A DNA stretch of 64,000 bases from Podarcis gaigeae (taxonomy: Eukaryota): the NCBI GenBank assembly GCA_964106915.2, contig OZ066917.1; one strand, 5' to 3'. The translations under genes were made by a program, and so were the position numbers. Below, in pieces: positions 1-64,000 of this stretch (position 1 is its first letter; every line of letters begins with the position of its first letter). The notes under the pieces were generated by a model. That model was not told the origin of the DNA. It did not search any database and was given only the letters and a program-made list of their open reading frames with translations.

Positions 1-270
1 TCGCGAATCGGCGCTTCGTCGGAGCGCGGCGAGCGCTTTCCACGCCGGACGAGCCTGCCTTTGAACTTCCCCCGGCCGCCAGAGGCTCCGGCACCCGAGG
101 CGGAGGCGGAGGCGACGCGGGCAGAAGAGAAGGAGGAGGGTACTTCGCGCGCGGGAAGGATCGCGGTGCGCACAGTCGAGAGTCGCCTGGGGGTCCACAG
201 CGGAGAAGCATCAGCAGGGGAATCGCTGCTCTGGCCGAAGGAGACGCAGAGGCTGCTGGAGTCCTATTGC

Positions 271-271
<1 letters not shown>

Positions 272-303
<32 letters not shown>
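272..303. repeat. (GT)n microsatellite
   Basis: Uninterrupted GT dinucleotide run seen directly. Confidence 0.95.
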
Positions 304-305
<2 letters not shown>

Positions 306-364
306 GTAAATAAGTAACTGTAAGTGGTGGAAAAGAATCAGGGCCCCTGAACAGGATGGATGAT

Positions 365-490
365 TAAGTTAGTAAGTAAGTATACCGCCCTATACCCGCA
401 GGTGTCAGGGAGGTTGTTGCCACATAAAATCACAATATAAAAACACAAAATATATAACAAAAATAAAAAATAACAACCCAATAACCTACC
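365..490 (-). mobile_element. Probable LINE L2 3' end fragment
   Basis: Reverse strand reads a T-rich stretch, then '...ccctga...agggcggtatac' and a TTAC-type simple tail, resembling squamate L2 3' ends (from memory); similar tail on + at ~54130-54247. Confidence 0.45.
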
Positions 491-1070
491 CAGCCAACTC
501 CCCAACACATTTTTAGAGCTCCTTGGATGTTGCAGAAGGATATACACAGGTTTCCAGAAAGACAGGAGCACTCTGCGACAATCTGTGTTACCTCCGTGCG
601 CCTAGAATGGATGGATCGATGGATGGATGGACGACACGCGCAAATTTGCACAGATGCGTCGGTCCAGCAAGCTGGAGATCCGCCGCTCTGTGCTTGCAGC
701 ATAGACACACAGAAACGGAGGCAAGCGAGCGCGCAGACACCGTTAAAGTGCAGGAGCCATCACGCACACCTCTCATCTCGGGGCAACAGGTCTATATTGC
801 CCCATCTCTGAATCCTTTTCTCCATCCAAGTCCCTTAAGTGTGACTGTAATTCTGAACATACCTACTGGCAGATTTGTTTCGAATTGCAGTGGAGTAGAT
901 TCAGTTTGGTACCGTCAAGAGCCGGATTTGGGGGCAGATGTTCGGGGCCCCATTCAAGAGAATGGATAGGATGATCCACCAACGCAACAGTGCTGGCTCA
1001 CTAAAGTAATAGGCACCGCCATCTCAAGATCCACCTCCACCATTAAACCAGAGTCTACAATGATCTAATT

Positions 1071-1217
1071 CAGGGTTTCCCAAACTGTTCCCAAACAGGG
1101 TCTCCAGCTGTTTTTGGACTACATTTCGCATCTTCCCTAGCTAGCAGGACCCGGTGGTCAGGGATGATGGGAGTTGTAGTCCCAAAACAGCCGGAGACCC
1201 AAGTTTGTGAAACCCTG
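1071..1217. mobile_element. Non-autonomous hAT-type MITE (147 bp)
   Basis: TIRs CAGGGTTTCCCAAACT / AGTTTGTGAAACCCTG (1 mismatch); 8-bp TSD ATCTAATT (1063-1070) / ATCTAACT (1218-1225); internal ggactaca...tgtagtcc foldback. Confidence 0.85.
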
Positions 1218-4200
1218 ATCTAACTAAACCACTGGGTGGAGGTAGGAGCGCAGAGAGAGAAAGTGTTTTCCCTGTCTCCTCTTTAACACACACACACCCG
1301 TTATTCCTCCTTGTTTGCAATAGCCTTTGTTCCTTGTAAGGTTGTGTGCACGCTGCACATCTTTTATATTTAATGACCAGGACATCGTCCTGAAGCGCAG
1401 AGAAAACTCACCCTATATTCGATCGCTCAAATGCCATGCCTGGTTAGACACGTGTGAACACCGTACATGTGGCAGAGGGACTCCCTGTTATTTAGTGCAT
1501 GAGCTAGTGCATTGTGCCCGTAAAACTATATAGCTCCTCGTTTGCTCTTGGGGATTCCCTCGCACGTATACAGTTCAAAATATCAACCCTCGTCCCATTT
1601 TTCAGTCAAATGTACACCTCTAGCTGTCTGTACACTCCAAGTCTATTGTTCTTCCCTTCTTCTGTAGCATGTGTGTCACCTCTTTTCTTTTGAGTTCATC
1701 GCCTGAACAACAGCGAGACAAACCCACAGGTAGAGGTTTCATATTACCTACATCACAATTATTTGCCGTGGACTCCCTTCAGACATTCAGCGGTAAGTCA
1801 ACAAGTATGGAGAAATAGCGTTGTGAACCTGTCCTCCCTAATACCTAGGTGCGTAAAGTGTCTCTGATGTGGACGTGGAAAAGGTTACCTAAATTCAGGG
1901 CTGCTTCCTGAAGGATGAGTTTTTCTGCATCCGAAAGAACACACTCGGTTTAAAAACATTGCATGCCGGTAGATAGGAAATTCATGTGGTGGTAAAACTG
2001 CGACAGAGTGTTCACACGTGCAAGGCTGTCGTTGCTGCAGTTACCCTGCGGTAAAAATGAACGTGTGAAGCTGGGCAGCTAAATGTCAGTCGGCTTCACT
2101 GACAAATTCTGCCTTGAAGGTGCTGTAAGACGCGACGGCTCTTTCTCTCACGCTGTATCTTTTCATGGCCCCCTTCACACGTGCAAGTAATCAAGCAAGC
2201 AACCGGCTCGTGTCAAGAAACCCTTCATCTGAATGCACAAGTCTACACGTGTGCATCTTTATTCGCCTGCCTTATAGCCATATTGAGAAATCACAAATCC
2301 CATAGAAGTCAATGGGATACATTTCAAGTAAAAGAGCTTAGCCGAGTTGGGGCGTTACTTGGAAGTAAGCGAGATCAATGGAGCTTAAGTAAATAAACGC
2401 GCTCAAGTCAGCGTGGGTGAAATGCAAAACCGCCAATTTACTTCAGCTCCAATAACTTTTTTCCTCCTATGGGCGTGGTTTGTCGGTCGTTACTACTTTA
2501 AAAATAAAATTTGGCAAGAAGATGAAGAATGAGCTGGGGGTTTAAAAAAAAAGCCCAAAACAAATCAACTCAAAATGATTCAGACTCCGGAGATCATAAC
2601 CTTCGAGCGCGATGCTTCCCTCCCTCTTCCACCCCCACCGGTAACTAAGACAAAAGTGGATCACGGCTGATTTAAAGCCTTGTTTGTGTGAGAGCACATT
2701 TTCCCCCTGCTTAGAAGAGATGAAGTCTTTGAAGATGGCCAACTTCGTGTCAATAAGTGCCTTTTCTTTGAGCCATATTCAGATGGGAAAAGTCTTGCTT
2801 GCCAATTGCCATAGAAATCTTAACGCACCATGAAGATTGCCCAAGCGCCGAGCCTTCCGTTCTGGCGCAAATTACTTTGAAGTGGCGCAAGACGTGCAGT
2901 GGTCAATTTCAGCTCTATAGACCGAGGGGAGAGGGAGAGATGGGGCGTTGGAAGGCAGAAAACAAGAAGGGGAAAACTTGTTTTAGGCTCCTCATTGTCA
3001 GATATCTTTTATCTCTGATATATTTCCCATGAATGATTCATGCCTTGGAGTAGGGTGCGGGGTGGGCTTTGTGTGCAGCCCTCCTTTTCACCAGAAACTC
3101 CGTTAGTCCACCCTTTCCCCAATCCGAAAGGTCCTCATTCTTCATGGAGTCTAAGCAACTCTTTGCAACCGGTTGCACCTTCGCCACCTGAGGCCAAAAT
3201 CAACCACGTTGGCTGTGGGAAATCGTATTGAGGAACTCAACACGTGAACAGTAATGTGGACATGGTTAAGATACAAACTTAAAGGATAGTTTTATTTTCA
3301 GCAGAACTTCATTCCTGTTCACTTCACTCCTTGTCTAGCATTTTGCAGCTCCCACATGCTATCTTGTCCCATCTACATTACTTTGATTTCATCAGCACTA
3401 TCTTCAATTGGTTTTAATAGCTCTTTTGTTGAGAGTGGCACACTGTCCACTGTTTGAACGTTTAGATTTAAGGTAAGTACGTAGGCCACATTGACCAAGT
3501 GTCCACAGTGCTTAAGAGACACCTCAGTAATACTAACTTCCCTCTTCTATTGTGTGTCAATATTTAAGACAGAAGCCTGTTCTCCATCCACCCAAACTGT
3601 CATGATCCCTATTAAAATCCAAAGCTTTCCCCCCAACTTCCTGCACCTCTTAGGTGGACGCCATTTTCATTCTAAGAGAACAAGGGTTCATGGCAAGTCC
3701 CAGACCATTTTTTCTAGAACAATAGCACTGTTTAAATCCATATACAAATGTATCAATTCACATGAATGAACTTTGCCACACCCTCATGTATGTGGTTTAA
3801 CCATGTCCTTTAATTTATCAATGAGATTGGCCTTCAGACTCTGGTGGATTTCTTTAGACTGCTTACAAGCAAGACCAACTTCCACTAAACATGATTTGGA
3901 TGAGCCAAACCATTTGTACCAAATTTCTCATGGCAATGTATAAGCAGACCTATAAAATAAGTGAGAAGGTTGTTTTGTACTTAATGATTTCCCTTACAAT
4001 TATTTTTCTTTCAAGGATGGGACAATCACTGAATTCCTAGCTTGAGTACTCTGTAAGCCACTTGGTTATCATAATTTGTCCCCCAACAATAAAGCACAAG
4101 TAAAAAATAAGATTTTTTTTTTTAAATTTTACTTTTAACCATTCTTGCTTTCTTATGACCAGGTTTACAGATATGAAGGAGGTATTGCATGTTTTAAAAA

Positions 4201-4429
4201 TATGAGGAAAAGCAGTGGCACAGCAGACAAACAGTATGTTGCTCCTGGTACCCCAAAATGAAAATCCCATTTACATGGAAGTAAGTCTATTGAAACCAAA
4301 TACTTACTTCCCAGCAAATGTATTTCCGTGAAGGCATTAATTTCACATTAAACAAAACATGAAGGTGTAGTAATGGATAGTGCAATCTATTTGGTAGGAG
4401 GAGAACAAAGTGTATAAATTAAACATTTT

Positions 4430-6965
4430 TTTTTAATTCAGGAAATTTTCTAAAAAAGCTCACCAAAACATAAATTATCCTTTAAAAGTCCATGTCTTAC
4501 TTCATGATAGTTTTTCCTTATTATTCAAATGGGTTTTGAAAGAGAAAAGGAATGCAATTCAAATAAACAATTTTAAGAAGTGGTTTGTATTCAAGTTCTC
4601 ATTTATATATTTATAGATATAGATATTAAAATGAATGTCCTTTTTCTGTTCATGTAACAATATGATCAGGACATTTAAAGGCTTCCAGATGGACAGCACC
4701 ATGCACTGTACTAAGAAACAAATATCTCTATAAACTATATTGAATCACCAACACACTGCACAGGAGACATGCAGGAAGGAGCTGTTTTCACATTACATTG
4801 TTCATTCAAGTAACTTGAAAAATATAAGGGCTTTCCCCCACCCCCCAGGAAAACAACCACAGAATCATAGACAACCTATCACCAAAATTAATAATTTTCT
4901 TCTTTGGTGTGCTCTGTACTCTTTAGAAAGAAATAAGAAAGAAGTTGATATCTAAAAATAAAAAAATAAATTAATTCCGCTGTACAAAATAGATCACTTC
5001 CACATACAAGTTATAACAATGACAAGACTATGTATCACAGCACACAAGACACAAAAAAATCCCCACACATTTCTACAAGCCCTGGTAATGGGTTGGTGAC
5101 TGGTTACTTATTCAGTGGTCTCAGAGGATAAATTAGTGCTCTTTAGATTATCTGTAGGGTGTTTATGATGAACCAGCATTTTACACGTGAAATATGTCGT
5201 ACCAACTGCATCAGAAATTGTCAGGATTCCATGACCTCACTCTATAATAGCTTGGCAGCTAGGCCAAAGGTAATCTACTCAGCATCCCCCTCCCTCCATT
5301 TTTACATTTATGACAGTTTGCTTTCCCCAGTGCACTTTGGTCAATGGCACACCGCATAAGAAACAGGATCGCAGATGCTGAAAAAAATAGAGATAGAAGT
5401 AATTTATGAAACCCTTTGTGCATGCAAGGGTGTTAGGCTGGATCAGTAAAATATAGTATCTTCCAGAAAGTCATGTGTCACTCTTAGCATCATAACTCTT
5501 TCAACAGGGAGACTTTGACATAGTAACAGCTGTGAAGTTCACAGCACTTTTGACCTAACACTATAGGCTGGGCTTCATTCCCAAATATGCTTACTCATAA
5601 ATCCAATTTACTCTGATTCAATGTGACTGGCTTGCAAGGAAGCGTGTTTAGACTCATGGCCTCTGCTATATCGCATATAAAGATAGATCTCATTTAGCGA
5701 CACTCCCATGACAAGGAAAAACCATTAAGCAGTCCTGCTAAGACACGTACTAATGAATAACACTGAAACCAGTGGGACAAATGTCTTTAGAGCACAATTC
5801 GTTGAATGTGTTAAACAACAATAATCATAGCAACTGATTTAATTCCCTCCCCTTTCAGGGTTAGAGCTTAGAAAGACATTAAAAAAAGAAAAGGAAAGGA
5901 AAATTAAAATAATTGAGACATTAACAGTGCAATCATGTGGAGGTCAACTCAGAAGTAAGTCCTATTGAATTCAATGGGACTTACAGTCACACCAGTGTGT
6001 ATAAGGTACTGCCTAACAGTACTGTTCTTAAGTATTCTTATTGGAAGTAAGCCCCTTCAGTGCAACTTTCTTCCGAGTAAGCATGTTTAGGATCAGATGG
6101 CTAAAGAAATAAAATGAAACAAAACCCAATCCCCCTTGCTCAATAGCGTTTGTGAAATCCTACACAACTAGGATTGTGACTGCTCTCCCTCCCACCCACC
6201 CAGCATAATTACTTGGAAGCGAGTTCCATTTAAAACAATGGACTGATCTTCCATATAAGCAAATTTGGCACTGCTCTATAAAGGTGCCACCTTGAATCTT
6301 GTGGTGGTGAATTTCAACATTGGTTTTAGTGCGATGCAAACTGCAACCCAAGGTCTACGTTTCAGCATTCCGTTTTGAGATTTTGAGGACTTAAGATTTC
6401 AGAGGCAGTGAACTGTACCTATACATTATCGTACACGTACATATACAGTACTTGGATGCAAGAAACCAGTTGGCAGTTTCACAGGTGATGGATGTGGGAT
6501 AGAGGCCTAGATGGAAGAACGTGCCTTTTCAAAAATAGGTGGACAAGCTTAAGGAATCCACTTCTGGCACAGAGAAAGCCCATTAGCTTCCCAGTTACAT
6601 TCATAAGCCACATTCCTCCTGCTTTTATTTTGGGAAAACTATCACACCGAATTGCCAACCTGGCAGTGCACACACTGAAGATCAAGCAACACAAAGGTGA
6701 ACTCCTCTGACGTCTTCCATAAACATAGGGTAGGGTAGGGAAGATGCACAATGGATTACTGTTACAGTCCGGCTTGGTGGGTTTGCTTTTTTAAAAAAGA
6801 TTATTCTTTTTAATTAAAAAAGAGAGAGACACACAAGTCCAATGTCTTAATTAAATTAGTTACATGTTACAAACACCATAGGGTTTCATAATACTGAATA
6901 AATAGCCCAAATTAACCAAGATGGCATGATCGTGCCATCTTCAAAGTTCTGCCTCCCTCCCAGTT
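4430..6965 (-). other. Putative ZIC5 3' UTR (distal end uncertain)
   Basis: Follows the ZIC5 stop codon; AT-rich; candidate minus-strand poly(A) signals AATAAA at ~6624-6629 and ATTAAA at ~4432-4437. The true end cannot be fixed from sequence. Confidence 0.35.
5925..6101. mobile_element. Two tandem copies of a ~90-bp palindromic MITE-like element (TAA-flanked, PIF/Harbinger-like)
   Basis: 5925-6013 and 6017-6101, each bounded by TAA; 30-bp core GTAAGTCCTATTGAATTCAATGGGACTTAC (5955-5984) is palindromic with 1 mismatch. Confidence 0.7.
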
Positions 6966-7417
6966 CTAATGAATAGTTCTTGTCTCAGAGTTCCTATAAA
7001 TTTCTTCCTCGTTCTCTTCCTCCTCAGAAGATGTGGCATTACTGGATGGCGTATGGAGGTGGTTCGGGGCCCCAGTGGCTTGGCACACATACCATTCATT
7101 GAGATTGGTGACCTGAGGAGAAAGGTTGACAGGGCGGCCCCTGCCAGAGTCCTGGAGAGGGGACAGAGGGGCACCCAGTGGTGTCCCAGTGGGTTGGTAG
7201 CCATGAGATCCTGGGGTAGGAGAAGGCGGTGGGGATTTGCAATGGATCTTCATGTGCTTGCGCAAGGAGCTCGGATGTGTGTAAGACTTGTCACAGCCTC
7301 TGACTTTGCAGAAATATGGCTTGTCACTGGTGTGGACATGAGAGTGTTTCTTTCTGTCACTGCTATTGGCAAACTTCCTGTCGCAGCCATCAAATTCACA
7401 TTTAAAAGGCTTCTCTC
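6966..7417 (-). CDS. ZIC5: ZIC5 coding exon 2 (zinc fingers 4-5 and C-terminus)
   Basis: Acceptor ttttctctttcag|GA GAG AAG at 7418/7417, phase 1 matching exon 1. Encodes [58 protein letters not shown]...[29 protein letters not shown]...RTIH*, the ZIC4/5-type fingers and ZIC5 tail. Confidence 0.96.
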
Positions 7418-9004
7418 CTGAAAGAGAAAAACATCCATAATGGACTCTTTGTGAAAGGAAAGAAAGAAATCCCCAAACTTTGAATTTACATGTCAAACCA
7501 AACACAGGAACAGGGGAGACTAGAGAGGATTGCAAAACAAAGACTCAGCAGATAAAATTGACTCCAGTCTTTACCATCCCTCCAATAGCTTAACTTTTCA
7601 ATCATTATTATTATTATTACTACACAGAGAGAGTGAGCAGGTTTACATTTGCTCAAAAATGTAGTCCACAATGTTAAAGAATATTTTCTAAACTGTGATC
7701 ATGACATTCAGATAAACATATCCAGGACAATGGGAATGTCTCTCCTTATTCCATGCCCATATTTCTCTTGTAAATGAAAAATTTAAATGATGGATTAAAG
7801 TAGGGGCTTACACATCCATACAGACAAACCCATATTGTCCTAATCCCTTCCCTTGTGGTTTGCAAGAGGAGATTCTCCTTTTTCTAAAATAAAAGTAGCA
7901 CCTGTTTAAACACATTGCTCTCCCTCTTTTCCTTTTTTTTAAACCATTGTCAACAGATCAAGCTCTCAAAGAGGGGCACCCTCTCTTCCCCTCCCTTCTC
8001 TGACATTCTTAGCTTTTTACAGCTTGCTCATTATTGAGAAAGCTACCCACTCCATGAGCAGTGAGCTGGCCAAGATCTCTTTACCTAGGACTAGTTTATG
8101 CTTCGAAATAAGATGGTGAATCTGTTTAAATAGGTTTAATGTGCACCTTGAGGGTGATTGTGAAAGCCACCCTCAGGGCCTTTACTTCTGGCATCTCACT
8201 GGCTCCAAGGTGTAATGCAATTCTACAATTATTTTCCAAGGTTCTGGAAGCAAAAAGGCAGGAATAATTTCTGCTGCCACAAGTGGACATGGGTTTAGCG
8301 TTACTTTATTTCAAAAAGGGATTTTTTAAAAAAAATTAATCCCATCCATACATGGAGGCAAAAATATGCTAAAATATGGATTTTATTTATAGACACCCAA
8401 ATAAGACATCAGGATTGCACCCCAATATTAATACGTGTTTCCTAGTCAACAAGGTAATTCAGTATTTTCATCCAGCTCAATCTTGAGCATGTTTACTCAG
8501 AAATATTAAATAGTTCCACTTGGCTTCCAGGTAAGCACATGTAGGATTGCGACCTTTGTTGTTTTACTGGTGAAAACAGCATCTATCTACTCCTTTTTGG
8601 GAAAGGCAGAAGGTTTAATTTATGACATTCCTTTTCCTGTGTAAATACAGGCAGATCCCAACTTACCAATCCTACTTCAATCACAAATGCATTATTTCAA
8701 CCAGAAAATGTCTCCTGGTGATATGTGGCAATTGAACAGAAATTATACAGCCTTTCAGAAGTCTCAAAAGTATTTCCAACGAAATGTCGTTGCTATAAAA
8801 TGGGATAAAGATTCTACATGAAAAAGGTAAAAGATCCAAACCTCAGTGCCAAGCCTATTCACTTGGCAGCAAGTAAGGCCACTGAGCTCAGTTACTTCCA
8901 AGTAACTGTGTTTTGGATCATTCTGGTCAACATAGCCTAGTGTTGTCCTTTCAGCTGAAATATCCTGAGTTGGTGTTTTGCTATTTATTTAAGGAAAGCA
9001 TTTT

Positions 9005-9132
9005 AGGGTTACTATATGTCCTTTTTTCCAGGACACATTCTCTTTTTAAAAATGATAGTGGCCATAGGTGTCCATAGTTAAATGTAGAAGCCAGAAAATG
9101 TGTCTTATTTCTTGCTCTTCAAAATATGGCAT
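9005..9132. mobile_element. Decayed short DNA-transposon relic (AGGGT(G/T)ACCA-type end)
   Basis: agggttactatatgtcc...ccaggacac resembles agggtggccacatgtcc...agaggaca at ~53104-53137. Confidence 0.35.
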
Positions 9133-12100
9133 AATTGGGTTTGCATGTGCGTTTGTCTGTCTAGAACCTGTTTCAGCAATCGCTAATCAGATTTGTCTGC
9201 TTTTAACTTCGGTCGACTCTATTTTTTAATATATATATTTAATTAAGGCCAGCAGCACTAGGTTTTGGGAAGAGGACCGACTTTCAAGGGATGCCCTGGT
9301 TGCTATGCTCATACATCCCGAAGCGAGATGCCCATGCCATCCTGATGTTTATTTTGGTATTGTCTCTGACGAAAGGTTCACGTCAGAGTTTAACCATTTG
9401 CAGATTATCTCGGTTTTAAGCCGAGAGATGCGCAGTCGAAAAGCAACGGTTCTCGCTGAGGAAAAGGCTGCTCGCTCCCTTTTGCGCGCCGAGAAAGGAA
9501 ACTTCACCGCCTACTAATTCGAAGCGAGGTCGGCGGCCCGTTTCCACAAACCGCGCGAGCGGTTCAGGGCTCAGGGAGGCAACAACTTGCGGCATCGATC
9601 AAGAGACAAGCCGCCGGCTATCTTTAAAAACAAAACCAACTACACGAAAGCCAAGCGCAGGGCGATTTCCCCCCACCACCATTGGGAGCTCAACTCGTTC
9701 TCAACCAAACAGAACAAAAAAAAAGGGGGGGAGAGGAAAACTCATTTGCTGCTTAAACCCAAACATACGATCCTTGATCTTGAAACTCAAATTTCTTACG
9801 TTAACACGAACCTATAGGGGAGAAGCCTGTAGGAGAGCGAGAAGAAACCAAGAAGGGCGCGAGATTGCAAAATTACGCACAGAAATGCCGAGGTTGCTCC
9901 GGACAATCTTAAACTCCCGTTTGGCTGCGCCAAATGAAGCGGGAGGCGGAACATTTTGACTCCCGGGCCTGGGAATCAGGGACCCCTCGGTTGGGCAGGA
10001 GGAACCTCCTGGAGAGAAGGGGAAAGGGCGCCTGAAGCCGCTCTCCTCGGCTTCCGGGGAGTCGTTTTGCCCTCGCCCGCAAGAGGAGAAAGTGGAGCTG
10101 TTAACGGGCAATAGAGCTGCTTATGCTACAGTCAACTCGAGCTCCCTGGCCAGGGCTTCCGTGCCAGCACGTGGCCGTGGAAAGAGTTCCCTGCCAGCAC
10201 CGGATCTTGCAAACCGTGCAGAAGCGTTTTCCAACCGTGTGCCCCTGCAACACTGTTGCAGAAAAAACACCGAGCAGCTTTCTGCGGCGCTCCTCGGCCC
10301 CTCCGGATCTTCACTCGTGGGTCTTTTGTCTGCAACAGGCGGTGGGGATCGGGCCGGCTTCGGATCTCCACCCAACCCTACTCGACCGACGAGCACCGGT
10401 CAGGAGGAGCGGCGAGGCTCCAGCTATTCCCCCACCTGCAGGAGCCTCGGCCCGAAGGAACCAGACTCGGATCTTCTTCCCAGCGGCAGTAGCAAGGGCA
10501 CTGTGTGGGCAGCCTCAAGCGGGCGAGGGCGAGATGAGCCGAACATCGGAGTTCTCCAGCTGGAAAAGGAGCTGTGTGAATGGAAGGACGGGCTGGAAAG
10601 CCCTCGCGAGGCTTTCTTCCTGCCCCTCCTCCCAGAGCACCAGCAGGGTTTTCCCCGGGCGAGAGCCCTACGATTACTGCGCAGAAACCAGCCCTTGCAA
10701 GTTGCAAGCATCTTCTTTAGGAGAGTCTGCAAAACTCCCAGTCAGGCCCTTCCGGAGCAGACTCGGCCTCCAAGGCCTAAAAGCACCGCGCTCCTCTTCG
10801 CTTGCAGGACAGATCCACCCCCCCACTCCCCGCTCCATGGGGCTGCGTGGGAGGGGGTGCTCAGGGCTCGCACAGATGGGCTCAACCCTGCGGATTCGCC
10901 ATCTAAAAATCGATAGCTTTTGCCGCCAGGGGCTATTTGCATGGGAGTTTGAACAGCGCGTTGCACCTTGTCCGCCTCGCCACCCCCCTTTCCTTTTCCT
11001 CTTTTTTTTTTTTTTTTTTTGCAACAACACACAATAAATCATGAAAACAATTAGGTGGAGCCCCCTCCGGCCTTTGCCCCCCCCTTCCCTATAAGCAGCC
11101 TCCGGTGGATAATATCTGTCTACACGCAACTATAAATCCCAACCGCCTTTTAAGTGAAGCCAAAAGGCCAGGGGCAAATCAAAACCAAGCTGTAAAAGAT
11201 ACAGCGCCATAAACAGAACTTCATTGAAATAGCTAGTCTGGCGGAGACACGCACAAAGGCACACCCGCGTCGCCTTCCCTTCCCATTTGTTCTCAAAAGC
11301 ACTATTCCGAATCGCTATAGCAGCGCTCCCTCCATCGAAACACACCTTTAAACCAACAACATATCTTTTAAAAGCCCTTGCCTATCACTTCCCCAAAAAC
11401 AACTAAGGGAGAAAACCTCCCCCCAGGGAAAGTAAAATATTGGTGGTCTCATTTGAAAAGTACCTCCTCTTGAGAGGCAACATGATCAAATCCCCTGACT
11501 CTCTCCTTCATATATAAAAAAGAAAACAAAACCCAAACAAATAAAAGCATAGGAGAAACTTTTTGAAAAGTGAATTGACCAGAATAAAGTTTGGGGTTTG
11601 CCCTTTCTTTCCACTATCTAAGAGGAGTACTGGACACCATAGGTGCCGGCTCCCTGGGCCCCTGGTGCCCGAGGACCCACAAAATTCACCATGAAGGGGC
11701 CTGGCCTGGCACCCACAAATTTCGTCGCCAGGACCATGTACGCTGCATAGCACCCACAGCCCCGGGCACCCACGGTCGCGGGGCCAAACTGACACTCCTG
11801 CTGGGCACACCGCGGGCCTTCGTGGGACTCCTCCGTTCTTCCCACTTTCGTGGGAGCTCCTAGCTATCCACAGCGCTCTTAGTTTGCCTGCTGAGGAATT
11901 CTGTGGCGCCGGGAAGCCTTCCTCGCTCTCACCAAAACCGCAGCGGGCACAACGCAGAAGACCCGCGAGCCATTCCCAAACCACGCATACACAGACAACG
12001 CAGACATATCAAGGAAGACTCACTCTCCCGCTGCAGCCCCAAAGAGCTGGTGAAATTACTTATTCATGACAAACGTCACACGTCTGAGGGTACGTAGGAG

Positions 12101-12200
12101 ATAGAGGAAGGAGGGAGGAGGGGGTAGAGAAAAGAAGTCAGAACCGCGCGCCGGAGAGACGCGGCCGGAGAAAGGCGCGCGCTCCTGTCGTGCCACCCAC

Positions 12201-13251
12201 CTGTGTGCGTCCTTTTGTGGATCTTGAGGTTCTCGGAGCGCGCGAAGACCTTCCCGCAGCCGGGGAAGGGGCACGGGAAGGGCTTCTCGCCCGTGTGCAC
12301 GCGGATGTGGTTGATAAGCTTGTACTTGGCCTTGAAGGGCTTCCCTTCGCGGGGACACTCCTCCCAGAAGCACACGTGGCTGCTCTGCTCGGGCCCGCCG
12401 ACGTGCTCCACCGTGACGTGATTGACCAGCTCGTGCATGGTGCTGTAGGTTTGCGAGCAGGGCGGCGCGGCCGCCTCGGCCTCGATCCACTTGCAGATCA
12501 GCTCTTGCTTGATGGGCTGTCGCATGTAGCGCAGGAAGGCGGCGGCAGCGGAGGAGGCGCCCGCAGGGTGGTGATGGTGTGGAGGCGCGTGGTGCGCATG
12601 TGCGGGAGGCGCTGGCGCCTGTTGCAGGACGGCCGCCGCCAAGTTGACCGGGTAGCCTTGCGGCGCGGCGCCGTAGGACGCTTCGGAGGCGGCGGCGGCG
12701 GCCGCCACGGACGACGGGCGGAAGGGCTCCACGCGCCCGTAAAACTCGGCAGCCGCCGCGGCAGCCGCAGCCACGGCCAGCCCCAGCCGCATCTGCCCGT
12801 TGAGCGGGTGGTGGCCTCCGGACGGGCCCGCCGGGTGGTCGTGCAGCCCCGGGAAGGCGGCGGCGTGAGGCTGCTCGCCGCCGGCGCCGTAGGTGCCCGC
12901 CGACGAGATGAACATGGGCGAGCTGGCCGGGTGTTGCTGCAGAGGCCGCTCGGCCCGCCGCGGCGCCGCGTACGAGGGGCTGCCGGCCGCGCCGTTGGCG
13001 CCCGCCTGCGACGACGAGGCGAAGGCGGCCTCGGCGCCGGCCGGGCTCAACTTGAGCGCCCCCGACGCCACGTGCTCCGGCCCGAAGGGGGCCGCGGCAG
13101 CCGGGTCCGAGGAGCCCAGGTCCCCCGGGTGCAAGGGCTGGAAGCCGCCACCGCTGGTGGCGCTGCTGCCTCCTCCGACGCCGCCATGCAATGCGGCCAG
13201 GTCGGCCAAGCGCAGGCTGGGGCTCCTCTTGCAACTCAGCGCGGGCTCCAT
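12201..13251 (-). CDS. ZIC5: ZIC5 coding exon 1 (from MEPALS ATG; a possible upstream in-frame ATG at 13392 adds 47 aa); ZF-NC and zinc fingers 1-3
   Basis: ATG in strong Kozak context gccATGG at 13251. Encodes [69 protein letters not shown]. Donor ACAG|gtgggt at 12201/12200. Spliced CDS 1503 nt (500 aa), or 547 aa from 13392. Confidence 0.95.
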
Positions 13252-13479
13252 GGCGCCGCAGCCCCGGGGCCCATCCAGGCGCGAGGGGGTCGCCTGGGCC
13301 GGCCCCGAGGGGGCGGTGGCCTTCCTCCCCCTGCCTGCCGCCGCCGAGGCTGTTGCTGCCGCCGTGGCCAGCGCCGCCGCCTTGCCAAACATGGAGCGAT
13401 TAAGCGGCTCTTTAACTTCTTTTGTCTGCTCCGTTTCCCAACTCGGCTGCTGCTGCCATCCTCTCCCCGCTCTGGCCTC

Positions 13480-13730
13480 CAGCGATTGGCAGAGCGCTCG
13501 GCACATTTGAGCGGCGCGGTTGGGAACCAGAGTTTGGAAATGTGCGCGGGTGGGATTGGAGGGAGGCCGGTGATTGGCAGAGGCCAGGCCAGCGCGATTG
13601 GCTCCCATTCAGGCCGGGCGCTCAGCGGGGAACCGCCCTCGCGCTCTTGTCTGCTTTCGCGCTCTTGCTCGCTCTCCCCACCCCCCCGACGCCCCTTTTC
13701 TCGCTCTCGCGCGCGTTTCTCCCTCCCCCC
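13480..13730 (-). promoter_or_regulatory. ZIC5 proximal promoter region (CpG island, four CCAAT boxes)
   Basis: ATTGG on + (CCAAT in ZIC5 sense) at 13485, 13555, 13573 and 13597, in GC-rich sequence just upstream of the ATGs. Confidence 0.65.
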
Positions 13731-13925
13731 CCCAAAAAAGTTGCACTTGCTGAAAGGAAGGAAGAAGGGGAAAAAGTTAGCGCCCAGCCGCAGAGGGAGT
13801 GCCAAGCGAGCGGCGTGCCAGGGGGAAACACGCGGCGGCACGCTTGCTTGGAAACTGTCAGGGAAGGCAGCCCGGATCTCGCTCCAAGCGCGCAAAGGAG
13901 AGTTGCTGCTTCCCAGTTACCTGGG

Positions 13926-14029
13926 ATAGAATTGTAGAGTTGGAAGGGACCCCCAGGGTCATCTAGTCCAACCCCCTTGAAACGCAGGAATCTTTCGCCC
14001 AGCGTGGGAATCGAACTCACGACCCTGAT
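13926..14029 (-). mobile_element. Short tRNA-derived SINE with CR1-like 3' tail
   Basis: Minus strand reads agggtcgtgaGTTCGATTCCcacgctgggc (B box)...gggttggactagatgaccctgggggtcccttccaactctacaattctat; sister copy at 40061-40158. Confidence 0.8.
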
Positions 14030-14269
14030 ATGAGCTGTTCAGTGAGGAACTGCCGCAACTTTTTGCCCAGCCTGAAACCGCTTTGCGAAACAAGGCTTCC
14101 TTCCACTGCCTACTGCGAGTCGGCATAATGTTCTTGCGGGCACATCAGCTGCAAGTTTTAGAGTGTTTGTGCCCGAACTTAAAAACACACCGGGAGGGCA
14201 TTTGCTCGTGTGAAAAAGGATCCTTTTTGGTAATGACATACTTTACACCTTGGTGAGAACGACATAAGG

Positions 14270-14393
14270 CACTTGGGAGGGTTTGAAGCAGAGGTTGGAT
14301 GGCCATCTGCAGGTATAATAGAGTTGACATTCCTGTGTTGCCGAGGGTTGGGCTAGATGACCCTGGGGTTCCTTCCAACGCTATGATTCTATG
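14270..14393 (+). mobile_element. CR1 LINE 3' end fragment
   Basis: aagcagaggttggatggccatctg...gggttgggctagatgaccctggggttccttccaacgctatgattctatg, a typical CR1 3' terminus. Confidence 0.75.
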
Positions 14394-16091
14394 TGTCTAT
14401 TTTTAGGACTTGGAGCCTAGGGCTCCGATGGCACCCACCAGACTGTAAGCGTCTTTGTAACTATTTATAGGTACACTCAGTATGCAAGGCGAGCGTCCTA
14501 AACGCCCTAAAATAATTGCGCCCTAAATGAATTGTATGGATGTAAATCGCACAAATAAATACAAACTCAACAAGTGGATGGGGAGCTATGTAATTCATAT
14601 ACAAGCGCATATGAAAGTCCCGTTGCTTTCATTGACTCTTCCTCTCCAGCATATGTGCTTAGGACCGAAGCGTCGATTGGAAGGAGATATTTTGGTGCAG
14701 TTACAATTATTACTGGCTTCAGAATAGATGTGAATATAAGCTGTTGCCTTAAACGCCGAGACACGACTGCTTCATGAGAGTTTCTTCGTGACTGTGTGGA
14801 AAGAACTACAACGATTCATTTCCCTAAGTAATGGAAATACTGTAACTGCTCCCATAAGCTGGTGTAAAAAGTATTAGTTTTGAGGGCGGGGTGGGGGGGG
14901 TTCATCTCAAACGGCTGAGTCTCGCAGGAGACGTCAGATCCGTTTCTCCATCTCAATGAAGCCTATAAATAGATCAGTCAGTTCGTGCTCTTTTTAAAAA
15001 CGTGGCTGATAGAATGAATGGTCAGGATGCGCCATCCTTACATTTGTACGATTCTTCTCTCTCCTTCCAACACTCCCGCCTCCACCGTTTCCCTGAACTT
15101 TCCGTCCTGTTTACACAGGAAAACCCTAAATCCCCGTGTACGCTCCTGCACGCCAGCGCTCTGGGAGGAAAGCCTGCCTTTGAGCTGCTGGGACTTATTT
15201 GAGGAACAGGTGTACAGTCCTCGGGGGAAATTTCGCGTGGACGTTTCCTGCGAGGATGCTGGTGGGGTCTGTAGGATACTGAGAAATGTACGCTTGCGGA
15301 TCGAACCGGAGCAGGGGTAGAAGTTGGCGCCCCGATCCGAATCCGTGCGTTTTCCCACCCCTCCTCATTTGGTACAAGTCCATTAATTTAAATAGATGTG
15401 TGGATTCTGTTGAAAACTTGGGAGACCGATTACAAATTAACCGAATTTACGAATGGAGCGGCAAACACCTGCACATTTCCTTAAAAAAAAAAATCAAATG
15501 CGCCAGAAAAGCGGGGAGTGGGTGGGACTGAGCTTTCAGCTCTGAAAATAAAGGAGGAGGGACGTCGCCTTCCTTTTTTCGCGACCGGCAAAGCTGAACA
15601 AAACTTAGTCGCCGCAGCGGGAGCAAGTCCTGGAACAGAAATAGGCAGTAGTATTTCCATAATGCAAAGTAGCAGCGCCTGAAATAGCACCGAAAAGCTC
15701 TTGAGGCGGCGCTAGCACTTGGTTCAACACGCCGCACTGCATGGTAAAGGCTGACTTTTTGGCAACGCGTCTTTCCAGTAGTTCTGCGCCTAATTTGAAA
15801 CAGGCGGAGACGAGGTGAGCCAATTTCAGCCCTCGGAGTACATGCAGTCAGACGCATTCCCCATTTTTAAGTTAAAAGAGAGAGAGAGATGGAGAATATG
15901 AGAGTGGGAGAAAATCTTTCTGTTAGGGACCACGTGAAAATCGCCAACAGCTCTCCAACTAGCCCTTAGGTCGCCGAGTTAGCGCATCGCGCAGGCGGCC
16001 AGGCGTTTGATACATTCATTTCAGGGGTTTCCATAAAGAGATCTTGCAACCCAACTATTAACTTGCGAGCTTCACGTCCTCTTTTCGCCTC

Positions 16092-16175
16092 GTGCAACCT
16101 CGCGCCTGTTTTCTCTGAAGTAAGACCCACTGCCTCCAATGGGTCTTATTCCCTAGTGTGTTTAGGATTGCAGCT
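16092..16175. mobile_element. ~90-bp palindromic MITE-like copy
   Basis: tgcaacct...gaagtaagacccactg...caatgggtcttattccc...tttaggattgcagc followed by ttta. Confidence 0.65.
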
Positions 16176-17094
16176 TTACAGACACCGTACAAAGTTAAAA
16201 GACACACACATAAGCATACCGGTGTGATGCAACTCACGATTATTATTATTTTGTCCCCAAAGCCGGCTCCGCAGGGCATCAACGTGTTTCCAAATTCATT
16301 TTGAAGCTTGATTGCTGATCAATTTTGATTTTTTGGGGGGGGGAAGGCTACAGTATGGGGGTCTTTTAAAAAAGAGGGGGCTGGGTTGCCTGATAGATAG
16401 TTTTCGAATGAAATGAAAGCTTTCGAAACAGGAATTTCTTGTTTTTTTAAGTATGAAAAATATATTGAGTTATACTTGAATTTCCGATATGTAATGGTTT
16501 AAACGGGGCGCGGGGAGGGGGAGTTCCAAACCTGAATAATAGTTTGCAAGTTATGTCCTGGCCTCCGTGTACAACCCTTGTTAAACGCAGCGTGATATGG
16601 ATCTGTCATCGATTTAGTGCGTCTTAATTCAAATATATGTCGCTGATCAATTCCCTGGTTTGTGGGGACTATAAACAGCGGAGAGATGGCTGGGTGGACA
16701 GACAAACATGGATGGCAGGTAGTGAATAAGGCTTTTAAATCGTGGGTTATATCGTGAAAGTTGTAGTGGACTTGCAGGCAGATTAATTCAAACCTATGAT
16801 TTTCCCCAGCTGCTATCAGTGAAAGGGTTATCTTTGCGATAAGGCAACTTCTGAAGAAGCATGCTGTTTCTTGCATTAAATTTGCATACTGTCAGCTGCA
16901 CTGCGAGGGCACGCACGGGAGAAACCGTGCACGTTACAAACAAGAGGCACGGTCCAGCAAAACTTAAGCACTTTATTCAGCAATGTTCCCATTGAAGCCA
17001 ATGGGGCTTATGAGCAATTCGCGCTGGCTGGGTGGTGCCGCAAATGTTCCATACAGATAGAAAGGGCACTGTGGACCATTCTAGCCTCTGAATA

Positions 17095-17222
17095 AGGGAC
17101 ATGGCCTTATACCGAGCCAGGCCATTGGTCTATCTATCTCAGTATTGCCTACACTGACTGGCAGGCTCTCCAGGATTTCAGACAGGGGTCTCTCCTGGCC
17201 CTTCCTGGAGTTGCCAGGGATT
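17095..17222 (-). mobile_element. Squamate SINE fragment with CR1-like tail
   Basis: gccttataccgagccaggccattggtctatctatctcagtattgcctacactgactggcag..ctctccaggatttcagacagggg; related copies at ~19753-19905 and ~54318-54590. Confidence 0.6.
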
Positions 17223-19223
17223 TTAAGATTGCTGTAAGTCTCTTCCTGGTCAAGGCAGAGATGTGCACCGTAATTCCGAAATGTATGTTATTCCAAGTAA
17301 GCGAACAAACACACTATTTGATTCTAAACCGTCAATCTATTAAATCTGGAATCTCTTCTCCTCCTCACGTTTTTTTGCTGTCCCCCCTTCCTCCCCCGCT
17401 TCTTTACTTCCCCTCTTTTCTTTTCTTTTCTTTTCTTTTCGTTTCTTTTCTTTTCTTTCTTTATTAATTTCAGTCCACGGCACGTTTAGCAAATCAGCTC
17501 TCCAGAGTTCGTGTTTTTGTTTGCTTGCTGCTTACGGCATTTGTTTGACGGCGGCATTATGCAAATATATGCTAATGATCACGAAGCCCATTTGCAAGTA
17601 GTTGTCTTTAGTGCACACATGTTATTGATATTTAGCGGGAGGGGGGACGATATTCCAGAAGAGGGAAAATGCCTTCTGGGGAACAATTAAAACGAGAGAG
17701 CAATTAACAGCTCTTCTCAAGAAGATCTTTTTTTAAAAAAAAAAAAGGAAAAAACAGCCGTGCAGGCAGTAGAGGCACGGGATTCTTCAGGCAGACAAAA
17801 CAAACAGACACACACACCCTTGAAAAATCCTGCGCGCACACTTGCACGGGAGTAAGTCCTGTTGTATAGCTTTGGACTTAACTTCCGTGCAAACCTGCTA
17901 AGCTGTTCTGATGAAGGCGCGGATTCTCCTCGGGACGCGCGCCTTGGATTCCTACCCACGAGACGACGCAGAGGTCAGCTCTGCGTTGTACTTACTTAGA
18001 CGTAGCGTTCATGGAAGCCAGCACAGCTTTGTTTAGGAAAGGCAGGTCTCGTCGAGGGTAGCTGGAGGGGAGGGCGCCCCTCATTTTCCTCCCCCGCCAG
18101 CACCCTCGGAGTCTGCCGGCTGCGCTTGGATCCTCTCTCCTCTTATCCGCCACCCCCCCCGCCCCCTCCTTGATGGTGCTGCGCGTAAAGGAAAAGCTGG
18201 ACAACCCTCGCCCCAACCAGCTACCCAACATCCCTAAATGAAACCAGTAATACACTCAGGGAGCTGAGCCACGGGCTCTTCGTGGCTTGTCTAACCACTC
18301 TGGTTGTTCGGTTCTTCTGTGTCGTCCCCCCCCCCCACCCTCTCTCTCTCTTCCTCTCTCCACCTCTGCCACTTAACATGACCCGACCTGTCAGGTGTGC
18401 CTGGTGGCTGCCAAGCTGGCTTTCGGCGACAGGCCCAAGCACTTGCACAAAGCGCTCTGGAGAAGGGCAGCAGGAGGAGGTGGAGGAGAGCGCACCATTG
18501 GAGAGGAGGCAGGAACGGGTTAAGAGTGTTCCTTCTTCAGTAGGGCTCTTGCCTCGTCAAGGGACTAGTTCAAGGCTTCCTAGAGGGCCCGCGGGCCCTT
18601 TTGCCTTGCTCAGAAGTGGGGTCTCGGGGGCGCAGCCTGATACGCGAGTGGGTTTTTCTCAGAAGTGATTTTCACGGGAAAGTGGGTGATAAGCAACTTG
18701 CCAAGGGAATGCGTTTTTCCATATGAAAATTTACTGGCGCACGGAAGCAAAACTGCCCAAATATGTTGTTTAATTCCTAGATCGATTAAACTACCTTGGA
18801 AACAAATCATTTTTAAAGGGTGGGGGAGAGTGGTTTCCTTTCAATGAACCCTCTCTCTCCCTGTGACATATTAAGGGGTTTGCTTACAACACCCACACAC
18901 CCCTTCACCCCCTCCACACATACACAATTGCTGTCTGTGCCTCTTACCATTGCATATTTGTGCCTAGCCTGGCAAAACATAGCTGGTTGTTTCAGTGCCA
19001 GAGGTGACTTGTTCCGCCTTGCTAAAGAGGGGCTCCACAGATCCAGTGGCACTCCTCTTCCTTCGCCAGTGCATAGATCCACACCAAACAAATGACTCTA
19101 ACTCATGTCTTTTATCGACAATTTTAATGTTCCTTTTTATTTTTTGGAAACCGCTTAGAGGTCCTGTTACAACCAAGCGGTGTGAATTTTGTTAAATAAA
19201 AACAAAGGAACATCACCAACAAG

Positions 19224-19480
19224 AGTGCAAGCCTATACATGTCCACAACTCTGCTCAGAAGGACGTGCTATTCCGTTCAATGGGGCTTACTCCCAGGTAA
19301 GTGGGTGTAGGATTGCATACTAAAATAACTCATGTATGTTGTGGGGAATGTCCTGCTTTAGTCTGGCGGGCATACGCAGCCAAGTTTCAAGATCAAGGCT
19401 GCAATCCTGCATGCACTTACTTAGAAGTAAGCCCCATTTAAACCCGCGAGACTTCCAAGTAAACATGCATAGGCTTGTGA
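19224..19480. mobile_element. Two ~90-bp palindromic MITE-like copies
   Basis: 19224-19320 (...ttcaatggggcttactcccaggtaagtgggtgtaggattgca) and 19397-19480 (ggctgcaatcctgcatgcacttacttagaagtaagccccatt...aagtaaacatgcatagg). Confidence 0.7.
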
Positions 19481-19752
19481 TCTTCCTTACATACTTGGGA
19501 AGTGGGATGACATAAAGAAGGGCATATAATAAGTATTTCTGATGGTTGGTATATGTATATATAAAATGTCCTATGACAGATATCAACCATCTGGATGATT
19601 TACCCCTGGGGAACGTCATCCCGCTCCTTTCCTTTTGTCCCCCAACATTGCCTCCGAATGCTGACGTGGAACCAGAGATCTGAGGACATTTTATGGAGTA
19701 TAGAAATGCGAAGGCTTTTAGAGAAATCACAAGCACACCAACTTAAACAGAA

Positions 19753-19905
19753 GAAGTTGCCTTACACGGGGTCAGATAATCGGTTCATGTAACTCGATAT
19801 TGCCTAAAACACGAACCAGCAGGTGCTCTCCAGGGTTTCAGATAGGGAGTCTTTCGGAGCCCTGTCATGGCGAGATGTTGGAGGCTGGACTATGGACTTT
19901 TGGCC
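19753..19905 (-). mobile_element. Decayed squamate SINE fragment
   Basis: gaagttgccttacacggggtcagat...gctctccagggtttcagatagggagtctttc, similar to the 17095 copy. Confidence 0.5.
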
Positions 19906-22900
19906 CTTCCTGCAGGTCCCGAGTACTTTAGTGGTTTTCTGTTTCTAGGTTATTTGATTAATAACGATTTTTCCTTTGGCTGGGGAAATTACAACACTGA
20001 GACTGCAAACGTTTGTAAACATATCATAACTTCCACTGAACCCGATGGAATTTAATTCTGTGTAAATGTGCTTGGAAGCTTGCTCGGTTTGGAAACTATT
20101 TTAGAAGATCCTCGGGCAGCTCAACTCCTATGCACGTTTGCCTGGAAGTAAGTTGCACTGGCATGGTGGACTTACCCAGTTAACAGTCCTACACAGCCTC
20201 TACTCACGACGGGTGGAATGGAGTTCAACGGGGCTTACTCTCAGGTAAAGGGAGATAAAGTGGGAGACTAAAAGCTGAGATTCCTTAAACTGCATCTTCC
20301 AAAATTAGCAGCCAAACTGCAGTGCCATCATTCTCAGCTACTGGAAGGAACTGCGCCATATTGATCAGCTTTTAATCACTTTTTTTAAAAAAGTGCATTA
20401 TAAAGCTATGCGATCATAGAGCAACAACTGCTTGATCTACTACTTCACGTTTACTGAGAAATAATTCCCCCTCTATTCAGTGGGTCTTGCTCATCATCGG
20501 CAAGTGTCTAAAGGACTGCAGCCTTAGAGAACCGAAACAAAGCTGTCACGCTCAAGGGGGTACAGGAGGGCCATTGATGAGTTGATAATGCTATTTCTGA
20601 TAGTCTCGCTATCCCATAATTCCTCCCTCCCCCCCCCTTTTAAAATAATGCGTAGTGTGCACATCTACTTTCAGGAGGGAAAACGAGGGAGAAATTCAAT
20701 GCGTGTGTGCGGATACACATGTGTATCTATAAGCCTATATAGGCGCATCCTTCCGGTTCCCTCTATTTTCCCCCCACGGTCAACGATTGGAAGAAGCTGT
20801 TCCGATAAATCAAACGGTGACACTTTGACGGCTGGCCTTGTATAAGCAATATGGTTCCCATATGGCCCCGTTATTTATGAATGACAGCAGAAAGTGTATT
20901 ACATATTCGCTCGAGAGCGGGAAAGGAGAGCGCTTTACTTACGGACAACTTGCCCTGCTTCCCCTAACCCGCAGCGGCAGCCTCCCATTGAAACAGAGAG
21001 GAGCCGAAAAAGGATAGGGCAAGGTAAATGGAGCAAAGTCCTCAGGGAAGCGTCCTTTTTAAAAAAATGAAAATAATAAATCCAAAACTAGCGACCAAAA
21101 GACAAGCAAACAAAAACAAGCAAACCAAAAACAAAGAACTCCCTAAGCTCGATTTTGCAAAAATGTAGCATTCATTCCACATGTCTTCTATTTCAAAGGC
21201 GGAGTTCAGCACTGATTCAACTCTCTCCCATTGAAATGAATGGTTCCTTTTGCCGGGATCGTGGCCCGCGGTTAAAACACACACGCACCAGGCAGAGAGG
21301 TTTGTCTTGCGGATTATGCGCGTCTTAGCAAAACCAACACAAAGCAGGCCTTATCTTCCTTGAGACTCCTCTCTCCCCAAAACCCACCGCTGCTGCATAA
21401 CACTGAAACCGCCGGCCACGGCGGAGAATAATAAATTTTAATAGTGGGAGGGCATTTCGCTGTATTTCTCTGTGGACACCCTAGGCGTTGTAGTGAGCCT
21501 GGGCTTTTTTTAAAAAAGAAAAACCAAAACCAAAAAAACTCAGGCATTTAAAAGTTACAACTTTGGCTGAGACTTTCATTGACTTCCCACTTTGCTTGTA
21601 TATTTGGCTTCTTGTAGACTAAAACCTGACAAAGCGTTTACAAAAAAAGAAAAGAAAAAAGAAAACTTATTCCAACATGTCCTTTTACAGAAGGAGGCTC
21701 TCTGCCCCCTGCTCTTCCCGCTCCAGCAGCACATGCCGTCTTCAGAGGTCAGAGGTCGAATGGCCTAGAAGTGGCTGAGCGAGGGGATATCAAAGGTGAC
21801 CTGCAACTTAATATCCTGTTGATGAGCCTGTTGAATTTACGAGTGTCTGTGATACAGACAACAATCGTGGGCAAGTGAGGAGCCACTGAAGAGAGCTTGT
21901 CCACCTCCCAGTCTTTTCCGGTGAAGCAGAGGAGGCTGGGCCTCGACAGGATTTCTCAAATCAGGATTTGGATTTTACAGGAGAAAGACACCTCTTCTGC
22001 ACACATTTCTGTCTTGTACAATTTAACAACAACAGCAACAACAACGCCAGAAGCCAGCACCATATTTGCTAGGAAACAAATCTAACTGATTTCAGTAAGA
22101 AGTAAAGGAAGCATAGAAGCCTAACAACCATATTGGATCAGATCCAGCCAAAGTTTGATTTCAATAGGGGTGAAAAACCATTCATAGCTTGAAATCAAGG
22201 GACGGAACAACCTGACCCTACGCATACTTACTCGGGAGTAAGATGCTAAATCACTTGCATATTAACTCCTAAGTCAGGGTGCATGCAGTTTCAGAACTCA
22301 TTGCGCTTGGCTGGCTTCTGCCTGTTTGCTTGGGAGTAAATCCCATTGACTTCGCCCGAAAGTATTTTCGACTCAGGCTGAATCAGAGGTGCATAATTTT
22401 GCCAGTAAATTTGATTGAGCACAGTGGGACCTCTGAAGTAAACGTGCATAGGATCGGGCAACAAGGGGAGGCTGGATTCCAGACGCTTTTTGGGTGGGGG
22501 AGCTGAAGTCAATGGGATTTGTTTGGAAGCAAGCTTTCCATTGCAAATATAATTCTTATGCAGTCACCTACACAGAGACAGCTCTGTCCTCGGGTCAAAG
22601 GAAAGCCAAGCCACAGCTAAATAAGCTCCATCAAGGGGACCCAGCAAAGGCGCAGCCCTAGAGATAAACGGATACCGTTGAGTTCCCCACCCCACACACC
22701 CCCAGATGCCAGTTGCAGGGGAACGGTAGCTCAGAAGCGGCAGATCATTGCAAAATAACGAAGACAGCGAGAGACACTGAGCGAAGCTGCCTTTCCTTCC
22801 TTCTAGGCTTGGAGAAAGCAAAAAGCAAAAAGCAGAAGCGTGGAAGGAAACTTACAGACCAGGGGGGGCCATGTTTCCCCAAGAGCTGGTGGCGATGGTG

Positions 22901-23531
22901 ACAGACCGGTCACGTATCTAGCAGGCTGTAGGCCGGGCCCCCCAAGAAAGCTACTCTGGCTGAGGAGGAATCCGATCCCTTCTCTCCTTCCCTTCGCCCT
23001 GCTAACCCACTTCCCGAAGGGATTTTGACTGCTGGCCGCTTTCTTCCCTCGCAAAGAATGAGCTTTAAAGGCTGTACTCCGGCCAATGGCCCATGAAAGG
23101 GACGGCAGGTTTCTTTCTTGGCTCCTCTTCTCCCCCCACTCCCTTCCTTTCCTTCTCACCCCCGTGACATTGGTTGGGGGGGGGGGGAGAAAAGGAGGCT
23201 TTTTTTTTTTTTGGCTGTTTGGAGAGAAATAAAGCACTTCTGGGGAGGGGGTGGAAGGACGGCGATCTAGCTTTGAACTTGGATCAACTCCTCTGTTTCC
23301 TACCGGGAGGGGAGAAATGGGAAAGTTTGAAAGAAAAGCGGCGTCCAGCCTGCGGGGGACTCCGGCCGGAATTTACGAATTTACCTCCCAAAAGTGTCCT
23401 GAACAAGCCGCCGAGGCCGTTAGACAGCGGGGGAGGGATCTGAGAGAAAGGAAAGGAGAGAGAAAGAAACGTGTGGGTGGGTGGATGTGTGAATGAGACT
23501 TGAGGCTACATTCAAAAACTGTTTTAGCCAT

Positions 23532-23535
<4 letters not shown>

Positions 23536-23602
<67 letters not shown>
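23536..23602. repeat. Compound (TG)n(AG)n microsatellite
   Basis: Seen directly. Confidence 0.95.
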
Positions 23603-23605
<3 letters not shown>

Positions 23606-25279
23606 CCCCCTTCTGTCGAAAAATATTCTAGGAGCCTTGTCACAGTTCCTTGAAAGTGTTCCACTATAAAGCCGATGGGATTTACCTACAGGCGGACGCG
23701 CCTTAGACCAGGGCCTAAAGGAACTGCGCGCAAGGCTCCGTGGTGTTTATCTTCCTCCTCCAAGGTCTCTGGATGTCGGAAGGTGCGGGGGGACCATTTT
23801 AGCTCTGCTTCTCTTTGCCAGCGCTCAAACCCTGGAGAGAAATAGGTAGGTGGGTGGGTGTGTTGGGAAGTCAGGCCCAGATAAACGCAGGCTGGTTGGG
23901 TCCATCGAAGGGCGGGGGGGGGGAGGGGAGAAGCGCCCCACCACCTCCATCCTGCAAGCTGGCAAGGGGCACTGAGGGAGCTGGCCGAGGGCTGCGGACA
24001 AGGAAGGGATGGAGGCAGTTTGCGATTTGGAGGAAGGAAGAGCCACGCAGCCGTGAGGTGTGCAAGGCTCACGCTCGTTCTGAGAACAGCGAAAAACGGC
24101 TCTTTCAGCGCCTAGATCCACGCATAAAGCTATACCAGGCAGCTAGAAAGAAAAGAGTCCGTTTATGCAGCGTTTCCAATGGACTAAAATGCATCTTCGT
24201 GCCAAAATAAAAATGTAATTTAATCAAGGAAGGAAATCATGGATGATGTACTATTTATATGTGCGCATTATGCATGTGCGTGGTACATCTAAATAGCTCT
24301 CTGTACCTGTATCTCCTTCCTTCCCCCTACAAGGACGCAAAATCGGTTTGGAAATGGGCCTGTGCAGGTGCAAAAGAATACAGCAGAAAGCGTAAAAAGG
24401 TTTTGTCTTATGCTAATATGGCCTAAGGGGGGGGGGGAATAGAACACACCCCCAACCCAGGAGCAACCCCATTTCCTTTTCTAGTTTCCATTCTCATAAG
24501 ACCACAGAGAACATTTGTATTCCTAAATGGGGGAAAAAGAAAGGCCGCCGTTATTTTTCCTAAAAAGACGGGGAGATATTTCTGGATACTGCCCTTTTTA
24601 TTTCCTCAGCAAATTTGCTTTGGATTGCAGGTTTGGGTGGTTTTTTTTTTTTTTTAATTAATCTAAACAAGCTCATTCAGGAAACAGATCTGTCCTGGCA
24701 GGAGTGTGTAATGTGTATTTTCAGTTAGCAATCTTAGAATCTAGTTTGCAAATTTCCGTTCGTGAGGCTTTGCGATGCGATTTGTTACAAACACACACAA
24801 ACGCAGCGGCAAAAGGTTGCAATCACGGGTTGTGGCTTTTTTCAACACCCCTTCCCCGCTATGCAGCTCGCTCCCATGCCGCCTCCTGACAACCGCCCAC
24901 TAACCCGCTCTTTTCTTTTACACTACTCCGAGACATCTCTATTTACACCCGTGTCAGCAGCCTCCCAGCGAAGTCCATATCCTGTTGGAATCGATGGGAG
25001 GGAAACTCCCGTCGGTTTTTTAGCGGATCTGAATGGCACCTTCGCTCGGAATCTTTCACAAAAGGCACACGCAGATATTCTCCATCCCAGATAGTCTCAT
25101 CTGCTGTGGTTTCCCTCTCCTTTGACACCCCCTCGCCCAATCTCTCTCTTAAAAAACAAAACAAAAAAACATGCCTTGCTCTCTCTCTCTCGCCACCCCA
25201 AAGGGTCCTTTTGGTCCGGTTTCCCCGCGAGAAACGCACCCGAGAGGTAAACTGGATCTCGTTGGGAACCGATCCCGCC

Positions 25280-26221
25280 CCCCTCCCCACCGCGCCCCCC
25301 TCCCCCAACCCACCCTCTGGCTGCCCTATGATCCGAGCGCTGCCCCTCTCTCGCCTCTGCCCGGGGCGGGAGCGGAGGGGAGGGGGAGAGGAGGGGAGGC
25401 GGGTCGGACCAGGGGACGCGCGAGTGGCTATTAGCCCGCCTTGGGGGGAAGGCTTGGATTGATGGGGCCGGGCCGACCAATGAGACGGCGCCAGGAGATC
25501 GGCCTGGCTGCTGTTAAAGGGGGCGGTGGGAGAGGAGCTGCCAGTCCAGCCTAGGAACTAGCGGGAGAGGCTGGGAGGAGGAGGAGGAGGAGGAGGAGAA
25601 GGGGTGGCGAGGAGGGGGGGATAAAAAGCAGCCACAGCAGCGGCGCCCACCGCAACCAGCAGACGGAGGCGAGAGGCGAGCAGAGGGAGAAGCCGGCCAG
25701 CGCCCAGGGAGGAGGACCGACCCGCCCCCCCCCCCGCCAAAAAAGAGGAGGAGGAGGAGGAGGAAGGACCGCATCTCACGGCTGGAGCATCTCCATGGCG
25801 GGCGCTGGCGGCGGTGCCTGAGTGGGACTCGCGCCCGGGCTGAGGGACGGACCTTGGGCGCTCCACTCCCCCCTCCGCCCCTCCGCCTGTGTTATTGTTC
25901 TGGGCTGCCTCTCTCTCTCTCTTTTTTTTTTCTTTTACAAATCCGCATCTCTCCCCCTCCCCTCCTCTCCCCCTCAATCTCGTCCCCTCCTCCTCCTCCT
26001 CCCCAACTTAAAGCGAGCGAGGTTGTGGCGAGGGAAAAGGCGCCCGATTCCTCCCTCTCGTGAGGAGAACGGCGGCGGCGGCGGCGGCGGCAACTTTGGA
26101 GCCCGTGAGGCGGAACCGAATGGCGGGCAGAGCGGGAGGCGGAGGAGGTGGCGGCAGCGGCAGCGGAGGAGAAGAAGAAGAAGAACGGGAATAATATATC
26201 TATATACACACACATATGTGT

Positions 26222-26256
<35 letters not shown>

Positions 26257-26956
26257 ACAGAAACAAGGGGTGGTTAGAAGAGTGGGGGGGGACCCGAATA
26301 TTTTAGTGGAGGGGCTGGAGAAGGCGGGGAGGGGGGCACCGGGGCGGGGTAGTAGCGCAGCGGAGAACCGTGTGTTTGTTTTCTGAGCGGAGAGTGTGCG
26401 TAGCGCGCGAGCGGAGAGCCGGCCACTCGCGCGCGCCCCGGCGTGTGCGTGAGCGCGCGCGCGCGAGGGAGTGTGCCTATATATCTCCTCGCCTGTTTGT
26501 GTGTGAGAGAGAGAGGCTGTCGGTGTGGCTGTGGCGGTGTGACATCTCTTCGCCAGAGGGCTTGTGTGTGTGGTACTGTTGTTGTTGTTGTTGTTGTTGT
26601 GGGTAGCTCTTTCCCCCCCATTTCTCCCCCCTCCTTCTCAGGGAAAGGCGAGTCCCCTCTGCGTCCCTCCCTCTCCCCCCCCACGCCCCTCTCCTCTTCC
26701 CTCCCTCCTCGGCTCCCTCTCTCTCTCCCTCCCCTCCGCCCGCTCCCCTCTCTGTGCCTTCTTCCCTCAGAGCTGCCCGCCCGCCCTCGCCTCAGCTGCT
26801 TTAATACCCTTCCGCTGGCCGCCTGCGCCTGAACTCTCGTCGTCGGCGCGCGGCTCTTTCTCCCGCTCGCGCAGCAGAAGAAGAGGAGGAAGTAGAAGAA
26901 GAAGAGGAAGACAGAGAGCCCGTCGCTCGGACCCTCGCCGGGGGCTCCTGGGCGGC
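25280..26956 (+). promoter_or_regulatory. ZIC2 promoter / 5' UTR CpG island
   Basis: Very GC- and CpG-rich; CCAAT at ~25477, GC boxes (GGGGCGG at ~25520 and ~26341), GGA/GGC tracts, directly upstream of the ZIC2 ATG. TSS not determinable from sequence. Confidence 0.6.
26222..26250. repeat. (TA)n microsatellite inside the ZIC2 upstream CpG island
   Basis: Seen directly. Confidence 0.9.
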
Positions 26957-28049
26957 ATGCTTCTGGATGCGGGGCCGCAGTTCCCGGCGCTGGGCGTGGG
27001 CTCGTTCGCCCGGCACCCTCCTCCTCCGTCGGCGGCCGAGATGCAGGAGCGCGAGCTGAGCCTGCAGAACAGCTTCGTGGACTCGGCAGCGGCGGCGGCG
27101 GCGGCGGCGCACCTGGGCGCCTTCAAGCTCAACGCGGCGGCGGCTGCGGCGGCGGCGCACGAGCTGTCTCCGGGCCAGGGCTCGGCCTTCAGCTCGCAGG
27201 CGCCCGCTTACCCGCACGCGGCGCATGTGGGCTCCTACTCCGCGCCGCCCTTCAACTCCCCCAGGGACTTCTTGTTTCGGAGCCGGGGCTTCGGCGACGC
27301 GGCGGCGGCGGCCGGCGGCGGCCAGCACGGGCTCTTCGGGGCCGCGGCGGCGGCGGCGGCGGCCACGGGCAGCCTGCACCACCCGCACGCCGAGGCGCAG
27401 AGCCACCTGCTGTTCCCGGGCATCGGCGAGCAGCACGGCGCGCCCGGCTCGCCCAACGTGCTCAACGGGCAGATGCGGCTGGGCTTGCCCGGAGAAGTCT
27501 TCGGCCGCTCGGACCAGTACCGCCAGGTGTCCAGCCCGCGCGCGGACCCTTACTCGGCGGCGCAGCTGCACGGCCAGTACGGGCCCATGAACATGAACAT
27601 GGGCATGAACATGGCGGCGCACCACGCGCACCACCCGCACCATGCCCACCCGCACCATGCCCACCCGCACCACCACCATCACCACCACCACCCGGGGGCC
27701 TTCTTCCGCTACATGCGCCAGCAGTGCATCAAGCAGGAGCTCATCTGCAAGTGGATCGACCCCGAGCAGCTGAGCAGCCCCAAGAAGAGCTGCAACAAAA
27801 CTTTCAGCACCATGCACGAGCTGGTCACTCACGTCTCGGTGGAGCACGTCGGCGGGCCCGAGCAGAGCAATCACATCTGCTTCTGGGAGGAGTGTCCCCG
27901 CGAAGGGAAGCCCTTCAAGGCCAAGTACAAGCTGGTCAACCACATCCGCGTGCACACGGGCGAGAAGCCCTTCCCGTGCCCCTTCCCCGGCTGCGGGAAG
28001 GTCTTCGCGCGCTCCGAGAACCTCAAGATCCACAAAAGGACGCACACAG
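26957..28049 (+). CDS. ZIC2: ZIC2 coding exon 1 (ZOC, His tract, ZF-NC, zinc fingers 1-3)
   Basis: Starts [20 protein letters not shown]; contains [67 protein letters not shown]; donor ACAG|gtcagt at 28049/28050, phase 1. Confidence 0.97.
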
Positions 28050-30363
28050 GTCAGTCCACGAGGGATTTCACGCTCTTTGCCGGGTCGGAAAGGGTGGTTG
28101 GTGGGTGTGAGATTGTGGGGAAGGGAAGGGAAGGGGGCATTGCGACACAAATGCAAAGCAGGAGAATCCTTTCCCCAGAAACCTCCCCGTGCATGCTCCA
28201 GCACACGAATCTGCTTACTCGGAAAGGTGTTTAATTTTGTCCAAACCCTTTAAAGGAAGTGATGCTTTATGTGATCGTAAAAAATAAACACGTAAGAAGT
28301 AAAATAAAATTGCTTCCAAATGTCTGCCTTCTCTTAAGGCTGCCTGAACTGGGCCGGGCTCCTCGGGATACTTAGGGGAGATGCAGTGGGATCAGATACT
28401 TAGGGGAAAGTAAGATACACTGGCATCAGTCAGTTGCCAAGGGAGTCTCTCCTTCAGAGTGGGACGCCTGCCTTCAAAGAAGCAAAAACCGTCCGAGCAG
28501 ATAACTGGAAATATACGAAGGGACCTTACAGGTTAATCCTGAAGAGAAGCGAGTGTTGTTCCTGTCGGTATGGTCTACTTTTAAGGAAATCTGTGAAGCT
28601 GAGCAGCTGACTAGGAAATCTCTTCCTTTGAAATCCACCGGCTTCATTTCCAAATATATTCAGGTCTGAGGTGCTCCTGCAATGAACGCCGCGTTTCCAG
28701 AAAATGGGTAAATAAGTGGGTAGTTTAAAAAGGCATAGTTGTGCCGTTTTATAAATGTGATGGTAGGAATCTAAAACAGAGCTGAATTTTACATTTTGTA
28801 TTTTAGACCTATATTCTAGAAAAACTACCCTTAAGAGGGAGGGGGGAGCTCTTTTCCTTTCTCCGCCCCCCTGGTCATTTCACCGCGCTTTTCAGGGACT
28901 GCTTTCCATTAAATTGAAATGGAGTGAGGCGGGACCATAAAATTTTCTCATTTGCAAAAGTGTTTTGAAAGTCTGACTTGGGGCGCCGGAAGGCGGTTTT
29001 CCACTAGTTTATTATTTTTGTTAAAGCAACATGTAATAAACAACAGAGGATTTAAGGTTGATAAACTTCCGGGGGTAGGATTCCCCCTCTTCCTAACGCT
29101 GCCACCCCAAAATGAGGACTAATGGGTGAGAAAGGAGGCCGCGTTTCTGGGTGATAGAAATCGTTTGAGTCCAGGTAGTGGAATCAAACAACTGCGTTTC
29201 CCAGGCTCCTAGATAATTCTACTTCAGCCGGCCAGATTTCTACTGGAGCATTTTTATTTTTATTTTTGGGGTCCGCACCCTACCCCGCCCCGGGGGAAAA
29301 AGAAGACCAGCAAATATTTGAGCAATTTCCGGGCATCAGTGTTGACTGAGAGAAAGGAGCAAAACTCTGTGAGCCTTTCTGGTTGTGTTGCTGAAGTGCT
29401 AAGAACGGGTTTAGGTGCGAGACGGGCTTTAACAAGGTTTAGCAAATCCGAGACGTTGATTTGCATGGAGATGGCCGCGTTTTGCGGGGGGGGGGGCGGC
29501 TCTGAGCGGGTGTCTTTAAGGAACAATTTAGGTGCTAATGGAATTTCGCGTTAAATTGCGCGTCTCTCCCACCTCCGGTTTCAAGGGCGGGGGAAGGATC
29601 CGGCGGTGGCTGTGTTTGAGTTCTCACACCTACAAATTGCTCGGAAATCTGGCGAAGGGGCGAAGAAGCTCTAGGAAAATTCCAAGGGAGGGTTCTGCAT
29701 GTGTTTTTTGCTTCGGTTTCTCTCGCCCTCTTCGCCCCCCATCATCCCCAGCGGATATTTTGAGAAGTATTCCAATGTCCTTGCATGAAAGGGGAGAAAA
29801 ATACTGCAGCAGCCTGCTCAGATCTGGAGTCGTTTGCGGCTTGACGCGGTTTAAACAGGGGGTGGGGGTTGGTTCTGGTCCGGTGGCTGTTTTTAAATGC
29901 ACGAACTGGGAAAGGCTCCTTGGCCTGGCTTTTAAATGCAATACCAGTTGGAATGAAAACAAAAGAAATACATATCCCGAGACACGCAAATCTCTTTATT
30001 GGGTTCCTTGGGGAGTCGCGCTTTTAAAAACAATGACCACAGACCTGAGGACTTTCTTGAATTCCCCCGTTTTCCTTGTATTAGCTGGGACCCTGGCCCG
30101 GTATTTCTTTCCGAAGCTGCATAATCCCCTGCACAACTCACCCAACTCATTTCCCTCACATCCTAAATTCGACTGAGCTCCTGCGGAATTCTCAGACGAA
30201 CATTTAAATATGAGATGCCAATGAAAAGAGGCACATACGAAAAGGAGGTCGCTTTCCTTTAGCTGACCAAAAAAAACACACCCGAGGATGTTCAAGTTTC
30301 TTCCAAGATCTCACAGCCACTAAATGTTTGTTTTATAGTTCTTGGTAAAAGATCGCTTTTTAG

Positions 30364-30708
<345 letters not shown>

Positions 30709-31048
30709 TAGCCCCAGGCTGCGGAGTTATTGGGAAGCAAGTCCCGCTCAAACCGGAGTGGTTTCCCAATAAACCTGCTTCAAACCAAATTCCAAAGAAA
30801 ATGTTGTGTATAGCCGGAAGAGAGGGACCTTTTGGGCTCCAACCCAGCTTCCTGATCTGTTACTAACTCAGGGGGATTTATGCAACCTTACTAAATGTAG
30901 GATTTCAGCACTGGGGAAGGGTCGGCGGCGGTGCTGAGCCTATTGAGCGTCTTGAAGGAAAGGAAACGGGTGGGAGAGATCTGGGAGCCTTTTCTGTGTC
31001 CTCTCAACGCAAGTTGCTTAGTTTTCTTTCTCGCTGTTGGCCTGGCAG

Positions 31049-31399
31049 GTCCACGAATCCTCCCCGCAAGGCTCCGAGTCGTCGCCCGCGGCCAGCTCCG
31101 GCTACGAGTCGTCCACTCCGCCGGGCTTGGTGTCCCCCAGCGCAGAGACCCAAAGCACAGCTGCCAGCAACCTGTCCTCTGCAGCGGCGGCCGCGGCTGC
31201 TGCTGCCGCCGCCGCCGCTGCGGCCGCAGTCTCGGCGGTGCACCGGAGCAACAACGGCGGAGCGGGAGGAGGAGGCGGCGGCGGCGGGAGCTCGGGCGGC
31301 GGCGGAGGGGGCAGCGGCGGCGGCGGAGGAGCGGGCAGCGGCGGAGCCAGCGCCAGCCACGGCGGCCTCACGTCCAACTTCAACGAGTGGTACGTCTGA
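31049..31399 (+). CDS. ZIC2: ZIC2 coding exon 3 (Ser-rich, poly-Ala, poly-Gly C-terminus)
   Basis: Acceptor ctggcag|GTC CAC; encodes [30 protein letters not shown]...A16 VSAVHR...SNFNEWYV*. Total CDS 1608 nt = 535 aa. Confidence 0.96.
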
Positions 31400-31571
31400 A
31401 GAGGCCTCCTGGCCCTGCCGCCGCCGCCGCCGCCGCCGCCGCTCCAGCCAGATGCCTCGAAAATGAAGGAAGGAAAGCAGGAAGGAAGGAAGGAAGCCGC
31501 CGTCGAAGTCGCTCTCCGCCTTCCCTCTCTCTCTTTCTCCACCCCGCCGCCCCCTTTTGTTTGGACTGGGA

Positions 31572-31705
31572 NNNNNNNNNNNNNNNNNNNNNNNNNNNNN
31601 NNNNNNNNNNNNNNNNNNNNNNNNNNNNNNNNNNNNNNNNNNNNNNNNNNNNNNNNNNNNNNNNNNNNNNNNNNNNNNNNNNNNNNNNNNNNNNNNNNNN
31701 NNNNN
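31572..31705. other. Assembly gap (134 N)
   Basis: Run of N. Confidence 0.99.
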
Positions 31706-32492
31706 AGCGGTTCTACCCGCCACGGGACACCCGCTGCCTCCTGAGCCTTGCGGACATTCAGTTCTGCCGGCGAGGGGGGACCCCTGCCGCCCCTCCTGCC
31801 TCCAGCGCCTTGGGAACAAAAGATCAGACACAAGGAGGGAGGACCCGTCGGTCCTGGGACCAGCCGGCCCCCAACCACCGCCTCCATCCCCCTCGGACTC
31901 TCTGTGTACATAGAGGAGTCTTCGCTCCTTCCGCCAAGAAGGTGGTAATCATAAAGTTTTCTCGGTGTATAGAAATTGGTCCACTTTGTGAACTATGGAT
32001 TTGGTTCTTCCCTCCCGCCCTGCGCTTTCTCTCTCCCTCCCAGAAGTGATGCTCTCTCTCATTCTCTGCCTCCTGTCCTCTCTCTCTTGTTAGCTCCCCC
32101 CACCTTTTCTTTCTCTTTCCTTCTCTCTTTTTTAAATTCACCCATTTTTAAAGGGAAAGGGGGGGAAGTAAAGTGGAAGCAAAATGGTTTCTTTTGTAAT
32201 TGTGGTATTGAATATTGTGTTCCTTTTTTTTAAAAAAAGAGGCAACTTTGATTGTAAACTTCATTCAGCTATAGACTGGAAAGATTTTAAAACAAACAAA
32301 CAAAAAAACACACGTGCCAAAGTCTCCATGCCGTTCTTCGAAACAAACCCAGATTGATTCCTCCTCCTCTTCCAATGCTTGTGAATGTATTTTCTGTTAG
32401 CTGGATTTACATGTGATGTTTTAGTGCATTTTGCAAGTTCTATTTGTTAGTTCCTGTTTGGAAGTTTGTGGGGAGGGGGAAATAAACGTAGT

Positions 32493-32656
32493 NNNNNNNN
32501 NNNNNNNNNNNNNNNNNNNNNNNNNNNNNNNNNNNNNNNNNNNNNNNNNNNNNNNNNNNNNNNNNNNNNNNNNNNNNNNNNNNNNNNNNNNNNNNNNNNN
32601 NNNNNNNNNNNNNNNNNNNNNNNNNNNNNNNNNNNNNNNNNNNNNNNNNNNNNNNN
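32493..32656. other. Assembly gap (164 N)
   Basis: Run of N. Confidence 0.99.
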
Positions 32657-34837
32657 GTTTCAGAATTTTTTTATTTGAAGGTTCATGTGGTTTCATCATT
32701 TCTTGTGATATGTTTTTTTTTTTTTTTGAGAGTAATGCATACAGAAATATAATAAAATGTGTTGAAACTGCAGTGACTGACATTCCCCTCCCTCTTTCTT
32801 TCTTTTCCTTTCTTTCTTGGTATGTCAAAGGTTTTCTTATGTTGATTAGAGTGTGCCTTAAGAAAGGCCAAATTCCCTATACGCTGCAAAATGTTTTAGA
32901 TATGTGATGAAAATCACATGAGGGCACAACTTATACAAAAACTAAGTTTTATTAGTTTAACTAAGTATTTAAAACAAATCTACATCCTGTCTTAATATAC
33001 TGGATTTGCAAAGCCAATATCATACCAATAATGATACTCCTAGGCTGCACTTCTGTGCATTTTTACCTTGGAGTAAATTTAATTGAAGACATTACTGGGT
33101 AAATATGTGTGGAATTTAACTACACAGGGCTTTGCAACTCTAGGGCTGGATCTAGTCAAAGATTAGTAGTTTTAAGGGCCATTTCAGTGGAAGAATTAAG
33201 CATGTGTTTCACCTTTTTCCCTGTGAAAATCAAAAGTCTTCCAAGTTCTGCCAGTCTCCTATATTTCAAGTCAATTTTATACCCTTATAGACTGTCAAAA
33301 CCTTTATTGCTTGTAGTTTGCCCTTATCTCCTTTTTTACTTTTATGAAAGGTCCCATTTTTAATCTGGATTTTTTGGTACTTATGTTAAGTTTATTTTTT
33401 AAGCACTGTTCACATGCTTTACAATTTATTTGTTTTTAAATCTAGGAGTAGATCCCAAATCTTTCTCCATAAAATCTGGATTCCTTAAAAGTTGGAAACA
33501 CTTCTTCCCTTGTTTAGAATAGTTCTTATGCTTTTTATTTTGCACATTTATCTTTACTAATATATATTTTTCCCCTCCACCAAAGATGAGGAAAAAAGAG
33601 ATGAATCAGATAGGCTTTAAAAAAGCAGTATCCCCCCACTTTTCTTTGCAGTGCTGGGGAAGAGTACAACCATGACTTTGGTGTGACGTGTGTTAAAGAT
33701 GCAATGGCTAAGAAAACAAAAATTTTAGGGGCTGTGTAATTTGCTGGATATGGCTTTAACAAAATTATTCTCTCCACCCCAAATTTACCAGTGTGCGTGT
33801 GTTTGTTTGTGTATGTGTTTATAATTTAAAATAATATTCTACATGAGTAAATAGGTATATAATTAAGAATGATGACCTAAATTAACTTTTGCTTGTCTGC
33901 AAGATTGTAGATTCTCCTCTATCCTCTTGACTTCAACCCAGAATCAGTGCTTTGGACATGCTTTGATTTTATGAGCCACTTTCTAGTAACCAGGACGTGG
34001 AATTGAACTGTGAAGCCTTCAAAAAAACCTTCGAAAGCCTGGCATTTGCCCAAAATCCAGTGCCAGCCACCTGGGCACCCAAAAGAGGCACGCATCCTTC
34101 CCCCCTTTTTCCAAGCCCTGTGCAAGTGTGCTCCTGGCACTCCTCTCACAAAACTCCGCAGCGCCAGCCAAAAACCGCTCAAACGATACATTTGCCTCTC
34201 CAGCCCAGTCGCTTGTTTTCATTGCATTCCATCCAAACCCCCCACCCTGTTTGGAATTTATGTTAGCAACACTATCCCTCTTTGGCAGGGAAGAGAAGAG
34301 CCTTGGACTGTAGTCCTAGGCCCACCTCCTCAAGAGCAAGTCCCGCTAAGCACAGTAGGACCTATTTCCGAGTAAAATTTCATTTTTGGGGCAAGCTTTT
34401 CGCCTGATGTTTGGTGCGGGGGGAACAGGGACGATAGATTCGCGCTTGGGCCTGGAAGAGGATGCCCTTGAGGGAGCAATTAAAAAAAAAAATTTTTTTT
34501 TGCTGCGGTGCAAAAAACACAACCTGGCACGCTTCCTTTACTCCCCAACTTGGAGCGGTCTCTTCCTTCGTAGTCATTCATTCATTCAGTCATTCTCCGC
34601 TGCATAATGTAAAAGCCCCGAAGTAATCAAATGGCTGTTAAAATCTCATTTTCCTCCCTTAATAATATTAGGCCAGAGAGAGAGAGAGAGAGAGAAACCC
34701 AACCCAATTTTATTAAAGGAATTAGCATATGGCGCTGATCCCTGGGAGAGAGAGATCTCGCTGGCTGGGAAACTACAGCAGGGCACCGTCGGAAGAATGG
34801 CAAGAAAGGCCCCAAAGAGCGTTGGATTGAAATTGGC

Positions 34838-34840
34838 TGT

Positions 34841-34917
<77 letters not shown>
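34838..34917. repeat. Compound (TG)n(AG)n microsatellite
   Basis: Seen directly. Confidence 0.95.
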
Positions 34918-34920
<3 letters not shown>

Positions 34921-36071
34921 TCCGTTGTTCAGCGCCCGCTCCCTCCCGCCATTCAATGGCCTCCACCAGATTAAGTCTGATTTAAAGTTGAACGCAGGGG
35001 AAAGACTGGGAACGTCTCTGCTCTCTCCTTTTCTGTTTCTGACCACGGCTTTGTTCCTGGTTTTTTGTGTCTCCCAGAACCTGGAGGAAGGGGGACTCCT
35101 GGATCCCCGGCTGAAGGGTCAGCGAGAAAGATCCCTTCGATCCCTCCGGAAGAGGCTCGGGCGAGAGACGGCTGTGCTGCTGGCCTTAGGCTTGTGGGTT
35201 CCTCGGCTCTCCTTTCCCCAGAGGAAGCAAGCGCCGTCCGTCCGAGTCGCCCTCCATCACGGCCAGCCCACACCAACAAATGACACGCCGCAGCTTTGTG
35301 GTCCTCGCCCGTTCCCCAGCCTCCCCGATGTCCCTCGGTCCCACCGCGGCACCCACCCACACCTGCAGGCGATGCTGGGTTGAAAAAACAGAGAAGCCTC
35401 GGGCGCGCCCGGGCACTGCGCTCTCCACCAAGTGGTCCGGGTCCCTGCCTGACATCAGCAGCCTTCTCTTCCTTTCAGGCCCCTGGGCAGGGCAGGGAGA
35501 GGGACTCTTCTCGCCCCACCCCCACCCCTTCCCCTAGGCTAGCCTTGAACTTGAGCTGGCCTTGGCTGCCACCATGGCCCTAGCCTTGCCAGCCAGCACC
35601 CACAAAGACTCGGCATCTTGGACGGGGAGGGAACTCAGGCAGCTTTAGAAACGGATGGCGAGGCGAAATAGAGACCTGCCCAGGAGATGGAGGTTTACAG
35701 ATACAGATACATGGCGAACGCCCGTCTGAATCAGACGAAAGTGGGCTCCAATACTCATCTCTCCTGTATAATGCATGAGAGAACATACGTCTAGGATGTA
35801 TGTAATAGAACGCACTATAAATAATACAAAGCAGCTGCGTAAAAAAGCTGGTGGAGAGAGAGAGGCAGCCCCCACTCCACCGTGTCCGGCTGGAAACCCC
35901 GAAAGTTGCTCATCCCTTCAGACTCTCGCGAAATGGTCTCCTTGGATTCAACGAGACTTACTTTCGAGTATACATCGGTAGAGATCAGGGCTAAATCCTT
36001 GCAAAAATTGCAGACCCAGAGTCGTCAAACGGATATGCATATCCAGAAATGACTAAAAAACTAGAATACGC

Positions 36072-36143
<72 letters not shown>
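36072..36143. repeat. Compound (TAT)n(TAC)n microsatellite
   Basis: Seen directly. Confidence 0.95.
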
Positions 36144-37465
36144 ATTTTCCCCTTCTGTTCCAGCTCTCCCCAATCGCTCAGGTTTGAATCTGTCTTTCAG
36201 CTTTGATTCTGCAAAGATTTCCCCCGCCTTTGGTTTCGTTTATGTTTCCTAATTATGATTTGTGATGATTGCAACAACATTTAACTAGACTAGCAGCCGC
36301 CGTGTTCTATTACCGAGCAGTGCTATAACTAGTACGATGTGCTCTTGCGTGCTAGGAGTAAATATGCGGCAGTGTCAAACTACGTAAGTTGTAAGTATGC
36401 AATACCAACTTAAGTAGTTGAATGGGGACTAGTAGTGGCACTTTGCGCTCTCATCTGTAAAAGGGAACCTGAAGAACCGGCGCGCGCGTTACCGATGCAG
36501 TGGCAACCGGTTGCTAAACCACAGCAGCCCCAAAGAACTGTGTGTGGAAAGGTAGCTCGATTAAAAACAGTGAGGGGTGTGTGGTTTGTGTGTGTGAACT
36601 TCCCAGGAAGGTACGAAGGACAGAGGACTTTACCCGCCCTGCCAGACCTGAACTGGCGAGCAGGCACAGTGATAACTTAAACCGATTTGCGGAATCCCAG
36701 TTTTAAATGGCCTGATCTGAAACAATCTAGTTTAACATTTTCTCTTCCAGCGCAATCCCGCGTGCGTTTCCTCGGGAGGGAGTGTCTTTGTGTCCATCGG
36801 GGACCGTTCCCTCACCAGCAAGTGTGTAGAGGGTGGCAGGCTTCGAAAATCTTAAAGACAAACTCGTCGAAGGGGGTCCAAGCCAGCCTCCTTTTCAATA
36901 AGGCGGAAGGAGAATTTATCAGTTGCGGGAAATCCATTTCTGCTATTGAGTACACTGACTTGGGAAGGTGGATTTCGGTGGGACCGAGTTCCACCAAAGA
37001 AGCACCCTCGACCTCTCTCTTTTCAAGCCAGTCGAAGAAAACCTCCTCTTGCTTTTTGGAGGGGAAATGCTGTTTGCTCGCTTGGGCGTTCCTGGGCTGT
37101 CCTGCTCAGCTGCGCTGCCGACACAGAAGCTTTCCCTCTGGAAGTTGGGCACGATCCAGCCGAAAATCGGAACACTTTGCAACACCCGCCTCACTGTTAC
37201 CAATGGGACTTGAAAGTGCTTAGCTTTGTATGGACGGGGCCCCGCTGGGGACACCTTACTTAATGGTCGGTTCCCCGCTGATGCTCGAGACGGAGGTTGC
37301 CCCCTGCCCAGCCACGGAGAGGCGAAGGATAAATGGAGGTCAAGGTCAGCCAGAGTAGACAGCAACCCTATCCTCAGCACTGAAAGGGGTCGATTCCCAA
37401 GTAAGTGGACGTCGGCGAACAGCTTTAACGCAGCTTCTCTCTTAAGGCTTCCTTCGCTCGGTTAA

Positions 37466-37551
37466 AGACTGCAATCCTCGGCACGCCTACCTGCGAGCAA
37501 ATCCCACTGATATTAAACACTGAAGGAGATAGGGTGCATAGGATCGGGCTG
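37466..37551. mobile_element. ~90-bp palindromic MITE-like copy
   Basis: taa|agactgcaatcctcggcacgcctacctgcgagcaaatcccactga...gtgcataggatcgggctg|tta. Confidence 0.6.
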
Positions 37552-40060
37552 TTACTCGGTGGTTCTTTGGAGGAAAGTGCTTTCCTTCGTACTACAACGT
37601 CAAGGCACGAAAGCCCGCTCCAGCCACTTTTCCCAGCGGGTCTTGCTTCCGAGGAGACGCGCCTCGAATCGCGCTGCCCAGGCATTGCTCCAGAGAGCGA
37701 ACCCTCCAGGACGTTCTCCTCCGCAAGCCCCTCTGGAAAGACTCGCAAGGGCTTGTGCACAAGACGTTCTTAGAGGAGGCTGAACTGGAAGATACTTGCC
37801 AAGGGATTTCCCCAAACTCCGCTTCATTAAAAGTATACTTCAGCCTGCAACCTGAGACTTAACTGGAAAGAAAACTCCCCTGGAAACCAGAGGGGCTTTT
37901 TAGCAAGTGGGTTGCAAAGGAACACACCCCCCCCCAGGTATGGAGGGAGGGAGCTTAGCCAAGGTGCTGCACAAACGGAAGATGCAACATATCTGGTGGG
38001 CAGGGGAGAGGGGACTTTGGCTTTGCAGGGCTGGGCCAGTGGGATATGGAGGGCCAGTGGGATGGGAGAGAGAGAAGACAGGGGAGCAACTTGCTCCGTT
38101 TCGATTCTAGGGCGGCAGTTCTACCCGCACATGGGAGTCGGTCTTCTTTAAAATAATAGCATTTGCTTCTCAGTAAATATGCTTTTAACGCTTCATACGC
38201 AAGCCGAAGGCTATATCCCAAAAGACAGGGTCGGTTTCCCCCACCCACAGCAGGAAAGGGCTGGAGAAGGAAGACAGGGGGGTGTGTGTGTGTGAGAGAG
38301 AGAGAGTGTGTCACTTCAAAGGCCTCACAAGTCTAGAGAGGAAAAGCCAAAACAAAACGCCTTGGCCCCGTTTACTTCCTTTGGAGGTGCTCCTGCCTGG
38401 GAACCGGGCCGACTCCGATTCTCTCTGCCACCCCTACTCCAAGCAGAAAACCTGTGACTGGCGAGACCTTTCTCCATCACCGACTGAGTGCATTGGTAGC
38501 ATTGGTAGCAACGACAATTTATGGCTCTCAGAAGCGACAAGGAATCGGTCTCATGCACACACATGAGCACACAGGAGATAAGTAAATAATAATTTTATAA
38601 ACTATATAGGGTGATCTGTTCATCCGTCTACAGTGAGATAAGAAATATCTCCCTATAAATATATCAATAAAATATATAGTTTCCTGGGTTGAAGATTAGG
38701 GGAGGTGTCTTTCGGTTACCAGGGTGCGGTGGGCATATTTAAAATGTGCAGTGTTTGATCAGGGAGTCGAATTTCAATCCGCCACCCATGGTAAGACACC
38801 GGGGTCCATTACTAACCCGATCCTAAACACGCGACCTCCTATAAGCCAAGACATTGAGGTTGGCGCTGTCCCCGCTTCGACGACGTCTTGCAAAATGGTC
38901 TATAATTATAAACTCCATAATTAAATGGAGCTGGGTGTTCCAAGGCAGCAAAACGCCGATAGATGTGAGGGAACAGGAGTCGAGGAAGCTCAAAGTCGTG
39001 TTCAGAGTAAGCTGTTTCGGTACGTATACAAGATCCTACCCTCCCCCCAAGTAAGTCAGGACAGCGTACAGTAGGAGTGCCCCCCCCACAACAACCCTGT
39101 GACGAACGACTGGCTTATGAGGTCATCCAAAGAACAACCGCCAACTCGGCTAGGATAGCCCCCTGCATTTTTCAGAGTGCTACAACTATAATTCAGCAAC
39201 ATAATTCTCTCTCTCTCCATGGCTCCTCTTCCCACAAGGAATCTCCTCCGCTTTCTCCTGCCGGCTCTTGGGAGAAAGCCGCCTCCCTCTAACCCAGACA
39301 TCTTGTCCTGGGGTGCAAAACTCCACCTGCCCCGTGGGAAATGGGGGTTTCCAGCAGCACCCAGGGCACCCTGGCAAGAGAAGCAAGGGCCTGGAGGAGG
39401 TGGCTTGCCTTGTGGGCCTAGGCGGTTCCCTTTCAGATCCCAAGGGAATTCGCCCCTTCGGAGCGCACGTGCTCGGGATCTGGGCGTGCCAGATGGCTGC
39501 TGCGTGCGGGGTGGTTTGTGGGCGCTCTGTCAAGGATGACACCTGCTCAGAGCTGTTCTTCCTTTGCAGCAGCTCCTTCCTCTCTCGCTTGATTTTGTTG
39601 CCCATTCCCTTCTCCACCCGAGAAGTCGTGGGGCTGAAGCGGGGTTGTGGCGGTGGTGGGGAGATGAGGACCCCAGAGGGGGTGGCACTGGGGCCAGCTG
39701 GGCGACAGGAGGGCGAGAGGGAAAGGTCACCCCCAGGCGACACCCCCCCCCCCATTTATGCTGCGGGGGTATTGATCCGCCCAGAAAGATCAACGTGAAA
39801 GCCGGTGTGTCATGCATACTAATGAGAGCCGTTTGCAGAATTTAATTAGCCTTGACTTTCCCCCACTTCGTTCTCCTTCTCCTCCTCTCGGCGATATTTT
39901 ACGCGCGTCTTGCCCAGGCGAGACTGCCTGCTGGCCGCGTGGCGACGCCTCCTGCCAAAGAGGATCGGCCTGACTTGCTACTACTCCGGGCCAGGAGCGG
40001 ACGAGCACCAAGGAAACAGGCGTCCTTCCAGGCCCCGCCCTCTTCTGAAAACAAATAAAT

Positions 40061-40158
40061 AGGGTCGAGGGTTCGAGTCCCACGTTGGGCAAAAGAGTCA
40101 GGAGGTTGGACTAGATGACCCTAGGGATCCCTTCCAACTCTACCGTTCTATGATTCTA
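40061..40158 (+). mobile_element. Short tRNA-derived SINE with CR1-like tail
   Basis: agggtcgaggGTTCGAGTCCcacgttgggc...ggttggactagatgaccctagggatcccttccaactctaccgttctatgattcta. Confidence 0.8.
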
Positions 40159-43100
40159 CGAAACAACAAACCTTTCCTTGGACAATAGATGCCTTCCACA
40201 TTTCGACTTTTAGGCCCAAATTGCAGTCAGAGAGGAAAGGAGTACCAGTGGGAGGCTTCACGGCTTACTTCCGTTGTTTACTTCGGAGTAAGCCCGCTTC
40301 GGGTTCAGGTACACAAGCCCGTAGTGGTGATAAGCAGCTTGCTTGCCCCGATCCAAAGAAAGAAAAGCGAAGCCCGCTTACTCATAAACTGCGCTGCAAG
40401 CAATAGGCTTTACTTCTAGTGTGGACTTCCGCATCTGTTATTTACGGCAGGAGATCTCACTTGCTCAGGGCGGCTTATTCCCCAGATAAAGGAAGCACGA
40501 CATCGCAGCTTTCCCTAGAAGTCTGTCTACATCTGAACTTAAATGGGTCTACTCGAAATTAAGGCCCGTGAACAGAACTTTCTTTCAGGTAAGTGCGACT
40601 GGACTCGCAGCCTCTGGAGAACCCGATCCTCCAGCTCCAGACACTGTATTAAGGCTGTAATCCTGTGCATTGTCCCCTGGGGGGGAAAGCCCCATCGACT
40701 AGAGTGGCACTTCCTCCTCAGTAAACATGCTCTTGTAAAGCTACCATCTTCAATCCCATTCAACTAATCCAGATTTACTCCTAAATAAACATTTAGTAGA
40801 CTGCCAGTTTAATTGATTTAGCCGCTACACTCACTTCCATCTACACGCGTCCAGGCTCGCTCTGGGTCCTCAAAGTATTCAAAGCGCCCATTGCAGCGAC
40901 GGAAAAAACCACTTTACTCAAGGGAGAAGCCCCCACTGGCACGTGATTAACTTCTGGGGTTGCAGCAGCTAAACTGTCCCAAGACACCGCATTGCCACTC
41001 TCCCAGCCGCCAGCTGTTCCGTTTCCTTGCCTCTGGTCCACCGAGCTCTTTACGCGTTTAGGTTGCAGGGTTGCTCGGTGGAGGGTGGAGAGGAAGGGTG
41101 GTACCATGGGGCAGAATTTGATGGACGGATGTTCAGGGGCCCCACTTAGGGCTCCTCGATGCAGCAGGGCGCGCTTACCACGTATTGGAGTAAGTGTGGC
41201 AATTCACACGGCCATCATTCTAAACGGCGGGGGTGGGTGGGTGGGTGGGGAGTAATAAAACCATTGTCCCGGGTCTAAAATTACCACAGTGCACCACTGG
41301 GGGTCGGGGGGGGGGTAGAAGAAAACGAAAGTAAGTCCTCGCCTGCCTTTTTCTCCCTCTGCCCATTTCTGCCTGGCATAGATGGGAGCGAGCGGGGAGG
41401 CGAGCCAGGACTTTCCCATTCTCCCAGCTGCTGTCGCCTAGCCTCGTGCAGCGACGCACCATTCTCGCTCCAAACCCATTTCCAACAACTTCTTTGTTAA
41501 TCCGGAATCCTCGAGAAAGGCGATGGCTGGGAGAGGGAGGGGGGAGCCGTCTGGGAGTAGAAAACACACACACACACACACACACAGAAACTCCACACCC
41601 ACGTGGTTCTCAGCAGGTCTCCAGCCCCAAGTCTTTGCGCTCGCTCGCCATTTGCGCACTGATTTATGATGGAAGTAATTTAAACGGGGAGAGTTTACGG
41701 CTGGAGTTATTAGACGGAACACCTCCGCCTGACACCGCCGCTCTTCCTTCTCTCTCTCTCTCTCCCCACCGCGCAACCCGTTTCCCAAGCCTGCAGCTGC
41801 GAGGCACGGCTAGCGCCAAGTTCAGGCCGAGCCGCCGCCGCCGCACATTCCTCCACCGCGCGCGCTTCCTTCTCCTCCGGGATCAAAGGCGCAGCGAGGA
41901 AGCGCGACGGATTTGAGAAGGCGGGGACGTGTCCACTCATACTAGACCTTGAAAGGAGTGGGGGTAGTGGGGGGAGGGAGCACAACACCCCAAACAAACA
42001 CGGAACCTAACCCAACGAAGCTGTCGCTTCGTGCCCCCTCATCTCCAGCCATTAAACAAAAATTAACCCGGCACTTTTGGGGCGTCTCCAGTAAACAAAA
42101 TTGAAATAACCAGCTATGATGGCGGCAAAATGACCGACTATGATGGCGGCGGCAAAATCAGAGACTGTTTAGTCTGGCATCTCTTCTCCCAAGCCGACTC
42201 CCTGGAGACTGAAGTCAGGCATGGGGGAGGGCGAGGGAGATATTTTTTTTAAAAACGGGGGGGGGGAGAGAAAAGAAATGTTCAGGGAAGTGTGTGAGAG
42301 AGACAGAGAGAGAAAGAATCCTGTACAATTAACTAGAATACAGCGTGTGAACTGTGAAAGGAGACACACACGCAGAGAGAGAGTACCGGTATATACATTA
42401 GGCTAGAAAATGCACAAAGTGTTTGATGGAATGAAACAGCTTAGGATATATACCATAAAACAACTGGCACAACAGGTTCGATCCAGGGCAAGTGAAGCAC
42501 GTTTGTAGAGTTTATGTCCTTGCGAGAGAGGGCAACAGGGTTGCTCGCTCGCTCAACAGCAGATTTCAGCGGGAAGCTGTGTCCGGGCGGTGCCCAATGT
42601 AATAAAAAAACAGGGAAACTGGGAGGCAGGCCGCAAAAAAAAAGAACGAAAGGAAGAAAGTATGTTATTTTAAGTCGGGCTCATTACAGAAATAAGGAAC
42701 AAGAATGCATCTCTAGAAGGCCCCTACAGGACTCTTTTCAATAGAGAGGTCTCAGCAGGTGAGATATTTTGTTCCTTGCTGGTGCCAGAGCCTATTCCAT
42801 AGGTGAAACCCCTTCAGGTCCTCAGTGGATCAAACCTTTTGGAATATCAAGGGCTGAGGAATATCCAAGGTGTTGACCACACTTTCAGCTCTTAATCCCG
42901 CAAAGTTTTGCGGTATCAAAACACTAACACATCACTTTTACCAGGGAGACAAAGTAACTGTCCCACAATTTCAGGAGAAACCAGGAATTCTGGTTTCAAT
43001 AAAAGTATGAATCCACGCGGGTCCCTCCGTGGCAACCCCACCCTGATTTCATATGCCCTGAAGTGCTTCATTACCCTTTCCACCCATTCTTATTCGATCA

Positions 43101-44933
43101 TAGCTTTATAGAAGCATGATACTTAAGTAATCCGGCACAGAACAGTTCTTTAACTTATTAACCTTTTCTGCCCCTTCAAGTTGAAGAGGAAGGCGAGAAT
43201 GGGGGAGGAGGAGGAGATAAATTCCCTTAGAAAGAGGTTTCAAATATTTGAGTTCTGGGGAACAGAGCAGTCACCGAACTGGGAACTGGAGCGAGCTGAA
43301 TACAACTTAATTTTAAAACACCATTCCAGGGTTTTTATTTCTCTAGATAAATGCTGGGGAGGGTTTATGGTCTTGTAAACTGGATACCCGGAGTTGCTAT
43401 AAATGGCTGACTGTAGACTCCTGCGATCCGTATTTGGAAAAATTGAACTAATTTTTTTCATTCCAAAGACCAGCTTGTAAGGACTCTTTCCCTGTCTTAT
43501 TCGTTGTTGAGAATTCTACTATCAAGTGCGTATATTTGGGGTATATGAAGACTCCCAGACCAGTCTGCCTTTTGGAACGATTTCGAATTCTCCCTAAACC
43601 TCCCCAAAAAAACCATAACGAGGAGTGGATTTCTATTTATGACAGGTGGGTCCGCCTTAAGAATTCGTGGTTATTCTGGCAGGTTTGACGTCCTTAAATA
43701 CAAACAGATTTCCAGGCAATCCATTTCCAAGCAACTAAATGTGTTTACCTGCTAGTAAGTCCTTCTTTTTAAAGGGACTGTATCTCAGTCAACCAGGGGC
43801 CTCGTCTGGCTTCTAGCATTTTGTGTTGCCAAGGAGGCCTGAAGACATGAACCAGAGCGGAGTTGCCAGAACGGAAATACAGGAAGTCGAAGATGCTTAC
43901 TTAATTGTGCCAAGAATTAACAACACACAGTGAAACTATATAAAATTGCAAACACGTATCTAGTCCTTATCAGTTATTCCTTTTCACTCAATGTCTAAAA
44001 TACCGGAAGGCTAGAAATGTACCTCTGACCAACGAGGTACAATACTGTCTGCAGACTTACCTTACATTCCCGCAAGAAAAAGGGATAGAGAACTAAAAAA
44101 ACAAAAGTAAAGAGTGGGGAGGAAATCGTAAAGAAAGGAGAAATAAAGCACAGCTCTGAACTCAGGGAAGCGGGAGATCGGCATTGCTGATTCCAGACAA
44201 CACGTGATTATTTCTGAGAAGCACCTAAATCTCTCCAGCCAACTAACTGACCGAACTACATATTATTATAAAAACTTGAAATGAATGTATGCCTTGAAGA
44301 CACATTTGCTTGATAAAGGATGACAATTTAGCCTGTGTGTTCGTTTTTAATTCCATGTTATGGTTATTATGCGGCATAAAAAACGATCACAGCAAAAGAC
44401 CGAGGCGCTGTTTGCGAGTATTGGAACAATTAGACAGATTCGTACAATTACATGCAAATAGATGCAGTACACGCGTGTTCTCAGTTAGTGCTTATGCCGG
44501 TGGTATGTCTATAGCTGTCTGTCCATCTCTAAATTCATTTCACTGACCTTTTCATTTCCTTTATTTTAATTCTGAAGTGAAATGAAAAGTTTTGCAGTAA
44601 TCCTTGCTGGCCGCTGCTGACCTGTCCTTTGCCCATTCCCATCTTCGCTGACATCTCAAAGGGTGCTTTCTGGTCATTCCCTCCAAATAATATACACATT
44701 GATACATATTGAAACTCTCTCTCTCTCTCCTTCCCCGCCCACAAATTATTTCCAAAGCCCTCCATTTCCTACTTGCTAAAGAAGATTTGGAATAGAAAAC
44801 TGGGGTTTAACCAAAGTGACGCCTCAGATTCCTGGTGGAATGCGCCTAGGCAGTTTTCCTTAGATGTAGAGAAATATTCAGTGTTTCCTTCGCTTAGTGT
44901 CACTACATTGAACGTGACCTACGCACCCAGTAA

Positions 44934-45023
44934 GGTTGCAGTCCTATTCCCACTTATCTGGGAGGACAAGGCCCATTTCATTCAATGGGACTTACTTGAG
45001 TAGACTTGTATAGGATGGCGCTG
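44934..45023. mobile_element. 90-bp palindromic MITE-like copy with TAA on both sides
   Basis: TAA|ggttgcagtcctattcccacttatctgggagg..cccatttcattcaatgggacttacttgagtagacttgtataggatggcgctg|TAA. Confidence 0.75.
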
Positions 45024-46384
45024 TAAGTGTGCTTAGGGCTGCAACCGTAGAGACAAGTCAAGTTGAGAGATGTCCCTTTCTAGGCAACATAGAATCACCG
45101 TTTATTTGACCCGAGCGCCGCTTTCCCACGTTTTAAAAGCAGGTCAGTGCAGGGTTAGGGCTTATTATAGTTCGCCCTGCTGTGTCTCTTTCCTCCCTCC
45201 CGGCTTTGACTCAGGATCGAGGCTCTGTGCGGCTGAAATCGACGTTACACTCCACTTGCTCCAGACGCTTATTCTTGGAAGTGGGTAGTCGAGTTGACTC
45301 AGGATCAAAAAGTGGGCACGTGGTAAAAATTACGACCTCGACGTCTGGCACACGTTAAAGAGGCGTCAAGAAACTTTAGACAAAGTGCATTCATCATACT
45401 TCGGGAGGAAAAGCGATACCCTGAACTCAACGAGAAAGTAAATACGCTTCCAAGTCAAGGGAGCTGGTTTACTCACGCCTAAACGCCTCGTTTGGAAGCG
45501 ATCGTCGCTGAAACTAATAGCGCTGGCCTGCAAGTACATAGATTTCAGACCCCTGTGGCAATGTGCTTATTTTCTGCCTATGGTATGGCCCTCCATCCTT
45601 CACATGGGAGTATAGATAGACCCCATATTCTAGTGGTTTTTATCTGGAGGTATGTCCCCATTTCTTTCAGTGGCGTTTACTTCCAGGTAAGCGTGCCACT
45701 TCGAAATAGTACGAACGCCGCAGATCGTCGGCTTTTGCCCTGCGAAACATCAACTCCTGCCGATTGTTATATTTTATTTTTCAGCCCGCCTTCTCAGGCC
45801 AGATAATGCCACCCGGATCATCAACGCGGAGGTGAACTGAAGCTCATCTGAGATCAAGCTGCAAATGATCCCGTTTAGGACTGGAGCGGAGAGGCGAGAC
45901 TTTAAAGCACGCCTGCTTGGAAGTCGAGACCACTCAAAGTAATGGTGAAACAGACCACTTCCGAGCAAGAAGAAAGATCTTAGACAGAGAGAGACCCACT
46001 GTCCTCAGCAGGCCCAACAAGCATTCACAAGAGGACTTGGCATCATCCGTTTAGCCCACAAGCTGCAATGCTATCCGGGTTGTGTAAAAACCCGGTGATG
46101 CACTTCGAAGTAAGCATCTAGGGGGTCGCAGTCTCACACCAGCAGAGAACTGCTCACCTGGAGCAGGGCTTGTGAAACAACCCTGTGCAAACTTTCCCAC
46201 GAGCAAGCCTTCTTGTAGACAGAGGGCCTTGCTTCCCAGTACCTGTAATGGGATCGCGCCAGGACTCTTTTAGTTGAATTCAGTGACCATACGCTGTAAA
46301 GTCTAGATCCGGAGCGACGGTGGAGAAATGTACTTAAGTAATTTACAGCACCATTCCACACGAAAAGACCCTTCTTATGGATTA

Positions 46385-46526
46385 TAGAAACGCCCTCCCA
46401 TCAGATGTCAAGGAGATAAGTAACTATACAACCTTTAGAAGACATCTGAAGGCAGAAGTATTTGATGTTTTGTTACATTTTTATATATGTTGGAAGTGGC
46501 TGGGGCAGCCCAGTCAGATGGGCGGC
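46385..46526 (+). mobile_element. LINE L2 3' fragment
   Basis: aacgccctcccatcagatgtcaaggag...tttagaagacatctgaaggcag (NALP..FRRHLKA, end of an L2 ORF2) followed by gtggctgggg..cccagtcagatgggcgg. Confidence 0.7.
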
Positions 46527-49500
46527 ACACTATCATCATCATCCACTAAGTTCCACTCAGAGTCGACCCACTGAATTGGGTTTATTAACTGCAATGGGTC
46601 TACTCTAAGCAGGACTAGCATTGGCTATGTCTGCTAAACATACGTCTCGACTCAAAAAATAAAAGGAAGAAAGTCGCTTGGCATCAGTGAGACATATTGC
46701 CATGTGGATTGTGTTGAGGGCAAACGCGAAAAGCTGGGGCTGGTACTAATAATGCTTCGATGAGAGGCAGAAACGGTTTCCACTGGCTGCGGTTTGGACG
46801 GCTCAGAGTCTGGTTAAGTTGGCCAGTATCCTTCCATCATTTTTTTTTTAAATTATTGACGGAGGTTTCCTGGCAGAAATATTCTTCTAGCGTTCCGCCC
46901 CACCTACAGAGAGACGTTTCTTTTCCTTTTAAAATTTTGTGCAACTGACCTGACTCCAGCCAAAAGGGGATGTGGCCACCGGGAGTGAAGCTACGCGGGC
47001 AATAAATTAGCCTTCTCTCGGTAGCTCTGAGGTCTTTCCAAAGGTCCCTGCACTGTTGATCTAATTCATTCAAGCGGCGGCCTCTTGGCCGCGCTTTCCA
47101 TTCCGATCCTAAACCATTGTCCTCTTACTGACTCCAAGGGCGCGGCGGCTTCTAGCTAAAGGCGGTTAGGATCGCGTGTTGCTCGGGAGAGAATCCTGTG
47201 GAAATCTAGGTATAGTACCCTCCCCGTCAAAAAAAAACACCCGGCAGAGATAGCGGTGCTACATGGGACCTTTGTGGCGAGTTCGAATCCGTCTGTTAGT
47301 GTTGGATACCCACGTATGTACGTGTGTGTGTGTGTGTAGGGGTGGAATGGGTGGAAAAGGCAAAGCGATATTCGAGGCATGGAATTTGGACATCATCTTT
47401 TCCAAGGGAAAGTACAGAGAACGGAACTCGAGCAATACCAAACCCGGGAAAGATTTAACTGCGTAAAATGAGCGGCGCCTTCAGAAACCGGATTCCAGCG
47501 CTGCATCGGAGGCTTTTCGATTTAACTGGGGAAGCAAGCAGCGCACACACATATTTGCACTTCTGGTGCCGCACTCCCGGCCCGCTTTCCTCTCCTGTCT
47601 TCAATTTCTTTCTAAAACTTATATTCTCCATAAGTTAAGATTCAGGTTAAAAAACATCAGGAACCACGGTCACCTCCCGCTTTCGTTTGTCCCCATTAAC
47701 AACATTCACAAGTGAAGGCGCGCATCTCATGGTCACTTGTGAAAACCGCCCCTATATTGGTTTATCAAATGCGACCCGCGCCTCGATCCTACATGGCCAG
47801 GAAAGGTCACTTTTTCCCGGATCTTGTACGATTTTCTTCTCTAGTTAGAAATAAAGTTTATGATATTGTATGGTGTTTTTCGCGATTAATACTATCAATA
47901 ACATGAATTATTAGGACGATAGTGCCATTTATGCTTTTTGTACCTCATTTGGGAAATATCCTCCCTGAAATTAAGACCCGGCGTTCAAATTTATTACCTA
48001 GGAAGTTACACGACTTGGAACTTATTTTCAGAGAAGCTGTCCCCCTTTTCACCCCGCAGCCCTATACGTTTTTACTAGGACGCAAGTTCTATAGCGTTCA
48101 GTAAGGCTTACTCCCAATAAAACGCCCCCAGGTTGCACCCAAACAGATCTCTGTGTCTATATGTCTATTCAGAAGTAACCCCCATTAAGTTTATCGGATC
48201 TGTGGAAGTGGAAGGCTTATTTCGTAATAAATGCAGTACGCCACGGAGAGCTGGAAAGGCTCATTGAGTTTTGGCACTTTCTGCTTGGGGTCGAGGTGCG
48301 TCCAAGGCGTGGGGCCAGGATCCAAAGCTTCACTTTACTTGGCAGGGCTTTTTCCAGGGGACTCCTTTGCGGAGGAAGCGCGCTGGAGAGCTGCCGCCTT
48401 CCTTGGAAGTCAGTTCCCCCTGGAAAACAAAGAAACTTCCTCCCCAAGTTTCTCCGCTTGGGAGGCTGCGCGCGGGTCGCTCCATCTCGGAGGATGGCGA
48501 AGGACGTCCCCTCTCCCCTCCCAGCCCGCCTCTCCTCTTTCCCCTGCAGCGCCTTTGGCCACGGCTCCCTCGGCCGCCCTGCGCTCGGCTTGTTTCCTTT
48601 CCAAGGTGCCTTCATTGTCCCGACAGGTCTATTAAGGCTGCGTGGAGCTATTTCTCGGGCCGCTCTTGAACAGTCCGTTGCTCAAACACAACAGCCAACA
48701 AGCGCCAGCTGCCAGGACAACTAAAAAAAAAGAACAAGAAGAAGAGAGAGGGAGAGAGAACCAAACCTATTATGGGGATATTTTCTGAGCAGAAAAGGGG
48801 GAGAGCTGTGTTTAATTAAAAACATTCAGGATCCCCCGAAACAATGGAGTCTCAAGTTCAAGTGGTGTCCCGTTGAAGGAAGACTTTGGCGAGGGGAGGA
48901 GAGAGAGGCGACTCCGTGTAGCCCCCCACCCTATCTGGAGGGAGGAGGGGGCTTAATTAGCTAAAGGAAAAGCTGTTTTGATTAGGAAATGCACCCCCTC
49001 CCTCTCTCCGTTTTAGCCGCTGGGTTTTTCTTCGCCTGCAGAAGCCTCTTGCGGCAAGTTGCAAAGGGAACTTGCATGGCTGCTTTTTAAAAGGCTTTGT
49101 TGCCTTGTCAAGGCAAGTTAGTGGGGGCGCATGCCCGGAATACTAAAGGGCCTTTTCACACGTGACGCCCCGAAGCGTCTTTGACCCACTGTCTCGCGTT
49201 CTTTTTTTGTACACGCGTGTGAATCCTGTCCGCGAGGCCAGGATGGGGGAGAGAAATATTTGAAAATGGAATGCGCATCCGGGACAACGGGCATTTTATT
49301 CGCGCCCTCATTAGGACCCCCTGAAGCAAGAAACCGCATTCAGCTGCACGTGTGAAAGCGCGCCGCTGATTTTCCAAAGAAGGTGACTCCGGAGTCGTTT
49401 CCAAGCTGCATGTCGATCTAAAAACCATTTTGTTCGAAAGAATCTTGAACGACGATTGGAATGGGAAGTGGTTACACTTCCAAATACAGTAAACCCATTC

Positions 49501-51741
49501 TTCCAGTCCTAGAAGCTAACGGGGAAAAGTGAATGGTGTGCCGTGAGAACGCTCCCGCCACAACTTGAACTGGTTTAATACCTCGGTTTGGAGGGATTGT
49601 CAGTTTACAACCCGATCCCAAGCACCTTTACGCGGAAGGTTCGCCACATTAATTTAAAAAGAATCTTATTTCGAAGGAATACATGTTAGCTTGCCAAAAA
49701 TAAATATCATATTAACGGACACGTGGACACGGGCAATTTAAGTTTGCAAGTCTTGCCTCAAGCCTGAACGTGTTTAGGAGACCGGGTGACAGTGGGCTCT
49801 AATTTAAAGATTCAGGTTTAACTGGCTTGTAGACCGAGCAGTTGAAAAGCTTGGGGTAGTTCTGTACTAATACATTTTTAAAGCCCGGCACTCCGATCCT
49901 AAGCAGTTTGGGAGCAATCCAGACCCACTTCGGATCAGGAATATTTCCGCCCTTCGAACTTAAAGGGGTCTAAATGCCCCTCCCCGCCGTATTTAAAACT
50001 GCCCTGCTGAAATTCAAACCTTCTATGGAAGCGGGGACGCGAAATAAGCGCGTTGCGTCCAGAACACATTTTTTGTTCGTTTATTCTCTTGCAAGCAGCA
50101 AATTATTATTATTATTTTTAATCAGCACAACCAGTTTAGAAGCATAGCTGGAGCAGCGCGCGAGTATGCGCGGGCGCGGAGTTAAGGGCAGTTTGCAGAA
50201 AGCTCCCTGCCTCCCAGGTTTGGGATTTGTCGTTGGCCTTCTTAGGGAAAAGTGTGTTCTTTGCGCCTTACCTTGGAAAGACGCCAATAAGCCAGGAAAG
50301 ACTTTATTCACAAGCATCGGAAAGGATATAGAACGAGCAGCCACTCACCCTGTGATCACTTTCTGGGCTCTGGGCTCTACAGGTGCTAGAGTCTTAGGTC
50401 CCCCCCCCCCCATGGTCATGGGATGTGGGGTGGCATGGAAGTACAGCCAAAATAATTATTTTTTACCTTGCCCCCACCCCATGGTAGTTTGGCACACATA
50501 GTACCCTTTTTGCCCTTAGGAAAGGATATCCCTAGTTCCTCCCAGATTGCATCGTTCCTGCCACCAACCAGCATCTATGCACCTTGACTGTGCGAGGCAC
50601 AGTTCCATTTGTCTTCAGAAATGCACACTCTCATCATGTGCTCCGTTTAAAAAAGCCAATTTCAGATTATATTTTTAAATAATTTGCTCATTTAGTGGAG
50701 AGAGACAATTGACTTCACCGATGGAGAAGGTTCAATTAGTGGGACTGGGGATTAAGGGTGCAGGTTTATTTTTCCTAATTATGGGGTGTTATTGTAATAG
50801 AGGCACATTTCCACAAAAGCAGTGATTGGCAGCTTTTGTTGAATTACATTGTGTGTTGCCTTACACAACTGTCTCAGAGAGGCATATATGTGTTGAGGTT
50901 TTGGTATTGTGCAAATCAGCATTTATGTATTCATGAACTGATAATCTATAACAGGAGCAATTTTATGCGCAAGAAGCAAGCCAGTGTTGTTAAGCTGGTG
51001 TAAAGTCACACCAGATCCAAACTCTGTTCAGGAGTGGGGCTTCTGAGCCAGGCTAAGGCTGGCAGAGGGAAAACAAGCCACTGAAATAGTGTTTGAGTTA
51101 CACCATCCTTTTTTGCTTGCTTAATTTATACCAGGTTAGGATCCAGTCTGTCTCCCCTCTCTGATCCTGCCCCAACCACAAACAGGAATGTCCCCTTGAT
51201 CATCCCTTTTTCAGGGTTTACACCATTTTACACCAACTGGGCTTGGTGGAGATATGCTACTGTAGCTCGGGTTGAGCTGAGGAGGAGGAAGTTAACCTAC
51301 TGGATCAGCTGGAGATCCACTAGATCCTAACCTACTCATCCCAGCAGATTTTACTGGAGGGTTGTTCCCTAAGGATGCCATCCTGTATCTACTTTCCTAG
51401 GAGTACACAATGTGCGCATAATTCTGAATAGACACTTGCATAAAATTGCAGTACACGAAGGAAACAATCAATAAAACATCCATTGACGGCCCTAGTTATT
51501 TTGTTTTCCTGTCCATTTCCTTTTCTTTGGATTATATTGTTTAAGCTGTAGGTAAACATTAATGAATTAACCAATAAATAGCAGGGATATATATCCAGCT
51601 TCTCATATATTATTGTAACTTCACATCCATGTTCCTTAAAAACACATTGAACTACTACTACTAACATTAATAGGACATGTCCGTGAGAAGGGGAGAGTTC
51701 ATTCATGTGACATCCCCTTCAATAAGTAGGAATCACCTTAT

Positions 51742-52249
51742 GGCTGGGTACACACTATAAATTGGGTTCCCCAAAAGAATCCTGAGAACTGTAGTTTGTT
51801 AAGGGTATTGGGGATTGTAGCTCTGTAAGAGTAAACGATAGGGGACACGGGTGGTGCTGTGGGTTAAACCACAGAGCCTAAGGCTTGCCAATCAGAAGGT
51901 CGGCAGTTCGAATCCCCGCAACGGGGTGAGCTCCCATTGCTTGGTCCCTGCTCCTGCCAACCTAGCACATCAAAGTGCAAGTAGATAAATAGGTACCGCT
52001 CCGGCAGGAAGTTAAACGGCGTCCGTGCGCTGCTCTTGTTCGCCAGAAGTGGCTTAGTCATGCTGGCCACATGACCCGGAAGCTGTACGCCGGCTCCCTA
52101 GGCCAATAAAGCGAGATGAGCGCTACAACCCCAGGGTCGTCCGCAACTGGACCTAATGGTCAGGGGTCCCTTTACCTTTAAGAGTAAATGATAGCTCCCA
52201 GGACTCTTGGTGGGTGAACGTGCTTTAAAGGTATGGTGTGTGTGCAGCC
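51742..52249. mobile_element. MITE (GGCTG..ACACAC / GTGTGT..CAGCC termini) split by a Sauria SINE
   Basis: Inverted termini at 51742 and 52249; internal actgtagtttg..aagggt..gctttaaa shared with the uninterrupted copy at 54353-54504. Confidence 0.65.
51842..52178 (+). mobile_element. Near full-length Sauria SINE (lacertid type)
   Basis: tRNA-like head with A box (gtggtgctgtggg) and B box (GTTCGAATCC); body gtagataaataggtaccgct...catgctggccacatgacc; tail ccctttaccttt; TSD TAAGAGTAAA(C/T)GATAG at 51826-51841 and 52179-52194. Confidence 0.92.
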
Positions 52250-52298
52250 TAAGTCAGACCGTAATAATTTGGTGAAAGGTGTGTTATAAATACCATAG

Positions 52299-52347
<49 letters not shown>
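52299..52347. repeat. (AGAT)n microsatellite
   Basis: Seen directly. Confidence 0.95.
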
Positions 52348-52348
<1 letters not shown>

Positions 52349-53589
52349 GAACTTAATAACAGGCTGCTATATCAGACCAAATGTGAGCAGATAATTCTGT
52401 TTTCAGATTAATGCCTGTGGGAAACCCTTAAACAGAGCCACAACCCTCCCCGAGTACCTCCTGCATTTTATGTTAACTCTCCATTGGTCCCACTGCCTTA
52501 AGATCAGAGCAGCCTGAGGAATCAACCCCAGAAAGACAAATGCTATTTACAAATCATAGTTGATGCAGAACTCAAGCTACGTAATTCAGAATGTTTCCAA
52601 TGGTTCCAAGTCACTGGCATTGTTTTGGAGCATGCGGCTTTGCAGCTACATTCTGTCCCACCAGACCTAAACCCAATAGCTATACTCAGGTCCACATGAC
52701 TAACTGGTCATACCAGCTTCGATGTTCTTTGCTGCTAGGACTGAAAAGGGGAAATATCACTTGTGAAACAAATGGATCCAAAGTTTAAACTTGGGAGTGC
52801 CCAGATGCACTGTGGAGATTCTTAACCTCCAAGAGGGACATGTGAGAAAATATTGCAGCATAGAGTGATTTTGTTCAGGGTTCCAGTCAGCTCTCCCTAT
52901 TCCAAACAGCTCTGCCAATTCCAAACTACTCAGTTTCATTCCCCTTCCTCAATAGGCAGTCAGCATTATGTGGCTACACAGCATGGTGAGTCCTCCTCAT
53001 GGGGGTATTTTGGGTTCCCTTCTCTTTAGGCTTCCCCCCTCCAAATATCTGTTGTACTTCTGCAAAGCTTGTCCCCAATCCTGCTGATGAGCACCTTTTC
53101 TGTAGGGTGGCCACATGTCCTGATTTACAGAGGACATTCCTCATTCCTCTATTTTAAGGGCTGTTTTATGTCTGGTTTATACATAAAGAGCCATCACCAG
53201 AAGCAAGAATGGGGGCCTTGAAGTTGCCCATCTAAACAGTAAGTACCTGGACAGGAGAATAAGCAGGCACACAGATTACTTTGATCTCAAGTCTTCCCCA
53301 GTATGGTGTAAAGTACTGTATTTCTAATTAAATTTATAGAATAGTCTTAAATTTGCATCATATGTATAAATTACATGCAAATATCACACAAATCTGTGTA
53401 TCCCCCTGCTTTTGGATGTGATGCTTCCATTTTGGCTACAGAAGGATCCCCACTCAGAGAACGAGTTCACTAGGAACTGTCACTTGAATTCTTCACATCT
53501 TTTTCTCTTTGAGCATCACAATGATTTCCATGCTTCCTTTTCAGGAAAGCTGTCTCACTAAACTATGCTGTGGTACTGTAGGAATAAGA

Positions 53590-53740
53590 GGATGCCAAAT
53601 GCTGAGGTGATGGCCAAGCACAGGGGAGGGACACCACTTTCACACCCTGCTTCTAAGCTGCCAGTGACACCTGGGTGGCTGCTGCTGGATACCAAATGCT
53701 GGACCAGATGGGCCTTAAGAGTGATCTAGCAAGGCTGTTA
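53590..53740 (+). mobile_element. Decayed CR1 3' end
   Basis: cacctgggtggctgctg...atgctggaccagatgggcc...gtgatctagcaaggct; related fragment at ~61510-61580. Confidence 0.5.
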
Positions 53741-54129
53741 TTGGGTTTGGACCTCCTGGATGCTAAATAATGGAGGAGGGTGGGGAAGAAGTCTCAACAC
53801 CTCCTGGTGTACTCAAACCAATGCAGAACAATGACTTAATGTCAGGACTGACTCAAGACATTTTCCTGTGTGAGTAATGGATAAGTTGATGGCCTCCAAT
53901 CCATTACACATAAAGAATCTGATTGGACTGGCACCATCAAGAAGATGAAAATGGCTCATAAAAAGTAGCTGTGGGGAATGACTGCACCTCCAGCAGCTGC
54001 CTCATTCTGCCTAATGGTAGGGCCAGACCTGCTTGATTGCTGGTCAGATAAAAAATAATACAGGGCTTCTGCACCTTGAATAGTTGTGCGGAAAAGGTCA
54101 CCCAGACTCTAATATGCATACTTCTTGTT

Positions 54130-54247
54130 TTGCTGTTATGTTTTACTTATTCACTTGTTTTTATCCTGTATTTTAGTCTGTGAACCGCCCTGAGGTCTTA
54201 CGATGAAGGGTGGTATAGAAATCTGATAAACAAACAAATAAAATAAA
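54130..54247 (+). mobile_element. L2-type 3' tail
   Basis: T-rich stretch, then tgtgaaccgccctgag...gaagggtggtatagaaat and an (AAAY)n tail. Confidence 0.55.
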
Positions 54248-54352
54248 GATTCTTGTATGGCTGTCAGGGACAGGAACAGCCACTAGCTTTTGCTGCATTG
54301 TGCCTAAGGCACAACAAAGAAAGCTGCCTTAAACTAGTATTTGTCCATCTAA

Positions 54353-54504
54353 GGCTGTATACAGACTATACTTTAAAGCACATTCTATGCTCATTTCCAT
54401 CCTCGGTACTGTAGTTTGTAAAGGGTTGCTGGGAGTGGTAACTTTTAAGAAGCAGGGAAATAATGTATTTCCAATGCGCTTTAAAATATAGTGTGTATGC
54501 CAGC
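54353..54504. mobile_element. MITE (same family as 51742) inserted in a SINE fragment
   Basis: taa|ggctgtatacagactatactttaaagc...gctttaaaatatagtgtgtatgccagc; the flanks rejoin to a SINE like the one at 17095. Confidence 0.6.
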
Positions 54505-54597
54505 TAGGCTACTGTTTGCTCTGGCAGACGATCTCCAGGACTTCAGACAGAGGTCTATCCCACCACCTAGTCTGGGAGGGGGGAATTCTAACCCTTA

Positions 54598-54722
54598 CCC
54601 TTGGTCTTCCAGATGTTGTTGAACTACAGCTTCCATTATCCCTGGCCACTGGCCATGCTTGCCGGGGCTGATGGGAACTGTAGTTCAGCAACATCTGGAG
54701 GACCAAAGTTTCCCCATGCCTG
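54598..54722. mobile_element. hAT MITE remnant (foldback, related to 1071-1217)
   Basis: ccagatgttgttgaactacag...ctgtagttcagcaacatctgg inverted arms and right end gtttccccatgcctg. Confidence 0.7.
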
Positions 54723-55384
54723 ATTTATGGCTTCAGCTTCCACCCCATATGTCTTATTCTATGCACTACCGGGCCTGCACAGCAGATCCTGGAATGAGAT
54801 CATTAGTCCCATTGACTTAAGCAATATTATACTGGTTTGTACTCTATTACATAGTATAACTGGTTTGTAGATCAGGCTGGTTGTTAGTTCCCATGGGAAC
54901 TTCCCATTTTCCACTTGCAAGTTGATTTTGTTTCAATGACTGGGAAAGTTGGCCTTGATTTGACAAAAAAAGAAAAGGGGGGGAAACAAGAAAAGGTAAA
55001 CAAGCAAATAATAGTAGTATCCTTGTTCCAATGTTTATGTTCAACCTCCAGGGCTTAGTAATATTAAGGAGTCCTCATACTTCAATTTTCTTTAATTTTT
55101 GTTTACCCAGATTATGTTTTCTAAGGCACTGGGAAAACTCCCACACAGGAAACAGCCCTTAGAAGAGTAAATATCTCTGCTGAGTGTTCCACAAAGACGC
55201 TGTTGTATAGTCTCTCTGCGAAGCCAATGATACTAACAACAGTAATAAAAACATTCTTTTTCAGAGAATTGGCGTCCAGTACACCCAGCTATGCATGTAC
55301 TAAAATATTGTATTTGAACCAATACCTGTGGAAGGATTAAGCTTGCTGGCTAAATACCTGTGTAGAATGAAGTATAATATCACC

Positions 55385-55500
55385 AAAGGGGTAGCTATGT
55401 GAGTCTGCTGCTGCAAAAACAACACTTCTTGTGGCGAAGAGACTAACAGACTGATTTATTATAGCAAGAACATTTGTGTGACCTCATCAGATCCATGAAA
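55385..55500. mobile_element. Penelope-like terminal fragment
   Basis: gtagctatgtgagtctg..gcaaaaacaac..cttgtggc..agagactaac..atttatt; second copy at 63405-63522. Confidence 0.5.
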
Positions 55501-56229
55501 CATTATTCTCACTTGGCAGATACCTATGAAGCCTATCACCCCAGGCCAAGTTGTAGATCAGCAACATCTGAGGTGGCGGTTGGGGTGGGGTAGGATGTGG
55601 AGAATGGTTCTCGACTCTTGATATATATGTATATGTACTTATTCACACAGGCATTTGATTCCCTGACAATAAGAAATACGTGAAGAGGCTGGGAAGAATA
55701 CACGGGCCAACCCCATTCTCAGCTGCCAGTGCATATATCAAGCATGTTCCCCAATCACTGTATGTTCAGTATCAGTTTGTAGAGAGATGCATGCACATGT
55801 ATAAGCTTTCCTCCATGGGGATGGAAACCCTGATTGAGCAGGATTCCCATTCTCACGGAAGAAGCCCTATGCATGTGAACACATGGCCACCTTTAGACTG
55901 ACGCTGAACACAGGTTTTCATTAACCCCTTCATGTGTTTGGTGCCCACAGATATTGGACACCTGAACAGAGCTACATACACCTGGTACAGAGACAGTTCT
56001 ACCTGTGGACCAACTGCTCAATTCTGCTTGGAAAGAATCCAAAACGCTGATTAAATCTGAATTAATCAACCAGCAATGCCAACACGATTTCCTAGGCCCA
56101 GTATACTGATGGATTGAGCCCTCTACATAGACCCACCCACAATCTATTGGCAAGATCTAGCTTTACCTCAGGAAAGGCTGAACCTAGGAACCTGGTGCAA
56201 TTTTCATACTTGTTTCTAGTGGTTAAATA

Positions 56230-56650
56230 AAGTTAACCTAGCCTACCTCAGAGGGCTGTTGCAAATATAAAAGGGGGAGGGGCATTTAAGATGCACAATT
56301 TTGAGCTCCTGGATGGCAGGATACAAATCTACTATATCACAAATCACGTGAAGAAAAATAGACATGCAAAAGCCAGAAAAGCAGCTCCACCTTGCTTTTA
56401 CCGCAATGTTTCATAGTCAAATTTACTACAAACCCCCCCCCCCAAGTCTGTCAACTCTGATGAACAAGCAAACAAGCAAACAAACAAACAAAACTCTAAG
56501 TATGTGCACATTTACAACTTTGGCATCAGAAAAACCAACAATCAGCCTAGTCTACATCACTGGGCTGTTGTGAAGATAAAAAGCGGGAAGGGGAAGGCAA
56601 CATACACAGCTTTGAGATTTTGTGGAGCGGGGGCAGCAAAATATAATTAT
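56230..56650 (+). mobile_element. Two decayed SINE 3' parts (MIR/core-like)
   Basis: cctagcctacctcagagggctgttg (~56237) and cctagtctacatcactgggctgttgtgaagataaaa (~56546). Confidence 0.5.
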
Positions 56651-58506
56651 ACAACAACAGGTGATAAATACTCTAAGAGTGTGCAGTTTCACAACCCTTA
56701 GCAAAACACAAACGAACAACATTTTGCTCTCTTTGTTGAATAAAAAAATTGCTTTAAAGTTGGCTTATGGGGCACTAATGGTAACTTGTTGCAGTAATAA
56801 GGTGCTTTTTAATTTTTTTGGCTGTATTTGCTTATTCATTTTGCATTTTATATTTTTGCTTTACTGTATATTAATAAATAACAGCCTGGTGATGACAAGC
56901 AAATAAGTAGTGAGGGGGGTGGGACATGGAAAATTGGAGCGGGGCGGTGGCGGCGCGGAACACGTCATTGAAATGTCACTATTTTTTCTTAGTAGGAAGG
57001 AAGCACCATTCATTTCAAGGAAGTTACTTCCAAGTAAAGCATACCAAGCAGCACATTTGGGGAGTGAATGAAATAATGTGGACAAGGTGGAAAGTGCTTA
57101 AGCAAACATACCGCAAGGCAGACTCTCCTCCATCCAGCATCATGCTAGCAGCAACAAGATTCTCTGGTTTCTTCCTGCTTCTCTAAGAGGCCTCCCTTCC
57201 GAGGGGTGGTCAGCATTCCTTCCTCTGATTGCTTAGCAACACTGATTAAGCATCCTTAGCAACAGCAGCTTCTCTGTATCTGCCATCTTGGAACTGTGCT
57301 TCCATGTTTTGTTTTCTAATTTTCTTTAGAAATGCTCGATTTACCTTCATTTTTTTTTTAAATGAAAGCTCAGAGTCTGGGGGCCCTGCTTGCTTGGGGC
57401 TTAGTACATGTGTACCCCATTGGAAACTCTGCGAATAATTCAAAAATGAATTCTGCTTCAGCCGTTTCACTCTGGAGCTCCTATCTGAAGCCTTTTTTTT
57501 AATTGAAGGACAATGTCTCTGAGATCATCAGCGGAATATCCTGGGAGACTGAAATGTTCTCCCACTGGCTTCTGAATATGGTCATTATTCTTAGATTTCT
57601 GTCCATTTACTGTCTTGCTTGGAGACTGACCGGTTTCTTGCTTGCAGATGGCAGAAGGTCATTACTGGCCTTCGATGGCAAACAGAATATTTCATGATGA
57701 GGAAGTTAATGAGTCCCCAGTGTTATCAAGGCCACAGTCTTTAACCTGGAAATAAGCTCTGTGGAACTCCAAGAGACTACTTTCTGAGCAGACATGCAGA
57801 AGACGGTGCTGCCGAGTCCTGTAACAGTGTTGCCTATGGAGATCTAGGAAAATAATGGTTTCATTTTAGGGCCTAGCCCTTGAGTTCGGCCCTCTCCTAG
57901 ATAAGCCTTTGTAGCTTTGTGAGAGCCATTTTATAAAAATAAACTGACTGTGAGGATGGGCCTACTGTCCAAGGTGTTTTCAAAGGCCCTGACTTGCCAT
58001 TTCTGTCTCTCCTCCTGTTCTCTTTCCTTTTGGTTATTAAAATTTTGTAACAATATTGGGCGGTAGATCAGGAACCTTGGAAAAATCTTCAGTTATTGAA
58101 AGCAGACTTAAAACAAACATCCAGGCCTCCTCCAGACTCCTGTGAAGAAGGCCCTCTTCCTCCTCTTCCAGACTGACTTCTGGAATTTTCCTAGAGGCAC
58201 AGGCTACTGAGCATGTGGTGTTAGTAAGGAAGAGGGGTTCAGTCAAGATGCCCTTTGTTTGTTTTGCAATGTATTCTCCTGCTCCCAATAACGCTAACAG
58301 CATGGGTTACATACATGTGCAAGCTTAGAATAAACCCTAGGTCTCGTCCATCCATTTTGTAGTTTTAAGAAACACACATTATGGAATTCCTTCCGGTAGG
58401 AACCCCCACTCAAGGGAACGGAACAAATGTATCTGCATTGAAAGGCTTTTGGCTGTAAAATATAGATCTCAGATGTATTCTGAGAGGAACCTTGAAGCAT
58501 GTAGAT

Positions 58507-58729
58507 CAGTGGTTCCCAATGTTTTTTTGGCCATGCCCCACCTAAGCATCTCTAAAATCCTGATGCCCCCCCCCCCGACATAGAATTCTTATTATTCAAA
58601 AAGTGAATTCCTGTTCACATGGAGGAAGCCTAAAAGGTCATTAACTTGGTCTAAACGAGCTTCCAAATTGCCCCCCTTAAAAATCAAAATGTCCCCTGTG
58701 GGGCATGTGTCCCATGTTGGGAACCATGG
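58507..58729. mobile_element. Non-autonomous hAT (Charlie-like) MITE
   Basis: TIRs CAGTGGTTCCCAA / TTGGGAACCATGG; 8-bp TSD ATGTAGAT (58499-58506) / GTGTAGAT (58730-58737). Confidence 0.85.
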
Positions 58730-60020
58730 GTGTAGATATATGTGACAGTCAGCAGTGCCGAATTAAACCTTGTGGAAGGCCCATGGCAGTTTAAATCTTG
58801 GGGAGTGGGGGGAGGCTCACAAGTTATCTCCTAATAAGTTTTTGTAATTTTCTTTCAAAATCAAATCAATATTATTTTGATCTGTTGTTGTGGGGCCTCT
58901 AAAAGGCCCATAGGCCTAGACTATTTGATAAATCCAGTTTCTGGAGTGAAGTCTGTTGCCCAGCTGTGCCACGGAGATGGCGAGTGAATCTGTTTTGGGG
59001 ACTGGTCTCGCCTCTGATTGTTGCTGTTGGTGGGGAAGTTGTTAAAAACGTTTTAATGGGGTTTTCCACAGGCCTCCTTTCCTGTGGGTCCTGATGATGA
59101 CAGTGCAATTTGTGTCTCTCAGATAAAGAGAGGGGGGAAGGCTTTAGGTACCAGAACTGCGGAAGCGTTATCTTATCAGTCATGCTTACTGTGGATTTCC
59201 TACACACTGTGAGGCCCTGAAATATATCCCTGGCAAGGCAACTGAGCTGAAGAGTCAATGGGTCTCCAAATCTGCAATAACTGTGGGTGATAAAGGATCG
59301 CTGTCCTGACAAAGCAGCCAAAGGTCGGGGAAAGCCACAAGACCAGCCACTCCTGAGCCTCTTCGGCTTCTACAGCCCAGCAAACCCCAAAGTTGTCCTG
59401 GCAATGGTAAGAGCATCTCAGCCAGAAGCAGCTGGGCAGGGATGCAGGGAGGAAAGGCGAAGGGGATACTACAGGCCTTGCTGCCTCACGGAAGTTATGA
59501 GGTGGGTGAGACCTTTGCTGTTCCTGTGAAGAGGCAATTAAACACAGAGCAGGGAAAAGGCTATGAGAGTTGTGTGGTATTTTTCTAGTGCCCATAGAGA
59601 ATGAGAACTAGTGTGGTATTGCACAGAATTATAAAGAACCCCCTTTGTCTGAGGTGGAGTGAATACTGGCCAGAGGGGGTGAAGGCCTTGACCTGCTGCC
59701 GCGTCTATCAGGATGAATTCTTCCTCAGTATCTAGTTAGGTTATTTGGTTTATACTTTACTTTGCCCTGGAAAAGGTGAAGAAGCATCCATTTGATTAGA
59801 GTACGGCAACTGTATATTATAATGACTGTCTATCCTGCAGTTATTAAAGTAGTGAATGTATATAGACCAAGAAAATTTTATTAAAAGAATAAGTTAAGAC
59901 AATTTGGAGTATGCAGGAAAGGACGAAAAGAAATGTACAGAACCGCAGAAAGAGGGGGAAGGGAGTCGAAGTTGAAAATGTTAAAATTGTGGTTAAATAA
60001 TTGTAGATGTAGATAAATGA

Positions 60021-60065
<45 letters not shown>
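60021..60065. repeat. (AAT)n microsatellite
   Basis: Seen directly. Confidence 0.95.
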
Positions 60066-60066
<1 letters not shown>

Positions 60067-60664
60067 GTGATGATGATGTAGCTGCCCTCTCCAGTGTATA
60101 ACTATAAAAATATGTAATGGTTTTAACAAAAGCAATGGTCTGATGTGTGGATTGAAAATAATACATAGGAAACTGGTGTAGCTTGCAGGCTAAGAGTGTT
60201 TTAAGAAGTCCCTGGTTTCTGTACATACTTATTAAGAAGAAGGAAATCCTTGAATTCAGTGGGGCTTTTTTCCATGTGGGTAATTCTGGGATTGCAACCT
60301 TTTTAGTCAAACCATTACCTCTTGGATTCTACCTCTATCTATAATATAGCTTATTTTACACAGCATTAGTTTGTTAATGTTTGTGAAGTAGCTGGAACAT
60401 CTGAAGTACATTACTGTATCTAAAATCTGAAAATAAATTCAGTCCATTCTGAAACAGCAAAGATGTCACTATTTATTGAATTCTGTATCTTCAGTGCTGT
60501 CCGAGAAATGTAATGCTTTCCAGTTGCATCTACAGTAACGAGACCGCAAAAATTCTCATGCTGCTCATATATAATTGAGGGTGCTTGGTGACACATAAAG
60601 TTCAGTCCTGATGTGACACTCCCAGCCACCCCTAAAAAAATCTGTCTGCTTTGGAGCAGGGCAA

Positions 60665-60704
60665 ACAAAATGGACACCCATAATACAAAATGGACACCCA
60701 TAAT
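60665..60704. repeat. Perfect 20-bp tandem duplication (ACAAAATGGACACCCATAAT)x2
   Basis: Seen directly. Confidence 0.9.
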
Positions 60705-60770
60705 CTAGTTAAGCAGCAGCAAAATTCCAATAGCTCTGTTTTTACTTTTAAAATATAATGTAATCTTTTA

Positions 60771-61346
60771 CCATATTTTTCATCCCATAGGACGCTCCGT
60801 CCCATAGGACGCACCTAGTTCTTTTTTTTGGGGGGGGAAATAAAGGAAAAAATGTTTTCCTTTATTTCTCCCCCAAAACCAGGCCGGGGAACAGCAGGAT
60901 GGCAGCGCTGCGCGTCCCCGCTGTCCCCCGAGCTTGTGGGGCTGGCCGATGTCTGCCTGGCGCGAGGGGCGCTGTGCTTCAGGGTGTGTTGTGCGCCGGG
61001 CGGCAGGCTGCTATCCGCAGCGTGGGGAGCCCTGCGGGAACTCCCGCAAGGCTGCCTAGGCTGCGGATGTGTTCCCGAAGCGCCGGGCGCTCTGCTTTCG
61101 GGGTGCCCGGCGCTCCAGGAAGCAGGCTGCTATCCGCAGCCTAGACAGCCCTGCGGGAACTCCCGCAGGACTGCCTAGGCTGCGGATGTCTTCCTGAAGC
61201 CTGGAGAGCGAGAGGGGTCGGTGCGCACCGACCCCTCTCGCTCTCCAAGCTTCAGCGAAAGCCTGCATTCGCCCCATAGGACGCACCCAGATTTCCCCTT
61301 CATTTTTGGAGGGGAAAAAGTGCGTCCTATGGGGCGAAAAATACGG
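60771..61346. mobile_element. Non-autonomous Tc1/mariner-pogo-type DNA transposon (576 bp)
   Basis: TA on both sides (60769-70, 61347-48); TIRs CCATATTTTTCATCCCATAGGACGC / GCGTCCTATGGGGCGAAAAATACGG; internal repeats of CCCATAGGACGC; GC-rich hairpin interior; no transposase ORF. Confidence 0.88.
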
Positions 61347-63404
61347 TATATTAATTTAAGTAACTATGTAAGTATAGTTCTATAGAACGTATGCTCACTT
61401 GTGGATCAGTGGTTATGGAAGTGATAGCAGTGCTAGCAGTGATCCACTTCACCCTTTCAGTACTCAACCCTTTCACACAGCTTCACACATTGCATTTGGG
61501 TTACACATAGGCATCTGGTTGGCTACCATGAGAACAGGATGCTGGACTAGATAGGCCAACAGGATCTTGTTACATCCTTATTGAGATGACCTGCTGTGCT
61601 TGCTCATGGCTCAAATCCTTCTTCAGAAAAGAATGGGGGTGCGTAACATCAGTCCCTATGTTTGGCTGGCAGTATGAAGCCTTTGCATTGGCCAACATAC
61701 TTAAATCTTTGCCTACTGTCCAGGGCCAACCCATGACATTTTGCTGCCTGAGACAAAGTACAAGATGGCGTTCTCCCCTCCCACAGCTCTACCAATGTAC
61801 AGAAACTGACTGGACTGGCAGCTGAATTTGGTGATGGTAAGGCTGCCCCTGCTTTTCTCTTTGCTTTGTTAATGAAATAGTACATCCCTACTTCAGCCAT
61901 TTGACTTGGCAGATCCTATGCTAAAGAACATCCCCTCTGTTAAAGGCATATGTTTAATATACATAAAGTATTATGCGTGTACGCATTGAAGTTAAAATGC
62001 TATGCAGAGAGGTTTACATTAGGCAAGAGAGGTTTGTCAATGAAAGGCTTGGTGTTTCTGTTTCAGTCTTTAGGTTAATCAATGATTGCAGGGGAAACCC
62101 AAGGGATCTCTCACAGCAGGAAGGTGAAACTTGAGAACTTAGCGTTTTAGTTCGTCCTTACAGCCAGCAGCAGTAGAAGCTCAGCTCAGTGATCCTGAGC
62201 AAGCAAGATGCTTGGATAGGATCTCTCTGAGTCCAGAGAGAGGAGAGTTTTTGGACTGTAATAAGGACTAAAATGAAGTCTGGGCCACATTGCTAGTTTG
62301 TTAAATTGCAATGTATTACTTTGTATTTTTGCAATGCTTTATTTTGTAACTAGCCTAAGACAGTTTTGCAGTAAAACTTTTGAAACTCATTCATTTCTAC
62401 TCTGCATAAGGTACAGAGCAGTCATTCCACTTGCAACAACTTTTAACACCCTTTAAAATAGATTCAGTTATGGTTGCCCTCAATCCCGGAGTGCAAGATT
62501 GCAGTTTTGAGGTGGATGGATGGGAAAAACACACTCTGGGTTTTTATGGAGCAAACCTCACTCCCCCCGTTTTCATTATACGGCACAAATATTTAATAAG
62601 GTATTTGCTCTGATTAAACTTATAAGGCAGAGCACAGCACATTGGTTTCTGATTCCCTTTCCTAATTGTTATTCAAGAGTGTATGGACATATGTCTTGGC
62701 TGACCCTTCTTGATTCTGCCTGTAGGCATCCCAGAACGCTGTGTTTCTACATTCTCCAGGGTCATTTCTTTCACTTCTTTGGAACATCATTTCTGGAGCA
62801 GATTGGGGAATAGAGATCTATTAAGTTTCTAGCAGTTCTTTCACCTGGTTGGAACAGCCTGCTTGGCTACACACTAAAGGATAAAAAGCCTGATGGCCAT
62901 AAGGTCAAACTTTCAGAGAGAATAAAGCAGGCTTGTGGTATAAGCTGAATATTAATGTCTAGACTGCTGCCTATATTGCAAGCAGAATGCTACAGATACT
63001 TAACTAACAGGGGCTGCTTGAAGTCCCACTGCTGAAATCACCCTTGAAAAATGGCAAGGAATATCAGAGTGTAAAGGATTCATTTGCATTCCTTGCCCTA
63101 CTGTTTTGTTCTTAACATCACTGTTTTTTTGTTTTATACTTAATATTGAATATTGCTGTTTATTTTTATATCACCTTTTAGCTCCAAGGAGCCCCAAGTA
63201 TACCCCCAAACAGGTTTTTAAAAAACCTTGCTGAGAATTTCGCTTCCACAACCATACCATCATCTGAAAAGATACTTCTGATCACAAGCTCTGGGCAGAA
63301 GGACCTCCCTTTTCTCTAATTGTATGACTTTTAAATGGACCAAAACCCAGTTTTCTAGGAAACACCTTTATGTCACAGATAATCACCATAACACAGCATT
63401 TTTC

Positions 63405-63522
63405 AGAGAGGCAGCTGTGTTAATCTGATGCACCAAAAACAAAGAAGAATCTTGTGGTACCAATGTAGACTAACCAATTTTATTACAAGGTTTTGTGGAC
63501 TAGAGCTCACTTCATTGTATGC
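63405..63522. mobile_element. Penelope-like terminal fragment
   Basis: cagagaggcagctgtgttaatctg..caaaaacaaag..cttgtggtacc..agactaac..atttt...cacttcat. Confidence 0.55.
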
Positions 63523-64000
63523 CTTTTATTTCAGAACCACCACAGTTCCACAGATGTTGGTGAAAGATGTCATCAATCCCCAGAGCCCTTGTTTTTCTGA
63601 AAAAATGATAATAGTAATCTCTCATCCTCTGTAACACAAGAAGTTTAAGGGAAGTGTGAGGACCATAGCAGGAGGCTGCTGTCTCATATTTCTTACCTGT
63701 TGCAATACATTTGTTTTTTTCCACCAGATTGTGTACCAGCAGACATGAAAATCGATAAGGGTACCATCTGGTGTGCAATGCAATGTAAAACATGCTTACC
63801 TGACGAACTTTGACCACCTACACCCACTAGAAAATATTTCTATTCATTAGTGTTTAATATTTTTCAGTTCTTCACAAATATAGATCAGTGACACTGATGT
63901 TTGCAAATCTACAGCAGTCTTTGTAAAGTTTCAGTTCACTTATAGAGCATTTTGTTCTGGTGCTTGCAGAAGTGGGGAACATATTAACGGGTTGTTGTGT

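Follow-up and report, generated by a model that had tools for sequence, protein, structure and literature searches.

The ZIC2/ZIC5 pair and its inverted repeat

The window, i.e., the whole stretch of 64,000 nucleotides from Podarcis gaigeae that was analysed, contains a ZIC2/ZIC5 bigene pair of brain-development genes with the expected composition: a subclass A gene and a subclass B gene point away from each other, and both encode five zinc fingers plus a ZF-NC. The ZIC exons were joined to check the reading frame, and the features used below are as follows.

12201..12445, minus strand: ZIC5 arm, 3' end of exon 1 with most of ZF1 plus ZF2 and ZF3; homogenised (alignment; ZIC5 identity by homologs)
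27805..28049, plus strand: ZIC2 arm, 3' end of exon 1 with the same zinc fingers; homogenised (alignment; ZIC2 identity by homologs)
12201..12314, minus strand: perfect tract of 114 bp, codons 45-81, partner 27936-28049 (alignment)
12315..12317, minus strand: putative protected island between the 56- and 114-bp identical tracts, holding the Ile44 specific to ZIC5 and, linked to it, the silent difference at Leu43
12201..13392, minus strand: ZIC5 coding exon 1, CpG island; first in-frame ATG at 13392, second at 13251
6966..7417, minus strand: ZIC5 coding exon 2, ZF4-5 and C-terminus; CpG-poor, not homogenised
26957..28049, plus strand: ZIC2 coding exon 1, CpG island
30455..30618, plus strand: ZIC2 exon 2, ZF4-5; not homogenised
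31049..31399, plus strand: ZIC2 coding exon 3
12446..27804, no strand: interval between the arms, with the N-terminal coding parts of the two genes and their common upstream region

Runs of N occupy 31572-31705 and 32493-32656 of the window.

The ZIC5 and ZIC2 arms align gap-free over 245 bp with 8 mismatches, leaving perfect runs of 23, 7, 33, 3, 1, 56 and 114 bp; this reproduces the alignment and the four longest runs of the first-pass annotation. An inverted-repeat search returned slightly longer arms (12199-12452 and 27798-28051, 96% identity, spacing 15,345 nt, i.e., ca. 15.4 kb) as the longest inverted repeat found within the window. Among the 81 codons of the arms 75 are identical, five are non-synonymous (N/T, T/S, S/N, V/I and I/V) and one is synonymous. 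The non-synonymous codons hold seven of the eight mismatches and the sole silent difference, at codon 43, adjoins the I/V change at codon 44, as had been claimed; the mismatches of the island lie at the third base of codon 43 and the first base of codon 44. Silent differences thus number 1 in 76 shared codons, against 21.6-31.7 expected under codon-usage nulls (P 1e-11 or less), at a GC3 of 0.93 in each arm.

The flanks behave differently from the arms. The ZF-NC carries three silent differences, the number originally listed, and identity, said to end at the GT donors, stops shortly past them. At the start of exon 2 (first 37 codons) 15 of the 32 shared residues differ silently, the first-pass annotation having given 15/31; over the whole exon the figure is 24/47. 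The homogenisation signal is limited to the ZF1-3 exon segment and has tract-like boundaries. ZIC5 exon 2 is CpG-poor (CpG o/e 0.35, GC3 0.51) and therefore a weak lone control for GC3 convergence; we rejected it as the only control, and other species were needed.

Silent sites in linked and unlinked ZIC paralogs

DNA was compared among the window lizard, Crotalus, Gekko, Xenopus, birds (the pair being drawn from two species) and one fish, Poecilia. Lizard and Crotalus (rattlesnake) orthologs show 13/81 and 14/79 silent differences versus 1/76 for the window paralogs, which are therefore closer to each other than to their orthologs. Silent differences between orthologs amount to 12-15 codons among squamates and 24-37 in comparisons with birds and frog. 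Identical ZIC2/ZIC5 tracts measure 170 bp in Xenopus, 97 bp in Crotalus, 94 bp in Gekko (weaker evidence, the sequence being very GC-rich) and 53 bp in birds (weak). In Poecilia, the one fish examined, the tract is absent despite the closest arms (6.6 kb) and CpG-rich sequence, and proximity plus a CpG island is therefore insufficient.

The decisive control comes from Crotalus. Its other head-to-head pair, ZIC1/ZIC4, has 0/80 silent differences at a GC3 of 0.765 (32.6 expected under the null, P 1e-21), whereas its unlinked closest paralogs, on separate contigs, differ silently at 24/80 (ZIC1/ZIC2) and 26/74 (ZIC4/ZIC5) codons, near the codon-usage null. Equal similarity of an unlinked ZIC1 had been named beforehand as grounds for abandoning the idea, and the ZIC1/ZIC2 value, obtained in the snake and not in the lizard genome, goes the other way. 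The Xenopus pair combines its tract with saturated flanks, a GC3 of 0.72 and a CpG o/e of just 0.54-0.58, and its identity-run permutation test gave P 0.00025 (0.023 after Bonferroni correction). The same test was significant only nominally for Crotalus ZIC2/ZIC5 (P 0.0015) and Gekko (P 0.005), both lost on correction, also failed correction for birds, and was inapplicable to the window pair and Crotalus ZIC1/ZIC4 because these are homogenised throughout. Taking the segment as a whole, the Gekko and bird pairs did not depart significantly from the null set by their own codon usage (P 0.17 and 0.16).

Silent-site quartets grouped sequences by species and never by ortholog (the lizard with Crotalus 7/0, with Gekko 6/0, with birds 11/0, with Xenopus 22/0), and within Crotalus by linked pair and not by subclass (20/0). 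A tree on all 243 sites still placed the squamate ZIC5s together (91/92) because of non-synonymous sites; since such a tree blends converted silent sites with amino-acid sites that are specific to orthologs, a second one was built from amino-acid-invariant codons (65 codons, 16 of the 81 left out, all rows kept). Here paralogs paired within species, with weak support for the Crotalus (63/85) and Gekko (77/83) pairs, and the AU test rejected monophyly of ZIC5 (p 0.001) and likewise of ZIC2 (p 0.0008). The grouping of the segment by ortholog, which was to count against conversion, is thus not what silent sites show. Exon 2, in turn, groups by ortholog: its tree separates ZIC1+ZIC2 from ZIC4/5 at 99/98, the AU test rejects joining the window pair, and the duplication predates the species splits. 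At the silent sites of ZF1-3, linked partners agree with each other, whereas species differ, and so do unlinked paralogs. Conversion, first proposed for this locus, is present at ZIC2/ZIC5 and not specific to it or to the lizard, as it extends to Xenopus, other squamates and ZIC1/ZIC4.

Residues within the tracts and orientation of the interval

ZIC5 codons 78-80, inside the 114-bp tract, are ZIC2-type codons, and hence at least this part appears to have passed from ZIC2 into ZIC5 in the lineage of the window lizard. The WEEC motif of ZIC5, which had been read as a sign of such copying, is the common ZIC5 state outside mammals, and so WEEC versus WEDC is no evidence. The five paralog-specific residues within the lizard tract agree with the ortholog states of other reptiles, and Ile44 is present in most amniote ZIC5. 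The idea that selection keeps paralog-specific residues does not hold throughout: in Xenopus, codons 22, 24 and 44 of ZIC5 encode the residues typical of ZIC2. In favour of conversion, some amino-acid changes are found in both members of a linked pair: Tyr in bird and turtle ZIC2 and ZIC5, and Ala both in ZIC2 and ZIC5 of Xenopus S and in ZIC1 and ZIC4 of Ranitomeya. Candidates for the protein difference between subclasses A and B are the residues that persist inside converted tracts, namely Ile44 of ZF2 in amniote ZIC5 and positions 8, 11, 22 and 24 of ZF1.

A crossover between the arms had been predicted to invert the promoter interval. The interval 12446..27804 is collinear with Crotalus, Gekko, two birds and Xenopus, and is therefore not inverted; no fixed inversion was found in lizard, snake, gecko, two birds or frog. 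In chimera detection a crude ZOC pattern proved unspecific, and alignment scoring was used instead. By this scoring N- and C-terminal classes were concordant in 326 of 328 classifiable ZIC proteins, the outliers being P0022, with a marginal score, and the owl record P0397, a ZIC4/ZIC1 chimera.

Gene conversion, its alternatives and known parallels

We consider it very probable, judging from these sequence comparisons, that the head-to-head ZIC ZF1-3 inverted repeats, 12-16 kb apart, have been repeatedly homogenised by non-allelic, non-crossover gene conversion. The proposal that the repeat at ca. 15.4 kb is homogenised within the chromosome is thereby supported, through the silent-site quartets and the linked-pair controls. 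One competitor needs no DNA exchange: two CpG-island exons whose protein is strongly constrained could have converged in GC3 and codon bias. The GC3 of the window arms invites it, and high GC3 alone can compress silent divergence, as in exon 2 of bird ZIC2/ZIC5 (merely 6/46 differences) and of fish ZIC5 versus bird ZIC2 (5/32). However, the segment's own codon usage predicts 21.6 silent differences where 1 is observed (P 8e-12), the Xenopus ZIC2/ZIC5 and Crotalus ZIC1/ZIC4 pairs, both of lower GC3, have A/T-ending codons in common, and the unlinked paralogs of Crotalus stay near the null. Base-composition convergence is refuted in Xenopus, in the window pair and in both pairs of Crotalus, and stays compatible with Gekko (not significant against the codon-usage null) and bird exon 2; as a general account it is very improbable. 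Comparably improbable is assembly collapse or a polishing error that put the bases of one paralog on the other. Near-identical arms are prone to mis-mapping, and the owl chimera may be a misjoin, but collapse would erase the five paralog-specific residues, and mis-polishing presupposes near-identical arms, which is the finding itself. The pattern also recurs, with different letters, in independent assemblies: Crotalus adamanteus ZIC1 and C. tigris ZIC4 are one base apart, and Xenopus ZIC5 is the same in two assemblies. Given these, an artefact seems unlikely.

Silent sites could alternatively have been frozen since the duplication by a second role of the coding sequence (as an exonic enhancer, a splicing or RNA element, or an ultraconserved sequence), as donor-near codons could hold splicing signals and ZIC loci are rich in conserved non-coding blocks. 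Frozen sites predict conservation between orthologs, whereas orthologs differ at the numbers of silent codons given above, with paralogs changing together; we give this explanation the least credence of all. Somewhat less remote, though still very doubtful, are reciprocal crossovers (flip-flop inversion and re-inversion) or RNA/cDNA-templated repair in place of simple non-crossover conversion. Yeast inverted repeats do flip (PMC9731477), and one classifiable record is chimeric; against this stand the constant interval orientation in every compared species and the concordance of protein termini. An RNA template, moreover, should favour the more similar ZIC1/ZIC2 and cross the exon junction, while the signal tracks physical linkage and ends at or before the donor.

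Under recurrent non-crossover conversion, a germline break in a CpG-island arm would be mended with the other, nearby arm as template, either on the same chromatid or on its sister; in a snake and in birds, recombination takes place close to promoter-like features (PMC10369914). Purifying selection may hold ca. 95% of the protein and the indel-free 245-bp frame constant, so that identity would stay above the need of homologous recombination and each conversion would reset the silent sites. By this loop of selection and conversion the pairs, which arose from an ancient tandem duplication predating the vertebrate genome duplications (PMC7403390), may never have escaped conversion since before those duplications. 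Exon 2 probably escaped because its homology is shorter, ca. 75% identical and broken by an indel. Conversions overwriting paralog-specific residues such as Ile44 would mostly be purged, or tracts may stop at mismatches, and crossover products, with the interval inverted and N-termini swapped, would be selected against. A far bolder version, which we think unlikely, is that conversion is tetrapod-wide and still active, that ZF1-3 of co-expressed partners co-evolve and pass on amino-acid changes, that occasional crossovers yield inversions of the promoter interval and chimeric ZIC proteins, of which the owl record could be one, and that the process perhaps waned in therians as PRDM9 moved recombination off CpG islands. 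If true, and active in mammals, it would be a source of mutations at ZIC disease loci that has gone unrecognised.

The process is known; the case is apparently new, and very old. The vertebrate ZIC2/ZIC5 and ZIC1/ZIC4 genes and their divergent arrangement, intact here, have been described with no mention of sequence exchange between partners (PMC7403390). No report of ZIC gene conversion was found in the literature searched, whose coverage left out most subscription papers and book chapters; in PMC2724270, "ZIC" is the label of the PANTHER family to which ZXDA/ZXDB are assigned. The nearest parallels are duplicated, linked transcription-factor genes in which only the part coding for the DNA-binding domain is converted, i.e., Dlxa/Dlxb of Capitella teleta, also inverted, with a 150-bp tract, and hexapod engrailed/invected (PMC3199776). 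The Dlx case, however, concerns one annelid and a tail-to-tail pair, mammalian Dlx pairs being stated not to be converted (PMC3199776), whereas the ZIC genes are head-to-head, zinc-finger and vertebrate, with several lineages and both genome-duplication-derived pairs involved. CYP1A1/CYP1A2 and chicken CYP1A4/5 share the head-to-head layout, the common promoter region and exon-limited conversion in separate lineages, but encode enzymes and stem from a duplication 300-350 Mya (PMC3199271), later than that of ZIC. Mammalian BMP8A/B, DDX19A/B and TUBG1/2 are likewise mosaics of concerted and divergent exons over long times, though for just >100 My, in a screen without mention of ZIC (PMC2720389). 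In Leptodactylus ATP1A1, R/S paralog-specific residues persist amid converted silent sites, as in ZIC; that tandem duplication is genus-level and selection was shown by experiment (10.1101/2020.08.04.234435), while for ZIC selection is suggested by the retained residues and broken in Xenopus. The Saccharomyces flip/flop region has a homogenised inverted repeat around a 24-kb interval, but with 4-kb repeats and real inversion polymorphism (PMC9731477), compared with 245-bp arms in essential coding exons and no inversion seen.

Few vertebrate duplicates that still exchange sequence appear to be as old as the ZIC genes. The exchange occurs in both head-to-head pairs derived from genome duplication, and offers a natural test of whether duplicates whose protein is strongly constrained ever become free of conversion. 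As ZF1-3 follows its neighbour and not its ortholog, phylogenies and dS dates based on the ZIC zinc-finger domain are distorted. Reptile and frog ZIC partners can also be confused in short-read mapping, assembly, probes and guide design.

The inverted ZIC5 and ZIC2 exons

The longest inverted repeat of the window is formed by the 3' ends of the first exons of ZIC5 and ZIC2. The source is a lacertid lizard (the N-terminal part of ZIC2 equals that of Zootoca vivipara in 274 of 275 residues), and the coding exons are:

13392-12201 and 7417-6966, minus strand, ZIC5, frame intact
26957-28049, 30455-30618 and 31049-31399, plus strand, ZIC2, frame intact

The two arms (12201-12445, minus; 27805-28049, plus) align without gaps over 245 bp with eight mismatches and perfect runs of 114, 56, 33 and 23 bp, and the 81 codons of this segment, which encodes zinc fingers (ZF) 1-3, hold five amino-acid-changing differences and a single silent one. 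Realignment and recounting reproduced these figures of the first-pass annotation, which had inferred conversion between the two genes. Independent codon draws from local usage would give 21.6-31.7 silent differences; even when the draws follow the GC-rich codon usage of the segment itself, seeing at most one has a probability no higher than 1e-11. CpG o/e is 0.86-0.90 in both arms.

Other repeats in the window include inverted 52-bp fragments at 13926-13977 (just upstream of ZIC5) and 40100-40151, 90% alike and probably SINE/LINE ends, and nested imperfect palindromes at 60996-61209 (73-bp arms, 79%; 49-bp arms, 80%), probably a MITE-like element. The shared upstream interval (16555-25400) contains several conserved non-coding blocks (near 16560, 17400-17700, 20780, 21540-21790, 23000-23250 and 25350), some common to birds and one to Xenopus, which are candidate enhancers.

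Partners, orthologs and unlinked paralogs

We compared genomic DNA of ZIC2 and ZIC5 from Crotalus tigris, Gekko kuhli, Xenopus laevis (same chromosome), Poecilia and birds, the last mixing two species (ZIC2 from Calonectris, ZIC5 from Indicator); the DNA sample comprises six species-level comparisons, all outside mammals. Against their Crotalus orthologs the window genes show silent differences at 13 of 81 and 14 of 79 codons, and against each other at 1 of 76. At seven codons the lizard genes agree on one state and the snake genes on another, with none grouping by ortholog; silent codons grouping by species versus ortholog number 6/0 for the window against Gekko, 11/0 against birds and 22/0 against Xenopus. 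Uninterrupted identity between partners reaches 170 bp in Xenopus, 114 in the window, 97 in Crotalus, 94 in Gekko, 53 in birds (two species) and 22 in Poecilia. The Xenopus tract (GC3 0.72) has many A/T-ending codons, saturated flanks and six codons found in no other sequence of the set. GC3 in the Gekko segment is 0.94-0.98, and the Gekko and bird tracts are only suggestive of conversion. Poecilia ZIC2/ZIC5 gave no conversion signal in the segment. Its zic2a/zic5 arms (locus L007:3943-4185, minus, and 10811-11053, plus) lie 6.6 kb apart and are CpG-rich, with no tract and 21/71 silent differences. In bird exon 2 (loci L012 and L005) 6/46 silent codons differ, with a 51-bp run; with GC3 at 0.92 and a fish ZIC5 just as close, this does not tell conversion from convergence.

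Codon bias as the source of the identity, for which the first-pass annotation had proposed an unlinked ZIC gene as control, was addressed within C. tigris (thus in the snake rather than the window genome) by a four-way comparison of ZIC1, ZIC4, ZIC2 and ZIC5. ZIC1 and ZIC4 form a second head-to-head pair with arms 15.7 kb apart, differing in the segment by a single, non-synonymous base (silent 0/80 at GC3 0.765), whereas the closest true paralogs, on separate contigs, are far less alike (ZIC1/ZIC2 24/80 silent, ZIC4/ZIC5 26/74; runs of 20-21 bp). Informative silent sites support the linked pair at 20 positions and the subclass at 0, and ZIC1 of C. adamanteus, an independent assembly, agrees with the ZIC1/ZIC4 result. 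No other pair was as completely homogenised as snake ZIC1 and ZIC4 (L004:10742-10984, plus; L014:10964-11206, plus), whose alignment has one difference in about 255 bp. An assembly artefact is likewise an unlikely source of the arm identity, as paralog-specific residues within the tract agree with orthologs and the pattern recurs in four other assemblies, each with its own letters.

In a silent-site tree (65 codons with one amino acid throughout 14 sequences), partners joined within species for the window (91/94) and Xenopus (97/97), and Crotalus ZIC1 equalled ZIC4; the pairing was weakly supported for Crotalus ZIC2/5 and Gekko, and birds and fish had no resolved pairing. AU tests on these codons rejected a ZIC5 clade (p 0.001), a ZIC2 clade (p 0.0008) and a squamate-ZIC5 clade (p 0.005). 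The all-site tree keeps the squamate ZIC5s together by virtue of their amino-acid differences, yet it rejects monophyly of subclass B (ZIC4/5; p 6e-5). The exon 2 tree splits ZIC1+ZIC2 from ZIC4/5 with 99/98 support, and a topology that unites the window pair is rejected, so ZIC2 and ZIC5 are old paralogs and concerted evolution is limited to the segment; the ZIC tandem duplication predates the vertebrate genome duplications (PMC7403390). We class the window case as mosaic evolution by interlocus gene conversion, a kind that also includes Capitella Dlx, engrailed/invected, CYP1A1/2, BMP8A/B and Leptodactylus ATP1A1. ZIC gene conversion was not found reported in the searchable literature; the process itself is known, and this case stands out because the duplication is so old, because conversion recurs in lineages from frog to lizards and because both ZIC pairs are involved.

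Direction, age and protein traces

Snake and bird ZIC5 agree at codons 78-80, and frog ZIC5 nearly does, but the window's ZIC5 carries the state of ZIC2; this stretch was therefore transferred from ZIC2 to ZIC5. The state at codon 68 is exclusive to the two window genes; thus, a lineage-specific change reached both copies. Lizards and snakes split about 170 My ago, with about seven silent changes per copy since; from the one residual difference, we would very roughly place the last homogenisation of the window pair within the past 10-25 My.

The WEEC motif, taken earlier as a ZIC2-like feature of this ZIC5, is the common ZIC5 state and so no evidence. Protein comparison found Tyr26 common to ZIC2 and ZIC5 of birds and turtles, and Ala31 common to Xenopus S ZIC2 and ZIC5 and likewise to Ranitomeya ZIC1 and ZIC4. 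The ZIC5 protein of Anolis sagrei (record P0008) has a ZIC2-type start of ZF1 (about 18 residues) extending upstream of the window's converted segment, which suggests a longer tract in anoles. Ile44, which in standard C2H2 numbering is ZF2 helix position +5 and not a canonical base contact, is kept in nearly all sampled amniote ZIC5, flanked by converted tracts; codon 43 holds a silent difference linked to it. This persistence fits the proposed selection for paralog-specific residues, or tract termination at the mismatch, but Xenopus ZIC5 lacks Ile44 and two other such residues, so constraint on them is not absolute.

Squamate ZIC5 codon 33 is Gln in Lerista, Pogona, Varanus, snakes and two geckos, and ZIC2-type Glu in the window, Elgaria, Anolis, Gekko and Paroedura; repeated conversion could account for this patchiness. 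Many sauropsid ZIC4 proteins equal ZIC1 over the whole segment. Private residues occur in placental ZIC4 (Ala21, Gln33) and therian ZIC5 (Asp29). Conversion may have waned in mammals, a hint at the protein level.

Mechanism and crossover

At the sequence level, the comparisons show linkage dependence, exon-limited tracts and polarity of exchange. Germline breaks would be repaired off the nearby inverted arm, possibly aided by recombination at promoter-like features (PMC10369914), and protein constraint would hold the arms alike enough for continued recombination. Between ZIC2 and ZIC5, exon 2 has about 75% identity, an indel and a shorter length than the segment. The Poecilia arms lie closer together and are CpG-rich, yet they are unconverted; this account therefore falls short of a full explanation.

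Every species compared keeps the interval between the arms collinear, and 326 of 328 proteins have N- and C-terminal ends of one class; thus, crossovers do not fix. P0397, a UniRef protein record from Otus sunia, fuses a ZIC4-type region before ZF1 to ZIC1-type ZF4-5 and might be a crossover product between arms or an assembly misjoin across near-identical arms.
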